Positions 1 through 64,000 of a stretch of 64,000 nucleotides of DNA are shown here, in pieces. Below the pieces are notes generated by a model. The model saw only the letters and a list, made by a program, of their open reading frames with translations, searched no databases and had not been told where the DNA came from. Position numbers and translations under genes: made by a program. Source of the DNA: an uncultured SAR86 cluster bacterium (GTDB taxonomy: Bacteria; Pseudomonadota; Gammaproteobacteria; Magnimaribacterales; AG-339-G14). Position 1 is the first letter of the stretch. Each line of letters opens with the position of its first letter. Location: assembly GCA_902562135.1 (NCBI GenBank), contig CACESE010000001.1, positions 30,181 through 94,180 on the forward strand, in the 5' to 3' direction.

Positions 1-824
1 ATGGGATTTAACTTCGATATATTTTTTGAAGTGAAATGATCTTTATTTGGAAGTAGCCACAAGTTTTGCCAGATTCCAGATTCTTTATTTCTCATTAGTA
101 AGACTTTATTCTCAGTTTTAAGTAGGACCCAATCAATTTTTTTTTCTTTTCTCTTTTTTCTTACGCTTTTTAGAGGAATCAAATTTTGTATGTTTTTATC
201 ATAAGCTTTGCAATCAATTACTATTGGACATTTTTCGCAATCTGGATTTTGAGGTTTACAGATAGTTGCCCCGAGATCCATCAAACCCTGTGAATATTTT
301 TTAAAATTTGCATTGGGAAGTAAAATTTGAGCGAACTCTTTTAAAGATTTTTCTGTCTTATACTCATTCATGGGCGATTTATTAGCTGACATTCTTAATA
401 GGACTCTTTTTACATTTCCATCAAGAATGACTCCTGGTTTTTTGAAACCAAGTGACAAAATGGCACCAGCAGTTGAAAAGCCAATACCAGGTAGAGCTAC
501 TAAGTCTTCAAAATTATTTGGAAGCTTGCTGTCAAAATCTTTTCTTAAAATAATCGCAGTTTTATGAATATTACTCGCTCTAGTGTAATAACCAAGCCCA
601 GACCAAATCGACAGAATTTCGTCCAAACTTGCAACAGCCAAATCATCTATTTTAGGAAAACAAGAAATAAATTTATTGAAATATGGAATCACGGTAGATA
701 CTTGAGTTTGCTGAAGCATAACTTCGGATATCCAAACTTTGTAAGGATCTTCCTCTTGCCAAGGAAGGTTTTTTCTTCCATTAGCATCATACCAAGATAT
801 AATTTTTTGAGAAAAATTATTCAT
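1..824 (-). CDS. mutY: A/G-specific adenine DNA glycosylase MutY; the C-terminus is cut off by the left window edge, ~274 codons present
   Basis: Absent from the ORF track because it runs off the window. My reverse-complement translation from the ATG at 824-822 reads MNNFSQKIISWYDANGRKNLPWQEEDPYKVWISEVMLQQTQVSTVIPYF, a MutY/HhH-GPD N-terminus. Positions 269-210 give ATICKPQNPDCEKCPIVIDC, the Cys-X6-Cys-X2-Cys-X5-Cys [4Fe-4S] loop. Track ORFs 370-567 and 564-857 are antisense shadows of this gene. Confidence 0.9.
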   Translation of the reverse strand, partial: MNNFSQKIISWYDANGRKNLPWQEEDPYKVWISEVMLQQTQVSTVIPYFNKFISCFPKIDDLAVASLDEILSIWSGLGYYTRASNIHKTAIILRKDFDSKLPNNFEDLVALPGIGFSTAGAILSLGFKKPGVILDGNVKRVLLRMSANKSPMNEYKTEKSLKEFAQILLPNANFKKYSQGLMDLGATICKPQNPDCEKCPIVIDCKAYDKNIQNLIPLKSVRKKRKEKKIDWVLLKTENKVLLMRNKESGIWQNLWLLPNKDHFTSKNISKLNP

Positions 825-866
825 AAATTTAATTTTAAATCCTATGCTCCGTTATAATAGCCTTTT

Positions 867-1454
867 ATGAGAAAAATTGATTTAGAAAGAAATACGAAGG
901 AAACGCAAATTACTTTGTCTTTGAACTTGGACGGTAGCGGTAAAAGTGACCACAAGATTGAACTTCCTTTTTTTTCTCATATGCTTGAGCAAGTTTCAAA
1001 ACATGGTGATTTTGACATTAATTTATCAGCAACTGGAGACTTAGAGGTTGACGCCCATCATACTGTTGAGGACGTGGGAATTTGTATGGGTGATGCATTT
1101 AATAAAGCTTTAGGTGAAAAAAAAGGCATCAAAAGATTTGGGTCTGCTTATGCTCCTTTAGATGAAGCTTTGTCTAGAGTAGTAGTGGATTTTTCTGGTA
1201 GACCAGGGCTGAGCTGGAATGTTGAATTTACAAAAGACACTATTAATGATTTCGATCTTCAGTTACTTCGAGAGTTTTTTCAAGGCTTCACTAATAAAGC
1301 CCTTGCAACTATTCACATTGATAACTTAAAAGGGATCAATGCTCATCATCAAGCAGAAACTATTTTCAAAGCATTTGCTTTGGCGCTCAAACAGGCGTGC
1401 GCATTCGATGAGGCAAAGTCTGATCAGATACCTTCCACTAAAGGTTCATTGTAA
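867..1454 (+). CDS. hisB: Imidazoleglycerol-phosphate dehydratase, monofunctional
   Basis: 195 aa with IGPD histidine-rich motifs (DAHHTVEDVGI, NAHHQAETIFKAFALAL). There is no histidinol-phosphatase domain. First gene of a hisB-H-A-F run. Confidence 0.95.
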   Translation: MRKIDLERNTKETQITLSLNLDGSGKSDHKIELPFFSHMLEQVSKHGDFDINLSATGDLEVDAHHTVEDVGICMGDAFNKALGEKKGIKRFGSAYAPLDEALSRVVVDFSGRPGLSWNVEFTKDTINDFDLQLLREFFQGFTNKALATIHIDNLKGINAHHQAETIFKAFALALKQACAFDEAKSDQIPSTKGSL

Positions 1455-1465
1455 GAGGTTTTATT

Positions 1466-2077
1466 ATGCAAATAGGTGTCGTAGATTATGGTGCGAGTAA
1501 TATCTTTTCAGTTTTGAGGGCAGTAAGCCACTTAGGAGCTAAAGCCAAAGTAATATCAAAACAAGAAGATTTAAAATCGATAGATAAAATTATTCTCCCT
1601 GGGCAGGGTTCTATGGGCGCCTGTATTGAAAATTTGAAAAAGAAAAACCTCTTTGAAATTTTAAAGCTCTCTCTTTCAGAGAAGCCTTACTTAGGAATCT
1701 GCTTAGGACTACAAGTTTTATTTTCATTGAGCGAAGAATCAATCGATAGTGAAGGAATGAATATATTTTCAGGGAAAGTGGAGCGTTTCACAGAAAATGA
1801 AAATCTTAAAATTCCTCATATGGGTTGGAATCAAGTTATTTTTAAAAAAAAACACTTTGTTAATAAAAATATTCCGAATTCAAGTAATTTTTATTTTGTA
1901 CATTCTTATGCTTCAAAAGAATTAAAAAAAGATAACATATTGGCTGAAACTACTCATGGGGAATTATTTAACTCTGCAGTCATCCAAGACAATATCATCG
2001 GTGTTCAATTCCATCCTGAAAAAAGTGGCGCGCAAGGATTGAAATTTTTAGAAAATTTTATCAATTGGAAAATATGA
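1466..2077 (+). CDS. hisH: Imidazole glycerol phosphate synthase, glutamine amidotransferase subunit
   Basis: 203 aa. Class-I GATase nucleophile elbow (GICLGLQ) and C-terminal VQFHPEKS. Position between hisB and hisA. Confidence 0.95.
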   Translation: MQIGVVDYGASNIFSVLRAVSHLGAKAKVISKQEDLKSIDKIILPGQGSMGACIENLKKKNLFEILKLSLSEKPYLGICLGLQVLFSLSEESIDSEGMNIFSGKVERFTENENLKIPHMGWNQVIFKKKHFVNKNIPNSSNFYFVHSYASKELKKDNILAETTHGELFNSAVIQDNIIGVQFHPEKSGAQGLKFLENFINWKI

Positions 2078-2796
2078 TACCTATTCCTGCAATTGATATT
2101 CAAAACGGAAAATGCGTAAGATTGCAAAAAGGTGATCTGGATTCTACGCAGGTCTATTTTGAGGATCCTTCAGATGCCGCCGCCCATTGGATAGAGATGG
2201 GAGCAAAAAGAATTCATTTAGTAGATCTTGATGGAGCACATAAAGGCACGACGGTTAATTTATCGGCTATTGAAAAAATTAGACATAAATTTCCGGAATC
2301 TATCTTACAACTAGGAGGCGGAATTAGAAACTCGAGTGCTTTGAAAATTTATGACGACCTAGGTATTAATTATTTTATTTTAGGAAGCGCAGCGTTAGAT
2401 AATAAAAAATTTTTTTTTGAGGCATGCGATACTTATATAGAGAAGATAATCCTGGGGTTAGATGCTAAAAAAGGTTATGTTTCTACCGAAGCTTGGACTA
2501 AAACTTCTGAAGTCTTAGCAACGGATTTAATAATGGAATTCGAGGACTTACCTATTTATCAAATTATCTATACTGATATTGATAAAGATGGAATGATGAA
2601 TGGACCTAATTTTGAAGAAACCAAAAAACTTGCAGATGTTTCAAAATTCCCAATCATTGCTTCTGGAGGAATTTCTAAAATAGAAGATTTAGAAAAACTT
2701 TCTCTCTATGAAAATATTCATGGCGCAATTTGTGGGAAAGCTTTATATGAAAATTCATTAAATTTAAAAGAGATACTAAAAAGATTCGATAAATAA
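2074..2796 (+). CDS. hisA: ProFAR isomerase (1-(5-phosphoribosyl)-5-[(5-phosphoribosylamino)methylideneamino]imidazole-4-carboxamide isomerase)
   Basis: The N-terminus [17 protein letters not shown] resembles E. coli HisA. GGGIR and ASGGIS phosphate-binding motifs are present. I prefer the ATG at 2074 (ATGA overlap with the hisH stop) to the track start at 2065. Confidence 0.93.
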
Positions 2797-3560
2797 TGGC
2801 TCTTACAGCAAGAATTATTCCGTGTTTAGACGTCAGAGGTGGAAGGGTGGTTAAGGGTATTAATTTTAAAAACATTATTGATGCTGGAGACCCGGCAGAA
2901 GTTGCAAAAAGGTATGACGCTGAAGGAGCAGATGAGATTTGTATGTTGGATATTGATGCTTCTTATCAAGAAAGATCGACAACTCTTACAACAGTTGAAG
3001 CAATTGCTAATCAGGTTTTTATTCCTTTCACGGTGGGAGGGGGTATAAAGAAGCTTCAAGATATCGAGGTTTTATTAAAATCCGGGGCTGATAAGGTATC
3101 CATTAATACCTCCGCAATTCTAGAGCCTAATCTTATTCAAGAAGCATCAAAAGAATTTGGTTCTCAATGTATTGTCGTGGCAATCGATGCAAAAAAGGAT
3201 GGAGATGCATGGTCTGTATATACTCACGGCGGGAAAAATAAAACAGAATTGAATGCAATAGAATGGGCAAAAAAAGTTGAAGGTTTAGGCGCTGGTGAAA
3301 TTTTAATGACCTCTATGGATAAAGATGGAACTAAGACTGGATACGATAATGACTTAAATAAAAAACTTACTTCACACTTGAGAATTCCATTAATTGCATC
3401 TGGCGGGGCAGGTCAGTTAAGTCATTTGGTCGACGCAATTAAAATAGGAAATGCAGACGCTGTGTTAGCAGCTAGCATTTTTCATTACGAAGAAATTTCT
3501 ATAGCTAGAGTGAAAGAAGAGCTAATGAAAAATAATATTTCAGTCAGATCAAATATCTAA
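2796..3560 (+). CDS. hisF: Imidazole glycerol phosphate synthase, cyclase subunit
   Basis: 254 aa with [13 protein letters not shown] and ASGGAG motifs. TAATG junction with hisA. Confidence 0.96.
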
Positions 3561-4181
3561 TTTTTTAAATTTATTATCAGAGAAAGAATAAATAATTGGT
3601 TCTCCAGTTGCAATTTCCAACTTAACAATGTCAGTTGCGGTAATGTCTTCAATGTTTTTTATTAAAGCTCTCAATGAATTACCATGAGCCGTAATCAAAA
3701 TATTTTTCTTCATTTCTAGCTCAGGTTTTATAGTTTTTTTAAAATACGGAATCACTCTGTCTGAAGTATCTTTTAAGCTTTCTCCACCAGGAGGGGGCGT
3801 ATCATAAGAACGTCGCCACAAATGAACTTGTTTTTCTCCCCATTTTTTTCTGGCTTCATCTTTATTTAAACCTGATAAATCACCATAGTCTCTTTCATTA
3901 AGAGCAATGTTTTTAATAGTCTTAATTTGTTGATCGATTTCTCTTTGAATAATTTCTCCGGTAATTTGTGCTCTCAATAATTCTGAGGTGAAATGTAAAT
4001 CAAAATCTAAATTAATTGATTTTATTTTTGAACCAGCTTTTCGCGCCTCTTCTATTCCTTGTTCTGTTAAGTTAGGATTTTTCCATCCCGTGAAAAGGTT
4101 TTTTTCGTTCCATTCGCTCTGGCCATGTCTTACCAAAACTAGAAAATTATTTTTACCTTCTTCCATAGTTAATATATTCAA
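3549..4181 (-). CDS. gpmA: 2,3-bisphosphoglycerate-dependent phosphoglycerate mutase, short ~210-aa form
   Basis: [20 protein letters not shown] catalytic RHG motif, and [11 protein letters not shown] second-histidine motif. Its 3' end overlaps the hisF 3' end by 12 nt (convergent). Confidence 0.9.
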
Positions 4182-4202
4182 ATACGTTATGATACTCTTC
4201 TG

Positions 4203-4610
4203 ATGCCTTATTTCTTTGAATTTTTATTAACAAATTGGTTTTTGGTATTACCATTAATAATAGCCATCACTTTATTTTTTTATACTGAAAATTCAAGAAA
4301 AGCAACCAAACTAGATTCGCAAGAAGTAATTTTTCAATTGAATAATAAGAACGCTTTGTTGATTGACTTAAGAAATGAAAAAGAATTTTCAAGAGGAAAA
4401 ATAAGTCAAGCAATCTATACCGGTCCGAATATAGAAAATTGTAAGAAGGAAATAAATAAAATATCAGACAGACCAGTGATACTTTTTTGTCAAAATGGAC
4501 TTAAGTCTGATGAATTTTCTAAGGAATTAAAAAAATCTGAAATAGACGTTTATATTCTTAAAGGCGGTATAAACAGTTGGATAGCTGATGGGCTCCCTTT
4601 ATTAGATTGA
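4203..4610 (+). CDS. Membrane-anchored single-domain rhodanese (YibN-like sulfurtransferase)
   Basis: 135 aa. N-terminal hydrophobic helix ([17 protein letters not shown]), then a rhodanese fold with a CQNGLKS active-site loop containing Cys. Same architecture as E. coli YibN. Confidence 0.8.
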
Positions 4611-6520
4611 AACTTATTGATATGACGCATCCATTATCTGCACTTTCAGCTGAAGAAATAGAAAAAGCTGTAAATATTTTTAATAAAGATGACAGAACAG
4701 ATAATATTTCAAGATTTAGCTATGTAAATTTATTGGAACCTTCTAAAGAGTTCATAATAAATTACAAACCTGGAGATCCATTCGATAGAGAACTCGTGAT
4801 CGTTGGAGTTGATTCTGGCTCCATAGGTTTTGAGGCAAAGATAAACTTGACTCAGCAAAAAGTTGAAAAATATGAGCAACTTACTCCATCCGCACAACCA
4901 ACTTATAACGAAAATGAAATCTTTTCAGCAATTATGTTGGTATTAGAAAATAAAGATTACATCGAAGCTTTAAAGAAAAGAGACATAAAAAACTTAGATT
5001 TAATACAGATTGATCCTTGGCCAGGTGGGGGAATGGTAAATAAACACATTAAGCCAGGTCATCGCGCTCTAAAAGCTATTTCATTTATTAAAGAAAGTCC
5101 TGAAGACAATGCCTACGCGAGACCAATAACTGGGTTAATAGCGCATGTTGATCTAACAGAGATGAAAGTGGTTGAAATTGAGGATCATGGTGTAACAAAA
5201 ATTCCAGATGCAGGCGCAAGATATGACGAAGGTTCACAAGAATTTCTGAGAACAAAACCCAAAGAAATAAATATAACTCAACCTAATGGAACAGGTTTTG
5301 AAGTTGAAGATAATTTTATCTCTTGGGAGGGTTGGAATCTTAGAGTTTCAATTGATCCAATTTCTGGCCTGGTTCTTCATAACGTTACTTGTCAAAACAG
5401 ACCTATTTTATACAGGGCTGCGATGTCAGAAATGGTAGTTCCGTATGGATCGTCAGACCCTATGCACTCATGGAAAGCCGTTCATGACGGAACAGAATAT
5501 GCTTTTGGATCTTTGGCCAATTCACTTAAATTAGGTTGTGACTGCCTTGGAGAAATTTTTTATATAGATTCTAATCAACTTAACTCTGATGGCACAGTTA
5601 AAATTATCGAAAACGCTATATGTTTGCATGAGGAAGATTTTGGCATTCAATGGAAACATTCTAATACTTTTGGAGAGGGTTTTAGTGAGGCTAGAAGATC
5701 AAGACGTTTAGTAATAAGTTCTTTTTCAACTGTTGGTAATTATGATTATGGAGTTTTTTGGTATTTATATTTAGATGGAACTGTTCAACTCGAAATGAAA
5801 CTTACTGGAATAGTAGGAGTCAGTGCATTTAATGACAAAGTTCACAACGATGCTCAAGATATGAGGCTTACAGAAGAAATAGTTTCTCCAATTCACCAAC
5901 ATTTATTCAATGTCAGATTAGATTGGTTTTTAGATGGCGGAGAAAATCAACTTTTTGAGACCAATGTTAAACCGGTTTCAAATGATTTTGAAAACTCATC
6001 AGAGTTACAATTTAAAGCATTTTCAAAACATTTAAAAAATGAAAATGAGGCAAAGAGAAACATAGATCCAAGTACGAGTAGAACTTGGAAAATTGTTAAT
6101 GGAAAAGTTAAGAATAAAATAGGAAACTCTACTGCTTATAAAATTTTACTAGGCAACAGCCCTACTTTGATGTCAGGACCTAAGTCTATTGTTGGTAAAA
6201 GAGCTTCTTTTGCTAAACATAATCTTTGGGCAACGCCATATGAAGCCAAAGAGATGTATGCTGCAGGAACACATACTGTGATGCATGAAGGTGAAGGAGG
6301 GCTATCAGAGCTCACTTTGAAAAACAGAGATATAAGTGAGTGTGATTTAGTAACCTGGATAACTTTTGGAGTAACTCATATTCCTAGGCCTGAAGATTGG
6401 CCAGTTATGCCAGTAGAATATTGTGGATTTCACCTGATTCCTACAGGATTTTTTGACAAAAATCCTACAATCAACCTCCCTTCTGATTGCAATTCTAATA
6501 GTAAATCAAATAAAGATTAA
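4607..6520 (+). CDS. Copper-containing primary amine oxidase (topaquinone enzyme, Arthrobacter AGAO-like D2-D3-D4 architecture)
   Basis: 637 aa. TPQ consensus STVGNYDYG, with the precursor Tyr codon at 5741-5743. Copper-ligand histidines in SPIHQHLF and WITFGVTHIP. Overall it runs collinear with my recollection of Arthrobacter globiformis amine oxidase (MVVPYG, LGCDCLG, ICLHEED). No signal peptide. The start is either the TTG at 4607 (TTGA overlap with the rhodanese stop) or the ATG at 4622. Confidence 0.92.
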   Translation: MKLIDMTHPLSALSAEEIEKAVNIFNKDDRTDNISRFSYVNLLEPSKEFIINYKPGDPFDRELVIVGVDSGSIGFEAKINLTQQKVEKYEQLTPSAQPTYNENEIFSAIMLVLENKDYIEALKKRDIKNLDLIQIDPWPGGGMVNKHIKPGHRALKAISFIKESPEDNAYARPITGLIAHVDLTEMKVVEIEDHGVTKIPDAGARYDEGSQEFLRTKPKEINITQPNGTGFEVEDNFISWEGWNLRVSIDPISGLVLHNVTCQNRPILYRAAMSEMVVPYGSSDPMHSWKAVHDGTEYAFGSLANSLKLGCDCLGEIFYIDSNQLNSDGTVKIIENAICLHEEDFGIQWKHSNTFGEGFSEARRSRRLVISSFSTVGNYDYGVFWYLYLDGTVQLEMKLTGIVGVSAFNDKVHNDAQDMRLTEEIVSPIHQHLFNVRLDWFLDGGENQLFETNVKPVSNDFENSSELQFKAFSKHLKNENEAKRNIDPSTSRTWKIVNGKVKNKIGNSTAYKILLGNSPTLMSGPKSIVGKRASFAKHNLWATPYEAKEMYAAGTHTVMHEGEGGLSELTLKNRDISECDLVTWITFGVTHIPRPEDWPVMPVEYCGFHLIPTGFFDKNPTINLPSDCNSNSKSNKD

Positions 6521-6541
6521 AATAATTTTTTATTTATTGAG

Positions 6542-7939
6542 TTAAAAATCGAGTTCTTGCATTTTTCTGGCAAGAGTATTTCGTCCCCAGCCCAATAATT
6601 TTGCAGCCTCACTTTTTTTTCCTTTTGAAGCTTTTAAAGCAACTTTAATTAGAGTTTTTTCAAAAATTGGTACGGTAGAGTTCAGAATATGATCTTCTCC
6701 ATTTAATAACTCTTTCGAAGCCCAAGTTTCAAGCATATCGTTCCATGTCAAATCTGGTCCTTTTTTTTGTATTATCAAATCGTTAGGGAGATCAGACATG
6801 ACAATTTCTTGAGCAGAAGAAAGAACTGTCAAAGAATGACATAAGTTTTGTAGCTGAAGAACATTTCCAGGCCAAATTAAATGTCTAAACAATTCTTCAA
6901 CTTCGCTAGAAAGAATTTTTGGCTCTGACTTTAATTCGTCACTATATTTATTTAAAAAGTAATTGGCTAGCAGAGGAATATCTTCTTTTCTTTCTCTAAG
7001 AGGGGGAAGGGCAATACGAATGACATTTAACCGGTGAAATAAATCTTCTCTAAAAGCACCAGATTTAACTTTATCGTTGAGATTTTGATTGGTCGCAGCA
7101 ATTATTCTTACATCTACTTTTACAGGATCTGTTCCGCCTATTCTATAAAACTCACCTGAGGATAAAACCCTTAAAATTCTTGTCTGCGTTTCAAAGGGCA
7201 TATCGCCTATTTCGTCTAAGAATAAGGTTCCCTCATGAGCTTGTTCGAATCTACCTAATTTTTTTTGAGAAGCTCCTGTAAAAGCTCCCTTTTCATATCC
7301 AAACAATTCTGATTCTAATAATTCGATTGGAATATCGGCCATATTTAAAGAAATTAATTTCTTTTTTTGTCTATCAGAGTGTTCGTATATAGCCCTTGCG
7401 ACTAACTCCTTTCCCGTTCCAGATTCTCCGTACAAAAGCACAGTGCTATTAGAATGTGACAGTTTACCAATAGAGTTAAACAAATCTTGCATCACATTAG
7501 ATTTACCAATAAGTTTTCCACTTTTTAAATCGATCTCTTCTTTAGAGGATGATATTTTTTGATTCTTTTTTTTCTCGCTTAGAGCTTTGGTTATTTTGTC
7601 TATTGCTCCATTCAAATCAAAAGGTTTTGCAATATAGTCCCAGGCCCCATTTTCAAAAGCTTCAACAGTCGTATCAAGATCTGAATGAGCTGTCATCATA
7701 ATAACTGGAATATTTGGGTATTCATTTTTAAAAGTATCTAAAAGATCCATTCCGTCTCTTCCAGGCATTTTTAAGTCAGTTAAAAGAACGTGAGGTTTTT
7801 CAATTTCTAAATGATTTACTACCTCGTTGCCGTCTTCAAATACGTTCACATGAAAGCCTGCATCTATCAAGCCTTTTTCTAAAATGAATCTTATAGACTC
7901 ATCGTCGTCAGCTATCCATACTTTCTTTGGTCTAGGCAT
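6542..7939 (-). CDS. ntrC: Nitrogen regulation response regulator NtrC (sigma-54-dependent enhancer-binding protein)
   Basis: 465 aa. Receiver domain (LLTDLKMPGRDG), AAA+ domain with GESGTGKE Walker A and the GAFTGA sigma-54 contact loop, and a C-terminal HTH (AAKLLGWGRNTLARKM). Overlaps ntrB by 8 nt. Confidence 0.9.
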   Translation of the reverse strand: MPRPKKVWIADDDESIRFILEKGLIDAGFHVNVFEDGNEVVNHLEIEKPHVLLTDLKMPGRDGMDLLDTFKNEYPNIPVIMMTAHSDLDTTVEAFENGAWDYIAKPFDLNGAIDKITKALSEKKKNQKISSSKEEIDLKSGKLIGKSNVMQDLFNSIGKLSHSNSTVLLYGESGTGKELVARAIYEHSDRQKKKLISLNMADIPIELLESELFGYEKGAFTGASQKKLGRFEQAHEGTLFLDEIGDMPFETQTRILRVLSSGEFYRIGGTDPVKVDVRIIAATNQNLNDKVKSGAFREDLFHRLNVIRIALPPLRERKEDIPLLANYFLNKYSDELKSEPKILSSEVEELFRHLIWPGNVLQLQNLCHSLTVLSSAQEIVMSDLPNDLIIQKKGPDLTWNDMLETWASKELLNGEDHILNSTVPIFEKTLIKVALKASKGKKSEAAKLLGWGRNTLARKMQELDF

Positions 7940-9044
7940 TTAATTCCTCCTTTAAAAATTCTGAATTTTCTTCAATTGGGAGAATTACTGAAAAGGTTGT
8001 TCCTTTAGAATCACTGATGCAATCAATTTCGCCTTTGTGCTGATTAATTATACCTCTTGCTATAGCAAGTCCTAAACCAGAAGTAATTTCTTTAGTAGAA
8101 ACTAGAGGAAAAAATATTGAATCTATTAGATCATCCGGTATACCTGGGCCATTATCTGAAATTTCAATTAAACAAGCTGATTTATGAAAACTTTTATTGA
8201 TAAAGGTTTCATAGATTATCCTAGTTCTTAAAATTAATTTATTTCCTTTCTTACTAGAATCTATCGCTTCAACTGAATTTCGTGCGAGATTATAAAAAAC
8301 TTGTCCTAAAAGATTATCGTCAACATTAAGTAGAGGAATACTTGGGTCATAATCTCTTTCAACAGAAACTGCCGTAAGATTTAAAGAATCAACAAAGTTG
8401 GGAATTTTTTCTAAAATAACGTGAACATTCAAAGGCTTTTGATTTAATTGAAAATTCTTTTTAGAGACTTGATCTATAATTTTTGTGATTCGATCAGTTT
8501 CTTTAAGAATTATATTTAAAAATTCTCTATTTTCAGGATCTTCAACTTTATTCATCAATAATTGTGCTGAGCCTTTAATTCCACTTAAAGGATTTTTTAT
8601 CTCATGAGCCAAAACTTTTGAAAAAGCATTTGTTATTACATCACCCTTAAAGCGACGCTCTCGTTTAGAATCCATCGATGATTTATCGTTATCAAAAAAT
8701 TCAAAAACAATATATTCATCTTGGTTCTTATCTTCGAAATAAGTTGCTACAAAAGAAGTCTTCTTTTTTAAATTATTTTTTAAAAATAATGTTGTGATAT
8801 GTCTTTTTAAATGTTTCTTATTTTCAAACAATTCTTGAAGCTCAAGATCATTTTTAGGCTTTTCGTGAAAAACCTCAGAAACTAATTTTCCTTCTACATC
8901 TTCTAAAGAAATATTTAAAAAATCTTCAGCAGCTTTATTCAAGTAAGTTACTTTGAGATCTTTACTGACAATAAGTAATTTTGAAGAAACAGAATCTAAG
9001 GCAAATTTTGAGAAGGATTGTAAATTATCTTTTTTCACAATCAT
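7932..9044 (-). CDS. ntrB: Nitrogen regulation sensor histidine kinase NtrB (soluble, PAS plus HisKA plus HATPase)
   Basis: 370 aa with no TM segments. H-box LAHEIKNPLSGIKGSAQLL closely matches the E. coli NtrB H-box. N, G1 and G2 boxes are present (NLARNSVEA, DNGPGIP, GLGLAIA). Confidence 0.88.
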   Translation of the reverse strand: MIVKKDNLQSFSKFALDSVSSKLLIVSKDLKVTYLNKAAEDFLNISLEDVEGKLVSEVFHEKPKNDLELQELFENKKHLKRHITTLFLKNNLKKKTSFVATYFEDKNQDEYIVFEFFDNDKSSMDSKRERRFKGDVITNAFSKVLAHEIKNPLSGIKGSAQLLMNKVEDPENREFLNIILKETDRITKIIDQVSKKNFQLNQKPLNVHVILEKIPNFVDSLNLTAVSVERDYDPSIPLLNVDDNLLGQVFYNLARNSVEAIDSSKKGNKLILRTRIIYETFINKSFHKSACLIEISDNGPGIPDDLIDSIFFPLVSTKEITSGLGLAIARGIINQHKGEIDCISDSKGTTFSVILPIEENSEFLKEELNA

Positions 9045-9130
9045 TAATTAAAGCTTTTAGTTTTAAAAAAAAGAAATTAGTTTTAGACGAGATTGTATTT
9101 GAGAATATTTTTCTCATTATCTTTTGTCCT

Positions 9131-9168
9131 AATTTGAAACTCTTCATGATAAAGAAGAGTTTCAAATT
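9131..9168 (-). terminator. Perfect 15-bp stem / 8-nt loop hairpin, 11 nt downstream of the glnII stop and upstream of ntrB
   Basis: aatttgaaactcttc (9131-9145) is the exact reverse complement of gaagagtttcaaatt (9154-9168). No U-tract follows on the minus strand, so it is not a canonical intrinsic terminator. It may be an attenuator or a stability element. Confidence 0.45.
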
Positions 9169-9179
9169 TAACTACAGTT

Positions 9180-10160
9180 TTATTTTGTTAAAGTTCCAAC
9201 AATGTGAGCAAGAATTTTGTACGGATCTGCATTTGAAGCAGGTCTTCTGTCTTCTAAATATCCGTTCCAATCGTGTTCAACAGTGTAAACAGGTATCCTT
9301 ATACTAGCTCCTCTATCACTTACACCATATGAAAATTCAGTAATTTTCTGGGTTTCGTGCAGGCCAGTAAGTCTCTTATCATTATCTGAACCATAAGAAG
9401 CTATTCCATCTTCGTGGACTTTACCCAATTTCTCGCACATTGACTCGAATAATTCTTTAGAGCCTTTACTTCTCATTTCTTCATTTGAAAAGTTTGTGTG
9501 CATACCAGATCCATTCCAATCCCCTGTCTTAGGTTTTGGATGAATGTTCACTCCCACGCCGAATTCTTCAGCTATTTTGAAAAGCATGTATCTGCTAACC
9601 CAAAGGTCATCAGCTGCTTTAATTCCTTTACCAAAGCATTGATATTCCCATTGGCCCAAAGCAACTTCTGCATTAGTACCAGTAAGTGTAATCCCTAATT
9701 CAAGGCATGCTTCTAAGTGAGCATCAGATATTTCTCTTCCAACAACATTACTCGCGCCAACTCCACAATAATATTCACCTTGTTCTCTTGGTGTGCCATC
9801 TTCCCAGCCAAGAGGTTCACCTGTTTTAGGGTCAGTGAAGAAAAATTCTTGCTCAAAACCAAACCACCATTCATCTGTTACAACTTCAGCCGCTGCAGCT
9901 CTAAAGTTGGAAGGGTGAGTTGTATGATCAGCAGCATGAACCTGAGTCATGACTAAATCATGTCCATGAGGGTTTGAGTATGTTTGCACCGGGAGTAATA
10001 AACAATCTGAGCTTCCACCCTCTGCTTGTTGAGTTGATGAACCGTCAAAAGACCAATCTGGCGGGGTATCATCATCGGTAGCTTTAACTTTACTCCTCAT
10101 ATTTGCTTCTGGTGTGTAACCATCTAACCAGATGTATTCGTAAGTTTTGAAATCTGACAT
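9180..10160 (-). CDS. glnII: Glutamine synthetase type II (GSII, eukaryote/rhizobial type)
   Basis: 326 aa. YEYIWLDGYTP N-terminus, FDGSSTQQAEGGSSDC, WFGFEQEFFF, NAEVALGQWEYQ, SGMHTNFS, DNDKRLTGLHET and YLEDRRPASNADPY are GSII family hallmarks. The length matches bacterial GlnII (~329 aa), not GSI (~470 aa). Confidence 0.93.
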   Translation of the reverse strand: MSDFKTYEYIWLDGYTPEANMRSKVKATDDDTPPDWSFDGSSTQQAEGGSSDCLLLPVQTYSNPHGHDLVMTQVHAADHTTHPSNFRAAAAEVVTDEWWFGFEQEFFFTDPKTGEPLGWEDGTPREQGEYYCGVGASNVVGREISDAHLEACLELGITLTGTNAEVALGQWEYQCFGKGIKAADDLWVSRYMLFKIAEEFGVGVNIHPKPKTGDWNGSGMHTNFSNEEMRSKGSKELFESMCEKLGKVHEDGIASYGSDNDKRLTGLHETQKITEFSYGVSDRGASIRIPVYTVEHDWNGYLEDRRPASNADPYKILAHIVGTLTK

Positions 10161-10219
10161 ATTGTCTCCTAAATTTATTTATCGAATTTATAATAATATC
10201 AAAGAAAATGGTTAATTCT

Positions 10220-10258
10220 AGTGCATTTTTTGTATTATTTTGATACTTAAAATGCACT
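10220..10258 (-). terminator. 10-bp perfect inverted repeat (AGTGCATTTT-N19-AAAATGCACT) between the yqiA stop and the glnII start
   Basis: 10220-10229 is the exact reverse complement of 10249-10258. It begins 8 nt after the yqiA stop. It could be the yqiA terminator hairpin or a palindromic operator ~60-100 bp upstream of glnII. Confidence 0.35.
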
Positions 10259-10266
10259 GATTTTGA

Positions 10267-10833
10267 TCAATTCATCATAAAATCCATTATCAATAGTAAA
10301 TATCTTTCAAAACTATCAAATTGATGGTTTCCTCCATTCTCAATTAAAGCAAACGAATTTTTAAAATATTCTAACGTCAAATTATGATCTAATACTTCAT
10401 CTCCTAATTGAACAAGACATAAATGATTAAGAGGATTAGTTAATTTACTTATGGAGCAAGCAAATAATTCATTGTAATCGGATTGGGAGAAAAAGTTTTT
10501 TTCTTTGGTATGAAAATTAATATGTTCACCAATTATGCTCTCCATTTTTTTTAGGTGATTAGGTACAACAGGATTAATTACAACACTTTTAATCTTGTAT
10601 TTTTCACTTATAAAAGAAGCGTAAAGGCCTCCCAATGAACTACCGATTATTGAAATTTGAGATTTTTCCTTTTCTACTATGTTACTGAGTAATTCAATTG
10701 TGTCTTTTGGCGAGTTAGGAAGGTTTGGAATTAATACCTTTGCTTTATTATTTTTAGATAAAAACTGCGAAAAAATTTTAGCTTTAGTTGATTCCGGTGA
10801 ACTATTAAAGCCATGAAGGTATAAAAGTTTCAA
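10267..10833 (-). CDS. yqiA: YqiA-type alpha/beta-hydrolase esterase (UPF0227)
   Basis: 188 aa. N-terminus MKLLYLHGFNSSP and nucleophile elbow GSSLGG. Sits next to a YqiB-like gene, as in E. coli. Confidence 0.8.
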   Translation of the reverse strand: MKLLYLHGFNSSPESTKAKIFSQFLSKNNKAKVLIPNLPNSPKDTIELLSNIVEKEKSQISIIGSSLGGLYASFISEKYKIKSVVINPVVPNHLKKMESIIGEHINFHTKEKNFFSQSDYNELFACSISKLTNPLNHLCLVQLGDEVLDHNLTLEYFKNSFALIENGGNHQFDSFERYLLLIMDFMMN

Positions 10834-11260
10834 TAGATCTTCCTTCTTTTAAGCATAAATTTAAAAATTCTTTTGTAAAAGAATTCCACTGTAATCTTTC
10901 ATCTTTTGAAAAACCAAATTTTAAATTAGTAGGAAAAATTTCCAATAAACTGATATGAAAATTTTGAAACCTTGTAACTTCAGCCAATTTAGCTTCGTGA
11001 TAAATTCTTAAATTTAATTTTATATCTTTTTTAGATAAAGGGGATTCCATAACTATTTCTAGGTTAGAAGTATATTTTGAAATTTTTTTTAGATTAAAAT
11101 TTATTTTAGATAATTTTCTTTCCTTCTCACTTGACATTGGAAGGTGGAAATGAAAATTATTATTAATTTTTAAATTCGAAAACAACTTGGAAAGAAGTAA
11201 AAAATTAGAAGCTTGTATAACTTGAAGCTCCTGTAATTTTTTGTGTTCTTTTTTGTACAT
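10805..11260 (-). CDS. DUF1249 protein (YqiB-like)
   Basis: 151 aa. Blocks align by eye to E. coli YqiB: LNLRIYHEAKLAEVTRFQN vs MTVRLYHDAMVAEVCSSQQ, and DERLQWNSFTKEFLNLCLKEG vs [21 protein letters not shown]. Upstream of yqiA with a 29-nt overlap. Confidence 0.6.
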   Translation of the reverse strand: MYKKEHKKLQELQVIQASNFLLLSKLFSNLKINNNFHFHLPMSSEKERKLSKINFNLKKISKYTSNLEIVMESPLSKKDIKLNLRIYHEAKLAEVTRFQNFHISLLEIFPTNLKFGFSKDERLQWNSFTKEFLNLCLKEGRSIETFIPSWL

Positions 11261-11371
11261 ATATAAATTGTATTTAAGTTTTCAAAAAAAATTTTTTTAT
11301 AAAATTATTGATTCTTAAAATATATCAATAATGCTGTTCTAGTTTACTTTCTTAATACTTTTTTTTTCAAA

Positions 11372-12001
11372 TTAGTCATAAGATGCCCATAACACGTTAG
11401 CAACTGTTGATCTATATGGTTTCCATATCTTACTAATTTTTTTCATTTTTTCTTCTGAAGGTCTTTTTTTTAAATTTTTAATTCTCTGAACAGCTACTTG
11501 TAAGCCTAAATCTTTTACCGGCCAAATATCAGGTCTATCTAAAGAAGCTAGCATGTAGCATTCTGCCGTCCACTCACCTATCCCCTTGATTTTTATAAGA
11601 TTTTTTTTTAGTTCTTCGTCATCCATTTTATGCAATTCTCTAAAATTAAGTTGTTTATTTTTAATCGATTCTGCAAGGATTCTACAATATAAAATTTTTT
11701 GTCTGCTCAAACCAGTTTCCTTAAGGATTTGATCTGATAACTTTAAGAATTCTTCTGGTTTGAAACTTTTAAGATTTTTTCTAATTCTTAAAAAAATAGC
11801 TCTGGCGGATGCTACTGATAATTGTTGTTCGGTTATTAGTCTTACCAGTCCTTCATATCCTTTTGGACGTTTAAATTTTTTAAAGTTGCAGTTATCAAGA
11901 AATAAATTTTCTAAATCCTTATCCTTTTCAATAAGAAAAAAAATTTCTTTCTTTAAAGGGTGTTTTTCAAGAACTTTTAAACGGGAGTAATTTTTTTGCA
12001 T
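11372..12001 (-). CDS. HhH-GPD DNA glycosylase (AlkA-like DNA-3-methyladenine glycosylase II, short form)
   Basis: 209 aa. Helix-hairpin-helix IKGIGEWTAECYML followed by the catalytic-Asp region WPVKDLGLQ. Confidence 0.7.
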   Translation of the reverse strand: MQKNYSRLKVLEKHPLKKEIFFLIEKDKDLENLFLDNCNFKKFKRPKGYEGLVRLITEQQLSVASARAIFLRIRKNLKSFKPEEFLKLSDQILKETGLSRQKILYCRILAESIKNKQLNFRELHKMDDEELKKNLIKIKGIGEWTAECYMLASLDRPDIWPVKDLGLQVAVQRIKNLKKRPSEEKMKKISKIWKPYRSTVANVLWASYD

Positions 12002-13112
12002 CTTCTAGATATAGATTTATATGTCGTTCTTCTTTAATAACAAAATCGTCTATGGCTTCTCTAAATCTGTCATCAGCTATCCAGTGAGCTGAATATGTCT
12101 CGGTTGGTGAAAACCCTCGTTTGATTTTATGCTCTCCTTGAACGCCTGGATCAAATCTTTTTAATTTATTTTTTATACAATATTCAATTCCTTGATAGTA
12201 ACAACATTCAAAATGTAGACAATCAAATTCTTCTATACAACCCCAATATCTTCCATATAAATTTTTATCATCTTTAAAGAAAAGTGATCCGCCAACCATT
12301 TCGTTATTAGATTTTTTTTTAGCCAAAACTATGACTAAATTTTTAAAAAGGTTCGAAGGGAAATTCAAGAAAAATTGTTTCGTCAAGTATCCTGAAAATC
12401 CACTTCTTTTGATATTGGTTGATAAATAAAACTTATAGAACTTATCAAGCAGATCATAATTAATTTCTTCCTCAGAAAATGTTTCTATTATTAAATCTTG
12501 TTTTTTTATTTTTGATCTTTCTTTTTTTACATTCTTTCTATGCCTAGCTCTAAAAGAGTCTAAGTAATCTTCAAAACTTTTAAAATTTTGATTGAACCAT
12601 ACAAATTGAGCATTTTTTCTAATACTAAGATTTGAGTTTTCATAGAAATTTATTTCTCTCTCTTCAGGAAATAAAATATGCCATGAAGAAATATTGTTTT
12701 TTTTTGCAATACTTTTAACTCCTTCTTTCATAAGAGAAAATAATTCTTTTTGATTTTCACCATCCTTTAACAAAAGTCTTGGACCGGATGCTGGGGTATG
12801 AGGAATTGAGCTAACTAATTTAGGATAATAGTCTAGTCCATGTTGGTAAAATGCATTTGCCCAAGAATGATCAAAAACAAATTCTCCTTGAGAATGACTT
12901 TTCAAATATAGTGGCATTGCTGCAATAAGCTCGTCATCTCTAGAAATGCTTATGTGAAGTGGTATCCAACCAGTTTCAGCTCCAACACAGCTTGTATTTT
13001 CAAGTAATTTGAGAAAATCATGTTTTAGAAAGGGATAATCTACAACGTTTACTAATGAATCCCATTCTTTTTTAGAAATTTCTTCTATAGAGCTATTGAA
13101 GCTTATTTTCAT
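11967..13112 (-). CDS. DUF482/COG3146 GNAT-fold (FemAB-like) protein of unknown function
   Basis: 381 aa. The N-terminal EWDSLV...YPFLKHDFLKLLE and the C-terminal RFDPGVQGEHKIKRGF are family-typical as I recall them. 4-nt overlap with ubiA upstream and 35-nt overlap with the downstream glycosylase gene. Confidence 0.55.
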   Translation of the reverse strand: MKISFNSSIEEISKKEWDSLVNVVDYPFLKHDFLKLLENTSCVGAETGWIPLHISISRDDELIAAMPLYLKSHSQGEFVFDHSWANAFYQHGLDYYPKLVSSIPHTPASGPRLLLKDGENQKELFSLMKEGVKSIAKKNNISSWHILFPEEREINFYENSNLSIRKNAQFVWFNQNFKSFEDYLDSFRARHRKNVKKERSKIKKQDLIIETFSEEEINYDLLDKFYKFYLSTNIKRSGFSGYLTKQFFLNFPSNLFKNLVIVLAKKKSNNEMVGGSLFFKDDKNLYGRYWGCIEEFDCLHFECCYYQGIEYCIKNKLKRFDPGVQGEHKIKRGFSPTETYSAHWIADDRFREAIDDFVIKEERHINLYLEDAKKLLPFKSS

Positions 13113-13963
13113 GTTAAAAAAAGTGTTAAAAAAGAAATAAACATTAAAAATCCTAAAGCGTTATTTTTTTCAAAGAAACTAAAACTAGAACTAGGATCTT
13201 TAAAATTAGTTTTAAAAAAAATATATAAGAAGAAAATTATAGTAACAAAAAATAATATAAAAAATAAAACATCAGAATTTTTTAAAAATCCTATATAACC
13301 AAAAAGTAATATCCCTAATAAACCAAATAAAAATATAGAAGCCCTTTCGTATCCTTCAAAGAAAATTGCTGAACTACCAATCCCCAACAATTTATCATCA
13401 TCTCTATCTGATAAAGCATACGATGTATCGTAAGACATAATCCATAAGAAATTTGCTAGCATCAATACCAAACACTCAAATGTAATTGTGTTTATAGTTG
13501 CGGCAAAAGCAATTGGTATTCCACCAGAGAAAGTGAATCCTAAAATTATCTGCGGTAGTTTAAAAAATCTTTTTGAAAAAGGGTAAATAATAATTAGAAA
13601 AAGAATCGCGAAAGAGACGTAAAACGACAACTGGTTAAGTTGAAAAAGAAGAACTAAGGCTAAAACTATAAGAGAAAAAAATAAAACTATGGCTTCGGTC
13701 GAAGACACTTGTCCTGAGGCAATAGGCCTAAATTTGGTTCTACTTACTTTTTTATCTATATCTTTATCAATCAAATCATTTATCACACATCCAGCTGATC
13801 TCATGATTAGTGCGCCTAAACTAAATAAGATAAACAGTTTTAAACTTGGGTTATTGTTAGAAGCTACAATCAGTGCAATTAGGGTGGGCCATAGGAGTAG
13901 CAAAGTGCCTACTGGCTTATGCAATCTCATTAGGTAAAAATAGTTTTTCAATCTTTCGGTCAC
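13109..13963 (-). CDS. ubiA: 4-hydroxybenzoate polyprenyltransferase
   Basis: 284 aa polytopic membrane protein. First Asp-rich motif NDLIDKDIDKKVSRTKFRPIASG and second motif YALSDRDDD. Confidence 0.9.
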   Translation of the reverse strand: MTERLKNYFYLMRLHKPVGTLLLLWPTLIALIVASNNNPSLKLFILFSLGALIMRSAGCVINDLIDKDIDKKVSRTKFRPIASGQVSSTEAIVLFFSLIVLALVLLFQLNQLSFYVSFAILFLIIIYPFSKRFFKLPQIILGFTFSGGIPIAFAATINTITFECLVLMLANFLWIMSYDTSYALSDRDDDKLLGIGSSAIFFEGYERASIFLFGLLGILLFGYIGFLKNSDVLFFILFFVTIIFFLYIFFKTNFKDPSSSFSFFEKNNALGFLMFISFLTLFLT

Positions 13964-14007
13964 ACTGATATATTATTCAAAAATTAATAACCTTACAGAA
14001 ATTTATT

Positions 14008-14202
14008 ATGGAAGATTTTAGAAAGTGGGAATGTATAGTTTGTGGTTGGATTTATGATGAAGCAGAAGGTCTGCCAGAAGAAGGTATTCCACCTGGAACA
14101 AAATGGGAAGACGTTCCTCATGATTGGGTATGTCCAGACTGTGGCGTGGGAAAGGAGGATTTTGACATGATTCCATTAGAAGGCTCTGGTAAGAGTTATT
14201 AA
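14008..14202 (+). CDS. rubA: Rubredoxin
   Basis: 64 aa with two CxxCG knuckles in canonical rubredoxin context (WECIVCGWIYDE and WVCPDCGVGKEDF). Confidence 0.93.
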   Translation: MEDFRKWECIVCGWIYDEAEGLPEEGIPPGTKWEDVPHDWVCPDCGVGKEDFDMIPLEGSGKSY

Positions 14203-15449
14203 TGTCCTATACAACTAAAATCCTTTTCTCTATGTTTGCAGGAATCCTATTGGGTTCCTTGGTAAATCTATTTTTTTTGGAAAATGAACTAGTATCATTT
14301 TTTATTCAATTTTTTAGTATCTTAGGAGCAATTTTTATCGCCTCATTGAAACTAATGGTTGTCCCATTAGTATTTTTTTCTTTAGTAACCGGAGTTGCTC
14401 AAATTACGAATTCATCTAAATTAGGATCTATAAGCCTCAAAGCAATTCTTTTATACTTAGTTACGACTTCGATTGCTATTTCTTTAGCCCTTTTTTTCTC
14501 AAATTTTTTTAATATTGGAAGTGGCGTAGGTCTAATCACAAATGTGGAATTTACAGCGCCTAGTCCACCATCTCTTAAAGAAGTTTTAATAAATATTTTT
14601 CCAACAAATCCAATTCAAGCCATGGCAAACGGGGAAATGTTACAAATAATTGTTTTTTCTTTGATAGTTGGTTTAGGAGTTAGATCACTGTCATCTAATG
14701 AACATGTTGTTAATTTTTTTATATCTGGAAACAGCCTCATGTTAAAAATTGTTGAAATAATAATTCTATTTGCTCCCATCGGTATTTTTTGTTTGTTAGT
14801 AGATATTTTTTCTAAAATCGGATTTTCAATAATTTATGACCTTGCAGGATATTTCTTTCTGTTAGTTTGTGTTTTATTTATTCATGGAATTTTTGTTTAC
14901 AGTTTTTTTCTTTATTTCTTTACTGGGCTTCATCCATTTATTTTTTACTCAAAACTAAAAGAGGTTATATTTTTTGCATTTAGCACCTCTTCAAGTAGTG
15001 CAACTATGCCTCTTACTTTAAAAACCGCAAAAGATAAGCTTGGAGTAGATCAATCAGTTGCTTCCTTCACTATTCCTCTAGGAGCGACAATAAATATGGA
15101 TGGAACAGCAATTATGCAAGGAGTTGCTACTGTGTTTATTTCTCAGGCATATGGAATTGATTTGAGCGTATCAGACTTCTTAATGGTTATACTGACAGCA
15201 ACTTTAGCATCCATTGGCACAGCGGGAGTGCCTGGTGTTGGATTAATAATGCTCGCAATGGTTCTTCAGCAAGTAGGACTTCCAGTCGAAGGTATCGCCC
15301 TAATTATAGGAGTAGATAGATTGTTAGATATGTTAAGAACTTCAGTAAATGTTTGTGGCGATTCTATGATCGCATGTCTTATTTCATCGAGTGAAAATAA
15401 CTTGAGAAAGGAAATTTTTTATGATCAAAAAATGAAATCAAAATTCTGA
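14202..15449 (+). CDS. Dicarboxylate/amino acid:cation symporter (DAACS family; GltP/SstT-like)
   Basis: 415 aa polytopic protein. Family motifs SSSATMPLT, ATINMDGTA and DRLLDMLRTSVNVCGD. TAATG junction with the rubredoxin gene. Confidence 0.85.
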   Translation: MSYTTKILFSMFAGILLGSLVNLFFLENELVSFFIQFFSILGAIFIASLKLMVVPLVFFSLVTGVAQITNSSKLGSISLKAILLYLVTTSIAISLALFFSNFFNIGSGVGLITNVEFTAPSPPSLKEVLINIFPTNPIQAMANGEMLQIIVFSLIVGLGVRSLSSNEHVVNFFISGNSLMLKIVEIIILFAPIGIFCLLVDIFSKIGFSIIYDLAGYFFLLVCVLFIHGIFVYSFFLYFFTGLHPFIFYSKLKEVIFFAFSTSSSSATMPLTLKTAKDKLGVDQSVASFTIPLGATINMDGTAIMQGVATVFISQAYGIDLSVSDFLMVILTATLASIGTAGVPGVGLIMLAMVLQQVGLPVEGIALIIGVDRLLDMLRTSVNVCGDSMIACLISSSENNLRKEIFYDQKMKSKF

Positions 15450-15499
15450 AAATTATCTTTATTTCTGATAAATTAATCTGATCTTTTTAGGAGAAAATC

Positions 15500-17482
15500 A
15501 TGGAGTTAAATCTTATCTATCCGCCTTTATTGGGCATCTTTGGTTTAGTCGTAGCATTACTTTTATTTGTGCTGGTAATGAGATACGACGGCGGTTCGGA
15601 TGAGGTTAAAAAAATTGGAGATCAGATACATTTAGGAGCTATGGTATTCATGAGACGGGAGTATACCTATTTAGCTTTATTCGTTTCAGTGTTAATAGTC
15701 TTATCTTACATATTTCTTGGATTCAATACCGCTTTAGCAGTCACTGCTGGAGCCTTATCTTCATCATTGGCCGGTTGGTTAGGAATGTTTGCCGCGACAA
15801 AAGCTAATGTAAGAACTGCCACAGCAGCTAGTAAGGAGGGAGCTCAATCAGCGCTCTCAGTAGCCTTTTACGGCGGCTCAATCATGGGGTTATGTGTAGC
15901 TTCCTTAGGTCTTGTTGGTTTGGGCGGATTATATTTTTATTTCGGGGGTGATCCTGAAACTGCAAGAGCAATTGAAGGTTTTGGTATGGGCGCTTCTTGC
16001 GTAGCTTTATTTTCAAGAGTTGGAGGAGGAATTTATACTAAGAGCGCAGACGTGGGAGCTGATTTAGTAGGTAAAGTAGAGGCAGGAATTCCTGAAGACG
16101 ATCCTAGGAATCCCGGGGTTATCGCAGACAATGTAGGAGATAATGTTGGAGATGTTGCTGGAATGGGTTCTGATATATTTGAATCTTATTGCGGATCTAT
16201 GATCGCTTCTATTGCTATTGCAGCAACCTTAGATGATAGCGGTATGATGGCTCTTCCTTTGGCTTTGGCTTCTTTAGGATTACTGGCTTCAATTTTGGGA
16301 ATTGTTATTGTGAGAATCTTTTCGAAGGCTGATCCAGGTACGGCTTTAAGGACTGGTACTATGGGTTCTGCAATATTATTTGTTATTGCAGCTTTCTTTT
16401 TAATTGAATTGATTTTGAATGAAAATGTTTTTTACACTTGGTTGGCTGTACTTGCTGGGGCAGTAGGAGGAGTATTAATTGGCTTGATAACAGAGTATTA
16501 CACTGGGTCAACTCCTGTAGAAAAAATTGCTAAGTCAGGAGAGACAGGTCCTGCTACCGTAATGATCACAGGTTTATCAGTTGGAATGCAATCAGTTGTT
16601 TTACCAATTCTAATTCTTGCAACAATTATTTTAGTTTCCACAAGTTTAGTAGGGCTCTACGGAGTAGGAATTGCTGCTGTTGGTATGTTAGCAACTGTTG
16701 GAATCACCATGGCTATAGATGCTTATGGTCCAGTTGCGGATAACGCCGGAGGAATTGCTGAAATGTCGGGAATGGGAAGTGAAACAAGAGAAATTACCGA
16801 TTCATTGGATGAGCTTGGCAATTCTACTGCTGCTATTGGAAAAGGATTTGCTATAGGAGCAGCTGCATTAGCTGCGTTAGCAATTATTGCAGCCTTTGTT
16901 GAAACAGTTTCTCACAATAATGAACAATTTGAATTGGTACTATCTGATCCTCAAGTTTTAGTGGGCATGTTTATAGGAATATCAATTCCCTTTTTAATAT
17001 CCTCAATTACTATGACAGCGGTGGGGGATGCTGCTTTCGATATGATAAATGAAATAAGAAGACAATTTAGAGAAATCCCAGGTCTTCTTGAAGGCAATGC
17101 CGAGCCCGATACTGCAAAGTGTGTTGATATTGCAACTTCAGCAGCATTAAAAAGAATGTTACTTCCTGGGGTTATTGCAGTAAGCGCTCCTGTGATTGTA
17201 GGTTTTGGTCTTAGTCCCGAATCTTTGGGAGGAATGCTTGGAGGGGGGTTGATTGGATGTGTTTCTATGGCCCTTATGATGGCTAATTCTGGTGGCGCAT
17301 GGGATAACGCTAAAAAATTTATAGAAAAAGGAAATCTTGGTGGAAAAGGAACAGATACTCATTCTGCTGCAGTTGTAGGTGATACAGTTGGTGATCCATT
17401 CAAAGATACTTCTGGTCCTTCAATGAACATTTTGATAAATGTGATGGCAATTGTGAGTTTAGTTATTTCACCATTACTTTAA
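15500..17482 (+). CDS. hppA: Membrane-integral ion-translocating pyrophosphatase (K+-dependent subfamily signature)
   Basis: 660 aa. Contains [55 protein letters not shown] and [14 protein letters not shown]. Ala at codon 16829-16831 in GNSTAA marks the K+-dependent class. Confidence 0.95.
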
Positions 17483-17500
17483 ACCAGATTTTACTAAGAT

Positions 17501-19591
17501 TTATTGAGCTGCAATCAGGTCTTCTTTTTTGCCAATCCATCTGCTCATTAGTAAATCAACTAATTCAGGACGGTCTTTTAGTTCTCTTGCAAGCTTTTCA
17601 GATTTATCTAAAAACCGCGCGTCTCTAATAAGATCAGCTATTTTTAACTCCATGCCGCCAGATTGTTTAGTTCCTAATATTTCTCCAGAGCCTCTTATTT
17701 CAAGATCTATTTCAGAAATTTTAAATCCATCATTTGTCTCTTTCATTGCCGACATTCTAGCTTCAGCAGTTTCTCCAAGCTCTCCCTCATAAAGGAGTAT
17801 ACAGTGAGCCTGCATGTCTGGACCTCTTCCAACTCTGCCTCTTAACTGATGTAATTGAGAAAGTCCTAATCGCTCTGCATTTTCTATGATCATTAAACTA
17901 GCATTTGGGACATCCATGCCTACTTCAATCACTGTAGTGCAAACTAACACATCAATTTTTCCTTCTCTAAATTCGTTTATTGCCTTATCTTTTTGATTTT
18001 TAGTTAATTTGCTATGGACTAATCCCACTTTTAAATCGCTACTTTTTTCTTCTAACCACTTTTTAGAAGATTCTGCCGTTTGAACATCTAAGTTCTCTGA
18101 TTCTTCTATCATCGTACATAGCCAAAACGCTTGATTGCCGTTTTTACATATAACTTCTAATCGCTCTATTAATTCATCTCTTTTAGTATTAGACATAACC
18201 GAAGTCGAAACAGGATTTCTACCAGGTGGCATTTCATCTATTTTTGAAACACTTAGATCAGCAAACATAGTCATCGCTAATGTTCTAGGTATAGGTGTAG
18301 CAGTCATAAAAAGTTGATGAGGCATTAAATTTTTAGATGTTTTTTGAAGTATTTCAAATCTTTGCTTTACTCCAAAACGCTGTTGTTCATCCACCACAAC
18401 CAAGCCAAGGTTATTTAACGAGACTCTTTTTTGAAAAACGGAGTGAGTGCCAATAAGAATTTTAGTTTTTCCAGAGATTAAATCTTCATTAATCTTTTCC
18501 CATTCTTTTTTCTTTGTTTTTCCTGTTAAAAGATTCATATTTATTTTTTCATTTTTCAACCACTGTGAAAAATTCTTAAAGTGTTGTTCCGCAAGCACTT
18601 CAGTAGGGCATAGTAAAACGCTTTGAAAATTGCTCTTTGCAACAGACAACATAGCAGCTGCAGCAACTACGGTTTTTCCCGAACCTACATCCCCTTGAAC
18701 AAGCCTTCTCATTGGTTTTATTTGATTTAAGTCATTAGTGATTTCGTCGATAACTGAAACTTGAGCTTTAGTCATTTGAAAAGGTAGATTTTTTTTGAAT
18801 TTCTCAAGGTAAGCATCAGATTTGATAATCTTCGGGCTAATTAATTTGTCAATTCTCTTTGTAGAAATTTTTACACCAATTAAATTAGTTAATAACTCTT
18901 CAACGATTAATCTTTTTTGAGCAGGATGTGAAAAATTTTTAATCTTTAATATTTCATCTTTAACGGAAGGACTATGAATAATTTGCAATGATTCTTTAAT
19001 AGAAAGTTCAGAAATATTGTTTGTGTAAAATACGTCATCAATCTTTTTTTCAGAAGAATCTTCACTTGGTATTTTATTTATACAATTCTTTATAATATTT
19101 CTTAGCCTGAACTGAGAAATTTTACTGGACCCAACGGAGTAAATAGGAGTTAAGGTATTATCTAAAGGAGGCCTTTGGTTTGAAGTAAATATTTTATAGC
19201 TTGGATGAAAAACCTCTAATTTGTTGCCTGTATTTCTTACAACCCCATAAATCCTAATTTTTAATCCTTTAATAAAAGCATTTGCTTGAGGATTTGAAAA
19301 GAAAAATAGTCTTATTTGAATAAATCCAGTGCCGTCGGTAATTTTTGCATAAAAAGCTCTTCTACCAGGATAATAAATTTTACTTTCAAGAATCTCTCCT
19401 TCGATTTGATAAGCATTTCCAAGTTCAACATCCGATATTTTTGTAATTTTTGTCCTGTTTTCATAACTTTTAGGAAGATAAAAGAGTGCATCTTGTATAG
19501 TTTCAATTCCAATTTTTTCTAATTGAATTTTTACTTTAGGGCCAACACCTTTTATGTTTTCTATAGAAGTATTGAGTAAAAAATTAGTCAC
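17501..19591 (-). CDS. recG: ATP-dependent DNA helicase RecG
   Basis: 696 aa. Wedge domain followed by SF2 helicase motifs (GDVGSGKT, DEQQRFGV, TATPIPRT, QLRGRVGRG). Confidence 0.95.
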   Translation of the reverse strand: MTNFLLNTSIENIKGVGPKVKIQLEKIGIETIQDALFYLPKSYENRTKITKISDVELGNAYQIEGEILESKIYYPGRRAFYAKITDGTGFIQIRLFFFSNPQANAFIKGLKIRIYGVVRNTGNKLEVFHPSYKIFTSNQRPPLDNTLTPIYSVGSSKISQFRLRNIIKNCINKIPSEDSSEKKIDDVFYTNNISELSIKESLQIIHSPSVKDEILKIKNFSHPAQKRLIVEELLTNLIGVKISTKRIDKLISPKIIKSDAYLEKFKKNLPFQMTKAQVSVIDEITNDLNQIKPMRRLVQGDVGSGKTVVAAAAMLSVAKSNFQSVLLCPTEVLAEQHFKNFSQWLKNEKINMNLLTGKTKKKEWEKINEDLISGKTKILIGTHSVFQKRVSLNNLGLVVVDEQQRFGVKQRFEILQKTSKNLMPHQLFMTATPIPRTLAMTMFADLSVSKIDEMPPGRNPVSTSVMSNTKRDELIERLEVICKNGNQAFWLCTMIEESENLDVQTAESSKKWLEEKSSDLKVGLVHSKLTKNQKDKAINEFREGKIDVLVCTTVIEVGMDVPNASLMIIENAERLGLSQLHQLRGRVGRGPDMQAHCILLYEGELGETAEARMSAMKETNDGFKISEIDLEIRGSGEILGTKQSGGMELKIADLIRDARFLDKSEKLARELKDRPELVDLLMSRWIGKKEDLIAAQ

Positions 19592-19968
19592 TAATTTTTG
19601 ATAGCAATAGTTTCTATTTCAATAGAACTATTTTTTGGTAATTTTGAGACCTCATATGCAGCCCTAGCAGGGTAAGGTTCTATAAATAACTCTGCCATTA
19701 TTTTATTAACTAACTCAAAATTATTAAGATTATCTAGAAGAATAGTTAATTTAATTATGTTTGAGAACGTTAAATTTTCAGCTTCTAAAATATTTTTTAT
19801 ATTTTCAAATGCTTGTCTTATTTGGTTTTCAATTCCATCCACAAGATTCATAGAAACAGGGTCCAATGGAATTTGACCTGAAATAAATAATAAATTTTCA
19901 GTTGCAATAGCTTGAGAGTATGTACCTATGGCTTTAGGAGCATTAGGAGTATTTATTTCCTTTTTCAT
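19591..19968 (-). CDS. ridA: RidA/YjgF family reactive enamine/imine deaminase
   Basis: 125 aa with APKAIGTYSQA, ISGQIPLDP and PARAAYEVSKLP motifs. Lies between spoT and recG. Confidence 0.88.
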   Translation of the reverse strand: MKKEINTPNAPKAIGTYSQAIATENLLFISGQIPLDPVSMNLVDGIENQIRQAFENIKNILEAENLTFSNIIKLTILLDNLNNFELVNKIMAELFIEPYPARAAYEVSKLPKNSSIEIETIAIKN

Positions 19969-19971
19969 TTT

Positions 19972-22107
19972 TCACTCTTGTAAATCTTTATTTTGAACTC
20001 TAAAAACTGATAAGACTGGTGCTAGGCGTCTTAATTTTCTCATAATTCTTGCAAGATGATCACGGTCGGTAACATTCATAACAATATGCATTTGAATACT
20101 ATTTCCAATTGGCGTATCAGTTTTGAAACTTTCTATATTTGCTTGGTAATTTGAGATTGCCGTTGAAATTTCTGCTAGCAATCCCGGCTTATCTTCAGAT
20201 AAAACTTTAATTTCTACGGAAAAATCTCCTTCAATCTCTTCCGCCCAGTTAACTTGTGCGCATAAGGCAGGGTCTTTTCTAATTGTTCTGATGTTTTTAC
20301 ATCTTTCGGTGTGGACAACAATACCTTTTGTGTTAGAGAAGTGAGCTATTATGTTGTCCCCTGGTATCGGCCTGCAGCATGGAGCATAAGATATAACAAG
20401 ACCTTCTGATCCGCTTATCTGTATATTTGAAAGCTCAATCAAATCAGATTGATCAAAATCTAAGAATTGGATTATTTGATGAGCTACAACCAAACTTGAT
20501 CTTTTTCCAGATCCAATTTCCTCTAATAATTTTCTTACACTTTTTACATTAATAGACGAAAGAAGTTTATCCATTCTATTTTTTGGAATATTTCTTAGTT
20601 TAATTTCATGAGGTGCAAGGGCTTGTTCAAGAATAGCTTTACCAAACTTTCTTGCTTTGGATAGATTTAAATCTCTTAAACTGTTTCTAATAGAGCTTCT
20701 TGCCCTTGAGGTTCTTACGAATTCTAACCATGATGGATTAGCTTGGGGAATTGTATCTGTAATAATGCTTATTGTTTGCCCGCTTTCAAGCGGAACGCTG
20801 ATAGGTGCAAGGTTCTTATTAATTCTGCATCCTCTACAGTGAATGCCTACATCCGAGTGAACTGCAAAAGCAAAATCTATTGGTGTAGAGCCTTTTGGCA
20901 ATTCAATAATGTCACCTTTTGGAGTAAATACGTAAATTTCATTAGGCACTAAACCGGTTTTAACAATCTCAATAAAATCTTGAGGGTCATCAACATTTTT
21001 TTTGACTTCCATAAGAGTGTTAACCCATCTTTTTGCTCTAACTTGTGCAGGATTTTCTTTATTACCTGTTTTGTAAATCCAGTGTGCCGCAATGCCATAT
21101 TCTGCTAATTCATCCATATCATTTGTTCTTATTTGAACCTCTATTGGAAGCCCATCAAAAGTTATTATGCCAGTGTGAATTGATTGATATGAGTTCGACT
21201 TAGGAATAGCAATGTAATCTTTAAATCTGCCCTCAATAGGTTTAAAGGAGTTATGCAATATGCCCAGCGCTTTATAACAATCCATAACCGAGTTAGTAGT
21301 AATTTTGAAGGCATAAACGTCCAAAACTTGATCTAAACTTTTAGACTGAGTTTTCATTTTTTTGAATATTCCATACAAATGTTTAATTCTTCCGCTTACT
21401 TGGCTATTGAGTTCATATTCATTCAATTTTTCTTTAATAGAACTTTCAATCTTCTTTAATATTTTTTTTCTTCCTCTAGTATTTTTTTTAATAGCACTTT
21501 TTAAAACTTTATTTCTGTAGGGATGAATAACTTCGAAAGCAAGATCTTCTAATTCCCTATAAAATTGATGCATTCCTAATCTGTGTGCAATGGGTGCGTA
21601 GATTTCTAAAGTTTCTGTAGCAATTCTTTTTTGTTTTTCTTTATTCAGATATTTAAGGGTTCTCATATTATGTAATCTGTCAGCTAGTTTAAGTACGATT
21701 ACTCTTATGTCTTTGGACATTGCAAGTAACATTTTCTGAAAGTTTTCTGCTTGCTCTTCCTGTTTTGACGTCAAAGAAATTTTGTCGAGCTTACTAACTC
21801 CATCAACAAGATTTGCTACATCTACATTAAATTCATTTTTTAAATAAGATTTAGGTATCCCGGAATCTTCAATGACATCATGAAGAATCGCAGCTGTTAA
21901 GCAGTCTCCATCCATCTTAAAATCTGCTAATATTTTTGCTACTGCAATCGGATGAGATACATAAGGATCTCCACTAGATCTAAATTGCCCTGAGTGAGCA
22001 TTAGAGGCATAAAAAAAAGCTTTTTTTACCTGTTCTAACTGCTTATCGTCTAAATATTCACTTAGGCTTAATGATAATTTAGTAATAGACTTAGTTTCTG
22101 CTGTCAT
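19972..22107 (-). CDS. spoT: Bifunctional (p)ppGpp synthetase/hydrolase (RSH long form)
   Basis: 711 aa. HD hydrolase motif (HDVIEDS), synthetase domain (YQSIHT, EVQIRT), and TGS and ACT C-terminal regions. Conserved gmk-rpoZ-spoT context. Confidence 0.93.
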   Translation of the reverse strand: MTAETKSITKLSLSLSEYLDDKQLEQVKKAFFYASNAHSGQFRSSGDPYVSHPIAVAKILADFKMDGDCLTAAILHDVIEDSGIPKSYLKNEFNVDVANLVDGVSKLDKISLTSKQEEQAENFQKMLLAMSKDIRVIVLKLADRLHNMRTLKYLNKEKQKRIATETLEIYAPIAHRLGMHQFYRELEDLAFEVIHPYRNKVLKSAIKKNTRGRKKILKKIESSIKEKLNEYELNSQVSGRIKHLYGIFKKMKTQSKSLDQVLDVYAFKITTNSVMDCYKALGILHNSFKPIEGRFKDYIAIPKSNSYQSIHTGIITFDGLPIEVQIRTNDMDELAEYGIAAHWIYKTGNKENPAQVRAKRWVNTLMEVKKNVDDPQDFIEIVKTGLVPNEIYVFTPKGDIIELPKGSTPIDFAFAVHSDVGIHCRGCRINKNLAPISVPLESGQTISIITDTIPQANPSWLEFVRTSRARSSIRNSLRDLNLSKARKFGKAILEQALAPHEIKLRNIPKNRMDKLLSSINVKSVRKLLEEIGSGKRSSLVVAHQIIQFLDFDQSDLIELSNIQISGSEGLVISYAPCCRPIPGDNIIAHFSNTKGIVVHTERCKNIRTIRKDPALCAQVNWAEEIEGDFSVEIKVLSEDKPGLLAEISTAISNYQANIESFKTDTPIGNSIQMHIVMNVTDRDHLARIMRKLRRLAPVLSVFRVQNKDLQE

Positions 22108-22152
22108 ACAGAAAGTTTAGCAAATTTATTGAAATATCAGACTTTTTGATGA

Positions 22153-22410
22153 TTAGTCTTCGTCAGACTGAAGTTGCTCAGAAAATTCTTCTTCAAGGGC
22201 ATCAAAGTTGAAGCTGTCTATGTTTTCGGTTGTAACGTTTCCGGCGGCTATCTCTCTCAGAGCTATCACAGTTGGTTTATCATCTTCTGGATCGACTGTT
22301 GGTTCTCTTCCATCTACAGCTAATTGTTTTACTCTTTTTGCAGCAAGTTTTACCATTTCGTAACGATTGGGTATTTGTTTTAAACAATCTTCAACTGTAA
22401 TTCTAGCCAT
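22153..22410 (-). CDS. rpoZ: DNA-directed RNA polymerase subunit omega
   Basis: 85 aa. [30 protein letters not shown] is the canonical RpoZ N-terminus. Confidence 0.95.
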
Positions 22411-22442
22411 AGTGGGTGATGATTCTACTCAAAATTATTTGT

Positions 22443-23066
22443 TTAATCTAGTAACTTGTTTAAAAGTTTGTCTGTCACTCTTGATTTAAAATCTTCTATC
22501 GATACTTTATTTAGCACTATTTTCTTCAAATCTTCCAAAGCAAACTCAAAATTGTCATTTAAGACTAGATAATCATATGAGCTATGTTTTGAAATCTCTT
22601 CTTTAGCAGCAGAGAGACGCATTTCGATGGATTCATTTGATTCAGTACCTCTGTTTTTGAGCCTTTTTTTTAAGTCGTGAAAGGAGGGAGGTATTAAAAA
22701 AATATTTTTTGTTTCAATAAATTTTTCTTTAATATTAAAAGCTCCTTGCCAATCAAGTTCAAGTAATAAGTCTTTAGATTTAAGGATCTTTTCAGTTTTT
22801 TGTCGTTCAGTCCCGTAAAAATTGTTAAAAACCTCAGCATATTCGAGAAAATCATTGTTATTTATTTTTTTTTCAAATTCTTTTCGATCGATGAAATAAT
22901 AATTTTTTCCTTCTTTCTCGGTAGACCTTTTTAATCTTGTTGTAAAAGAAATAGATAAACTAAGATTTTGAGCATTTGGTTCAGACAACAAGGCTTCAAT
23001 TAAACTTGACTTTCCTCCACCTGAAGGACTGGAAATTACGAAAAGATTATTTAAGTTTTTATCCAT
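22443..23066 (-). CDS. gmk: Guanylate kinase
   Basis: P-loop SSPSGGGKSS and TTR motif. I prefer the internal ATG at 23066 (MDKNLNNLFVISSPSGGGKS). The track start at 23099 would overlap the divergent pyrE start. Confidence 0.9.
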   Translation of the reverse strand: MDKNLNNLFVISSPSGGGKSSLIEALLSEPNAQNLSLSISFTTRLKRSTEKEGKNYYFIDRKEFEKKINNNDFLEYAEVFNNFYGTERQKTEKILKSKDLLLELDWQGAFNIKEKFIETKNIFLIPPSFHDLKKRLKNRGTESNESIEMRLSAAKEEISKHSSYDYLVLNDNFEFALEDLKKIVLNKVSIEDFKSRVTDKLLNKLLD

Positions 23067-23093
23067 AGAGAAAGTGTCTAGAATATCAAATAT

Positions 23094-23648
23094 ATGCAAT
23101 CTTTTTTAGAAAAAGCTCAAGAACTTGATGCCTTAAGATATGGAGATTTCACTCTAAAATCTGGGATCAAAAGTAATTATTTTTTTGATATTTCAAAATT
23201 CTTCAATGCAAGTTCTTTGACAATTTTGTCTAAACATTATGTAGATTTAATTTTAAATAATGATTTAGAATTTGATTGTATATTTGGCCCCGCATATAAA
23301 GGGATACCACTTGCAGCTGCAGTTGGAATTGAATATTACAAAGAAACTAAAAACGAAATTAGTTATGTATTTGACCGAAAAGAGACAAAACTTCATGGTG
23401 AGGGCGGAGATTTTATTGGAACTTTGAAAGATAAAAAAGTCTTAGTAATTGATGATGTTTTGACAGCCGGAACTGCTATAAAGGGCGCTTTGGATTACTT
23501 AAACAATAATGATGCAAAATTAATTGCAGCATTAGTAGCCTTCGATAGAGAAGAAAAAGATGAAAGTGGCAATTCTTACAGATCTAATCTAAATCAAGAA
23601 GGAATTAAAGTTTATTCAATAGCTAAATTTTCAGATTTAAATTTATAA
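23094..23648 (+). CDS. pyrE: Orotate phosphoribosyltransferase
   Basis: 184 aa. YGDFTLKSG N-terminal motif and PRPP-binding loop VLVIDDVLTAGTA. Confidence 0.92.
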   Translation: MQSFLEKAQELDALRYGDFTLKSGIKSNYFFDISKFFNASSLTILSKHYVDLILNNDLEFDCIFGPAYKGIPLAAAVGIEYYKETKNEISYVFDRKETKLHGEGGDFIGTLKDKKVLVIDDVLTAGTAIKGALDYLNNNDAKLIAALVAFDREEKDESGNSYRSNLNQEGIKVYSIAKFSDLNL

Positions 23649-23650
23649 AA

Positions 23651-24247
23651 ATGTTTAGTGGAATTGTTCAAGAATATTCGAAATCTGTTTCTAAGGAAAC
23701 TAAGTCATATGGAATTAGTCTATCTGTGGGTGTTTCAAAAAAATTTACAAAAGGTTTAAAAAAAGGAGATAGCATCGCAGTTAATGGTGTTTGCTTGACC
23801 GTTAAAAGGTTTAATCCTGAAAAAGTTTTTTTTGATGTAATTCATGAGTCTCTCAAATTAACAAATCTTGATTATTTAAATTTGAAAGTACCTGTAAATC
23901 TTGAAAGGTCTCTTAAACTTGGAGATGAAATTGGAGGGCATTTAGTATCTGGCCATATTCATGCCAAAGGTAAAGTTATAAGTTTTAATAAAGCGAAAGA
24001 AAATCTTTTAAAAATAGAACTGCCAAGTAGTATTTCTAATTTCATTTTAAAAAAAGGTTATGTTGCTATAAATGGAATTAGTCTGACCGTGGTTAAAGTG
24101 ACAAAAAAATCATTTGTAATTTCTATTATTCCTGAAACCTTAAAAAATACGAATTTAAAATATGTCAACGAAGGAGATTTGCTTAATATTGAAGCTGATC
24201 AACAAACTGTTACTATTGTAGAAACCTTAAAAAAATTAAGACAATAG
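23651..24247 (+). CDS. ribE: Riboflavin synthase (alpha chain)
   Basis: 198 aa. MFSGIV N-terminus and duplicated lumazine-binding repeats (SIAVNGVCLTV and YVAINGISLTV). Confidence 0.92.
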   Translation: MFSGIVQEYSKSVSKETKSYGISLSVGVSKKFTKGLKKGDSIAVNGVCLTVKRFNPEKVFFDVIHESLKLTNLDYLNLKVPVNLERSLKLGDEIGGHLVSGHIHAKGKVISFNKAKENLLKIELPSSISNFILKKGYVAINGISLTVVKVTKKSFVISIIPETLKNTNLKYVNEGDLLNIEADQQTVTIVETLKKLRQ

Positions 24248-24685
24248 CTTCTTAACTAAGCTGCTTGCTTTGCCGGCATCAGCTTTCCCAACAATTTTTG
24301 GTTTTAGCGTGCCCATCACTTTTCCCATATCTTTAACGGATTCGGCATTAACCTCCTTAATTACCTCTTTAATTAAGATTGAAAGTTCTTCTTCTGATAA
24401 TTGTTTAGGAAGATAGTTTTGAATTATTTCAATTTCTTTTTTTTCTTTGTCAGCTAATTCCAGTCTATTTGCGGTTTCAAATTGATCGATAGAATCTTTA
24501 CGTTGTTTTATCATTTTAGATAGTATTTCTAAAGCTTCAGTATCAGATAAAAGCTCTGATTTATTTTTTTCTTCAAGTTTTATCGCTGAGACAATCAATC
24601 TCAGTGTAGATGCTTTAAATTTATTACCTGATTTAAGGGATGATTTCACATCTTCCTGAATAGAAGTTAATAGTTCTTGAGACAT
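24236..24685 (-). CDS. GatB/YqeY domain protein
   Basis: 149 aa. Typical YqeY pattern (KASTLRLIVSAIK, RKDSIDQFETANRLELADKEKKEIEIIQNYLP). Directly downstream of rpsU. Confidence 0.8.
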   Translation of the reverse strand: MSQELLTSIQEDVKSSLKSGNKFKASTLRLIVSAIKLEEKNKSELLSDTEALEILSKMIKQRKDSIDQFETANRLELADKEKKEIEIIQNYLPKQLSEEELSILIKEVIKEVNAESVKDMGKVMGTLKPKIVGKADAGKASSLVKKLLS

Positions 24686-24692
24686 GATTAAT

Positions 24693-24911
24693 TCAGAATC
24701 TAGCTCTAAGAGGCGGCATTGTTCCCATTTTCCGTCTTTTAGAAGCTCTTTTTACGGCTGCTGCAGCCTTACGTTTCCTGACTGCGGTAGGTTTTTCATA
24801 GAACTCTCTTTTTCTTACCTCAGCAATAACACCTGCTTTATCACAAGACCTTTTGAAACGTCTTAGACCAGCGTCGAATGATTCAGTTTCTTTCAGTTTT
24901 ATAATTGGCAT
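24693..24911 (-). CDS. rpsU: 30S ribosomal protein S21
   Basis: [42 protein letters not shown] is near-collinear with E. coli S21. I place the start at 24911; the track ORF extends 15 codons further upstream. Confidence 0.95.
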
Positions 24912-24995
24912 AACTATTTGGATGGCAATTCTATCTATCAAATAGTAATAATGCAAAACTTTTGGATGACGTTTTTGATCTGTTATTATTTAAAA

Positions 24996-26018
24996 ATGCT
25001 TGTTCTAGGAATTGAAACTTCATGTGATGAGACAGGAGTTGCTTTATACGATGGAAAAAATAAAAAAATTATTTTTGAGAGTCTATTCAGTCAAGCTGAC
25101 AAACATTCGTTATACGGAGGAGTTGTACCAGAATTAGCTGCGAGGGATCACACAAATAAATTCTTACCTTTGTTAAAGAAAGGACTAAATGATTCTAATA
25201 TTAATCTGAAAGATATTGACGTAATTGCTTACACTAAGGGACCTGGGCTGAGAGGACCGTTAATGGTTGGAGCGGCTTTTGCTAAATCTTTAGGTTTTGC
25301 TTTAGACAAACCTGTAATTCCTGTTCATCATATGGAAGCACATTTACTGATGGCTAAGTATGATGCACCTGAGCTTTGTTATCCTTTTTTAACTTTATTA
25401 GTATCGGGCGGACATACTATTTTGGCTAAAGTAGAACAATCAGGAGTATACAAAATACTTGGTCAAACTATAGATGATGCTGTTGGAGAAGCTTTTGACA
25501 AAACTGCAAAATTGTTAGGTTTAAAATATCCAGGAGGGCCTGAAATTGAAAAAATGTCTGTAAGAGGAAAAAATATGAAAGATAGGCTGCCTCGCCCAAT
25601 TTTGAACTCGAATGATTATAATTTTAGTTTTAGCGGCCTTAAGACCGCTGTGTTATATAAGGTTAATGAATTAAAAAAGGAAGGTGAACTTTCGAATCAA
25701 TTAGTTTCAAATATTTGTTTAGAATTTCAGAATGCTGCAATTGACTGTTTATTGCATAAAACTAATAAAGCACTCATTGACTTTGATTTGAAGCAAGTAG
25801 TTTTATCAGGTGGCGTGGCAGCTAATAAAGAGTTGAGAAGAAGATTTTCTACAGACTTACACCAAGGTTGTTCAGCGATTTATCCAGATTTTTCGCATTG
25901 CACAGATAATGGAACAATGATTGCATTCACAGGTTACGAAAAAATAAATCTTCCCAAAGAAGATAACAAAATTTCTGTTAATCCTAAATGGAGCTTAGAG
26001 GAGGTTGATAATGGATAA
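24996..26018 (+). CDS. tsaD: tRNA N6-adenosine threonylcarbamoyltransferase
   Basis: MLVLGIETSCDETGVALYD N-terminus, the HHMEAH metal site, and SGGVAAN. Divergent from rpsU, as in E. coli. Start moved to the ATG at 24996. Confidence 0.93.
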   Translation: MLVLGIETSCDETGVALYDGKNKKIIFESLFSQADKHSLYGGVVPELAARDHTNKFLPLLKKGLNDSNINLKDIDVIAYTKGPGLRGPLMVGAAFAKSLGFALDKPVIPVHHMEAHLLMAKYDAPELCYPFLTLLVSGGHTILAKVEQSGVYKILGQTIDDAVGEAFDKTAKLLGLKYPGGPEIEKMSVRGKNMKDRLPRPILNSNDYNFSFSGLKTAVLYKVNELKKEGELSNQLVSNICLEFQNAAIDCLLHKTNKALIDFDLKQVVLSGGVAANKELRRRFSTDLHQGCSAIYPDFSHCTDNGTMIAFTGYEKINLPKEDNKISVNPKWSLEEVDNG

Positions 26019-26361
26019 AGTATTTATCGAAGACCTAGAGATAGAAACCATAATAGGTATTTTCGGATGGGAGAGAGAAGTAAAACAAATTGTAAAAATA
26101 AACGTAGAAATGGATTTTGACAATAAAAGTGCAGGCAGGTCCGACAACATAAATGATGCGTTAAATTATAAATCCATCGGTAAAAGTATTATAAATATGG
26201 TGGAAAATTCCTCTTTTTATCTAGTTGAAAAAATGGCAGAAGAAATAGCTAAATTAATTTTGAAAAATAAATCGATTTCTAAAGTTTTCGTTTCTGTTAG
26301 CAAGCCTGGAGCTTTGAGAGGCTCAAAGAATGTTGGTGTAAAAATTATAAGATCGAATTAA
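26005..26361 (+). CDS. folB: Dihydroneopterin aldolase
   Basis: 118 aa. IGIFGWEREVKQ and SVSKPGAL motifs. Precedes folK. Confidence 0.88.
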   Translation: MIMDKVFIEDLEIETIIGIFGWEREVKQIVKINVEMDFDNKSAGRSDNINDALNYKSIGKSIINMVENSSFYLVEKMAEEIAKLILKNKSISKVFVSVSKPGALRGSKNVGVKIIRSN

Positions 26362-26837
26362 TGTCTCTCATTACAATTAGCTTAGGAAGTAATATTAATC
26401 CAAGCGAAAATTTAAAAAAGGCCTTAGATGAAATATCTAAGTTTTCAAAAATAAAAATCATTTCAAAAATTTACAAAAGTAAATCTGTTGGATTTGAAGG
26501 AGATGATTTTCTCAATCAAGTAATTGTTTGTGAAGTAAATTCGAACTTAAATCAAACATATTTGCAACTGAAAACTATTGAGAAAGAAATGGGGCGAGAA
26601 AGAAACATTGAAAAATTTTCTGACAGATTAATAGATCTTGATTTATTGACTTTTAATGATGAGATACATAATGAAGAGATTACTATTCCTCATCCTGATA
26701 TCTTAAAGTACGCTTTTGTGTTGGTTCCTTTAGCAGAAATATGTCCTAAACTTTTACATCCAGTTGCAAATAAAAGTGTTGAAGAATTACTAAGAGAGAA
26801 CAATTCTTTTTATAATGAAGTAACTGTTTCAGATTAA
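26361..26837 (+). CDS. folK: 2-amino-4-hydroxy-6-hydroxymethyldihydropteridine pyrophosphokinase
   Basis: 158 aa. LGSNI N-terminus, RLIDLDLL and IPHP motifs. TAATG junction with folB. Confidence 0.9.
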   Translation: MSLITISLGSNINPSENLKKALDEISKFSKIKIISKIYKSKSVGFEGDDFLNQVIVCEVNSNLNQTYLQLKTIEKEMGRERNIEKFSDRLIDLDLLTFNDEIHNEEITIPHPDILKYAFVLVPLAEICPKLLHPVANKSVEELLRENNSFYNEVTVSD

Positions 26838-28420
26838 ACTTGTTCGCCCAAAGCCACTGCTCTTTCGACTTTTGTCTGCTCTTCGCTTGGTAAAAATCTA
26901 GTTGCAAGAACTAAGGATATGAGACTAATAATGAATACTAAACACCAAATTTGAATTGAGTAACTTATTGAGTCCGCAGTTGAAAAATCTATAGAAAGAA
27001 AATAGTCAGCAAGTTTTCCAATAGAATAGGGCCCTAATGCTAAACCGACAATCGAAGCCATTAAAATCCAAAAAGCAGAAATCATTGCTCTCATTCTAGG
27101 CAAAACAAGATCAGTTACAGTAGCAACACATAATCCAACCCAAAGAGTTGAAACGTAAGACCAGATAATATGAAAAGTATAAAAAATTAATAATGTTTCA
27201 GCTTGAAGGGTTAAGATAATTGATACCGGCGAAGTAACTACAGCAAAAATTCCAACATACAATCTACCGTTTAAGAACTTCCTTCTTAAGTAATCCGAAA
27301 TAAGCCCTCCAGTTAGTAATCCAAAAAACCCAAACACGGCGCTTTGTAAACCTAGATTTCTCCCGGCAACGGTTTTCGTCACTTCAAATGTTTCTATGAA
27401 ATATGCAGGTAAAAACGCGCTGACTGCGTAGCCCATAAAACTGATTAAGGGAAATCCGATCATACATAAAATAATAGTTTTAGATTTAAAAGATAGAGAA
27501 AAAGCTATTGGATCACTTAGTTTCATAGTTTGTATCCAACTTATAAGAGTAAATAATCCCAATCCAAAAGCTCCCCATTGAAGTGAATCGCCCGTTAGGT
27601 AGCTCATAATTATGATCATTAATATCACTGCAAAGGTTGCATAGACTTGATATAAAATCTCAGAAGTTTTCTCTTTTTTGTAAAGCAAAGAAATTAACGC
27701 AGAAATTGGCAAAATTCCATAGAGAATTTTCAAGGCTTCTGAAAAAGGTTTATCGACTTTTTCAATTTTAATTCCTTCGGAATGGCCTCTTTCAGGCTCT
27801 TTAATTGTCAACACCAAAAGGGCAATAAGAAGGCCTGGCAAACCAACGCTTATAAAGGCAATCTGCCAACCTGCAAATTGAAATGGAGCCTGTTCTGATA
27901 TCGGATAAATATTGTTCCAAGAGTCTGCAATCCATCCTCCTAGAAATATTCCTATTCCTCCCCCTATATAGATTCCACTAGAGTAGATGGAATACACCGT
28001 CGTTTTAACTTTGGTAGAAAAGTAATCGGACAATAGTGAGTAAGCTGCAGGACTTGCACTAGATTCTCCGATTCCAACACCAATTCTGCAAATGGCTAGG
28101 CCAATAAAACTTCTCATTAGACCTGAAGCTGCAGTCATCAAACTCCACATTCCAACCCCAGCAGAAATTAAATAATTCCTATGCCAACTATCAGCAAGTT
28201 TTGCTAGGGGAATCCCAACTATTGAATAAAAAATAGCAAACGCTGTCCCATATAAAAAACCTAAATCGCTAAGAGATATACCTAAGTCTTCTCTAATATC
28301 GTTCGCAAGAATGGCTATAATTTGCCGATCTAAAAAGTTAAAAATATAAACGATTAACAATACAGACAAAACGTAATAAGAATATTTACTATCTAAATTA
28401 GGTTTGAATTTTGATTCCAT
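26834..28420 (-). CDS. MFS transporter (Spinster-like subfamily), substrate unknown
   Basis: 528 aa with ~12 or more predicted TM segments. NFLDRQ motif after TM1 and the MFS loop motif LADSWHRNY. Confidence 0.8.
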   Translation of the reverse strand: MESKFKPNLDSKYSYYVLSVLLIVYIFNFLDRQIIAILANDIREDLGISLSDLGFLYGTAFAIFYSIVGIPLAKLADSWHRNYLISAGVGMWSLMTAASGLMRSFIGLAICRIGVGIGESSASPAAYSLLSDYFSTKVKTTVYSIYSSGIYIGGGIGIFLGGWIADSWNNIYPISEQAPFQFAGWQIAFISVGLPGLLIALLVLTIKEPERGHSEGIKIEKVDKPFSEALKILYGILPISALISLLYKKEKTSEILYQVYATFAVILMIIIMSYLTGDSLQWGAFGLGLFTLISWIQTMKLSDPIAFSLSFKSKTIILCMIGFPLISFMGYAVSAFLPAYFIETFEVTKTVAGRNLGLQSAVFGFFGLLTGGLISDYLRRKFLNGRLYVGIFAVVTSPVSIILTLQAETLLIFYTFHIIWSYVSTLWVGLCVATVTDLVLPRMRAMISAFWILMASIVGLALGPYSIGKLADYFLSIDFSTADSISYSIQIWCLVFIISLISLVLATRFLPSEEQTKVERAVALGEQV

Positions 28421-28427
28421 TTTTAAG

Positions 28428-29480
28428 CTAGCTATTTATTAAATTCCAAGCATTATTAGCTAATTCTACTGTTTGAGGAAAAAGTTTATCCGCATCCTTT
28501 CCAGCAGCAGTACCATCTCTCACCCTGCCTGTTATACCCTGCAAAATTGCAGCTATTTTAAACATGTTAAACGCCATATACAGATTCCACTCATCCTCAG
28601 AAACTTCAAATTCAGAATTTTCAAAATACATTTTTACGTATTCTTGAAAGGTAGGAATTCCTAAATTTAGGCAATTTTCGTTGTTCGAAATAACAGGATT
28701 GTCAGTATACCTGAGACAGTGATAGCTAAAGTCCGCTACTGGATCTCCCAAAGTTGAAAGCTCCCAGTCAAGAATTGATGCAATTTCATTCGAAGTATCG
28801 TCAACTATTACATTCGTTAAACTAAAATCTCCATGAACTAGACGGGTAGGTTTTTCGGATGGGAGGTTTTCAGGTAACCATTTCATAAGATTATCCATGG
28901 CGGGAATCTTTTCAGTTTCTGACATTTGATATTGTTTAGACCATCTTGAAACTTGTCTTCCAACATAATTTCCTGGTTTGCCAAAATCTTCTAACCCAAT
29001 TTTCATTGGATCAACGTTGTGTAATTTTTTAATAGTATTATTCATGGATCTGTAAATTTCGGTTCTATCTAAGTTTGTTCCGTGGGGAATATCTGGTTCC
29101 CAAATAACACTTCCGTTCACAAATTCCATTACATAGAATTCTGTCCCTATGAGTGTTTCATCATCACAATGCAGGTAGGCCTTTGGTACAGGTACATCCG
29201 TATTATTTAGAGCAGAAATAACTCTAAATTCTCTATCGACTGCATGTGCAGATTTTAATAAATTTCCTGGAGGCTTCCTTCTTAAAACATATGAAGCTGA
29301 AAAAGTTTTTAAAAGATATGTAGGATTTGATTGACCGCCAATAAATTCTTCTATTGTCAAAGGGCCCTTGTAATTTTCTATTTCCTGTTCTAAATATTCA
29401 TTTAAAACCTTGGCGTCAATGAAATGTTTTTTTGACATTTCTTTAGTGCCATTTAATTCTCCCTCAACTCTTTTAATCAT
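28428..29480 (-). CDS. APH-fold phosphotransferase (ACAD10/11 N-terminal kinase-like family), substrate unknown
   Basis: 350 aa. Catalytic loop LVHGDFSLTNVIV and DFG-equivalent ILDWELSTLGDPVADF. Confidence 0.75.
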   Translation of the reverse strand: MIKRVEGELNGTKEMSKKHFIDAKVLNEYLEQEIENYKGPLTIEEFIGGQSNPTYLLKTFSASYVLRRKPPGNLLKSAHAVDREFRVISALNNTDVPVPKAYLHCDDETLIGTEFYVMEFVNGSVIWEPDIPHGTNLDRTEIYRSMNNTIKKLHNVDPMKIGLEDFGKPGNYVGRQVSRWSKQYQMSETEKIPAMDNLMKWLPENLPSEKPTRLVHGDFSLTNVIVDDTSNEIASILDWELSTLGDPVADFSYHCLRYTDNPVISNNENCLNLGIPTFQEYVKMYFENSEFEVSEDEWNLYMAFNMFKIAAILQGITGRVRDGTAAGKDADKLFPQTVELANNAWNLINS

Positions 29481-29492
29481 AACTAAATCATC

Positions 29493-30215
29493 TTAATTAA
29501 GAGATCTTCCTCCATCAACTCTTAAAATCTGACCTGTAATATACTTGTTTTTGTAAAGATGAAAAACAGCCGAAGAAATATCTTTTTCATTTCCTATTCT
29601 GCCTAAAGGAATCGAAGAAATTAATTTTTCTTCATCCGATGACCCATCGGAAGGCAATAAAATTGCTCCTGGTGCAACGGCATTCACTCTAATATCGGGA
29701 GCCAATTCTTTAGCAAGAGATTTAGTAAGGCTCTCTAAACCTCCCTTGGCTACAGCATAGATCGAGTAATTTTTCATACCTTTTGCAACCATTGCATCCG
29801 AAAGATTAATCACAGCGCCTGAATTCTCTTTCAAATTTTCAGCTAAATGTTTTGTTAGAGCCAAAGGACCTTTAACATTCGAATTTATTAGATCATCCCA
29901 ATCACTCATGTTGTCTTCAGTTAGAGGAGTGGCAAAAAAGGAGGAAGCGTTATTAATTAATACATCTACTTTTCCATATTTGTTAAGAACTTCGTCACAA
30001 AATGATTGATAATTTTTAACGTCATTCAAATCGAACTTAATAAGTTCTATTGAATTTTTTCTTATTGCGTTTAATTTTTCTTTCAATTCGTTCGCTTCTT
30101 TGTCAGATGAGTTGTAATGACAAATAATAGAAAAATCATTTTTATGAAATTTCTCGCAGATTGATTTACCAATCCTTTTTGCCCCTCCGGTTATGAGCAC
30201 TACTTTATTCACCAA
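29493..30215 (-). CDS. Short-chain dehydrogenase, pteridine/dihydromonapterin reductase-like (FolM/PTR1-like)
   Basis: 240 aa. TGGAKRIG cofactor motif, NNAS, and YxxxK (YSIYAVAK). The ITGGAKRIG...CHYNSS pattern is typical of FolM-type reductases. Confidence 0.65.
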   Translation of the reverse strand: MVNKVVLITGGAKRIGKSICEKFHKNDFSIICHYNSSDKEANELKEKLNAIRKNSIELIKFDLNDVKNYQSFCDEVLNKYGKVDVLINNASSFFATPLTEDNMSDWDDLINSNVKGPLALTKHLAENLKENSGAVINLSDAMVAKGMKNYSIYAVAKGGLESLTKSLAKELAPDIRVNAVAPGAILLPSDGSSDEEKLISSIPLGRIGNEKDISSAVFHLYKNKYITGQILRVDGGRSLN

Positions 30216-31272
30216 TTACCTCTTTTATTAAAGCGATTCTTTTTTCATAAATTTCTAATTTAATTTCTTTAGAATTTTTATTAGATATTTTTTTTGGTTT
30301 AATTTTAATTAATTTTTCTAAAAGTTTTTCCAAATTTAAATTTTTGAGCTTAGGGTCAATCTTAAAGAATTCATTGTATAAATTGAAAATCTTTTTAGCA
30401 TTTTCTTTATTTCTAAAACTATCAGTTTTCATTAAAGCTTCTAGTATCAATTTTGAAGAAATTTTGCCTCTTAAAGTTTTGGAAAATTCAATAAAAGTTT
30501 TAGACATTTTCTTATAGGAATTAGGAATTTTTGTATCTTTATTTAATTGTAGATCGAAACTTAAGATTGCCCATTTTTCTTCAGCTGAAATTTTATTTTT
30601 ATCAAAGTTTTTCAAAGTATTTATATTTTTATGAAACTTATCCAAATCGGTCGAAAACGGGTACAAAGCGCCAACTTTTTTGAGCACTTCAAAAAAAAGA
30701 TGTGAGTTTTCCATAGCCAAACACTTTTGTGTTTCCATCCAAATTCGTTCAAAAGATAAATTATTTATTTCATCGGACTTGCTGATTTCTTGCATTAATT
30801 CAATCGTTTCTGAATGAATTTCAAAATTGAATTTATTAAGATAAGTATAAAATCTAGCCACTCTGTAGACTCTTAATGGATCATCTTTGAAAGCTGGAGA
30901 TATGTGTCTTAAAACTCTATTTTCAAGATCTTTTAATCCTCCATAAGGGTCTGATAATTCTCCAGTTTCCGATTTTGCAATGGCATTCACCGTTAGGTCT
31001 CTTCTGTATAAATCTTCTTCAATGGTAATTTCGGAGTTAACGTCGAACCTAAACCCTTTGTGTCCCGGGTCCGTTTTGAATTCTTTTCTTGCTAATGCAT
31101 ATTCTTCCTTACTAACGGGATGCAAAAAAACAGGGAAACTTTTTCCGACCGAAATAAAGCCTTTGTCGAGCATATCTTGTTCTGTTCCTCCAATGACGAC
31201 CCAATCTTTCTCGTGAGATTCAATTCCTAAGATTTCATCTCTTACGTAACCGCCAACTAAGAAAATTTTCAT
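30205..31272 (-). CDS. cca: CCA-adding tRNA nucleotidyltransferase, short form lacking the HD phosphohydrolase motif
   Basis: 355 aa. MKIFLVGGYVRDEILG and RRDLTVNA head-domain motifs are collinear with E. coli Cca. There is no HD dipeptide anywhere in the C-terminal half. Confidence 0.88.
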   Translation of the reverse strand: MKIFLVGGYVRDEILGIESHEKDWVVIGGTEQDMLDKGFISVGKSFPVFLHPVSKEEYALARKEFKTDPGHKGFRFDVNSEITIEEDLYRRDLTVNAIAKSETGELSDPYGGLKDLENRVLRHISPAFKDDPLRVYRVARFYTYLNKFNFEIHSETIELMQEISKSDEINNLSFERIWMETQKCLAMENSHLFFEVLKKVGALYPFSTDLDKFHKNINTLKNFDKNKISAEEKWAILSFDLQLNKDTKIPNSYKKMSKTFIEFSKTLRGKISSKLILEALMKTDSFRNKENAKKIFNLYNEFFKIDPKLKNLNLEKLLEKLIKIKPKKISNKNSKEIKLEIYEKRIALIKEVIGE

Positions 31273-32103
31273 TTAAGCACTTTTTATGGTGAATTTTTTT
31301 TGGTCTTCAAGTCTCAGGAATGTAAGTTTATTCCCCCAAACACATCCAGTATCTAAACCAATTATATTTTTTTTTCTGGTTTTTCCATTTAGGGCTGCCC
31401 AATGACCAAAAATTAAATAATTGTCTCCTTTCATAGCTGCAATTTTAAATTTAAACCATGGTAAGTAATTATATGGAAGATCTTTTAAACCTTTCTTAAA
31501 AGAAAAAAGTATTTTTCCATTTTTATCACATATTCTAATTCTGGTTAAGACGTTAATGAAAAAAGAAAGTTTGTCTTTCATAGAAATAATTTTAAAGTTA
31601 GTTCTTCTGTGATGAAAAAAAATTTTTTTTAAATTTTTTTTTGGGTTTTCTTGAATAAATTCTTGAGCCATTTTATTTAATCTTATGCATTCTTCATAGC
31701 TTAAATTATGGGGCAAACCAGCGTGAACCATTAAAAATTTTTTTTTCAAACCATTTTTAAGATTTATTTTTTTTGAAAAGAAAAAAGGTTGCTTTATTAA
31801 GAAATTTGCAAATTTCTTACAATCAGAATTCAATAAAAGTTCATCTAAAGTGTCATTTTTATGTTTTTTTCGATTTGAAAAGTATCTTGCTAAAAAATGC
31901 AGGTCATGGTTTCCCAATACAATGTGAACTCTTGAGCGGAGTTCGTATATTTTTTTTAATGTTTTTAATGAATCGGGTCCCCGATTTACTAAATCACCTG
32001 ATAACCAAAGATAATCTTTTGTTTCGTCAAAATTTATTTTTTTTAAGCCCTTTTCAAATTCTTCAAAGCAGCCTTGAATATCTCCTACTGCATAATTAGC
32101 CAT
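31273..32103 (-). CDS. apaH: Bis(5'-nucleosyl)-tetraphosphatase, symmetrical
   Basis: 276 aa. Metallophosphatase motifs VGDIQGC, GDLVNRG and GNHD. Confidence 0.9.
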   Translation of the reverse strand: MANYAVGDIQGCFEEFEKGLKKINFDETKDYLWLSGDLVNRGPDSLKTLKKIYELRSRVHIVLGNHDLHFLARYFSNRKKHKNDTLDELLLNSDCKKFANFLIKQPFFFSKKINLKNGLKKKFLMVHAGLPHNLSYEECIRLNKMAQEFIQENPKKNLKKIFFHHRRTNFKIISMKDKLSFFINVLTRIRICDKNGKILFSFKKGLKDLPYNYLPWFKFKIAAMKGDNYLIFGHWAALNGKTRKKNIIGLDTGCVWGNKLTFLRLEDQKKFTIKSA

Positions 32104-32890
32104 TATTTTTAATAAGTTTTGATAATTTTATAAAGCTTGCTGTATTAAGTTCATCTGGACGAAGATTTAAATTTATTCCCGTACTTTCTAGATCTTTTTC
32201 ACTGAATAGTGATAGTAAAGTTTTTTTAATTTTTTTTCTTTTCGCATTAAAAAGAAGATTTAAAATTTTCTTCAAATTTACGAACTCTATTTCATTAAAT
32301 GTTTTTCTCTTGGGTTTAAATCTTACAAAGGCACTATCAACTTTTGGTGGAGGTATAAAGAAAGATTTATCAACGTCTTTTAAAATACTTACTTCGAATA
32401 AATAATCACATATTACACTCAATTTACCATAAGACTTTGAGTTTTCATTTCCAGCACATCTCTCAGCAAATTCTTTTTGTAACATAAAATGCATGTCAAT
32501 AATTGTGTTTATATTTTTGATGCTCCATTCAAGTATTGGGCTCGAGAGATTGTATGGAAGATTGCCAGCAATGCGGATGCTTTTTTCGCCTTCACTAATT
32601 GTGTTTATGTCAAAGCTCAATACATCTCTATTGATAAGTTTAAAGCCTTTTATATTTTTAAATCTTTTTTCTAATAATGGAACTAAATTTCGATCAATTT
32701 CGACAGAGGTGCAAGAGGTAGATTTATTTATGATTAGCTCAGTTAAATTTCCAGTTCCAGGGCCAATCTCGACAAAAATGTCTTTTTTTTCGATTTCAAT
32801 TAAATCAACTAATTCATTTAGTAAAACTTGATCTTCTATAAAATTTTGTCCAAATTTTTTTTTGGGCGATAGTTTTTTAAATTCTTTCAC
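32096..32890 (-). CDS. rsmA: 16S rRNA (adenine1518/1519-N6)-dimethyltransferase
   Basis: 264 aa. FGQNFI motif, SAM-binding VEIGPGTGNLT, and NLPYN. Confidence 0.93.
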   Translation of the reverse strand: MKEFKKLSPKKKFGQNFIEDQVLLNELVDLIEIEKKDIFVEIGPGTGNLTELIINKSTSCTSVEIDRNLVPLLEKRFKNIKGFKLINRDVLSFDINTISEGEKSIRIAGNLPYNLSSPILEWSIKNINTIIDMHFMLQKEFAERCAGNENSKSYGKLSVICDYLFEVSILKDVDKSFFIPPPKVDSAFVRFKPKRKTFNEIEFVNLKKILNLLFNAKRKKIKKTLLSLFSEKDLESTGINLNLRPDELNTASFIKLSKLIKNNG

Positions 32891-33843
32891 CTAGTCATTT
32901 CCAACGATGTTTTTATTGCCTCTATTGCGCTTGCTTCATTGGCTTCAAACTTTCCTGCAATTTCATACGCGGTTCCATGATCAACTGAAATTCTTGTAAA
33001 CGGTAATCCTAATGTTATGTTAATGGAATTTCCAAATCCTAAAGCTTTTAAAACAGGTAAGCCTTGATCATGAAACATAGCAATGTAAGCATCATATTTA
33101 GTAATTTTTTCAGGAACAAAGGCAGTATCGGCTGATTCAGGGCCCTCTACCATTATTTTTGAGTTTCTGAGCCTTTTGATAGCAGGTTTTATAATTTCTA
33201 TTTCTTCTGAACCAAGAAATCCATTTTCGCCTGCATGAGGATTTAAGCCCAAAACACAGATCTTAGGAGTTTTTATCTTCCATTTTTGCTTTAGCTCTTT
33301 ATTGAGAGTTTTAATAACATTTTCCAATTTGGAAGTAGAAATATTATTGGCAACTTCTTTAAGAGGTAGATGCGTTGTTACCAAAGCTACTTTTAAAATT
33401 TCATTTGCAAGCAGCATGACTACGTTTTTTTTATTAGATATGTCCGCAAGAAATTCTGTATGACCAGAAAATTCAAATCCATATTCGTTGATTAATGCTT
33501 TGTTGATTGGGCCAGTTACAATAGTGGAGTATTTATTTTTCAAAGCTCCTAAAGAAGCTTCAAACAACACGTCTAATATATACTTTGCGTTTTTTACATC
33601 GGGCTTGCCAAGTTTTACTGCAGAAACCAAAGGAATATGTTCTACATTAATAAAATCCGAGGAAATTGAATTTCTTTTAAATTTTAAATTTAGATTTAAT
33701 TTTTTATTCAGAAATTCAAAATGGTTTATATCCCCAATCAGAACGAATTTTTTATTATCCTTTTTATTTTTACTTAAAGCTTTTAAGCAAACTTCTGGAC
33801 CAATCCCAGCTGGATCGCCAGGACTAATAGCAATTAGACTCAT
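32887..33843 (-). CDS. pdxA: 4-hydroxythreonine-4-phosphate dehydrogenase
   Basis: 318 aa. GDPAGIGPE, GHTEFL, LNPHAGE and HDQG motifs. surA-pdxA-rsmA order. Confidence 0.93.
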   Translation of the reverse strand: MSLIAISPGDPAGIGPEVCLKALSKNKKDNKKFVLIGDINHFEFLNKKLNLNLKFKRNSISSDFINVEHIPLVSAVKLGKPDVKNAKYILDVLFEASLGALKNKYSTIVTGPINKALINEYGFEFSGHTEFLADISNKKNVVMLLANEILKVALVTTHLPLKEVANNISTSKLENVIKTLNKELKQKWKIKTPKICVLGLNPHAGENGFLGSEEIEIIKPAIKRLRNSKIMVEGPESADTAFVPEKITKYDAYIAMFHDQGLPVLKALGFGNSINITLGLPFTRISVDHGTAYEIAGKFEANEASAIEAIKTSLEMTR

Positions 33844-35090
33844 GATTTTTTCTTTATTTCTACAAATGATTCTGATCGCATCTCTTGAAGTGTGGTTTCT
33901 AATTGTTCCTGAAACTTCCTTTCAAATAAAATTCTATAAGCTTTATTTTTTTGAATATTTGATGAGATATCTTCTTTTCTCCTGTCAAGAACCTCTGCTA
34001 TATGCCATCCAAAAGCACTTTTAAAAGGGGGGGTTACTTCATTGATAGTCGCTTCATCTAAAGCTTTCTTAAATGCAGGAGCATATTTGTCAGTTGACGA
34101 CCATCCAAGTTCACCGCCATCAAGTTTTGAACCAGGGTCATCAGAATATAATCTTGCTAAAATTTCAAAAGCTTCTCCATTACTCAATTTTTCTTTAATT
34201 TCTTCTATTAATTTTTTAGCTTGACTATCGCTTCTGACTTCAGAAGTTTGAATTAAGATATGCCTTGCAAGCACTTGATCCTCAATTCTTACGGTATCTC
34301 CTCTTTTATCTTTTAGATATAGGATATGAAAACCAGCTCCACTTTCAATAGGACCTCTGTACTCTCCAAGTTGCATTTCTTTTACGATTTCTGTGAAAAG
34401 AGTAGGGATGTTAGAAATTCTTTTCCAGGTTAGGGTCTCTTCTACGTTTCTAGATTGATCATTTTTATTTTTTAAAATATCAAAATTTTGTCCTTGATTA
34501 AGCAAGTCTAGAACCTCCTCGGCGAGGTTTTTATCTTTTAGAAGGATTTGATCAAATTTATATTCAATTACTAATAGATTTTGTCCTTCTACTGAATTGA
34601 TAAAATTATTCAGTTCTTGCTCGGAAATAAAAACTTTTGGGCCGACAATACCTCTTTGTACTCTCGCAATTATCATTTCTTTTTTTACATCTTCTCTCAG
34701 CTTCTCATATGAATCGCCTTGCGATTCTATTTCTTTTTTAAAATCTACTAAGGTAAGGTTATTATTTGATGCCAATAAGGACATAGACTCATTTAATTCT
34801 TGGTCACTGATTCTTACCCCCGCCCTGAAAGCTCTTTGCAATTGAAGTTCTTGTATTATTAAGTTCTCTAAAATTTGCTCTTCAAGAAATGTTTCTGGAG
34901 GTAAAGGTTGATCTGTATTGGCAGCTTCAAAATTTCTGAGATATGTTTTTTTTGCTTCTAAAAGTTGAGACTCCATAATTATTCCATCTCCTACGATGGC
35001 TATAATTCTGTCTAAATTAATTTTTTCTGCAAACGTGTTGTTTGCAATACAAATTAAAAAGATTAACTTAATTGCTTTCATAACATTCAT
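33840..35090 (-). CDS. surA: Periplasmic chaperone / peptidyl-prolyl isomerase SurA
   Basis: 416 aa. Signal peptide, an N-terminal chaperone domain and parvulin domain(s) (ARHILI..., GELGW, FGWHI). lptD-surA-pdxA context. Confidence 0.88.
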   Translation of the reverse strand: MNVMKAIKLIFLICIANNTFAEKINLDRIIAIVGDGIIMESQLLEAKKTYLRNFEAANTDQPLPPETFLEEQILENLIIQELQLQRAFRAGVRISDQELNESMSLLASNNNLTLVDFKKEIESQGDSYEKLREDVKKEMIIARVQRGIVGPKVFISEQELNNFINSVEGQNLLVIEYKFDQILLKDKNLAEEVLDLLNQGQNFDILKNKNDQSRNVEETLTWKRISNIPTLFTEIVKEMQLGEYRGPIESGAGFHILYLKDKRGDTVRIEDQVLARHILIQTSEVRSDSQAKKLIEEIKEKLSNGEAFEILARLYSDDPGSKLDGGELGWSSTDKYAPAFKKALDEATINEVTPPFKSAFGWHIAEVLDRRKEDISSNIQKNKAYRILFERKFQEQLETTLQEMRSESFVEIKKKS

Positions 35091-35091
35091 T

Positions 35092-37164
35092 TTAATTTAA
35101 AGTCCTTCTATTTAAATAATTATCTAATGGTCTTCCTAGGGAGCCTAGACCTTTTAATTCAAAATAAATTCTAAAACTTTCTTGATTATAATCATCATAA
35201 ATTTTTTCATTTAAAACTTTGGCCCAATCTAATTCCTTTGAATGTATTAAGGCAACTCCATATCTTAATCCAGGGTTTTCATATTCCAGACCTAAAACAG
35301 CATTTGTGAGGTTTGAGTTTTCAAGATCATAAATGAACTTTGTACTCAAATCATATTTGTAATCCCCTTTAAGTTTAAACTCAAAATCAATTTGATTTAT
35401 TTTTTTTTCTGAGGTGCTATTCAATAGAAAGGCGTTTATATCTTTTGCCCAGAAGTAATTTAATGCAAACGAAGAAAGGGCAAGATTCTGTTCATATACT
35501 AAGTTTAAAGTATTGAATTTATCTTTGTCGTCGACTTTGATTCCTAGATTAAAAGAAGACCTTTTATTTGGAAAATACTTCAAATCAATATTAAAAGGCT
35601 CAGGTAAGTCATAATCTTGGTTAGAAATTCGAAGCGAATTCGTTGAGCTAAATTTCTTTGCAAATTGAAGCTCAAAGAGTTTCCCTTTTATATTATATAA
35701 CTCATGTATGAATCCAATTGAAATGTCTTTCTTTTCTAAAAGGTAATTTCTGCTTATAAGTCTTGTCTCTAGAAAATTTCTTTGGTTCAAGAAAATTCCT
35801 GAATTAATATATGGAATCTCATTTTGATTCTTTTGCGGAGAATAAGATATTAAGGCAAAAGGCCTAATAAATTTTTCGATAGTTGAATCCTTTTTAGTCA
35901 AGTCGCTATGAAACCGAATATTTACTTCAGGTTGAGTTCTTTTAATTGAAAGACCATTAAAGTTAAATTTGGTGAAATTAATTTTTGCTTCATATTCAGT
36001 TGATAAATTATTTATTTTTTTTGAGGAGATTAAATAAGGAGTTAAATGATACATTTCTATACTCTCGCTAGAATTACTTATAAAAGATCCTCCTTTTTTA
36101 AAAAGAGAGAAGAATGAATCTATTCCATAATTAAGGAATTCATTTTTATTGAACCAAGATAATTCAACTCTTGGCAGTTCTTTAAATTGGTCTTGTCCAA
36201 TAGGGTCAACAATTCTAAAAGAATTTATTTTTATGATAGCTTTATGAGTTTTAGAAAAGTTAGAAAGAATTAATTGCTGTGGTGTATAAAGAGTTTTTGA
36301 AGTTCCATTAAAATCTCCACCAAAATCATTTAAAAAGAAAGTATCACTCACGTTTGCATATTTGATTTGTAAGAATAAGTCTTCTTTTAAAGATTGAGAA
36401 TGTTGCAAATTAAAAGACCAACGAAACGAATTATTCATATATTGATCTTCATACTCTTTATCGTTAGAAAGTATTGAGCTATTTAAGATTCCATTGAATT
36501 TATCTGATAAGTATCGCAATTCGTTTGAAATACCAAAGCCTCTCTTTGAAATATATCTAGGTTCAATTGTCGCATCTAAATTCTCCTTTAAATTCAAATA
36601 ATAAGGAATCGAAGCATCTATTCCAGACTTATTAGATATATTTATTTCTGGAAGTAAAAAACCACTTTTTCTTTTCGAACTTGCTGGAAAGGAGCCTTTC
36701 GGCCAAGCGCCAATAGTTTTACCCTGAACTTTCAACCTAGCATCTTTAAAATTTACTGACTTTGTATCCTCAGAAAAAGAAATCTCTGTTGCTTCTATCC
36801 ACCATATTTTTTCTAAACAAGGACATAAAGAGAAACTCGCATTTTGAAAAGAAATTTCATTTTCTGAAAAATTAAGTTTTTCAGCTTCCCCCCAAAAATT
36901 GTTTTCTTCGATAATGAAAGACAAGCTTTCAGAAAATCCACTTCGTGTCTCTTGCGTGAAAAATAGTTTTTCGGTGGATACAGACAAATCATCAATTTGT
37001 AGAGAAACAGAATTCTCCAAAATTAATCCTCCATCATCTATTGCCGATATTTTTCCAGCAGAGTAGTTTATTTTTTGTCCGAAACTAAAAGAGCCGATCA
37101 AAATAAAAAATAGAGGTAATAAATACCTTGTGTGAAAAAGAATTACTTTGGAAAAAATAAACAT
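35092..37164 (-). CDS. lptD: LPS-assembly outer-membrane protein LptD
   Basis: 690 aa. Signal peptide, an OstA-like N-terminal domain and a large beta-barrel region rich in alternating aromatic residues. Canonical position upstream of surA. Confidence 0.85.
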   Translation of the reverse strand: MFIFSKVILFHTRYLLPLFFILIGSFSFGQKINYSAGKISAIDDGGLILENSVSLQIDDLSVSTEKLFFTQETRSGFSESLSFIIEENNFWGEAEKLNFSENEISFQNASFSLCPCLEKIWWIEATEISFSEDTKSVNFKDARLKVQGKTIGAWPKGSFPASSKRKSGFLLPEINISNKSGIDASIPYYLNLKENLDATIEPRYISKRGFGISNELRYLSDKFNGILNSSILSNDKEYEDQYMNNSFRWSFNLQHSQSLKEDLFLQIKYANVSDTFFLNDFGGDFNGTSKTLYTPQQLILSNFSKTHKAIIKINSFRIVDPIGQDQFKELPRVELSWFNKNEFLNYGIDSFFSLFKKGGSFISNSSESIEMYHLTPYLISSKKINNLSTEYEAKINFTKFNFNGLSIKRTQPEVNIRFHSDLTKKDSTIEKFIRPFALISYSPQKNQNEIPYINSGIFLNQRNFLETRLISRNYLLEKKDISIGFIHELYNIKGKLFELQFAKKFSSTNSLRISNQDYDLPEPFNIDLKYFPNKRSSFNLGIKVDDKDKFNTLNLVYEQNLALSSFALNYFWAKDINAFLLNSTSEKKINQIDFEFKLKGDYKYDLSTKFIYDLENSNLTNAVLGLEYENPGLRYGVALIHSKELDWAKVLNEKIYDDYNQESFRIYFELKGLGSLGRPLDNYLNRRTLN

Positions 37165-37233
37165 AATTAAATTACGTTTGTAATGATATTAGATGCTATT
37201 GAAGGTTAAAATACAATTTTAATAGGAGATTAA

Positions 37234-38094
37234 ATGACAAAATTAACAAATAAAACTTTATTTATTTCTGGCGCTAGTAGAGGGATTGGATTAGCGATCG
37301 CAAAAAGAGCTGCTAAAGACGGAGCTAATATAATTCTTGCTGCAAAAACTGCAGAACCTCATCCCAAGTTGCCAGGAACTATTTATACTGCGGCAGAAGA
37401 AATTGAAAATGTTGGAGGAAAAGCTTTTCCAGTAATCTGTGATATTAGATCAGAAGAACAAGTTGAAAACGCAGTTTCTTCAGGAGCAGAGCATTTTGGT
37501 GGCATAGATATTTGTATAAATAATGCCAGTGCAATTCAACTCACTGGCACACTTCAGACCGATATGAAACGATACGATCTTATGAATCAAATAAATGCCC
37601 GAGGAACTTTTTTAACATCAAAAAAATGTTTACCTCATTTACTTAAGGCTGATAATCCTCACATATTAAATCTTTCTCCCCCATTGGATATGAAGCCTCA
37701 TTGGTTCTCAAACCACGTTGCATATACAATCGCGAAGTACGGAATGAGTCTATGTGTTTTGGGCATGGCAGAAGAGTTTAAAGAACAAGGTGTTGCGGTT
37801 AATGCATTATGGCCAAGAACTGCTATAGCAACTGCCGCGGTAAAAAATGTTTTAGGAGGGGATGAAATGTCAAAAATATCAAGAACTCCAGAAATAATGG
37901 CTGACGCAGCTCATGTTATTCTTACTAAAAATTCCACTGAGTTTTCTGGAAACTTTTGTATAGACGATAATCTCTTAGCGGAAAATGGTGTAAAAGACTT
38001 TTCTGAGTACGCTTCAGTTCCATTTGATAAATTAGCACCTGACTTTTTTGTTCCCGAAGAAATACCAGCTCCTGAAGAGGCAAAAAACAGCTAG
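37234..38094 (+). CDS. Short-chain dehydrogenase/reductase (HSDL2-like SDR)
   Basis: 286 aa. SGASRGIG cofactor motif, NNAS, and YTIAKYG (YxxxK). Confidence 0.8.
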   Translation: MTKLTNKTLFISGASRGIGLAIAKRAAKDGANIILAAKTAEPHPKLPGTIYTAAEEIENVGGKAFPVICDIRSEEQVENAVSSGAEHFGGIDICINNASAIQLTGTLQTDMKRYDLMNQINARGTFLTSKKCLPHLLKADNPHILNLSPPLDMKPHWFSNHVAYTIAKYGMSLCVLGMAEEFKEQGVAVNALWPRTAIATAAVKNVLGGDEMSKISRTPEIMADAAHVILTKNSTEFSGNFCIDDNLLAENGVKDFSEYASVPFDKLAPDFFVPEEIPAPEEAKNS

Positions 38095-38103
38095 GATGAA
38101 TTA

Positions 38104-39120
38104 TTGAATTCAAACTTAACTTCCGTTCAAAATAGTTGGCTTAAAAATTTCTTTGAGATCAATTCTTTTGGAGAAATTATTAGTTCAGATCAACTCAGGA
38201 TAGAGTCTAGTCAAAGAAAATTTTTTCGTATTAAATCTTCAAAAAATTCTTTGATACTCATGATTGTTCCACCAGGCATTGAAGAAAGTGTTAGCTCTTT
38301 TGTTACAAAAGGAAATTATTTTCATAAATATGATGTAAATGTTCCTCAGATTTATGCTTCGGATGAAGATTTAGGTTTGATTCTTGTGGAAGACTTTGGG
38401 GATAAAATTTACCAATTCAATATAGAAAAAGCTCCAGATAAATTTTATGAATTAGCTATTAATGAATTAATAAAAATTCAATCAATTGACAAAAATAACA
38501 TGCTTTTTAAAAAATTAGATTTTGAAATTTTTGAAATGAATTGGAATTTATTTGAAAAATATTTTTTTGATAATTTCTTGGGAATGTCTGATAGAAAATT
38601 ACTTAATCAAATCAAAGAAGGTTATAAATTTGTATGCAACCAGCTCAGTCTTCAACCCGAAGTTATTTGCCATTACGATTTTGAATGTAGGAACCTAATT
38701 TATACCAAAGATAAAAAAGCAGGAATTTTGGATTTTCAAGATGCAGTCATTGGCCCAATTGGCCTTGACCTTGCTTCCTTGTTTAAAGATCTTTATTACG
38801 ACTGGCCTGAAGAAAAAATTGTTGATTGGTATAGTGAATATAATGAAAAACTTAAAAGAATTTTAAACATAGAACTTAATTTAGAATCACTTGTCAAATT
38901 TATAGATTTCGCAAGTATCCAAAGACAGGTAAGAATTTTAGGAAAGTTATCTCAAGTTTTTGAGCAATTAAACAGGTTAGAAAGGCTTAAAGACTTTCAA
39001 AAATTAATTAATTATCTAAAAAACACTTCAGAAAAATATTCAGAATTAAAAAACTTTTCTTGCTCTATAGCTATTTTGCAGGAGCCTTTAAAAATAAAAT
39101 TGGAAAAAATATTTTCATGA
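38104..39120 (+). CDS. amgK: APH-fold kinase, AmgK-like (anomeric MurNAc/GlcNAc kinase)
   Basis: 338 aa with a TTG start. Kinase catalytic region CHYDFECRNLIY and ILDFQDAVIGPIGLDLASL. Divergent-from-lptD position and ATGA coupling to murU reproduce the Pseudomonas amgK-murU arrangement. Confidence 0.7.
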   Translation: MNSNLTSVQNSWLKNFFEINSFGEIISSDQLRIESSQRKFFRIKSSKNSLILMIVPPGIEESVSSFVTKGNYFHKYDVNVPQIYASDEDLGLILVEDFGDKIYQFNIEKAPDKFYELAINELIKIQSIDKNNMLFKKLDFEIFEMNWNLFEKYFFDNFLGMSDRKLLNQIKEGYKFVCNQLSLQPEVICHYDFECRNLIYTKDKKAGILDFQDAVIGPIGLDLASLFKDLYYDWPEEKIVDWYSEYNEKLKRILNIELNLESLVKFIDFASIQRQVRILGKLSQVFEQLNRLERLKDFQKLINYLKNTSEKYSELKNFSCSIAILQEPLKIKLEKIFS

Positions 39121-39782
39121 AAGCATTTATTTTAGCTGCAGGAAAGGGGGAAAGATTAAAGCCTTTAACTAATGAAATCCCCAAGCCGCTAATTAAAATA
39201 AAAGGTAAGCCTTTATTGGAGTGGAGCTTAATCAAACTCAGAAGTGCTGGAATTAAAGAGATAGTTATCAATTTGCATCATTTAGGCGATCAAATTATTA
39301 ATTATTTTGGGAATGGCAAAAGATTAAATATAAAAATTGATTATTCAATTGAAGAAAAACTATTGGGAACTGGCGGCGCTTTGATTCAAGGAAAAAAATA
39401 TTTAGATGACTCTCCTTTTTTATTAATAAGTGGAGATTTATGGACAGATTATCCATTTCAAAGGCTTATATCGAAAGATTTAAAACAAAAAGCTCACTTA
39501 GTTCTTATAAAGAAAAATGAAGCTAGAAGTGGTGATTTTAATTTAATGAATTCAATAATTAATTCAGAATCATATGATAAAGAATATACATACTCTGGTA
39601 TTTCTTTATTAGATCCGTGTGTCATCCCACAAGGCGAATCTTTGAATAAAGAGTTATGGAATGATGTACTTAAACCTTTGACAAAAGATAATAAAATTTC
39701 TGGAGAGGTTTTCCATGGGCTTGTAAAAAACATTAACAAAGTAAGTGACATTGAAGAATTAGACGTTGCAATCACTGAATAG
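39117..39782 (+). CDS. murU: N-acetylmuramate alpha-1-phosphate uridylyltransferase
   Basis: MKAFILAAGKGERLKPLT...PKPL nucleotidyltransferase N-terminus, and LISGDLWTD. Closely collinear with my recollection of P. putida MurU. The start is the ATG at 39117 (ATGA overlap). Confidence 0.8.
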   Translation: MKAFILAAGKGERLKPLTNEIPKPLIKIKGKPLLEWSLIKLRSAGIKEIVINLHHLGDQIINYFGNGKRLNIKIDYSIEEKLLGTGGALIQGKKYLDDSPFLLISGDLWTDYPFQRLISKDLKQKAHLVLIKKNEARSGDFNLMNSIINSESYDKEYTYSGISLLDPCVIPQGESLNKELWNDVLKPLTKDNKISGEVFHGLVKNINKVSDIEELDVAITE

Positions 39783-39794
39783 TAAAATTTCTAT

Positions 39795-40463
39795 ATGTCA
39801 AAACAACCAAATATAATTGCTCCATCCATTCTGTCGGCTGACTTTGCAAGGTTAGGAGAAGAAGTTGTAAATGTTTTGGAAGCTGGTGCTGACTGGATTC
39901 ATTTTGACGTGATGGATAATCATTTTGTTCCAAATCTTACTGTTGGACCTATGGTTTGCGAATCTCTCAGGAAAAATAACATTTCTTGTCCTATTGATGT
40001 TCACTTGATGGTTCAACCCGTGGACGATTTAATAAAAATGTTTGCTGACAGTGGCGCAACATCAATAACTTTTCATCCAGAGGCTTCAAACGACCCTGAT
40101 AAATCTCTAGAGTTAATTGAAAATTTAGGCTGTAAACCAGGACTAGTTTTGAATCCCGATATTTCCCTAAACGTTTTAGAGCCATATTTAGAAGATATTT
40201 ATATGGTTCTTTTAATGAGCGTTTTCCCGGGATTTGGAGGTCAAAAATTTATTCCCGAAGTTTTGGATAAAGTAAGAAATTTACGACAACAAATCGATGA
40301 AAAGAATCTTGAAGTCAGACTGGAAATAGACGGTGGAGTAAATTCAGAAAATATTTCTGATATTTCGTCTGCTGGAGCAGATACATTTGTTGCAGGTTCA
40401 GCGATCTTTAATAACAAAAATTACTCTAATGCAATTAAGAATCTCAGGGATAATTTTTATTAA
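39795..40463 (+). CDS. rpe: Ribulose-phosphate 3-epimerase
   Basis: 222 aa. APSILSADF, HFDVMDNHFVPNLT, DVHLMV and GFGGQKF motifs. Confidence 0.95.
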   Translation: MSKQPNIIAPSILSADFARLGEEVVNVLEAGADWIHFDVMDNHFVPNLTVGPMVCESLRKNNISCPIDVHLMVQPVDDLIKMFADSGATSITFHPEASNDPDKSLELIENLGCKPGLVLNPDISLNVLEPYLEDIYMVLLMSVFPGFGGQKFIPEVLDKVRNLRQQIDEKNLEVRLEIDGGVNSENISDISSAGADTFVAGSAIFNNKNYSNAIKNLRDNFY

Positions 40464-40830
40464 TTTATTTGCAATTAATCTTTTTGCGAGCGAAATTAAC
40501 TGTTCTGAAGGATTTAGCTTTGGAGCAGACAAAAAAAGCTGTATAAAGTTTTTGACTACTGATGAAGAAAGAAAAAAGGGTTTGATGTTTCAAGAGAAAT
40601 TGGCACCCAGCCACGAACTACATTTTTTATGGAGTGATTCTAAATTTAGATGTATGTGGATGAAAAATACAAGTATTGAAATTGATATTTTATTTATCGA
40701 CGATGATAAAAATCTTATTCTTGAAAAAGGTCAACCTTATTCTAAGAAGAAAATTTGTCACGCAGCAAAAGTTGTTATTGAAGCTAATAAAGGTGAGCTT
40801 TCAAGAAAATATAACTTAATTTATGAATAA
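40429..40830 (+). CDS. Secreted DUF192 protein
   Basis: 133 aa from the ATG at 40429. Signal-like N-terminus (MQLRISGIIFINLFAINLFASE), then DUF192-type blocks (GLMF, MWMKNTSIEIDILFID). Confidence 0.6.
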   Translation: MQLRISGIIFINLFAINLFASEINCSEGFSFGADKKSCIKFLTTDEERKKGLMFQEKLAPSHELHFLWSDSKFRCMWMKNTSIEIDILFIDDDKNLILEKGQPYSKKKICHAAKVVIEANKGELSRKYNLIYE

Positions 40831-40833
40831 GCG

Positions 40834-42180
40834 ATGAAACGAAAAGCCTTTTTCAAAAATATATCCGGAGAACAATTCTCTCCTTTGGAAATATATTTGA
40901 AGTTTTTAGATGAAGATAATTCCTATTTCTTTGAGAGTGTAGAAGGGGGTGAGAAATGGGCAAAGTATTCGATTATTGGGCTGCCAACTAAAAATAAAAT
41001 AAGTTTTAGAAATAATCCTTTGGAAGAAATTGACTCATTTATAAAATTGCATAAAACAGAAAAAGTTGAAGGTCTTCCCGATTTTGCAGGAGGTTTAGTT
41101 GGATATTTTAGTTATGACACGATCAGATTAATAGAGAACAAATTAAGTAATTCAACAAAACCCGAATTGAATTACAAAGAAATATCCTTAATGATTTCAG
41201 ATGAAGTCATTGTTTATGACAATTACGAAAAAAGATTATTTGTTATTGTTAATGATTATGAAGATAACCAAGATCAAGCTCTTTCCAGAATTGAAGAAAT
41301 TTTAGATATTGTCAGAACTCCTTTTGAAGAAAAAGAAGAGCCCAAAAAAAATGAAATAAATTTTAGCTCTTCTGTTTCTAAGCAAGAGTATTTAAATAAC
41401 GTGAAAAAAATTAAAGACTATATTATTGAAGGAGACGTTATGCAGGTAGTTTATGGGCAAGAGTTTTCAAGCCCTTTTACGGGCTCTCCAATAAATTTAT
41501 ATAAATCGTTAAGAAAATTAAATCCTTCTCCATACATGTATTTCCTAAAAATTGACGATTTGCATATTGTAGGCGCGTCACCAGAAATTCTAGTTAGACT
41601 TCAAAATAATCAAGTCACAGTAAGGCCAATAGCAGGAACCATTAAGAGAGGGAAAAATGAAAAAGAAGATGCAGAATTGGCAGAAAAATTAAAAAATGAT
41701 GAAAAAGAAATTGCAGAGCATCTAATGCTAATAGACCTTGGAAGAAATGATGTAGGCAGAATTGCTAAAACAGGAAGTGTTAAGACGACTGATCAAATGA
41801 TTATTGAAAAATATTCACACGTGATGCATTTAGTATCAAATGTCGTTGGAGATTTGAATGAAAATCAATCTGCTATAGACGTTTTAAAGGCAACGCTGCC
41901 CGCAGGTACCTTATCAGGAGCTCCTAAAGTAAGAGCTATGGAAATAATAGATGAGTTGGAACCTGACCGAAGAGGAGTTTATGGCGGAGCGGTTGGATAT
42001 TTATCATGGACTGGAAATATGGATACCGCAATTGCTATAAGAACTGCTGTGATACAAAACAATACTATTAAAGTAAGAGCAGGAGGCGGAATTGTGCATG
42101 ATTCAGATCCTGAATCAGAATTTCAAGAGTCTTTAAATAAAGCTCAATCTATTTTTAAAGCAATCGAGGATATGGATTAA
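40834..42180 (+). CDS. trpE: Anthranilate synthase component I
   Basis: 448 aa. Chorismate-binding motifs (LNPSPYMYFL, RPIAGT, GTLSGAPK, GVYGGAVGY). Confidence 0.95.
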   Translation: MKRKAFFKNISGEQFSPLEIYLKFLDEDNSYFFESVEGGEKWAKYSIIGLPTKNKISFRNNPLEEIDSFIKLHKTEKVEGLPDFAGGLVGYFSYDTIRLIENKLSNSTKPELNYKEISLMISDEVIVYDNYEKRLFVIVNDYEDNQDQALSRIEEILDIVRTPFEEKEEPKKNEINFSSSVSKQEYLNNVKKIKDYIIEGDVMQVVYGQEFSSPFTGSPINLYKSLRKLNPSPYMYFLKIDDLHIVGASPEILVRLQNNQVTVRPIAGTIKRGKNEKEDAELAEKLKNDEKEIAEHLMLIDLGRNDVGRIAKTGSVKTTDQMIIEKYSHVMHLVSNVVGDLNENQSAIDVLKATLPAGTLSGAPKVRAMEIIDELEPDRRGVYGGAVGYLSWTGNMDTAIAIRTAVIQNNTIKVRAGGGIVHDSDPESEFQESLNKAQSIFKAIEDMD

Positions 42181-42746
42181 TGTTGCTGATGATAGACAAC
42201 TATGATTCATTCACTTACAACCTTGTTCAATACTTTGGAGAACTGGGACAAGATGTGAAAGTGTATAGAAATGACGAGATTACAATAGAAGAGGCACGAA
42301 AATTAAAACCTGAATACCTTGTAATTTCTCCTGGCCCTTGTGCGCCAAAACAAGCAGGCATTTCTTTAGAAATAATAAAAGAATTTAGAGCGAATCTGCC
42401 GATTCTTGGAGTGTGTCTAGGTCATCAAGCTATTGGAGAGGCTTTTGGAGGAAATATAGTGAAAGCTCCAAAACCTATGCATGGCAAATTATCGAAAATT
42501 CAGCACAATTCTAAATTTTTATTTTCAAATATTGAAAATAATTTTTTAGTGACTCGATATCATTCTTTGACAATAGATCCACAATCATTACCAGATGAAT
42601 TAGAAATTACGGCAAAATCTGAAGACGGCGTCATTATGGGAATTCAACATAAAGAATTCAATATATCAGGGGTTCAGTTTCACCCAGAATCTATAAAGAC
42701 TGAAAATGGAAAAAAAATACTATTAAACTTTCTTTCTTCAAAATGA
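42180..42746 (+). CDS. trpG: Anthranilate synthase component II (glutamine amidotransferase)
   Basis: 188 aa. IDNYDSFTYNLVQY, GVCLGHQ and VQFHPES motifs. Confidence 0.95.
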   Translation: MLLMIDNYDSFTYNLVQYFGELGQDVKVYRNDEITIEEARKLKPEYLVISPGPCAPKQAGISLEIIKEFRANLPILGVCLGHQAIGEAFGGNIVKAPKPMHGKLSKIQHNSKFLFSNIENNFLVTRYHSLTIDPQSLPDELEITAKSEDGVIMGIQHKEFNISGVQFHPESIKTENGKKILLNFLSSK

Positions 42747-43777
42747 GTTCTAAAGAGATTATAAAAAAAGTTTTATCAAATAATCTGACTCAGTCAGAAT
42801 CAGCTTCAGTGATGCAAGATATTTTTATGGGCAAAGTAGCTGATCAGGAAATCGAAAATTTTTTAACATCTTTATCAAGTAAAGGAGAAACTTCAGATGA
42901 ATTGACAGGGGCAGTTTTAGCAATGAGAAATTCCTCTCTTAAAGTAAAATTGAAATCACAAGATAATCTTGTTGATTGTTGTGGTACAGGCGGCCTCGGA
43001 AAAAGCATGATGAATATTTCAACAGCATCTGCGTTTGTTGCGTCAGCTGCTGAAGTAAAAATTGCGAAGCATGGAAACCGTTCGGCTACTGGCAAAAGTG
43101 GAAGTGCAGATTTATTAGAAGCAGCAAATGTAAATTTGAATATCAAACCAGAGGAGGTAGCAAAATGCATAGAAGAAATTGGAATTGGATTCATGTTTGC
43201 GCCAAATTTTCACCCTGGAATGAAATATGTCATGCCTGCGAGAAAAAGAATTGCTGATAAAACAATTTTTAACCTTCTTGGTCCTTTAACAAATCCAGCA
43301 AATGCTAAAAGACAAAGTTTAGGAGTATACGATTCTAAGTGGATTATTCCTGTCGCAGAAACTTTGAGAAATCTTGGTAGTAATAAAGCAATGGTTTTCC
43401 ATTCTAAGGATGGTCTTGATGAAATAAGTTCAGTAGACAAAACTCATGTTGCTGAATTAGATGAAGGTAAAATTAAAGAATATGAGATTGATCCCAAAAC
43501 ATACGACATTCATCAAAAAAATTTTAAAGACCTTCAAATAGAGTCACCATTTGACAGCTTAGATCTGATTAAAGCGACTTTAGGAAATGAAGATTTTAAG
43601 GCAGGTGAAAATATTGTTTCTTTAAATTCAGCGGCAGTCATTTACGTTTCAGGTATAGCTAGAAATTTTGAAAGTGCCCTTGAAATTGCAATTGATGCTA
43701 TAAAATCAGGTAAGGCCTTAAAAAAACTAAACGAACTTGCATCTTTTTCAAACGCTTTCAATGAATCATCTGAATAA
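42743..43777 (+). CDS. trpD: Anthranilate phosphoribosyltransferase
   Basis: 344 aa. DCCGTGG, KHGNRS and GSADLLEA motifs. Confidence 0.95.
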   Translation: MSSKEIIKKVLSNNLTQSESASVMQDIFMGKVADQEIENFLTSLSSKGETSDELTGAVLAMRNSSLKVKLKSQDNLVDCCGTGGLGKSMMNISTASAFVASAAEVKIAKHGNRSATGKSGSADLLEAANVNLNIKPEEVAKCIEEIGIGFMFAPNFHPGMKYVMPARKRIADKTIFNLLGPLTNPANAKRQSLGVYDSKWIIPVAETLRNLGSNKAMVFHSKDGLDEISSVDKTHVAELDEGKIKEYEIDPKTYDIHQKNFKDLQIESPFDSLDLIKATLGNEDFKAGENIVSLNSAAVIYVSGIARNFESALEIAIDAIKSGKALKKLNELASFSNAFNESSE

Positions 43778-44543
43778 AATAATAGAAATTACTGAAGAGA
43801 CGGTAAAAAAATCTCTTTCTTCTAGATCTGTAGGATCTTTAGAAGATGATTTCGATAAATTTAAAAAAAGAGATTTTCAAAAGGTAATTTCCACGAAAGT
43901 CGCCAAGGAAGAAACTGCAATTATTGCTGAGATAAAAAAAGCATCTCCAAGCAGGGGCTTGATTAGAAAAGATTTCGACCCTCAAAAGATTGCTGAAGAA
44001 TACGAATCAAATGGAGCTGTTTGCTTGAGTGTTCTCACAGATGAACCTTTTTTTCAAGGAAAACTAGAATATTTGGAAATAGTAAGAAATTCTTGTGATT
44101 TACCTATTCTAAGAAAAGATTTTATGATCGATCCGTATCAAATATATGAAACAAAAGCATATGGCGGTGATTGTGTCCTTTTGATTGTGGCAGCTCTGGA
44201 CAAAATTCAATTGAGAGATTTTTCTCAACTTGCTAAAGAGCTAGATTTAGATATTCTTATAGAGGTTCATTCTGAAGCTGAGTTATTTGATGCTCTAACA
44301 ATTGACCCCAAGCTGTTGGGTATTAACAATAGAGATCTCACGACATTTGAGGTAGATAAAAATTTGTCAATTAAACTTGCAAAACAGATGCCTAATGATA
44401 TTAATGTTATCTCGGAAAGCGGAATTAGAACGAGAGAAGACATCTTTAACTGCAAGGGACATGGAATACATAGTTTTTTGATCGGTGAAAGCTTAATGAA
44501 GGAAAATAGTCCTGGCAAGGCTTTGAAGGAAATTCTAAGTTAA
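43761..44543 (+). CDS. trpC: Indole-3-glycerol phosphate synthase
   Basis: IAEIKKASPS, LSVLTDEPFFQG, ILRKDF and GINNRDL motifs. I prefer the ATG at 43761 over the track start at 43737. Confidence 0.93.
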   Translation: MNHLNKIIEITEETVKKSLSSRSVGSLEDDFDKFKKRDFQKVISTKVAKEETAIIAEIKKASPSRGLIRKDFDPQKIAEEYESNGAVCLSVLTDEPFFQGKLEYLEIVRNSCDLPILRKDFMIDPYQIYETKAYGGDCVLLIVAALDKIQLRDFSQLAKELDLDILIEVHSEAELFDALTIDPKLLGINNRDLTTFEVDKNLSIKLAKQMPNDINVISESGIRTREDIFNCKGHGIHSFLIGESLMKENSPGKALKEILS

Positions 44544-44546
44544 GAT

Positions 44547-45812
44547 TCATTGATTCCTTTTTCCAATATCCTTTCTATAAAAAGCTCCTTCCCAAGAAAT
44601 TTTTGAAGTTGATTCATAAGCAGATTGAAAGGCATTTTCCAAGTTTTCACCCAAACCTGTCACGCACAGTACACGACCTCCATCAGTAAGAATTTCTCCA
44701 GCTATTTTTTTTGTTCCACAATGAAATACTTTAATTGATTCGCTTTCTTCTGAGATTCCAGAAATTGGAAAACCAATGTCATATTTTTCAGGATAGCCCT
44801 TTGATGCCATAACGACTCCTAAAGCATATCTATCATCCCATTCAATAATTTCGTTTTCTAATTCTGTTTTTGATGCTTTCAAACAAAGCTTCAAAAAATC
44901 ACTTTTCATTCTCATTAATATTGGTTGAGTTTCAGGATCGCCAAATCTACAGTTGTACTCCAAGACTTTTATCTCATTCTTTTCGATCATTAACCCTGCA
45001 TACAAAAATCCTTTATATTTTATGCCTCTGTTTTTTAATTCTGCTAGAGTAGGTTCAATTATTTTATTCATAATTTCGTCATTCAATTCATTCGTAATTA
45101 AAGGGGTAGGGGAATAAGCCCCCATCCCGCCAGTGTTAGGACCTTTGTCCCCGTCGTCTCTTTGTTTATGATCTTGAGAACTTGCTAAAGGAATAACATT
45201 TTTACCATCACAAAGGACAATAAAACTGGCTTCTTCTCCTCTTAAAAACTCCTCTACAACAAGATTATCTCCAGCTGAACCAAGTTTTTGTTTAACCATC
45301 AGGCTATTGAGTGCTTCAAATGCTTCTTCTCTGGAAAATGCAACTATTACTCCTTTGCCGCCAGCTAATCCATCTGCTTTCAAAACGACAGGAATTTCAC
45401 AGTTTTTAAGAAATTCTTTTGCAGTTGCAGCCTCAGAGAATACTTTGTGATTTGCAGTAGGAATGTTCCCCTTTTTTAAGACATCTTTCATAAAAATTTT
45501 TGATCCTTCCATCTGAGCAGCTAGTTTATTAGGACCTAAACAAAGAAGGTTATTTTTCTCGAACAAATCAACAATTCCCATCACTAGAGGAGCTTCGGGA
45601 CCAACGATACTGAGATCAATCCTTTCAGTTTTTGCAAATTCTAGTAATCCGTCTAAATCTTCAGCTTTTATGTCTACGTTTTTTGTTTTAGGCTCCTTTG
45701 CTGTGCCAGCATTTCCTGGGGCAACAAAAATTTTTTCACAAAGATCGCTTTGAGCTATTTTCCATACTAGCGCGTGTTCTCTTCCTCCAGAACCTATTAC
45801 AAGAACTTTCAT
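44547..45812 (-). CDS. purD: Phosphoribosylamine-glycine ligase
   Basis: 421 aa. MKVLVIGSGGREHAL N-terminus, an ATP-grasp core, and GDPETQ. Confidence 0.95.
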   Translation of the reverse strand: MKVLVIGSGGREHALVWKIAQSDLCEKIFVAPGNAGTAKEPKTKNVDIKAEDLDGLLEFAKTERIDLSIVGPEAPLVMGIVDLFEKNNLLCLGPNKLAAQMEGSKIFMKDVLKKGNIPTANHKVFSEAATAKEFLKNCEIPVVLKADGLAGGKGVIVAFSREEAFEALNSLMVKQKLGSAGDNLVVEEFLRGEEASFIVLCDGKNVIPLASSQDHKQRDDGDKGPNTGGMGAYSPTPLITNELNDEIMNKIIEPTLAELKNRGIKYKGFLYAGLMIEKNEIKVLEYNCRFGDPETQPILMRMKSDFLKLCLKASKTELENEIIEWDDRYALGVVMASKGYPEKYDIGFPISGISEESESIKVFHCGTKKIAGEILTDGGRVLCVTGLGENLENAFQSAYESTSKISWEGAFYRKDIGKRNQ

Positions 45813-47372
45813 TTAATGTCTAAAATGTCTCATGCCAGTGAATATCATAATCATGTTTGCTTCATTCGCTGCTGAAATAATCTCGTCATCTCTGATAGAG
45901 CCACCAGGTTGAATTATGCATGAAATGCCATTTTTAGCCGCTTCGTCGATACTGTCTCTAAACGGGAAAAAAGCATCAGAAGCCATACAAGAGCCATTTA
46001 GATCGAAACCAGCTTTTTTTGCTTTTTTTGCTGCTATTTCAGCACTATCAATTCTACTCATTTGCCCAGCCCCTATTCCTAATGTCTGATTTTTTGAGGC
46101 ATAAACAATCGCATTAGATTTTACATACTTACAAACTTTCCATGCAAACATAGCATTTTTTAATTCTTCTTTATTGGGCTTTTTCTCTGTTGCTACAATT
46201 AAATCTTTGTTCTCAATCTCTCCAGTATCAATACTTTGTAAAAGTAATCCTGAATCTACAGAGTGAAATTTTAAACCCGGATTAATTTTTTTTTGATTTT
46301 TAATTACCAATAGTCGGACATTTTTTTTAGTCTTAAACTGTTCCATAGCAGCTTTTGTAAAATTTGGAGCAGCCACCACCTCAATAAACTGATTTTCTAT
46401 TAAATAGTTTGCAGTTTTTTCATCTATTTCTTTATTGACCGCTATTATTCCCCCAAATGCAGAAGTTGGATCGCATGCAAATGCTTTTTTATAAGCTTCT
46501 AAAACAGAATTAGAAGACGCTACTCCGCATGGATTAGCATGTTTAACAATTACGCAAGAAGCTTCAGAAAAATTGCTTACACACTCAAGCGCTGCATCTG
46601 TGTCTGCAATATTATTGTAGGAAAGCTCTTTTCCTTGCAGTTGAGTTGCAGAAGAAATTCCATTTGGACTTTCATTAGAAAGTTTATAAAAAGCAGCTTT
46701 TTGGTGAGGGTTTTCTCCGTATCTTAAATTATCAGACTTGTAATAAACTCCAAAGATTGATTTGGGTAAATCCTCTTCATCTAAATTTTCAAAAAAATTA
46801 GAAATAGATAGATCATATTTAGTCACATTACTAAAAGCTGTTTCTGCAAGCTTTAATCTAGTTGCATAAGAGATAGCTTTATTTTCCTCAAATTCTTTAA
46901 TAAAACTTTCGTATTCATTTGGTGAAGAAAGGACGGATACATAATAAAAGTTTTTTGCTGAAGCTCTTATCATTGTAGGGCCTCCAATATCTATATTTTC
47001 AATCGCCTCTTCAAAAGTTCCATTATTTTTTACTGTTTCTTCAAAGGGATATAAATTCACCACTACTAAATCAATCTCCTCAATTGAATTTTTTTTTACT
47101 TCATTTTTATCTATATTTCTTCTTGAAAGAATTCCTGCATGAACTTTTGGATGAAGTGTTTTCACTCTTCCATTCATCATTTCTTTAGATCCTGTGAATT
47201 CAGAAATATCTTTAACTTCTATTCCTGCTTCTTTTAAGAACTTTAATGTCCCTCCAGTTGAAATAATTTCTACACTTTCCTTTTGTAATGATTTTGCAAG
47301 AACAAGAATATTTTTTTTGTCTGAGACACTTATCAGGGCTCTTTTTATTTTTATCGAAGAATTTTTTGACAT
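45813..47372 (-). CDS. purH: Bifunctional AICAR transformylase / IMP cyclohydrolase
   Basis: 519 aa. ALISVSDK, KTLHPKVHAG, VVNLYPF, and C-terminal FTGMRHFRH. Confidence 0.96.
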   Translation of the reverse strand: MSKNSSIKIKRALISVSDKKNILVLAKSLQKESVEIISTGGTLKFLKEAGIEVKDISEFTGSKEMMNGRVKTLHPKVHAGILSRRNIDKNEVKKNSIEEIDLVVVNLYPFEETVKNNGTFEEAIENIDIGGPTMIRASAKNFYYVSVLSSPNEYESFIKEFEENKAISYATRLKLAETAFSNVTKYDLSISNFFENLDEEDLPKSIFGVYYKSDNLRYGENPHQKAAFYKLSNESPNGISSATQLQGKELSYNNIADTDAALECVSNFSEASCVIVKHANPCGVASSNSVLEAYKKAFACDPTSAFGGIIAVNKEIDEKTANYLIENQFIEVVAAPNFTKAAMEQFKTKKNVRLLVIKNQKKINPGLKFHSVDSGLLLQSIDTGEIENKDLIVATEKKPNKEELKNAMFAWKVCKYVKSNAIVYASKNQTLGIGAGQMSRIDSAEIAAKKAKKAGFDLNGSCMASDAFFPFRDSIDEAAKNGISCIIQPGGSIRDDEIISAANEANMIMIFTGMRHFRH

Positions 47373-47373
47373 A

Positions 47374-47619
47374 TTAGATGAGCTTATATGCTTTTAGTTT
47401 TGTTCTAAGAGTACCTCTGTTAATACCTAACATTTTACATGCCTCAGATTGATTACCTTTGCAATAAATCATTACTTCTTCTAATAATGGTTTTTCAACC
47501 TCTTTCATAACCATTTCAAAAACATCTTTAGGTTTATTACCGTCAAGATTCTTGAAGTACCTTCTCATTGAGAGACCAACTTGATACTTGAGAGTTTTTT
47601 TTTCCTCGTTTGCCGACAT
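47374..47619 (-). CDS. fis: DNA-binding nucleoid protein Fis
   Basis: 81 aa. The C-terminal HTH GNQSEACKMLGINRGTLRTKLKAY is collinear with the E. coli Fis C-terminus. fis-purH-purD order as in Pseudomonas. Confidence 0.9.
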   Translation of the reverse strand: MSANEEKKTLKYQVGLSMRRYFKNLDGNKPKDVFEMVMKEVEKPLLEEVMIYCKGNQSEACKMLGINRGTLRTKLKAYKLI

Positions 47620-47621
47620 AT

Positions 47622-48179
47622 TTAATTTACGTGCGTAGATAACTGGGTTCCTAGATTTACTAACTCAATTTTTTTTTGATTTATGTCAAATTCAGTTACC
47701 GAACAATTATCTGGATAAAAACTAACCATTGAGCGATAGTTTTCTGCATTAGCTACTATAGTATTTATCACCATAAAATGGGAAAAAATTATCGTTGGAT
47801 TTTTAAACTCCTTAATTTTAGAAATTATGCTTTGATGCCAATTCAATTGAGCTTTTTCAAGTTCATTAATATTTTTATTAAAAATTTCTTTCAGCCATTG
47901 CTGCCTTTTATTCAATGGAATTCCTGGAGATGGTATTTCAGTAAAAACTGGATCAATGAACATATCTTTATTGAGTTTTTCTTTTAATTTTGTTCCAGTC
48001 TCGATTGCTCTTTTAAGAGGGCTGCTTTTCAAATCGTAGTTTTCAATTCCTTCAAGTTTAAGAAGCATGTTTGCACATTCTTCGGCCTGGACAATTCCTA
48101 AATCGCTTAGCCCTGGATCGGAAGATTCTTCCCAAGAGGCTGAAGCTTCTCCATGTCTTACTATTAATAATTTTGTCAT
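47622..48179 (-). CDS. Histidine phosphatase superfamily (branch 1) protein
   Basis: 185 aa. LLIVRHGEA catalytic RHG motif, SSPLKRAIET, and a second His in IIFSHF. The substrate cannot be assigned. Confidence 0.7.
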   Translation of the reverse strand: MTKLLIVRHGEASASWEESSDPGLSDLGIVQAEECANMLLKLEGIENYDLKSSPLKRAIETGTKLKEKLNKDMFIDPVFTEIPSPGIPLNKRQQWLKEIFNKNINELEKAQLNWHQSIISKIKEFKNPTIIFSHFMVINTIVANAENYRSMVSFYPDNCSVTEFDINQKKIELVNLGTQLSTHVN

Positions 48180-48215
48180 AGTTTTATTTTTATCAAGATT
48201 GTGAATAATAACTGA

Positions 48216-48920
48216 ATGAGAATACCTAGGATATATTATCCTGAAGAATTAAAACCTAATTCTTTAATCAATCTTCCTTTAAGTGCATCAAATCATTTGA
48301 AAGTTTTAAAGAAAAATAAAGGGGATAAAGTTGAAGTTTTTAATGGAAAGGGCACGATTTCCCTAGGATGCTTAGAAGATTTAAAACGTAATAGAATTTC
48401 TTTGAGACTAGAAGACAATATTATTCAAGAAAAACCTTTGATTCCCGAAATTAATTTGGGAGTCTCTAATATTAAAAATTTTGATAAAGTTGTAAAAGAT
48501 TCTTCTCAGCTTGGTGTGAGCGCCTTAGCTTCTTTAATTACTGAAAGAACTAAGCTTCGAGACACTAAAAAAGATAAATTTAAAAGGTGGCAGCTTATTT
48601 CTGCAAGTTCTTGCGAGCAATCAGGATTAAATTGGTTGCCTAAGATTTCTCAGAATAATTTAAAAGATTGGATAGGTGAATCAAAGTCAAAGAATAGATT
48701 TTTCCTAGATCCAAAAGCAGATATTTATATCGGCGATATAAAAAGATTTTCAACTTTAGATATTGCAATCGGTCCTGAAGGGGGGTTTTCGACAAAAGAA
48801 GAAGATTTATTCAAGAAGTATAATTTTACTGGGGTTAATTGCGGTAACTTAGTCATAAAGACAGAATCTATGCCTATAGTAGTATTATCAATGCTAAAGG
48901 TCCTAAGCGAGGCTAACTAA
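48216..48920 (+). CDS. rsmE: 16S rRNA (uracil1498-N3)-methyltransferase
   Basis: 234 aa. MRIPRIYYP N-terminus, a PUA-like region (GDKVEVFNGKG), and the C-terminal SPOUT knot IAIGPEGGFS. rsmE-gshB order as in E. coli. Confidence 0.88.
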   Translation: MRIPRIYYPEELKPNSLINLPLSASNHLKVLKKNKGDKVEVFNGKGTISLGCLEDLKRNRISLRLEDNIIQEKPLIPEINLGVSNIKNFDKVVKDSSQLGVSALASLITERTKLRDTKKDKFKRWQLISASSCEQSGLNWLPKISQNNLKDWIGESKSKNRFFLDPKADIYIGDIKRFSTLDIAIGPEGGFSTKEEDLFKKYNFTGVNCGNLVIKTESMPIVVLSMLKVLSEAN

Positions 48921-49859
48921 ATGAAGAAAATTGGAATAGTAATGAACTCAATTGCTGAAATAAATTTCAAAAAAGATTCAACATTATTGTTGATGAGCGA
49001 GTTACAAAATCAAGGCAAAGAACTTTATTACATAGAAAATTTAAATTTGTATTTTTCTAATCAAACGCCAATGGCAGTTGCACAAAAAATTGAAGTATTT
49101 ATGAATGAAAATAAATGGTTTGCTCTAGAAGATCAGGAGAAAATAGAGCTCGCTTCTTTAGATCTTGTTTTAATGAGACAAGACCCTCCTTTCGACATGA
49201 ATTTTATAAACAATACTTATGTCTTAGAGGCAGCAGAAAATAAAGGTCTTAAAGTGGTTAATAGACCTTCAAGCTTAAGGACATTTAATGAAAAATTATC
49301 TATTTTAAATTATCCAAGCTTCATGACTGATACTGTGGTTACCTCTAAGAAGTCACTAATGGAAGAATTTATTAACATTCACAAAAAGGTAGTAATAAAA
49401 CCTTTAGGTCTCATGGGCGGCGATGGTGTTCAAATAGTCAATGCCGATAATTGCTCTGAAGCCCTTAATAGTATGCCTTTTGATAATTCAGAAATGCTGA
49501 TGTTGCAAAAATTTATAGATGACGTTTACCTTGGAGACAGAAGGATTTTAATAATAAATGGAAATTTACCGGAATCAGTTGTTTTGAGAAAACCACCAGA
49601 GGGTGATTTTCGAGGAAATTTGGCAATAGGCGGAACTGCATCGACTGAAGCTTTAAATGAAAGAGATAAAGAGATAGCGAGTGTCATTGGCAAAGATTTG
49701 TTAAAGCAAGGAATCTTTATTGCCGGATTGGATGTAGTAGGAGGCTTCTTAACCGAAATAAATATTACCTGTCCAACATGTTTCAGAGAATTATTAGACC
49801 AGACAGGAGAGAATCTCGCCGAAAGCTTCGTAGACCAATTAGAGATAATAAAAATATGA
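48921..49859 (+). CDS. gshB: Glutathione synthetase (prokaryotic ATP-grasp type)
   Basis: 312 aa. MRQDPPFD, KPLGLMGG, GDRRILIING and FRGNLAIGG motifs. Confidence 0.92.
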   Translation: MKKIGIVMNSIAEINFKKDSTLLLMSELQNQGKELYYIENLNLYFSNQTPMAVAQKIEVFMNENKWFALEDQEKIELASLDLVLMRQDPPFDMNFINNTYVLEAAENKGLKVVNRPSSLRTFNEKLSILNYPSFMTDTVVTSKKSLMEEFINIHKKVVIKPLGLMGGDGVQIVNADNCSEALNSMPFDNSEMLMLQKFIDDVYLGDRRILIINGNLPESVVLRKPPEGDFRGNLAIGGTASTEALNERDKEIASVIGKDLLKQGIFIAGLDVVGGFLTEINITCPTCFRELLDQTGENLAESFVDQLEIIKI

Positions 49860-50410
49860 AATTAAAAATTTATGCTTTTTTATTAATTTCATTTGGCTTA
49901 CATGTTTTTGTTATCGCAGGGTTAAGTTTTGTTACCGATGAAAATACGTTTGATAAGAATGTAGTAAGTGTAAATTTGAACTTTTCAAAGTTTAAAGAAT
50001 TAGACAGTCAATTAAATTTCGAGGTTACAAAAAAAGCTAATGGATTAGATTTAGGAGATAAAGTCGAAAGTTTTAATAAAAAACTTTTTACTGAAAACGA
50101 AATTACAAATGCTGCGAATTTATATGTCAGTGCATGGCAAAGACAAATAGAGAGTATTGCCAATTCTTCTTTTAAAGAATATTTAAATAATCAAGAACCA
50201 ATTTCTTTAAGACTTTCTGCGACTTTAAATTCTTCTGGTGAGTTAGTTAATTTTGAGCTAATAAAATCTTCTGGGATTGAAACAATTGATCAAGTGGCAA
50301 TAGATATTTTAAAAACAGCATCACCTTTTATTCCTTTTAGCGAGATGATGAATGACTATCTTGAGATTACTATTATTCGGGATTGGAATTTTGGTTCTCC
50401 AAAAATATGA
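49856..50410 (+). CDS. TonB-like energy-transducer protein, minimal form without a Pro-rich spacer
   Basis: 184 aa from the ATG at 49856 (ATGA overlap with gshB). N-terminal TM helix containing an S-x3-H motif (LISFGLHVF). The C-terminal ~80 aa has a TonB-C-like pattern (SGELVNFELIKSSGIETIDQVAIDILK). A TonB-family gene follows gshB in Pseudomonas as well. Confidence 0.6.
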   Translation: MKLKIYAFLLISFGLHVFVIAGLSFVTDENTFDKNVVSVNLNFSKFKELDSQLNFEVTKKANGLDLGDKVESFNKKLFTENEITNAANLYVSAWQRQIESIANSSFKEYLNNQEPISLRLSATLNSSGELVNFELIKSSGIETIDQVAIDILKTASPFIPFSEMMNDYLEITIIRDWNFGSPKI

Positions 50411-50814
50411 CAACAAATTTACTCGGTATAGATTATGGAACTAAACATGTTGGTTTTGCTCTCGGCAACACTTTGACCAAATCGTCAGAAAATTTTTTTT
50501 CTTTTTCTTATTCAAAAAAAAATCAGCTTGAACGAAAGATTTTAGAAATCTGTAAGGAATGGGAGATAAGTCAGATTGTTTTTGGCATGCCCTTTAACCC
50601 CGATGGTTCTAAAAATGACATGTGCAGGCAAATAGAAAAATTTTCAAAAAAATTGTTATTTAAAGTTGATGTGAAAATCTTTTACCATGATGAAAATTAT
50701 ACTTCTACTGATTTTAAAATTGAGACAAAAAATAAAAATGTAAAATCTTTTAATAATTCTCATGGATATGCCGCTAAATTGACATTAGAATCTTTTATGA
50801 GAGAACAACTTTAA
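50407..50814 (+). CDS. ruvX: Holliday-junction-resolvase-like nuclease / pre-16S rRNA processing factor YqgF
   Basis: 135 aa from the ATG at 50407. LLGIDYGTKHVGFALG N-terminal RNase-H-like motif and YHDENYTS. Confidence 0.85.
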   Translation: MTTNLLGIDYGTKHVGFALGNTLTKSSENFFSFSYSKKNQLERKILEICKEWEISQIVFGMPFNPDGSKNDMCRQIEKFSKKLLFKVDVKIFYHDENYTSTDFKIETKNKNVKSFNNSHGYAAKLTLESFMREQL

Positions 50815-52571
50815 TGGCAGGTTTTTTACCCGATAGTTTTATTCAAAGAGTTTTAGATGAAACCGATATTGTTTCTCTTATAGATTCATACATCCCCTTA
50901 CAAAAAAAGGGGAAGGATCATTGGTCATTATGTCCTTTTTGTGAAGACGGTAATAATCCGTCTTTTAGTGTAAGTTCTCAAAAACAATTTTATTATTGCT
51001 TTAGATGTCGTGCCTCTGGAAATGCGATTGGTTTTTTAATGAATTATCAGTCCAAAGATTTTCTTGATGCTATAGAAACTTTAGCCACAAATGCTGGTTT
51101 AGAAATTCCTCAAAAAATACAAGGCGAGTCTTTTGAAAAGTACAAAAAAATAATTGATGCAAATGGACTTGCAAGAGACTTTTTTTCACGTCAGATGAAA
51201 GATAGTCCCGAAGGAAAAAAAGTTCTGGATTATTTGTTGAGTAGAAAGATATCAGAAGAGATACTTAAAGAGTTTGAAATAGGTTTCGCGCCTTCTGGTT
51301 GGGCTAATTTGAAAGATTATTTTGTGAAACTTGAACAGCAAGAGCTCATTAAAAATGAAATAGGGCTTTTTAAGAAAAACGAAAAAAATAATATTTATGA
51401 CGTTTTTAGGAATAGAATTATTTTTCCCATTAAATCAAAGAAAGGTCATGTTATTGGATTTGGAGGAAGAGTTATAGATGAGGAAATGCCCAAGTATCTA
51501 AATTCCCCAGAGAATGAAGTTTTTAAAAAGGGTAAAGAACTTTATGGATTGCATGAGGTATTGAAAAATAATAGGAATTTAAAAAAAATAATTGTTGTTG
51601 AAGGCTATACAGATGTGCTGTCTTTATTTTCGAATAAAATTTCATATGCTGTTGCTACCTTGGGTATAGCTACAAGTAAAACTCATCTTGAGAAGCTTTT
51701 TGGTTATGTTGATGAGGTAGTATTTTGTTTTGATGGTGATGAAGCAGGTATGAAGGCGGCAGAATCTGCGATGAAAATTTCTTTGCCAACAATTAAAGAT
51801 GGAAAGATTTTAAAATTTCTATTTCTTCCAGATGAGCATGATCCATCTAGTTTACTTGAAGAAGAGGGGAGAGATGAATTTGAAGAAAGAATTGAGAAAG
51901 CAATGGTACTTTCTGACTATATATTCAGCTTAATTTTAAATAAATATGGAGACTCTATTGAAGAAAAAGCTGCCGCGTCTAAAGAATTTACAAGTCTTAT
52001 TTCCTCAATGCCATCAAGTAATTATAAAAATATTTTGATTCAAGAATTTTCTAAAAAAGTCGATATTAAGCTTGAAGAAGAAAATAAAATCATTCCGGAA
52101 AGAAAAAAAATTCAAAAAGTAGAAGAAAAAGAAATAAGTTATGAGCTAGATAAAGTAACTAAAAGCATTATAAAAACTCTTATAGAATGCCCAGAATTAT
52201 CTCATTTAGAAGAAGTTGATTTTTTAGTGGAATTAAATGATGAATTCGTATCAAAATTTATTAACTTTCTGAGAAGTAAAGATGGTCTTACTTTTCCAAT
52301 GATTCTTCACGCTTTTGAGGAGAAAAAAAGTTTCCTGATCAGTTTAACTGAAGATAAAAATCTAATCTCGCCAGATGCAGCAGCAGAATACATTATTCAA
52401 GCAATAAATTATTTGAAAAAAAGTGATGAAACAAACTTTCAAGATAAGCTTAAGTCTAAATATTTTGAGGGCACAATGGCAGAAAATGAAAAGATTGAGC
52501 TTAAAAAAATTCTTTTAGAGAATTTTGAAAATCTAGACCAAGAGGAAATTAAAATCTTGAAGGAAATTTAA
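50814..52571 (+). CDS. dnaG: DNA primase
   Basis: 585 aa. Zinc ribbon CPFCEDGNNPSFSV...YYCFRCRASG, a TOPRIM domain (IVVEGYTDV, FCFDGDEAG), and a C-terminal helicase-interaction region. Confidence 0.95.
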   Translation: MAGFLPDSFIQRVLDETDIVSLIDSYIPLQKKGKDHWSLCPFCEDGNNPSFSVSSQKQFYYCFRCRASGNAIGFLMNYQSKDFLDAIETLATNAGLEIPQKIQGESFEKYKKIIDANGLARDFFSRQMKDSPEGKKVLDYLLSRKISEEILKEFEIGFAPSGWANLKDYFVKLEQQELIKNEIGLFKKNEKNNIYDVFRNRIIFPIKSKKGHVIGFGGRVIDEEMPKYLNSPENEVFKKGKELYGLHEVLKNNRNLKKIIVVEGYTDVLSLFSNKISYAVATLGIATSKTHLEKLFGYVDEVVFCFDGDEAGMKAAESAMKISLPTIKDGKILKFLFLPDEHDPSSLLEEEGRDEFEERIEKAMVLSDYIFSLILNKYGDSIEEKAAASKEFTSLISSMPSSNYKNILIQEFSKKVDIKLEEENKIIPERKKIQKVEEKEISYELDKVTKSIIKTLIECPELSHLEEVDFLVELNDEFVSKFINFLRSKDGLTFPMILHAFEEKKSFLISLTEDKNLISPDAAAEYIIQAINYLKKSDETNFQDKLKSKYFEGTMAENEKIELKKILLENFENLDQEEIKILKEI

Positions 52572-52638
52572 ATAATTTTCAGAAATTTACATAAGTTTTA
52601 AGATATAATTTGATACTTTTTTTGAGGTACGACTTTTT

Positions 52639-54438
52639 ATGTATGACGAAGATATTGAAAATAATGGGCTGCGTGAATTAATAGAAAAGGGCAGAGAACA
52701 AGGTTTTATTACATTTGCAGACATAAACGATTTTCTTCCGGAAGACGTATCTGATCCAGATCAATTAGATGAAGTCATTCAGACCATCAATGATTTAGGC
52801 CTCCAAGTTCTCGAAAATGCTCCCGAAGAAGGTTCCGATGCTATGGAAGCTATAAATCAGCCAGTGGCTCCAGAGCCTACGGAAAACGAAATGGGTGCAA
52901 TAGAGTCGGAAGTTGGAAGAACAACTGATCCAGTAAGGCTTTACATGAGAGAAATGGGCTCAGTGGATCTTCTCACTAGAGAAGGGGAAATCGTAATCGC
53001 TAAAAGTATTGAAGAAGGCGCAAGAGACTTACTAAACTCCTGCGCAAAGTTTCCTGGAATCATCGAGGAATTTCTTCTCGAATACGCATTAATTAAGAAA
53101 GAAGATAAAAGAATATCTGACATCATTGTTGGTTTTATGGATGAGGAGGAAGAAGTTGTTCCTGGTCCTCAAGCTGGAGAAAATGTTGAAATGGATGAGA
53201 GCTCCGACGAAGAAGATGACGGCGCAGGCATTGACATGCAAGAACTTGAAAAACGTTTAGCTTCTTTGAAAAGACAATTTAATAAAACTGAAAAGGTCAT
53301 TGATCAAAAAGGCAGGAATAGTGACGAGGCGGTTAAAGAATTAGAAAAGTTAGGAAATATATTTAAGTTTTTGAAGTTATCTCCAAAAAGATTTGAAGTT
53401 ATTTCTTTAAGACCAAGACTTTTGGCAAAAAGAATACGAGGAATAGAGAAAGAAATTTATGATCTATGCGTTCAACAAAGCAAAATGCCAAGGAAAGAAT
53501 TTTTGGACATATTTAGAGATAATGAAACAAATTTAAAATTTCTAGATCCCATATTTAAAAGTAAGAAAAATTATATTGGAGAGTTATCAGATTATAAAGA
53601 TGATATTAAAACGCTTCAAAACAGAATAAAGGGCATCGAAGAAGAAATTGGTTTATCAGTTTCTGAGATTAAATCGCTTGCCTCTCAGATGACTAAGGGC
53701 GAAACAAAAATTAGAAGAGCCAAGAAAGACATGATTGAAGCAAACTTAAGACTTGTCATTTCAATAGCCAAAAAATATACCAATAGGGGATTGCAATTTT
53801 TGGATTTAATTCAAGAAGGTAACATTGGTTTAATGAAGGCGGTAGATAAATTTGAGTATAGAAGAGGTTATAAATTCTCAACTTATGCGACCTGGTGGAT
53901 CAGACAAGCAATTACAAGATCTATAGCAGATCAAGCGAGAACGATTAGAATTCCAGTACATATGATTGAAACTATTAATAAATTGAACAGAATTTCAAGG
54001 CAAATGCTTCAAGAAAACGGCAGAGAGCCTACTCCTGAAGAGTTAAGTGAAAAGATGGATATGCCTGAAGATAAAATTAGAAAAGTTTTAAAGATTGCTA
54101 AAGAGCCAATCTCTACAGAAACTCCAATAGGAGATGAAGACGATACTACATTGGGTGATTTCATCGAAGATCCATTGCTAGATTCACCGATAGATTCAGC
54201 GACTGAATCAAATTTAATTGAAGCTACCGGCGGAGTTTTAGGGAGTTTGACAGCAAGAGAAGCTAAGGTTTTAAGAATGCGTTTTGGAATTGGTATGAAC
54301 ACAGACCATACTTTAGAAGAGGTAGGCAAACAATTTGATGTAACTAGAGAAAGAATTAGGCAAATTGAAGCTAAAGCGCTAAGAAAGTTAAGACATCCAT
54401 CTAGATCTGGTCATTTGAAAGGCTTCCTAGACGAATAA
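52639..54438 (+). CDS. rpoD: RNA polymerase primary sigma factor (sigma-70)
   Basis: 599 aa. An acidic region 1/non-conserved insert, region 2 ([37 protein letters not shown]), and region 4 ([30 protein letters not shown]). Confidence 0.97.
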
Positions 54439-54442
54439 TTTT

Positions 54443-54519
<77 letters not shown>

Positions 54520-54532
54520 TCTAAAAAAATTG

Positions 54533-54898
54533 CTAATCTTTTTGCTCATCAAATGGGCATTTATAAACATCAATATAAACTCCCGCTGCATCCAGCTGAT
54601 AACCATCTTTATACTCTTGTGATGAATATATATCTCTTATGACAATAGCATTGCCTCCTGCTATGTGAACTTGGTCTTTCAAAACACGTAATGCGTTTGA
54701 AGTTGCAAAAGAGTTATTCCAACCGCTCTCTCTTTTTTCAGTATCATAAAGATAAACACAATTCAGACTCTTGACTTGAGAACGATCAATCGTCATTACA
54801 TGATGATTATCAGAGTATATTGATGGATCAAGAGATTCACACGCGACAATTAAGGAAAAAAAAAGAATGAGTGTTAGTCTGTTCATCAAATATATCAC
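54533..54898 (-). CDS. Small lipoprotein, DUF4156-like
   Basis: 121 aa. Lipobox LIVAC in the signal peptide; the start is the ATG at 54898 or at 54886. The central block (NALRVLKDQVHIAGGNAIVIRDI) resembles the DUF4156 pattern. Confidence 0.55.
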   Translation of the reverse strand: MIYLMNRLTLILFFSLIVACESLDPSIYSDNHHVMTIDRSQVKSLNCVYLYDTEKRESGWNNSFATSNALRVLKDQVHIAGGNAIVIRDIYSSQEYKDGYQLDAAGVYIDVYKCPFDEQKD

Positions 54899-54937
54899 TT
54901 AGATAATTCTATCATGATGATTCTTGGGGGTTAATAT

Positions 54938-54983
54938 TGTGACTCATAAACCACTGGTTGAAGGGTAGAGCTCCTCCTTGCCA
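54938..54983 (+). other. Degenerate copy of the 3' half of a CAT-anticodon tRNA (tRNA remnant or candidate att-like repeat)
   Basis: Hand alignment to tRNA positions 54470-54509. gactcataa is identical. About 22 of 30 positions match from the anticodon loop to the T-loop, and a tcctcc T-stem block follows after a 1-nt shift. No 5' half or intact stems, so it is not functional. Confidence 0.4.
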
Positions 54984-55066
54984 TTAAAAAAAACTTATTT
55001 ATCCACAAAAGTACCTTTTTTACTCCTGTACCTTTATAACCATAAGTTATTTATATATATAAAAAT

Positions 55067-55085
55067 GATAATCATTCTCATTATC
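55067..55085 (+). promoter_or_regulatory. Fur box 1 upstream of the TonB-dependent receptor
   Basis: GATAATCATTCTCATTATC matches the 19-bp consensus GATAATGATAATCATTATC at 16/19. It lies 61-79 nt upstream of the receptor ATG. Confidence 0.8.
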
Positions 55086-55094
55086 ATTTGTATT

Positions 55095-55113
55095 AATAAT
55101 GAGAATCATTATC
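55095..55113 (+). promoter_or_regulatory. Fur box 2 upstream of the TonB-dependent receptor
   Basis: AATAATGAGAATCATTATC matches the Fur consensus at 17/19. It lies 33-51 nt upstream of the receptor ATG. Confidence 0.85.
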
Positions 55114-55145
55114 ATTTATAGACTATATTTATAGTGGAATAATTT

Positions 55146-57305
55146 ATGAAAAAAATATTTTTGTCTAGCTTGCTAGTAGCAAGTGGAATTTTAGTTTCAG
55201 GTGCCTTGATTGCGCAGGAAGAAGAACTAGTTGTGAAAGGTAACGTTCTTTACTCTGATCAAGTCAACGCACTTAAAACTCCAGTGCCAGTAATAAACGT
55301 ACCAGTATCTGTATCTATTATCACTGACGATGAAATTGCTAGACAAGGTTTTGATCAACTAGGGGATGTAGTTAGATATACACCCGGTGTGAGTACTTCT
55401 CAAGGAGAGGGCCACAGAGATGCAATCGTTTTCCGCGGTAACAGATCGACAGCTGACTTTTTCCAAGATGGTGTTAGAGACGACGTTCAATACTATCGTT
55501 CTCTTTATAATGTAGAGCAAGTAGAGATCTTAAGAGGTCCTAATGCTTTATTATTTGGAAGAGGTGGAACTGGTGGAGTAATCAACAGAGTTTCTAAAAA
55601 AGGTGTCCTGGGAGAAACTTTTGGCTCATTTTCAATCGGCTCAAACACTTTCGGCGCTTATGATTTTGTTGCGGATTACAACATTTCGATTAATGAAGAT
55701 AGGTCTTTGAGAATTATGGCTCATCGTGATTATCTTAACAATCACAGGTCTTACTATGACGGAGATCGAGCAGGATTTAATCCAACAGTGAAAATTAAAA
55801 TGAGTGATAACACTATGTTAGATGTTTCTTATGAATATGCTGATCACGAAAGATTTATTGACCGAGGCATACCTACAGGTTCTAATGGAGAGCCAGTAGA
55901 GGCGTTGGCTGATATCGTTTTTGGACACCCAGATCTAAATACCCAAACCTTAACTGCTGATATTTTAAGAGCTACCATTACTAGAGACATCTCAGAGACT
56001 TCAAAAGCTATTTTTTCTATCACTAATAATGAATTTGAAAAAATGTATCAAAACCTTTACGTCGCTGGTTATAGTGCAACACTTGAAGAAGTTGCTTTAG
56101 ATGGATATTTAGATCCTACTACAAGAGATAATTTAATTATTTCAGCTAATTTTGTAAACGAATTTGAAATAGGCTCTGCCACGCATACCATTTTATTCGG
56201 TATTGAAGTGGTTGATACCGACAACAAAAACTTCCGATACAACACTAACTTCACAAATGCTGGAGCTTTGCCTTTAGCTAATGACGGAACTGGTATATAC
56301 GCGGCAGGTAGTTCGCAAGCAGGTAAAAGTGATAGGGAAACTTTTTCGATTGCTGACATGAGAGCTGGTATCTTTAATAGAGATGAGGCTGGTGCAGCTG
56401 TTACGTTAGATTTCACTGAGAAACTAAACAACATTACTACTACTGAATTTGAAGTTACTTCTTTCTTCCTTCAAGACCAAATAGATGTATCTGACAACTT
56501 GAAGCTCCTTATTGGCGCAAGATTCGACGACTACGAAATCACTGTAGTTAATCTTAAGCCTGGTTCTGAAGCTACTGTTACCAAAGGAGAGAATTTAACA
56601 TCACCCAGAGCAGGTATTATCTTCAAACCTCAGGACAATGTTTCAATTTATGCAAGTTACAGTAACACCTTTGCACCTGTAGCTGGAGAGCAATATAAAG
56701 CTATGTCAAACAGTCTTGGACCTATAGGCTCATTGAATGAGGTCTTAGATGCCAGTGAAACCGAAAATGCTGAGATAGGTCTGAAATGGGCTATTTCTGA
56801 TGAGTTATTTTTAACTGCTGCATACTTTGATGCAGAAAGAACTGCTATGACTGCCGTTACAGTTAATAATGTTGCTGAACAACAAGAAGTTGTTAATCAA
56901 AACGTAGATGGTATAGAAATTGAACTAGCAGGAAGAATTTCAGATCAACTTGAACTGACGATGAGTTATGCTGATTTTGAAGGTGATAATGTTGCTCAGA
57001 ATAAAGAAATTCCAGATTATCAATTTTCTGCATTCGCCAATTATCAGGTTAATGATAAATTCGGTATTGGATTTGGCCTAACTTCTCAAGGCGATCAGCA
57101 AATTGGAAGTGGGGCTACTCCTTATTTACCGAGTTTCACTAGAGTTGATGTAGCGGCATATTATCAAATTGCCGACGATTTAATGTTGCAAATGAATATA
57201 GAAAACCTAACAGATGAAACGTATTTCCCTCACTCACACTCAACACACCAAGCGTCTGTTGGAGAAGAGGTTAATGCTAATTTCTCAATTAGGAGGACTT
57301 TCTAA
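55146..57305 (+). CDS. TonB-dependent outer-membrane receptor (siderophore-type, Fiu/CirA-like)
   Basis: 719 aa. Signal peptide, a TonB-box-like EELVVKG, a plug domain (VEILRGPNALLFGRGGTGGVINRVSK), a long beta-barrel, and a terminal aromatic residue (SIRRTF). No FRAP/NPNL heme-receptor motifs seen. Confidence 0.9.
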   Translation: MKKIFLSSLLVASGILVSGALIAQEEELVVKGNVLYSDQVNALKTPVPVINVPVSVSIITDDEIARQGFDQLGDVVRYTPGVSTSQGEGHRDAIVFRGNRSTADFFQDGVRDDVQYYRSLYNVEQVEILRGPNALLFGRGGTGGVINRVSKKGVLGETFGSFSIGSNTFGAYDFVADYNISINEDRSLRIMAHRDYLNNHRSYYDGDRAGFNPTVKIKMSDNTMLDVSYEYADHERFIDRGIPTGSNGEPVEALADIVFGHPDLNTQTLTADILRATITRDISETSKAIFSITNNEFEKMYQNLYVAGYSATLEEVALDGYLDPTTRDNLIISANFVNEFEIGSATHTILFGIEVVDTDNKNFRYNTNFTNAGALPLANDGTGIYAAGSSQAGKSDRETFSIADMRAGIFNRDEAGAAVTLDFTEKLNNITTTEFEVTSFFLQDQIDVSDNLKLLIGARFDDYEITVVNLKPGSEATVTKGENLTSPRAGIIFKPQDNVSIYASYSNTFAPVAGEQYKAMSNSLGPIGSLNEVLDASETENAEIGLKWAISDELFLTAAYFDAERTAMTAVTVNNVAEQQEVVNQNVDGIEIELAGRISDQLELTMSYADFEGDNVAQNKEIPDYQFSAFANYQVNDKFGIGFGLTSQGDQQIGSGATPYLPSFTRVDVAAYYQIADDLMLQMNIENLTDETYFPHSHSTHQASVGEEVNANFSIRRTF

Positions 57306-57394
57306 GAGGATTTTGGTTTGTGTACCCTCAATTAAATAATAGAACTTACATTTATTATTTTTATAAACTCACCATAAACTACACAAATCAAATT

Positions 57395-57434
57395 AGAACC
57401 CAGATTGGCAGAGATCCTGGGTTCTTCCTTTTTT
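57395..57434 (+). terminator. Rho-independent terminator, probably bidirectional (receptor gene and convergent ALAS gene)
   Basis: agaacccag (57395-57403) pairs with ctgggttct (57417-57425) around a 13-nt loop and is followed by tcctttttt. On the minus strand the same hairpin is followed by aatttgattt. Confidence 0.8.
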
Positions 57435-57440
57435 AAATAA

Positions 57441-58694
57441 TTAATAAATTTTAGAAACTTTCTTAATCTCTTTACGAGTAACTTTTTCAGCTCTCTTTAA
57501 ACCTAAATCATTCCAAACCTTATCAAGAGATTCGACAAAGCTCTTAACATCGACAGACGAGTGCTTGGGAGTAATGGTCACTCTGAACCTTTCATCGCCT
57601 TTTGGAACAGTTGGGTAAAATATTGGCTGAATATAAATTCCGTGTTCATTTATCAGAGTGTTAGCTGCTTTTTTACAAAGCTCCGGCTCATAAAGATGGA
57701 TGGGGATTATGTGACTGTCGTTCTTTAAAAAAGGTATGTTGTAATCCGTTAAACCTTCTCTGATTAAATCTGAATTAACTTTTATATTTTCTCTTAAAAT
57801 GTCAGCTCTTTTTGCAATTTGAATAGCTTGTATAGATGCCGCCGCAATACTTGGGTTTGCTGAAGAAGTAAATATAAAACCTGGAGCAAAACTTCTTATA
57901 AAATCAATAACGTCCTTGTTTGCTGCAACGTAACCACCCATTTGCCCAAAAGCTTTTGAAAGGGTTCCATTAATGATATCAATCTCATCAGAAACATTTA
58001 ATTCTGCCGCAATTCCTCTTCCTTCTGGGCCATATAAACCAACTGAATGGACCTCATCCAAATATGTTAAAGCGTTATATTTTTTTGCAAGCTGAACAAT
58101 TTTCTTTATAGGTGAACGAAGACCTTCCATCGAATAGAGGGATTCGAAAACTATTAACTTTGGCGTATTTGCATTGGATGTTTTGAGCAGTTCTTCAAGG
58201 TGTTCAACATCATTGTGCTTGAAGACATGAGTTTTTACATTCGCATTTTTTATTCCTTGAATCATGGAAGCATGATTAAGTTCGTCAGAATAAACTTCGC
58301 AACCTTCAAGCTTCTTACATAATGTCCATAGAGTTGATTGGTTTGCCGTGTAAGCAGAGGGAAATAATAAGCTGGCTTCTTTATTGTGCAATTCAGCAAG
58401 ATCATTCTCAAGATCGGCATGATAAGAGGATGTACCTGAAATATTTCTGGTTCCTCCAGATCCCGTTCCTAATTCCTTGATTACCTTTATTGATTCTAAG
58501 ATCACAACAGGATGTTGACTTAGATTCAAATAGTCATTGCTGCACCAAACTTCAACAGCCCTCTCTTTGCCTTCAAAACGTTCGGTGGCTTTAGGGAAGT
58601 TAACATGGTTCCTATTGATCTCTCTAAATTTTCTATAAAGACCTTGGGATTTAAGTGAGGTTAATTCGTCAGCAAAGTATTTTTTATAATTCAT
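57441..58694 (-). CDS. hemA: 5-aminolevulinate synthase (C4/Shemin pathway; alpha-oxoamine synthase family)
   Basis: 417 aa. ALAS-specific blocks [52 protein letters not shown] and [10 protein letters not shown] (PLP lysine K247, codon 57956-57954). Collinear with my recollection of Rhodobacter and animal ALAS, and distinct from the BioF/KBL patterns. Confidence 0.9.
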
Positions 58695-58791
58695 TAATAA
58701 TAGAGTTACTTACAAAATGAAGTATAAATGAAAGTACTATTTAATAGATATAAATTTTATAATTACATTCTCTATATATTTTAAAGTTATA

Positions 58792-60285
58792 TTGAAAACA
58801 TTAAGAATCATTTCAAGAAAAAGTCTGTTGGCGCAAGTTCAGGCACAAATTGTGGCTGATAAGATTAAAAACAAATTTGAAGACATTCAGATAGAGTTTG
58901 TTACAAAAGAAACATCTGGAGATATTGATTTAACTACACCTTTACATCAAATGCCCGATGCAGGTGTTTTTACAAATGACATAAGACAAGAACTTTTAAG
59001 TAATAATGCAGATTTGGCAGTTCATTCTTGGAAAGACTTGCCCGTAGAACTCTTGGAAGGAACAGAAATTATAACCACCTTAAAAAGAGCTGATTCACGA
59101 GACCTTCTTATTTTTAAAAAAAAATCTTTGGGAAAGCAAACTATAAAACTTTTAACTTCTTCTCCTAGGAGAAAAGAAAACTTATCTAATTTTTTACCCA
59201 ACGCACTTCCTTGGATTCCTTCAGATATAAAATTTGTCGATGTTAGGGGGAATATTCAAACGAGGCTTTCAAAACTTTTTGAGTCTGAAAAAGATGGTTT
59301 AGTCATCGCATTTGCTGCAATGAAAAGACTTTTGGCCTCTTCTAAATTTTTTAAAGAAGAATCTAATCTTTTAGAGCTATTAAAAGAATCAAAATGGATG
59401 TTACTACCTTTATCAGAAAATCCAGCAGCACCAGCTCAAGGCGCGCTAGCATTAGAAATATCGTCAAAAAATCATGACTTAAAAAATCTTTTAAAGAATA
59501 TAGGAGATGAAGAAACTTTTAATTTAGTAATTAAAGAAAGGGAAATTTTAAAAAAATACGGTGGTGGCTGCCACCAAAAAATTGGAGTGAGCATAATAAA
59601 CTCAACGAAAGGCCAAATTTTACATATAAAAGGCGAAACAGAAGAAGGTGAGAAAATTTCTAAATCATCATTTGAACCACTAGAATCATATAAAAATAAA
59701 CTGAAAGAAGTTAAAAATTATTTCCCTTCTAGTAAAGAGTCGTCACAAATTTTTAATAGAGTGTCTATTTCAAAAGCAGAACAAAAAGTTTCTGGAATTA
59801 AAAATTCTGGAATTTATGTTAGTAGAGGAAATGTTATTGAGAATATTAATTCAATTTCTAATACAAATTTGGTATGGACTAGTGGAGTTGAGACTTGGTT
59901 AAAACTAGCATCAAAGGGAATTTGGGTTAATGGAACTTCTGATAGTTTGGGAGAAAACGAAAGTCCGCCTTTAGGGCTTTATAAAGACACTAAGTGGTAT
60001 AAATTATCGCATTTAGATGCTCATGAAGAAAAACTGGAATTGATATCTACTTATAAATTAGTGTCAAATGAATTGCCGAAAGATATTGAAAAAAATAGCC
60101 ATTATTATTGGATGAGCTCAAGTTCTTTCAAATTTATTTTTGAAAAATTTCCTTCAATAGAAAACGCTAATCATTCCTGTGGGTTGGGTAAAACGTTTGA
60201 TGAGATCAACCAAATTATTCCAGGAAAAGTTTATCCTTATCAGAATTATAAAGATTGGCTAGATAAAATTAAAAGAGCAAAGTAA
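58792..60285 (+). CDS. hemC: Porphobilinogen deaminase (HemC) with a ~190-aa C-terminal extension; the extension is a candidate minimal uroporphyrinogen-III synthase (HemD-like) module
   Basis: 497 aa with a TTG start. HemC residues are present: RIISRKSLLA (Arg9), HSWKDLP, SSPRR, RGNIQTRL, and the cofactor Cys in GGGCHQKIG (C260). Residues ~300-497 have no HemC counterpart. They carry HEM4-like strings: IYVSRGN, LVWTSGVETWLKL, YYWMSSSSFKFIFEKF and CGLGKTFDEI. Confidence 0.85.
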   Translation: MKTLRIISRKSLLAQVQAQIVADKIKNKFEDIQIEFVTKETSGDIDLTTPLHQMPDAGVFTNDIRQELLSNNADLAVHSWKDLPVELLEGTEIITTLKRADSRDLLIFKKKSLGKQTIKLLTSSPRRKENLSNFLPNALPWIPSDIKFVDVRGNIQTRLSKLFESEKDGLVIAFAAMKRLLASSKFFKEESNLLELLKESKWMLLPLSENPAAPAQGALALEISSKNHDLKNLLKNIGDEETFNLVIKEREILKKYGGGCHQKIGVSIINSTKGQILHIKGETEEGEKISKSSFEPLESYKNKLKEVKNYFPSSKESSQIFNRVSISKAEQKVSGIKNSGIYVSRGNVIENINSISNTNLVWTSGVETWLKLASKGIWVNGTSDSLGENESPPLGLYKDTKWYKLSHLDAHEEKLELISTYKLVSNELPKDIEKNSHYYWMSSSSFKFIFEKFPSIENANHSCGLGKTFDEINQIIPGKVYPYQNYKDWLDKIKRAK

Positions 60286-60306
60286 CATTGCGTTCCAATT
60301 TAAGTT

Positions 60307-61302
60307 ATGAAGAGTTTATTAAGAAAATTTCCCAGTACTAGACTGAGAAGAAATAGGTCAAAAAATAGCTTGAGATCGATTTTGGCCGAATCAAAAATCA
60401 CCGTTGATGATTTGATTCAGCCTATTTTTATCAAAGAAAATTTATCTGGCTATGAGCCAATCCAATCTATGCCAGGTATCAACAGATTAGGAGCAAATGT
60501 TTTAGAAGCAGAATTAAGAAATATTATCGATACTGGTATTAAAGCAGTTGCTTTATTTCCAGTGATCGAAGAGGAAAAAAAGGATTCAGCAGGAACAGAA
60601 GCACTTAATCAAGATAATTTTTTAAATGTTGAAATATCAAAAATTAAAGACCTATTTCCTGAATTAATAATCATTGCTGACGTCGCTTTAGACCCCTATA
60701 CAGATCATGGCCACGATGGAGTTTTAAATAAAGTTGGAGATGTTGATAATGATCTAAGTCTTGATGTTCTAAAGAATCAGGCTTTATCTCTTGCGAAAGC
60801 AGGAGCCGATGTAATTGCTCCCTCAGATATGATGGATGGACGAATTAAAGTTATCAGAGATGCTTTAGAGAAAAATAACTTCAAAGACACGGTAATTCTT
60901 TCTTATGCAGCAAAATATAGTTCAAAATTTTATGGACCATTTAAAGACGCAGTAGAATCTGCAAAATTCTTTGGAAATAAAAATAAAGACACTTATCAAA
61001 TGTCCCCTGCAAATAAAAATGAAGCTCTACAAGAAGTTGCTATGGATATAAATGAAGGCGCAGATATAGTAATGGTCAAACCAGGCATGCCATACCTCGA
61101 TATTGTTTCTTCGGTGAAAGAAACCTTTAAAGTTCCTACTTTTGTTTATCAGGTCAGTGGGGAATATTCTATGCTTAAAGGAGCTATTGACAACGGTTGG
61201 CTTTCAGAAGAAGTGATGAAAGAATCTATTTTATCTTTTAAAAGAGCTGGAGCTGATTGTATTTTGACCTATGCTGCACTAGAAGTAGCGAAAGAATTAT
61301 AA
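60307..61302 (+). CDS. hemB: Porphobilinogen synthase (ALA dehydratase), Asp-rich Zn-independent type
   Basis: 331 aa. Metal-site segment DVALDPYTDHGHDG (60679-60720) has Asp where Zn enzymes have Cys. Schiff-base lysine regions (YAAKYSS, MVKPGMPYLD) are present. Confidence 0.94.
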   Translation: MKSLLRKFPSTRLRRNRSKNSLRSILAESKITVDDLIQPIFIKENLSGYEPIQSMPGINRLGANVLEAELRNIIDTGIKAVALFPVIEEEKKDSAGTEALNQDNFLNVEISKIKDLFPELIIIADVALDPYTDHGHDGVLNKVGDVDNDLSLDVLKNQALSLAKAGADVIAPSDMMDGRIKVIRDALEKNNFKDTVILSYAAKYSSKFYGPFKDAVESAKFFGNKNKDTYQMSPANKNEALQEVAMDINEGADIVMVKPGMPYLDIVSSVKETFKVPTFVYQVSGEYSMLKGAIDNGWLSEEVMKESILSFKRAGADCILTYAALEVAKEL

Positions 61303-61305
61303 AAA

Positions 61306-62328
61306 ATGCCCAATCAAAAGTTTCTCAATGCGCTAGCAAACGTTCCTCAATCTACCCCTCCGATTTGGTTTATGAGGCAAGCTGGAAGATACCACAGTCA
61401 TTATCAAAATTTAAAAACCAAAAATTCTTTTGAGGAACTTTGTAAATCACCAACTTTGGCTGCAGAAACAGCTATGGGACCCATAAATTCTTTTGATTTT
61501 GATGTTGCTATCCTCTTTAGTGATATTTTGTTTCCTTTAGAAAGTTTAGGAATGGATTTAACATATTCTCCTGGGCCGAAATTTGGAAAATTATTGACCG
61601 AGGTAAATTTTAAAGAAGTATTTAAAAATAATTTTGATATTAACTCTTTGTCTTTCCAGGGAGAAGCAATAGAAAGAACTCTTGAAGTTTTACCAAAGGA
61701 TAAATCATTTATCGGGTTTGTCGGTGGCCCTTTTACTTTACTTGTTTACTCGATGGGACTTAATAAAAGTGAGAAAACTTTAAATTTAACAGATTTCCAA
61801 ATTGAAATTCTTAAGGATTTTCTTTTTCCGGTAATTTCTGAAAATATAACCATGCAACTTGAAGCTGGAGCAGAAATTGTGATGATTTTCGATTCTTCTG
61901 CTCATTTTTTACAACAAAAAAGCTTTTTAAAATACTTAGACATGATGCATGAGCAAATTTTTTCAAAATTTGAAAAAAGGATTGGATATTATGCTAGAGA
62001 AGGGATTGATTACGATTCGATAATTTCAGTTAACAAATTAAAACAGACATCTCTCGCTGGGCTAGGTATCGACTCAAATGAATCTTTGTCTAAATATTTT
62101 AAGCTATCAAGAGATTATTTTATTCAGGGAAATTTTGACGAAAAATTAATGCTTTTATCAAATACTTCTATGAAATTAGAATTAGAAAAATTTATCAAGT
62201 CTATAGAGAATTTTAGTGAAAAAGAGAGAGCAGGGTGGATCTGTGGTTTAGGCCATGGAATTTTAAAAGAAACTCCAGAAGAAAATGTGCAAACTTTTGT
62301 AAGAATGATAAGGGAGTCTTTTAAATGA
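61306..62328 (+). CDS. hemE: Uroporphyrinogen decarboxylase
   Basis: 340 aa. N-terminal signature PPIWFMRQAGRY, and GFVGGPFTL. Confidence 0.92.
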   Translation: MPNQKFLNALANVPQSTPPIWFMRQAGRYHSHYQNLKTKNSFEELCKSPTLAAETAMGPINSFDFDVAILFSDILFPLESLGMDLTYSPGPKFGKLLTEVNFKEVFKNNFDINSLSFQGEAIERTLEVLPKDKSFIGFVGGPFTLLVYSMGLNKSEKTLNLTDFQIEILKDFLFPVISENITMQLEAGAEIVMIFDSSAHFLQQKSFLKYLDMMHEQIFSKFEKRIGYYAREGIDYDSIISVNKLKQTSLAGLGIDSNESLSKYFKLSRDYFIQGNFDEKLMLLSNTSMKLELEKFIKSIENFSEKERAGWICGLGHGILKETPEENVQTFVRMIRESFK

Positions 62329-63332
62329 GTTTTCTCGGCGAAAAAAATTTTTCTCACAAAGATCAAGAAAATATAGGGATACTTATATGTAATTTAGGTA
62401 CCCCAGACAGTTATTCTGTCAAAGACGTCAGGGCTTTTTTAAGAGAGTTTTTATCGGATAGTAGAGTAATAGAAATACCTAAAATTGTTTGGTGGTTTAT
62501 TCTAAATTTATTTATTTTAACCTTCAGGCCTTTTAGCTCATCTAAGTTGTACAAATCTGTTTGGACTGATGAAGGGTCTCCTCTAATGGTTTATTCAAAA
62601 AAATTAATTGATAGATTAGATGAAAAGCTTCCCGAAAAATACGAAGTTGCACTGGGTATGAGGTATGGTAACCCAAGCATTAAAACTGCATTAAAAAAAC
62701 TCAAAGATAGAAACTGTAGAAAAATCTTAGTTTTACCATTATTCCCTCAGTACTCTGCTACAACTTCCGGAAGTATTTTTGACAAAGTCTCAGAAGAGAT
62801 TAGAAATTGGAGATGGGTGCCTAGTTTAATTTTTATCAATTCTTATCATGATGATGAAAATTTTATTTCCGCTATATCAAACTCGTTAAGACCAAAACTC
62901 GAGTCTGAAAAACCTGACAAGGTAGTTTTTACTTATCATGGAATACCTAAAAATTATTTTGACCAGGGCGATCCCTATCACTGCCTTTGCCAAAAAACAA
63001 CAAGATTAGTTTGTGAGAATTTAAAACTTGAAGAAAAAAAAAGTATCACAACATTTCAATCAAGATTGGGAAATGCTGAATGGTTAAAACCATATACCAG
63101 CGAGGTTATGAAAAGTTTACCTAAAGAAGGCTGTAAAAATATTATGGTTATCGCTCCAGGTTTTAGTGTCGATTGCCTAGAAACAATAGAAGAAATAGAT
63201 GAAGAAAATAAGGAATATTTTTTAAATTCTGGAGGAGCAAAATTCACTTATGTTGAGTGTTTAAACGACACTGATCATCACGTAAATTTTTTAAAGGAAT
63301 TTATAGAAAAGAAAATTTCTGTATGGAAATAA
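62325..63332 (+). CDS. hemH: Ferrochelatase
   Basis: 335 aa. ILICNLGTPDS, LPLFPQYSATT, FTYHGIP and DCLETIEEI motifs. ATGA overlap with hemE. Confidence 0.93.
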   Translation: MSFLGEKNFSHKDQENIGILICNLGTPDSYSVKDVRAFLREFLSDSRVIEIPKIVWWFILNLFILTFRPFSSSKLYKSVWTDEGSPLMVYSKKLIDRLDEKLPEKYEVALGMRYGNPSIKTALKKLKDRNCRKILVLPLFPQYSATTSGSIFDKVSEEIRNWRWVPSLIFINSYHDDENFISAISNSLRPKLESEKPDKVVFTYHGIPKNYFDQGDPYHCLCQKTTRLVCENLKLEEKKSITTFQSRLGNAEWLKPYTSEVMKSLPKEGCKNIMVIAPGFSVDCLETIEEIDEENKEYFLNSGGAKFTYVECLNDTDHHVNFLKEFIEKKISVWK

Positions 63333-64000
63333 AAGACTTAGAAGATAAGAAAAAAAAGGCTAGTGAATGGTTTCGTACTCTTCGTGATAAATTTTGTAAA
63401 ACTTTTGAAAGTCTGGATTCAAAAAAATTTTCTAGAAAGCTTTGGGAGCATAAAGGAGAAGGTGGTGGCGAGATAAGCATCATGAGAGGAGATGTTTTTG
63501 AAAAAGTTGGAGTTAATATCTCAACAGTCTCCGGAGAATTTTCTGAAGATTATCGAACTCAAGTAAAAGGGACCGAAGGTTCGCCAAATTATTGGGCCTC
63601 AGGGATTAGTTTAGTAGCACATATGCAATCTCCAAAAATTCCTGCTTTTCATTTCAATACTCGTTTTCTTGTAACACAAGATTCTTGGTTTGGCGGAGGT
63701 ACTGATATGACTCCTACACTTGAAGATAGAAAGGATAAAAGATATTTTCATGACAGATTAGAGGCTGCATGTAATAAGCACGATGCAAACTATTACAAAG
63801 AATTTAAAAAAAATTGTGATGAATATTTTTATTTGCCGCATCGAGAGGAACCAAGAGGAGTGGGAGGAATTTTTTTTGATCACTTAAACTCTGGAAAATG
63901 GGAAGAAGATTTTAATTTTGTAAAGGAAGTGGGTTTAGAAACTCTAAATATAATTACAGAAATTGTGACTGCTAAAAAAGATCTTTCTTGGACAAGAGAA
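63323..64000 (+). CDS. hemF: Oxygen-dependent coproporphyrinogen-III oxidase; the C-terminus is cut off by the right window edge, 226 codons present
   Basis: Not in the ORF track because it is open at the window end. My translation from the ATG at 63323 reads MEIKDLEDKKKKASEWFRTLRDKFCKTFESLD...GGGEISIMRGDVFEKVGVNISTVSGEF...SGISLVAHMQSPKIPAFHFNTRF...WFGGGTDMTP...REEPRGVGGIFFD, which are HemF hallmarks. It overlaps hemH by 10 nt. Confidence 0.9.
   Translation, partial: MEIKDLEDKKKKASEWFRTLRDKFCKTFESLDSKKFSRKLWEHKGEGGGEISIMRGDVFEKVGVNISTVSGEFSEDYRTQVKGTEGSPNYWASGISLVAHMQSPKIPAFHFNTRFLVTQDSWFGGGTDMTPTLEDRKDKRYFHDRLEAACNKHDANYYKEFKKNCDEYFYLPHREEPRGVGGIFFDHLNSGKWEEDFNFVKEVGLETLNIITEIVTAKKDLSWTRE

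Follow-up and report, generated by a model that had tools for sequence, protein, structure and literature searches.

Shemin-type 5-aminolevulinate synthase (ALAS), which makes 5-aminolevulinate (ALA) from glycine and succinyl-CoA, is a one-enzyme route to ALA that textbooks confine to alphaproteobacteria and mitochondria. Classical hem operons, namely hemCDXY of E. coli and hemAXCDBL and hemEHY of B. subtilis, cover two to six steps, serve the C5 route and keep hemC and hemD as separate genes, and to our knowledge none of them holds all eight steps in one locus. The hem cluster of Leptospira reportedly begins with GluTR and HemL, the C5 route. Its genes are clustered around a fusion, HemC/D, to which dual activity has been attributed (Guegan et al. 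2003, as cited in PMC8698207).

The locus described here lies in the window, by which we mean the whole 64,000-nt stretch of DNA that was analysed; all coordinates are positions within it and strands are relative to it. Its host is SAR86 (order Magnimaribacterales), abundant marine Gammaproteobacteria, and the window shares 94% DNA identity with the single-cell genome AG-349-F19. The SAR86 ALAS resembles the alphaproteobacterial and mitochondrial enzymes (HemA/HemT; 2BWN, 7X98, human ALAS2) in family, length, and catalytic and substrate-selecting residues; unlike alphaproteobacterial ALAS, it has a gammaproteobacterial host, falls in a separate clade and is encoded right beside the genes for the other pathway steps. 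With the E. coli and B. subtilis operons the locus has in common a partial clustering of early steps, with hemC beside hemD. It is likewise similar to the Leptospira cluster in having a homologous C-terminal UroS-like domain fused to HemC and hem genes gathered around that fusion, but it carries ALAS in place of GluTR and HemL, together with added hemF and hemJ. AlmA and cyclising ALAS belong to the same alpha-oxoamine synthase subfamily and also occur outside the Alphaproteobacteria, but differ in having Ser82/Gly86, in lying in antibiotic gene clusters and in hosts that retain the C5 route (PMC9356726). The phage enzyme vAlaS is a further case of ALAS being mobile outside the Alphaproteobacteria in aquatic settings (PMC11480375); viral ALAS sequences in IMG/VR share only 43-47% identity with the SAR86 enzyme and are no nearer to it than alphaproteobacterial ALAS, and GenBank phages yielded only KBL- or BioF-like genes and no ALAS.

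We put at about 80% the probability that this SAR86 gammaproteobacterium has here a functional and self-sufficient set of genes for making haem by the protoporphyrin-dependent route. The individual enzymes are all known, and the novelty is their combination in this lineage; our literature search found no paper tying SAR86 to ALA or haem synthesis.

Layout and completeness of the hem locus

The preliminary description placed an ALAS gene divergently from a compact hemC(+extension)-hemB-hemE-hemH-hemF unit, and every reading frame of that arrangement is borne out by the features below.

52639-54438, strand not given: putative rpoD, 599-aa ORF
55146-57305, plus strand: TonB-dependent siderophore-type outer-membrane receptor; Pfam Plug and TonB_dep_Rec_b-barrel; TIGR01783 231.7 bits, cut-off 223.5
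57396-57434, no strand: inverted repeat GAACCCAG...CTGGGTTC, 13-nt loop, then a T-rich run; read off the sequence
57441-58694, minus strand: ALAS (Shemin/C4 route), 417 aa; TIGR01821 545.8 bits, cut-off 338.55
58695-58791, no strand: divergent ALAS/hemCD spacer, 97 bp, AT-rich
58792-60285, plus strand: hemC-hemD fusion, 497 aa, TTG start
58792-59679, plus strand: hemC part (hydroxymethylbilane synthase, all three domains); TIGR00212 204 bits, cut-off 164
59680-60285, plus strand: hemD part (predicted divergent uroporphyrinogen-III synthase domain), residues ~297-497 of the fusion; from fold and remote homology
60307-61302, plus strand: hemB (porphobilinogen synthase, Asp-rich, zinc-independent type); NF006762 460.6 bits, cut-off 297
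61306-62328, plus strand: hemE (uroporphyrinogen decarboxylase, divergent); Pfam URO-D 235.6 bits, full length
62325-63332, plus strand: hemH (protoporphyrin ferrochelatase); TIGR00109 309 bits, cut-off 124.6; Pfam Ferrochelatase 367.9 bits
63323-64000, plus strand: hemF (oxygen-dependent coproporphyrinogen oxidase), first 226 codons, the window ending inside the gene; NF003727 266.4 bits on the partial protein

The operon junctions are as tight as had been described, with gaps of 21 nt between hemCD and hemB and 3 nt between hemB and hemE, and overlaps of 4 nt between hemE and hemH and 10 nt between hemH and hemF. The gammaproteobacterial gene order noted around them was likewise confirmed (apaH-rsmA-pdxA-surA-lptD, purD-purH, gmk, spoT, recG, dnaG). 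Locus L001 aligns collinearly with the window (94.2% nucleotide identity), and the ORF at 52639-54438 is read as rpoD because its counterpart there is a sigma-70 gene.

The hemC part retains the cofactor Cys260 within GGGCHQKIG; its AlphaFold model (pLDDT 94.7, pTM 0.93) matched 1pda, 1ah5 and human HmbS in Foldseek at E ~1e-23, with a TM of 0.8 over ~300 residues. HemB carries the metal-site motif DVALDPYTDHGHDG and is closest among solved structures to P. aeruginosa 1b4k (370 bits). HemE scores 226.8 bits on TIGR01464, under the equivalog cut-off of 303, and the complete hemF product in L001 has 273 aa and scores 308 bits on Pfam Coprogen_oxidas.

The hemC extension had no match in Pfam, HEM4 included, and no sequence match among solved structures. 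Modelled alone it reached a pLDDT of 92.1, and its top 11 Foldseek matches in the PDB were all UroS at a probability of 1.00 each (among them 3mw8, at 7.8e-6, 3d8t, human 1jr2, 3re1 and 3p9z), the next match standing at 0.54. An hhalign comparison with the bifunctional HemC/D of Leptospira santarosai gave a probability of 100 and an E of 4.6e-56. From its modelled fold and its homology to one characterised fusion, we assign the extension as a fused UroS (HemD).

The place to look for the remaining step was just past hemF, and in relatives hemJ lies directly 3' of hemF, 1 nt after it in L001, with hemG in that slot in one relative. The preliminary description counted six or seven of the eight steps in one unit; the clustering stands, whereas the count rises to eight, because HemD is fused to HemC and hemJ or hemG follows hemF in relatives. 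For the organism of the window itself, hemJ would lie past the window end, as judged from the 94%-identical relative. The alternation of HemJ and HemG in the terminal slot argues that selection acts on the pathway unit as a whole. In the pathway that we propose, ALAS would yield ALA in a single PLP-dependent step, the divergent operon would supply HemB, the fused HmbS-UroS (HemC-HemD), HemE (UroD), HemH and the O2-dependent HemF, and a protoporphyrinogen oxidase (HemJ; HemG in one relative) would finish the gene set just past the window. The fusion may hand the unstable hydroxymethylbilane directly to the cyclase.

The layout is common to four named SAR86 genomes, in which ALAS is 84-98% identical, and variants of it occur in L058, L062 and L063 (ALAS 50-65%, HemC-D 37-45% identical). 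These three are probably deeper low-GC marine lineages, SAR86-like. None of the roughly 30 alphaproteobacterial ALAS loci inspected has this arrangement, and L035 alone among them has hemC and hemB beside ALAS.

Identity, role and origin of the ALAS

On its sequence, the product of 57441-58694 is assigned as a true ALAS and not as BioF, KBL, SPT or AlmA, in agreement with the original call. Its TIGR01821 score in the NCBIfam profile search is far over the cut-off, and it retains all the catalytic residues (Arg21, the Asn of WCSNDYL, the His of NHASM, DEVH, the PLP-binding Lys247 and the Arg of ERFR) as well as the substrate-selecting pair Thr82/Ser86 in GGTRNISG, a discriminator between ALAS and AlmA/cALAS taken from PMC9356726. 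BioF, KBL and SPT identities were rejected, all three models scoring under their cut-offs. The closest solved structures are all ALAS (7x98, 403 bits; human ALAS2, 386; R. capsulatus 2bwn, 378), the top non-ALAS chain being a bifunctional BioF/KBL enzyme at 227 bits. Neighbour-joining trees (384-399 columns, bootstrapped, with KBL/BioF-like outgroups), run as the phylogenetic check that had been called for, separate an ALAS-like clade including the window protein from those outgroups with 100% bootstrap. ALAS is under strong purifying selection, and in the comparison with L004 its dN is the lowest among the cluster genes (0.056 vs 0.108-0.183).

We infer that these 1-1.7 Mb genomes obtain most of their ALA, and probably all of it, from ALAS. 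It is rather unlikely, though worth serious consideration, that an intact C5 route (GluTR and HemL) persists elsewhere in SAR86, with ALAS serving as a supplementary or conditional supply of ALA, for example under shortage of tRNA-Glu or glutamate. Our view covers about 64 kb and the flanks of relatives, and a related marine locus from another organism, L060, has a homologous HemC-D fusion cluster that carries GluTR, HemL and a two-component system, which shows that this operon family also has a C5-type form. However, inspection of seven SAR86-like lineages showed neither GluTR nor HemL in or beside the cluster, no other cluster gene is as conserved as ALAS, and SAR86 genome sizes of 1.05-1.66 Mb (PMC11582366) would make a redundant route less likely. 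Very improbable is a role in secondary metabolism, whether as an AlmA-type serine-condensing enzyme or as a cyclising ALAS making C5N units. Such homologues do exist outside the Alphaproteobacteria, including in Gammaproteobacteria (PMC9356726), and the Bacillaceae matches at ~47% identity are of that type, reading GGSRNIGG; the SAR86 proteins, however, have the ALAS-type Thr/Ser rather than Ser/Gly and cluster with genuine alphaproteobacterial and human ALAS in 71-74% of bootstraps, and their gene always adjoins the haem operon, with no polyketide or amide-synthase genes close by.

As to origin, the SAR86 sequences form their own clade (100% bootstrap) on a long branch of unstable placement: 42% of replicates make a single AT-rich alphaproteobacterial MAG its sister, and 25% the whole set of alphaproteobacterial sequences together with the human one. 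The clade is equidistant, at 44-50% identity, from every other sampled alphaproteobacterial and mitochondrial ALAS, and the viral sequences are no closer; the co-occurring alphaproteobacterium proposed as donor thus finds no support, no single donor being singled out, and any transfer must be old. The same age follows from a composition that matches the genome and from a clade common to lineages only 50-65% identical, which upholds the earlier view that a transfer was not recent; GC is 0.326 for the window and 0.360 for both ALAS (GC3 0.287) and the putative rpoD (GC3 0.273), so that ALAS, as first judged by eye, lies inside the range of its neighbours. ALAS appears to have reached the SAR86 stem lineage by old lateral transfer from some ALAS-bearing lineage. 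Vertical descent in a deep gammaproteobacterial branch, with ALAS predating the Alphaproteobacteria, is improbable: it would account for a clade nested in no alphaproteobacterial subgroup, for the basal position in a quarter of replicates and for the matching composition, but other Gammaproteobacteria use the C5 route by published accounts (PMC11480375; PMC7242693), so many losses would be needed, and a long, AT-rich branch would be expected to fall at the base through long-branch artefact. An assembly or binning chimera joining alphaproteobacterial DNA to a SAR86 contig is barely credible, even though SAR86 and alphaproteobacteria such as SAR11 are both AT-rich and co-occur in samples, given that the same gene joins are seen again in independent single-cell and metagenome-assembled genomes and on long contigs (154 kb, 193 kb), that some L058- and L062-type HemC-D proteins lie on contigs of 1.38-1.49 Mb, that the collinearity of the window with L001 runs through the junction, and that the identity to any alphaproteobacterial ALAS is so low.

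Spacer, inverted repeat and neighbouring receptor

Within the divergent spacer a TATAAT box (58758-58763) lies 29 nt ahead of the hemCD TTG start codon, and TTTATAATTA is unchanged between the window and all of L001-L004, even in L003, the most divergent locus. A consensus promoter scan reported nothing in 58695-58791. The box may act as a promoter, and the two divergent units, ALAS and the hem operon, may be co-regulated from their common spacer. The inverted repeat at 57396-57434 sits where the receptor and ALAS genes converge and is a possible bidirectional terminator; it went unreported in a consensus terminator scan, since that scan accepts loops of at most 8 nt.

The TonB-dependent receptor is a neighbour of the cluster and not a pathway enzyme. 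No such receptor lies beside ALAS in L062 or L063, one of the same type adjoins ALAS in L001 (by Pfam) and L058, and in L004 a 779-aa ORF occupies the receptor position.

The hem cluster and the identity of its first enzyme

The ORF map of positions 55000-64000 agrees with the gene layout that the preliminary description had drawn from sequence alone. Its central arrangement, in which a gene for 5-aminolevulinate synthase (ALAS) lies divergent from a compact hemC(+extension)-hemB-hemE-hemH-hemF series, is borne out by Pfam and NCBIfam matches, and the junctions between the plus-strand genes, described as gaps of 3-21 nt or overlaps, measure 21 and 3 nt for the gaps and 4 and 10 nt for the overlaps.

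Genes of the cluster, with model scores and cut-offs in bits
57441-58694, minus strand: ALAS, 417 aa; TIGR01821 545.8 (cut-off 338.55)
58792-60285, plus strand: predicted hemC-hemD fusion, 497 aa; HemC part TIGR00212 204 (cut-off 164)
60307-61302, plus strand: hemB; NF006762 460.6 (cut-off 297)
61306-62328, plus strand: hemE; Pfam URO-D 235.6 (cut-off 23.9), full length
62325-63332, plus strand: hemH; TIGR00109 309 (cut-off 124.6)
63323 to the window end, plus strand: hemF, truncated; NF003727 266.4 (cut-off 297)

All of the cluster enzymes belong to known families. The HemC part scores above its HMM cut-off, carries the dipyrromethane-cofactor cysteine (Cys260) and matches 1pda and human HmbS in Foldseek at a TM-score of 0.8. 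The later enzymes HemB, HemE, HemF, HemJ/HemG and HemH are likewise all recognised, with HemJ/HemG read from relatives, beyond the window. HemB has an Asp-rich metal site (DVALDPYTDHGHDG) of the zinc-independent type, and its closest solved structure is that of Pseudomonas aeruginosa (1b4k, 370 bits). HemE scores 226.8 bits on NCBIfam TIGR01464, under the cut-off of 303, and is predicted to be a divergent member of the URO-D family, which annotation pipelines relying on that cut-off might leave unnamed.

The gene at 57441-58694 is predicted to encode a 5-aminolevulinate synthase (EC 2.3.1.37, TIGR01821). This model gave the highest score, 545.8 bits, ahead of the sister families BioF, KBL, SPT and CqsA, with BioF (327 bits) and KBL (322 bits) remaining under their cut-offs of 426 and 460. 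Among solved structures the protein matches 7x98 (403 bits), human ALAS2 (386 bits) and the Rhodobacter capsulatus enzyme 2bwn (378 bits), the best non-ALAS chain being a bifunctional BioF/KBL enzyme at 227 bits. When the protein is aligned to some 30 alphaproteobacterial sequences, human ALAS2 and 7x98, all catalytic residues prove to be kept: the PLP lysine, Asp and His in DEVH, the NHASM histidine, and the equivalents of Arg21 and Arg374.

Two other identities were weighed, membership of the sister families BioF, KBL or SPT and a role in secondary metabolism. A pair formed by Thr and Ser/Ala governs glycine and succinyl-CoA selectivity. True ALAS carries Thr at 82/83 and Ser or Ala at 86/87, and the AlmA-type or cyclising ALAS-like enzymes, which are known from Gammaproteobacteria as well as Streptomyces and Bacillus, carry Ser82/Gly86 (PMC9356726). 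The ALAS-type motif GGTRNISG is found in the window, in the four named SAR86 genomes (L001-L004) and in three deeper low-GC marine lineages with variants of the cluster (L058, L062 and L063). Neighbour-joining trees (384-399 columns, 200-300 bootstraps, KBL/BioF-like outgroups) recovered the ALAS-like clade against the outgroups and the monophyly of SAR86 ALAS at 100% each, with SAR86, alphaproteobacterial and human ALAS grouping to the exclusion of the AlmA type at 71-74%. Given the structure matches, the conserved residues, the motif and the tree, both alternatives were therefore rejected: the secondary-metabolism enzyme on GGTRNISG and on placement with true ALAS, and BioF/KBL/SPT membership on the TIGR01821 score, the structure matches and the 100% bootstrap of the ALAS clade. 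The preliminary description had called the gene a true ALAS and had named grouping with BioF/KBL/SPT as the outcome that would speak against it; the phylogeny came out for ALAS.

The three Bacillaceae homologues from our scan, in Ectobacillus panaciterrae (L021), Bacillus nakamurai (L024) and a Rossellomorea sp. (L038), share about 47% identity with the SAR86 enzyme and carry GGSRNIGG or GGSRNIGD, the AlmA type. They probably make ALA analogues, not the haem precursor.

The hemC extension and the eighth step

The extension of the hemC gene (residues ~297-497) gave no Pfam match, with no hit to HEM4 (PF02602) at E up to 10. None of 65 members of the extension family matched HEM4 either, and a sequence search of the extension profile against solved structures returned no match. 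The family is nevertheless strongly conserved, with the motifs WTSG, GxWVNGxxDxLGE, YWMSxSxF and HxCGxGxT. When its profile was run against 1.84 billion representative proteins, 717 clusters came up at E <=0.001, more than 500 of them at E <1e-10, mostly of about 500 aa and consisting of HemC plus the extension domain.

The AlphaFold model of the full-length protein (pLDDT 94.7, pTM 0.93) presents a complete three-domain HmbS (HemC) in its first ~300 residues. A Foldseek search with this model matched HmbS and periplasmic-binding folds and nothing else, and the C-terminal domain was therefore modelled separately (pLDDT 92.1). Against the PDB, the top 11 of 11 Foldseek matches of this domain are uroporphyrinogen-III synthases (UroS, HemD) at probability 1.00, from Shewanella, Thermus, human, Pseudomonas and Helicobacter, and the next match falls to 0.54. 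UroS is a hinged two-domain protein, and we attribute the TM-scores of only 0.41-0.59 to the hinge between its domains; the model itself adopts the UroS fold of two flavodoxin-like domains. Furthermore, the extension family contains the NCBI-named HemC/D of Leptospira santarosai (hhalign probability 100, E 4.6e-56); for the Leptospira fusion, Guegan et al. (2003; cited in PMC8698207) reported HmbS as well as UroS activity. Taken together, the structure matches and the homology to Leptospira HemC/D argue that the extension is a divergent, fused HemD. The fusion may serve to channel hydroxymethylbilane to the cyclase.

A solitary HemC-D fusion gene of 537 aa was seen in one compared locus (L064:8001-17614), without other hem genes nearby and adjoining a run of short ORFs that lack annotation, among them one for a phage Mu Gam-like protein and one for an NB-ARC/AAA ATPase.

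Beyond hemF, which the window cuts, the related genomes provide the remaining gene. L001, L002 and L004 carry an ORF of 139-140 aa about 1 nt after hemF, and the copy in L001, the locus of single-cell genome AG-349-F19 (L001:4130-4549, minus strand), is HemJ (PF03653, 1e-48; TIGR00701 145.9 bits, cut-off 138). In L003, from AG-337-E11, the same slot holds HemG (L003:4006-4530, minus strand; NF008316 200 bits against a cut-off of 142). HemG is a menaquinone-dependent protoporphyrinogen dehydrogenase. Three SAR86 genomes thus have HemJ and one has HemG, two non-homologous enzymes that perform one and the same step and have been swapped in this slot. A hydrophobic ORF of 136 aa follows hemG (L003:3593-4003, minus strand) and has no NCBIfam match.

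With HemJ or HemG directly after hemF in the relatives, the locus is predicted to encode the complete pathway of eight steps that leads from glycine and succinyl-CoA to protohaem, hemJ being taken from those relatives. The preliminary description had suggested looking for the last step just beyond the window, and in the relatives it is indeed found there. Its view that the pathway is consolidated into one unit stands, and its count of six or seven of the eight steps rises to eight with the HemD fusion and HemJ/HemG. The hemC extension that it had noted is real and can now be further identified as a probable fused HemD.

Origin of ALAS and its meaning for SAR86

Ramfelt et al. 2024 (PMC11582366) treat SAR86 as the order Magnimaribacterales, a deep branch of the Gammaproteobacteria whose genomes measure 1.05-1.66 Mb. 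In the window, which has a GC content of 32.6%, the gammaproteobacterial gene orders named in the preliminary description were recovered (apaH-rsmA-pdxA-surA-lptD, purD-purH, gmk, spoT), together with recG and dnaG. A scan of GTDB species genomes found the ALAS protein at 98% amino acid identity in AG-349-F19, which is collinear with the window over 55007-64000 at 94.2% nucleotide identity, and at 84-92% in three further SAR86 genomes; the cluster layout is identical in all four. As read from these sequences, the ALAS-initiated haem locus of SAR86 is real, conserved and complete.

Since published accounts assign the C5 route of GluTR and HemL to other Gammaproteobacteria (PMC11480375, PMC7242693), the most parsimonious explanation is a lateral transfer of ALAS. 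The composition of the gene fits the host genome: its GC of 0.360 and GC3 of 0.287 lie beside 0.360 and 0.273 for the ORF at 52639-54438, which we take to be rpoD from its L001 counterpart. SAR86 ALAS is 44-50% identical to all sampled alphaproteobacterial, mitochondrial and viral enzymes (viral IMG/VR copies 43-47%), and its sister group shifts between replicates, being one AT-rich alphaproteobacterial MAG in 42% and all alphaproteobacteria plus human in 25%. The transfer must be old, as the preliminary description had supposed from composition, and no donor can be named; its suggestion of a co-occurring alphaproteobacterium finds no support in these identities or in so unstable a sister group. 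A phage origin was rejected, as GenBank phages yielded nothing but KBL- or BioF-like genes, with identities of 34% at most, and the IMG/VR sequences are no nearer than the alphaproteobacterial copies. Since dS is saturated across all comparisons only dN is informative, and against L004 the dN of ALAS, 0.056, is the lowest of the cluster genes (others 0.108-0.183).

In the trees, the ALAS of an “Anaerolineae” MAG (L029) is nearly identical to that of an alphaproteobacterial MAG (L020) from the same study series (IP29b/PL24a), which must be due to misbinning or to a transfer that took place very recently.

We give a probability of roughly one half to the following model. An old lateral gain of ALAS at the base of SAR86 fully displaced the tRNA-dependent C5 route, so that SAR86 would be a major order of free-living bacteria that lies outside the Alphaproteobacteria and obtains its haem primarily by the Shemin route. 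The pathway was also brought together in one locus of eight steps, in which HemC is fused to HemD and one slot can take either HemJ or HemG. If this is true, SAR86 and SAR11, the two most abundant streamlined ocean heterotrophs, both use glycine and succinyl-CoA, which would suggest that genome streamlining favours the one-gene route to ALA. Haem synthesis in SAR86 would depend on glycine and on succinyl-CoA from the TCA cycle, not on glutamyl-tRNA. The locus also documents that a scattered pathway can be brought into one place, with the non-homologous HemJ and HemG exchanged at a single position.

In reviews and recent papers (PMC7242693, PMC11480375) ALAS is still confined to non-plant eukaryotes and Alphaproteobacteria; here it stands in a bacterial group that ranks among the most abundant in surface seawater. 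Our literature search found no paper joining SAR86 with aminolevulinate or heme biosynthesis; the two main genome papers on SAR86 do not speak of haem, nor do the examined supplements of Ramfelt 2024 contain the haem-pathway terms searched for. No release-factor gene, of which prfA would serve as an anchor for hemA synteny, was found in the window or in the compared loci. JGI automatic annotation already labels the SAR86 proteins 5-aminolevulinate synthase, and the gene call thus has a precedent; that SAR86 has an ALAS-headed locus appears not to have been pointed out before. Three elements are new: a pathway that begins with ALAS in a host outside the Alphaproteobacteria, a fused HemD that had gone unrecognised, and the consolidation of eight steps together with the HemJ/HemG swap. 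Pipelines that seek GluTR, HemL and a Pfam-recognisable HemD would miscall SAR86 as haem-incomplete or haem-auxotrophic. The fused HemD family could help to locate “missing” hemD genes in other genomes, since more than 500 clusters escape Pfam HEM4.

Related loci and the surroundings of ALAS

ALAS is still divergent from the hem operon in the three deeper marine lineages.

Cluster variants in deeper marine lineages, with identities to the window
L058: HemC-D ~45%, ALAS 64.5%; GC 31%; cluster without hemH
L062: HemC-D ~38%, ALAS 54%; GC 33%; gene order as in the window
L063: HemC-D ~37%, ALAS 50%; GC 26%; hemB shifted beside ALAS

L063 might represent the fast-evolving CHAB-I-7 family of SAR86. 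The SAR86-type cluster is absent from about 30 alphaproteobacterial ALAS loci, viewed with 10 kb of flank in both directions as far as the contig reached, and only one of these has hem genes beside ALAS: a Lake Baikal Rhodospirillaceae MAG (L035:4906-8876) carries ALAS, a weak HemC-like match and HemB in a row. A marine MAG (GCA_002321895.1, GC 41.5%) encodes GluTR, HemC-D, HemL, a histidine kinase, a response regulator, hemE and hemH (L060:9118-16511), the GluTR being short (279 aa) and weakly scoring. Its HemC-D belongs to the same fusion family, and the cluster is of the C5 type and similar to the hem cluster of Leptospira, which includes the HemKR regulators. The HemC-D operon family thus occurs in both C5-headed and ALAS-headed forms.

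Features on the other side of ALAS
54443-54516, plus strand: tRNA gene, 75.5 bits, directly after the putative rpoD
54533-54898, minus strand: 121-aa ORF after the tRNA, no Pfam match
55146-57305: siderophore-type TonB-dependent receptor, upstream and adjoining ALAS

The tRNA was the single match in an Rfam scan of the window. Scans of 57250-58900 for consensus promoters and terminators gave no matches beyond chance, and the boundary between receptor and ALAS carries an inverted repeat followed by a T-run. A siderophore-type TonB-dependent receptor stands beside ALAS in the window, in L001 (L001:11386-13563) and in L058 (L058:1743-7442), the last having an FbpABC-like iron ABC transporter nearby in addition; L062 and L063 have no such receptor next to ALAS. 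The receptor and the FbpABC-like neighbours hint that haem synthesis may be connected with iron uptake. In L004, an ORF of 779 aa takes the place of the TonB-dependent receptor of the window, L001 and L058.

Follow-up and report, generated by a model that had tools for sequence, protein, structure and literature searches.

A hydroxymethylbilane synthase gene with a compact uroporphyrinogen-III synthase-like extension in a SAR86 heme cluster

Results

An extended hemC in a heme gene cluster without a separate hemD

We analyzed a stretch of 64,000 nucleotides (hereafter the window) from an uncultured SAR86 cluster bacterium (assembly GCA_902562135.1, contig CACESE010000001.1, forward-strand positions 30,181–94,180). 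The last part of the window carries genes for heme biosynthesis:

57441..58694, minus strand: 5-aminolevulinate synthase (ALAS), which opens the C4 route, divergent from hemC/D (TIGR01821, 545.8 bits against a cutoff of 338.55)
58792..60285, plus strand: hemC/D, hydroxymethylbilane synthase plus a compact uroporphyrinogen-III synthase (UROS)-like module (single ORF, TTG start, 497 aa)
60307..61302, plus strand: hemB, porphobilinogen synthase (Pfam ALAD, E 2.8e-130)
61306..62328, plus strand: hemE, uroporphyrinogen decarboxylase, which uses up uroporphyrinogen III (Pfam URO-D, E 1.1e-69)
62325..63332, plus strand: hemH, ferrochelatase (Pfam Ferrochelatase, E 4.8e-110)
63323..64000, plus strand: hemF, coproporphyrinogen III oxidase, partial (Pfam Coprogen_oxidas, E 3e-66)

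The hemF gene starts with the ATG at 63323, shares its first 10 nt with hemH and continues past the end of the window; at a related locus, L001, a Flavodoxin_5 (HemG-type) gene follows hemF. A first-pass annotation, made from the sequence alone, had described the 497-aa ORF at 58792..60285 and had remarked that no separate hemD lies in an otherwise near-complete hem cluster. We agree on both counts: the ORF is as described, and ALAS, hemB, hemE, hemH and hemF are all present while HEM4, the Pfam family of canonical UROS (PF02602), is absent. No HEM4 protein was found in the window cluster or among the 20 window ORFs of 184–286 aa, and the clusters checked for gene content (the window, L001, L067 and L071) held no separate hemD.

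The gene lies within a hem cluster in the window and at all 80 loci that we collected. In Bdellovibrionota and Acidobacteriota the gene order is GluTR - hemC/D - (hemB) - hemL - HK - RR - hemE, so that the C-terminal extension of the protein (hereafter the tail) stands where hemACDBL clusters have hemD (PMC2266917, PMC7567364). Apart from hemD, clusters of the hemA-C-D-B-L type with hemC/D encode the whole pathway. A database look-up with the exact sequence of the 497-aa window protein returned no record; a 98% identical protein, also of 497 aa, is the representative of 221 sequences. Our literature search found no paper joining SAR86 with heme or hemD, and the paper on the SAR86 isolate, supplements included, does not mention heme genes.

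The HemC part has an intact catalytic core and a truncated third domain

A model of the full-length window protein (pLDDT 90.6, pTM 0.90), together with profile matches and family alignments, divides the protein as follows:

58801..59484, plus strand: HemC domains 1–2, residues 4–231, dipyrromethane-cofactor-binding, with the catalytic Arg/Asp set (Pfam Porphobil_deam, E 2.6e-51)
59485..59679, plus strand: HemC domain 3, truncated, residues 232–296, with a helix, the C260 loop (codon 59569–59571) and three beta-strands (full-length model; Porphobil_deamC)
59680..59742, plus strand: linker, residues 297–317, differing in length and sequence between family members, with a conserved P312 (alignments A1, A2 and A5)
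59743..60282, plus strand: UROS-like module, residues 318–497 (AlphaFold tail model, Foldseek, conservation)

Residues 1–296 make up a hydroxymethylbilane synthase whose catalytic core is intact. The window protein scored 174.6 bits against Porphobil_deam (cutoff 22.1) and 204.1 bits against the NCBIfam HemC model TIGR00212, above that model's cutoff of 164. Foldseek comparison with PBGD structures gave TMt values of 0.67–0.80 for HemC domains 1–2. Alignment to E. coli HemC confirmed an earlier statement that the catalytic Arg set and the dipyrromethane Cys are all kept: R11, K83-D84, R131-R132, R149, R155, R176, Q198 and C242 of the E. coli enzyme correspond to R9, K81-D82, R126-R127, R152, R158, R179, Q216 and C260 of the window protein, with C260 in the motif GGGCHQ. 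Except for Q216, these key residues are at least 90% conserved in 106 relatives.

Domain 3, which had appeared shortened at first reading, is indeed incomplete. The alignment with E. coli HemC ends at window residue 265, and the Porphobil_deamC match covers only profile positions 3–37 of 74 at E 0.083, below cutoff, and so does not amount to a complete domain 3. The same profile is weak or absent throughout the family, with 41 of 95 members matching and a best E of 6.6e-4. In the full-length model only three strands come after C260, the last ending at residue 296, where the linker begins. Domain 3 thus breaks off about 36 aa after C260, lacking the C-terminal half that it has in canonical HemC, and roughly 200 residues follow the truncation.

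The tail has a predicted UROS fold

The first-pass annotation had read these residues as a fused, minimal UROS and had proposed a HEM4 profile search and structure prediction as checks. The profile search was negative: Pfam HEM4 gave no match at E≤1 to the window protein, to the tail alone or to any of the 95 members scanned (the window protein and 94 diverse relatives, the Leptospira enzyme included), and the tail matched no NCBIfam model. No UROS came up when PDB sequences were searched with profile HMMs built on alignment A1 or on A5, which is more diverse. When hhalign was used to align the tail profile (106 sequences) locally with four HemD sequences, one each from E. coli and Shewanella and two from Pseudomonas, the probability was 0.16%. 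A homologue search with E. coli HemD yielded no broad HEM4 profile, every match listed being at least 78% identical. The strings that had earlier been called HEM4-like are present, at residues 341, 360, 438 and 463, but no profile method ties them to HEM4, and the resemblance lies at the level of fold only.

Structure prediction, by contrast with the HEM4 search, pointed to UROS. In a Foldseek search of the PDB with a template-free AlphaFold2 model of the tail (pLDDT 85.3, pTM 0.76), the best nine matches were all UROS, from Shewanella, Thermus and human (E 4.4e-6 to 3.5e-4, probability 1.00); the next PDB match reached only E 1.7e-2. The tail is not a tight match to the UROS structures (TMq 0.37–0.56), as expected of a hinged two-domain protein in which one domain is reduced. 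From the model we predict, with good confidence, that the tail adopts the two-domain UROS fold.

Canonical UROS (HemD/UroS; PDB 1JR2, 1WD7/3D8T, 3MW8, 4ES6) likewise consists of two alpha/beta lobes joined by strands, and its layout, a strand-[TS]S-helix element followed by a strand-GxxT-helix element, recurs twice in the motifs of the tail. The conserved tail loops are W362-T-S-G365, N380-G-T-S-D-S-L-G-E388, H407, T420-Y421 (Y421 codon 60052–60054), W440-M-S442...F446 and H461-x-C-G-x-G-x-T468 (H461 codon 60172–60174). The most conserved residues fall in the strand-to-helix loops and the TY motif, with G365, G387, Y421, W440 and H461 invariant (Y421 in 106 sequences), and tail dN/dS is 0.12–0.17. 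Canonical UROS carries a conserved active-site tyrosine (Roessner 2002, as cited in PMC7242693). Y421, on the strand that returns to lobe 1, may correspond to it; it stands opposite Y149 of E. coli HemD in an hhalign alignment that is itself non-significant.

The two differ in size. At ~180 aa, against 240–260 aa in canonical UROS, the tail is ~60–80 aa shorter, and its middle lobe is reduced in the models to about three strands and one helix. From the first strand to the tyrosine there are 75 residues in the tail and 140 in E. coli HemD. The caution, voiced at first reading, that the putative UROS part is unusually short was therefore well placed, and all of the family shares this shortness.

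The fusion is a single ORF across diverse bacteria

We surveyed 80 genomes of SAR86, Alphaproteobacteria, Marinimicrobia, Bdellovibrionota and Acidobacteriota. In 76 of them, among which are single-cell assemblies and the closed genome of an isolate, hemC/D is one ORF of 459–529 aa (483–529 aa for full-length homologues); the remaining four loci lie on frameshifted long-read contigs or at the end of a contig. The continuity of the ORF in 76 of 80 genomes therefore excludes the alternative, raised with the original reading, that a frameshift merged two ORFs.

A profile of the tail matched 766 clusters at 50% identity (E≤1e-3), and among the 150 of these that were listed, ~70% were ~500 aa long with the tail at the C-terminus. 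We encountered the tail only fused to HemC. One candidate for a stand-alone form, P0010 (213 aa), sits on a frameshifted long-read contig, and the other short matches checked were fragments of the fusion that start inside HemC.

The window protein is collinear with HemC/D of Leptospira

The Leptospira HemC/D protein (LB011 / LIC20009 / LIMLP_17845) is traced to Guegan et al. 2003 where PMC8698207, PMC11426443 and PMC7567364 cite it. In their mentions of it, PMC8698207 and PMC11426443 describe a bifunctional HmbS-UroS fusion, and the account in PMC8698207 has both HmbS and UroS activity reported for the L. interrogans enzyme. NCBI names the L. santarosai protein (P0212) 'bifunctional porphobilinogen deaminase/uroporphyrinogen synthase'. 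The tail profile matched its residues 259–523 (E 5.4e-39), and the window protein aligned with it collinearly from end to end at 38% identity over 529 columns (E 4e-114).

The two proteins have in common the HemC core, the truncated domain 3, the linker and the compact C-terminal module, and every tail motif of the window protein also occurs in L. santarosai. The Leptospira enzyme, too, goes under the NCBIfam name 'hemC' only, has no Pfam HEM4 match and is encoded in a hem cluster without a separate hemD. It exceeds the window protein by 45 aa; its insertions lie in the linker and ahead of the first strand of the tail. The Leptospira cluster encodes the C5 route (GluTR, HemL) and the HemKR two-component system, whereas the SAR86 cluster has ALAS and no two-component genes. 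The same type of fusion is thus already known from Leptospira, and the SAR86 gene is a further case of a known but poorly annotated kind.

Discussion

A probable bifunctional HemC/D enzyme and its alternatives

The product of the window gene is very probably a bifunctional HemC/D enzyme of the kind known from Leptospira. The UROS fold of the tail model, the conserved single ORF, the position in the hemD slot and the collinearity with the Leptospira protein all support the HemC-HemD fusion proposed at first reading. We strongly infer that residues ~318–497 are a compact, two-lobed and highly divergent uroporphyrinogen-III synthase whose middle lobe is much reduced.

The tail might instead resemble UROS in fold and yet be non-catalytic, either capping HemC domain 3 in place of the helices that it lacks or sensing a ligand or regulating, with the real UROS encoded by an unrecognised gene elsewhere. 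Domain 3 is truncated right where the tail starts, which makes structural compensation possible; the lack of a HEM4 profile match and the strongly reduced middle lobe would fit this account, as would the difficulty of detecting UROS genes (PMC13564367). We consider it improbable, since dual activity is reported for the Leptospira orthologue in the passage of PMC8698207 that deals with it, since the most conserved tail residues, in the strand-to-helix loops and the TY motif, fit a ligand cleft and not a packing surface, and since hemC/D takes the hemD slot of otherwise complete clusters across SAR86, Alphaproteobacteria, Marinimicrobia, Bdellovibrionota and Acidobacteriota. The tail might also have another task on a tetrapyrrole: it might isomerise or modify hydroxymethylbilane or uroporphyrinogen in some other way, or carry the product over to HemE. 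This would accord with the atypically small module and with the invariant W362, W369, W378, W440, H407 and H461, which are not among the small number of residues that canonical UROS is known to conserve (PMC13564367). Such a role is very improbable: the UROS step is the one thing that the pathway of the cluster still requires, UROS are the only significant structural neighbours of the tail model, and published work regards the Leptospira enzyme as a union of HemC and HemD.

There is next to no likelihood that the long ORF is a sequencing or assembly artefact in which a frameshift merged hemC with a separate downstream gene. On two related long-read contigs (L001 and L017) the region is indeed split into several ORFs, but these contigs are faulty, because hemB, hemE and a TonB receptor gene are frameshifted on them as well. 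The ORF is continuous in 76 of 80 independent genomes, and the near-identical protein of the same length stands for 221 sequences.

A possible division of labor within one polypeptide

If the window gene encodes such a bifunctional enzyme, the HemC part would join four porphobilinogens into linear hydroxymethylbilane on the dipyrromethane cofactor at C260. The tethered UROS lobes would then hold hydroxymethylbilane in their cleft through the loops WTSG, NGxSDSLGE, WMSxSxF and HxCGxGxT, and ring closure with inversion of ring D, by way of a spiro intermediate, would give uroporphyrinogen III for HemE, encoded in the same cluster as its adjacent consumer. Y421 probably does the work of the active-site tyrosine that canonical UROS conserves. 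The fusion would set a 1:1 ratio of the two activities and keep them close together, and less hydroxymethylbilane should then cyclise spontaneously to isomer I, which is of no use. Direct channelling of hydroxymethylbilane, part of the original proposal, is plausible in this putative bifunctional enzyme.

A bolder and rather doubtful extension is that the C-terminal module represents a distinct minimal UROS subfamily (~180 aa) that works only when tethered. It would be docked on the truncated HemC domain 3, receive hydroxymethylbilane directly and use an invariant set (Y421, H461, W440, S442, G365 and G387) absent from canonical UROS. If true, this would define the smallest working UROS core and provide a tractable system for the key UROS residues and for the physical HmbS-UroS interaction.

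Consequences for annotation

UROS is the least conserved of the heme enzymes, and some heme-synthesising organisms are still without an annotated UroS (2026 review, PMC13564367). A HemC-UROS fusion would explain the seeming absence of hemD in heme-making bacteria such as SAR86. The family includes SAR86, which is among the most abundant bacterial groups of the surface ocean, marine Alphaproteobacteria, Marinimicrobia, Bdellovibrionota, Acidobacteriota and Leptospira. Its proteins are labelled by Pfam and NCBIfam as HemC only, so automated reconstruction would score the heme pathway as incomplete at hemD, and the organism could be mistaken for a heme auxotroph. This annotation gap would close with a profile made for the tail, and the compact tail would offer a natural minimal UROS for mechanistic work.

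Comparison with other fusions

CobA/HemD is a fusion of uroporphyrinogen-III C-methyltransferase with UROS, in which UROS is a recognisable HEM4 domain. There, as in the window protein, UROS is joined to a neighboring enzyme of the pathway in one polypeptide; the partner in CobA/HemD acts after UROS, whereas HemC acts before it and makes its unstable substrate. For Plasmodium falciparum HmbS it was likewise claimed that one polypeptide provides both HmbS and UroS activity. Experiment refuted the bifunctionality of PfHmbS, which has no extra UROS-like domain (PMC8698207). Unlike PfHmbS, the SAR86 protein has a distinct ~200-aa domain with a predicted UROS fold.

A hem cluster without a separate hemD

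The first-pass annotation had proposed that a HemC may carry a fused, minimal uroporphyrinogen-III synthase (UROS, HemD) and is encoded in a hem cluster that carries no hemD of its own. The 497-aa ORF (hereafter hemC/D) is present as described, in the following setting:

55146-57305 (+): TonB-dependent receptor (Plug and beta-barrel), directly upstream of the hem cluster
57441-58694 (-): 5-aminolevulinate synthase (ALAS; TIGR01821, 545.8 bits), divergent from hemC/D
58792-60285 (+): hemC/D, TTG start, 497 aa
flanking hemC/D: hemB, hemE and hemH
from ATG 63323, past the window end: hemF

In a related contig (L001), a Flavodoxin_5 (HemG-type) gene follows hemF, such that seven of the eight protoheme steps are encoded side by side. 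The only step without its own gene in the cluster is UROS. Of the remaining ORFs in the window, 20 with lengths of 184-286 aa were checked; none encodes a HEM4 (UROS) protein, and each was confidently assigned to another family. The hemE/hemH overlap of 4 nt (62325-62328) and the 10 nt by which hemF overlaps the end of hemH (63323-63332) would fit coupled translation of the operon's genes. In L001, too, the cluster is flanked by TonB receptors, together with an FTR1 iron permease, pointing tentatively to a connection of heme synthesis with the uptake of iron or heme. A 121-aa ORF beside the window's TonB receptor, 54533-54898 (-), had no Pfam match.

A complete HemC active site and a shortened domain 3

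Residues 4-231 of hemC/D match Porphobil_deam (Pfam, E 2.6e-51), and the protein scores 204 bits against the NCBIfam hemC model (TIGR00212; cutoff 164). Alignment with E. coli HemC revealed that the classical active-site residues are all retained (E. coli/window pairs R11/R9, K83-D84/K81-D82, R131-R132/R126-R127, R149/R152, R155/R158, R176/R179, Q198/Q216 and C242/C260), in agreement with the catalytic arginines and dipyrromethane cysteine originally reported. The cofactor cysteine, C260, lies within GGGCHQ. Domain 3 is indeed shortened: alignments to E. coli HemC and to PDB sequences end five residues past the cysteine, and in the full-length model three beta-strands extend to residue 296 and give way to a linker, versus 71 residues after the cysteine in E. 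coli HemC. The match to Porphobil_deamC (Pfam) is partial and sub-threshold (E 0.083): residues 245-281 align to positions 3-37 of the 74-position profile. Relative to E. coli HemC, the HemC part also carries a ~14-18-residue insertion (FFKEESNLLELLKESKW; window 59335-59390, residues ~182-200), which is predicted to be helical, is kept across the fusion family including Leptospira, and may contact the UROS module.

HemC and the tail form a single ORF

The fused ORF could have arisen from a sequencing frameshift merging two genes. We scanned one genome per species for DNA encoding the C-terminal module (the tail) and found 80 loci. A HemC domain lies immediately 5' of the tail in all loci not interrupted by a contig end, and in 76 of the 80 the two form a single unbroken ORF of 459-529 aa. 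Two of the four exceptions are stopped by a contig end; the others are pilon-polished long-read contigs in which hemB, hemE and TonB receptor genes are split too. The dN/dS of the tail (0.12-0.17, versus 0.08 for the HemC part) indicates purifying selection, which, with the unbroken ORFs, excludes a frameshift artefact as the source of hemC/D.

In one of the long-read contigs (L001, ERZ28548061 contig_9301_pilon) hemC/D is in three pieces and hemB, hemE and a TonB receptor gene in two each; in the other (L017) hemC/D is also out of frame. Such contigs yield spurious 'stand-alone' tails, for example P0010, in public protein collections. Another homologue, the chimeric P0027, joins the N-terminus of a membrane transporter (PF02653) to a hemC/D fragment and ends in ...VELSLIHI, and a further one, P0024, has the C-terminus ...VSYTHL...; both endings resemble a translated Nextera adapter (CTGTCTCTTATACACATCT), which, if so, would mean chimeric or adapter-contaminated contig ends.

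The tail is predicted to adopt a compact UROS fold

The strings initially called HEM4-like do occur, starting at residues 341, 360, 438 and 463, but the Pfam HEM4 profile had no match at E<=1 to hemC/D, to the tail alone, or to any of 95 diverse family members. NCBIfam had no match to the tail, profile HMMs of the tail found no UROS anywhere among the PDB sequences, and hhalign of the tail against four gammaproteobacterial HemD sequences gave a probability of 0.16%. These failed searches weigh less because E. coli HemD itself, as a phmmer query, misses the Thermus and human UROS structures, and UroS is poorly conserved, with only about seven invariant residues according to a recent review (PMC13564367). 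Annotated UroS is still missing in some heme makers (PMC13564367). Our analysis adds that the UROS half of this family is invisible to current profile libraries.

Structure prediction was clear-cut. Residues 289-497 were modelled with AlphaFold2 without templates, from 24 sequences (pLDDT 85.3, pTM 0.76), and the best nine Foldseek PDB matches of the model were all uroporphyrinogen-III synthases (among them Shewanella 3MW8, Thermus 3D8T/3D8R/3D8S/1WD7/1WCX and human 1JR2; E 4.4e-6 to 3.5e-4, probability 1.00), with the tenth match at E 1.7e-2. TM-scores to UROS were modest (0.37-0.56), in line with a hinge between two lobes, one of which is reduced. A full-length model (pLDDT 90.6, pTM 0.90) has identical secondary structure in the tail, and its first ~300 residues match PBGD structures (TMt up to 0.80).

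Alignments and model together place the conserved tail residues in strand-to-helix loops:

Conserved motifs of the tail
W362-T-S-G365, then helix 366-374
N380-G-T-S-D-S-L-G-E388
K404 and H407, end of strand 402-407
T420-Y421, on long strand 416-425
W440-M-S442...F446, then helix 443-452
H461-x-C-G464-x-G466-x-T468, then helix 467-475

Across 106 sequences with 23-57% overall identity to the window protein, five residues never vary: G365, G387, Y421, W440 and H461. Canonical UROS contains a strand-[TS]S-helix followed by a strand-GxxT-helix, twice, and the tail likewise has this arrangement twice. In the weak hhalign alignment (probability 0.16%), the TY motif lies opposite the tyrosine of E. 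coli HemD "CYQR"; a conserved tyrosine is the sole residue implicated to date in UROS catalysis (PMC7242693, citing Roessner 2002). From the first strand to this tyrosine, E. coli HemD has 140 residues (ILVTRP to Y149) and the tail 75 (IYVSR to Y421), versus 97 and 76 past it, so that most of the missing length falls in the first helix-strand unit and in the middle lobe, modelled as about three strands and one helix. The unusual shortness noticed at first pass is real and is a family trait (tails of 160-256 aa, median 201; 198 in the window protein).

SAR86 hemC/D belongs to the Leptospira-type family

Representative matches to the tail profile included P0212, a 542-aa Leptospira santarosai protein that aligns to residues 2-493 of the window protein (38% identity, E 4e-114), keeps all the tail motifs and, as in SAR86, has a UROS half missed by Pfam HEM4 and NCBIfam. 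In NCBI sources it carries the name bifunctional porphobilinogen deaminase/uroporphyrinogen synthase, and published work treats the Leptospira enzyme as an HmbS-UroS fusion for which both activities are reported (PMC8698207, PMC11426443). The Leptospira operon reads hemA-hemC/D-hemB-hemL-HK-RR-hemE-hemN (PMC7567364, PMC2266917), and Bdellovibrio hem genes are likewise linked to a two-component system (PMC2266917). Two scanned loci, L067 (Bdellovibrionaceae, 6179-13572) and L071 (Pyrinomonadaceae, 6190-15029), share this layout: GluTR, hemC/D, (hemB), hemL, histidine kinase, response regulator, hemE, then hemN or hemH. The tail therefore sits where hemD is found in the classical hemA-C-D-B-L arrangement. 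Given the predicted fold, the intact ORF and this homologue, hemC/D is very probably a bifunctional HemC-UROS fusion, as first suggested, with a compact, highly divergent UROS module; it is a SAR86 representative of the Leptospira-type HemC/D enzymes rather than a new kind of system. The kinase and regulator of L067 and L071 form a HemKR-like pair within the hem cluster, and their putative GluTR ORFs are short (279-308 aa), matching the N-terminal GluTR domain only.

With the tail profile as query, 1.84 billion representative proteins gave 766 clusters at E<=1e-3, of which 577 reached E<=1e-10. Among the 150 matches listed, about 70% are ~500 aa with a C-terminal tail; the shorter matches inspected are fragments starting within HemC, so no stand-alone tail was seen among them. 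Carriers in the one-genome-per-species scan include the SAR86 single-cell genome AG-349-F19 (96-98% identical to the window), further SAR86 genomes such as the closed genome of isolate HIMB1674, and, outside SAR86, PS1/OCS116/Rhodobiaceae Alphaproteobacteria, Marinimicrobia, Bdellovibrionota and Acidobacteriota. Our analysis thus adds that the family is large, spanning at least six phyla, and that marine lineages combine hemC/D with an ALAS-based cluster.

The C4/Shemin route, which uses ALAS, is usually associated with Alphaproteobacteria; this SAR86 bacterium, a gammaproteobacterium, encodes its ALAS. The divergent ALAS(-)/hemC/D(+) pair of SAR86 recurs in PS1/OCS116/Rhodobiaceae and Marinimicrobia loci (L002-L070), and this sharing across lineages suggests that the whole hem cluster was horizontally transferred among marine plankton.
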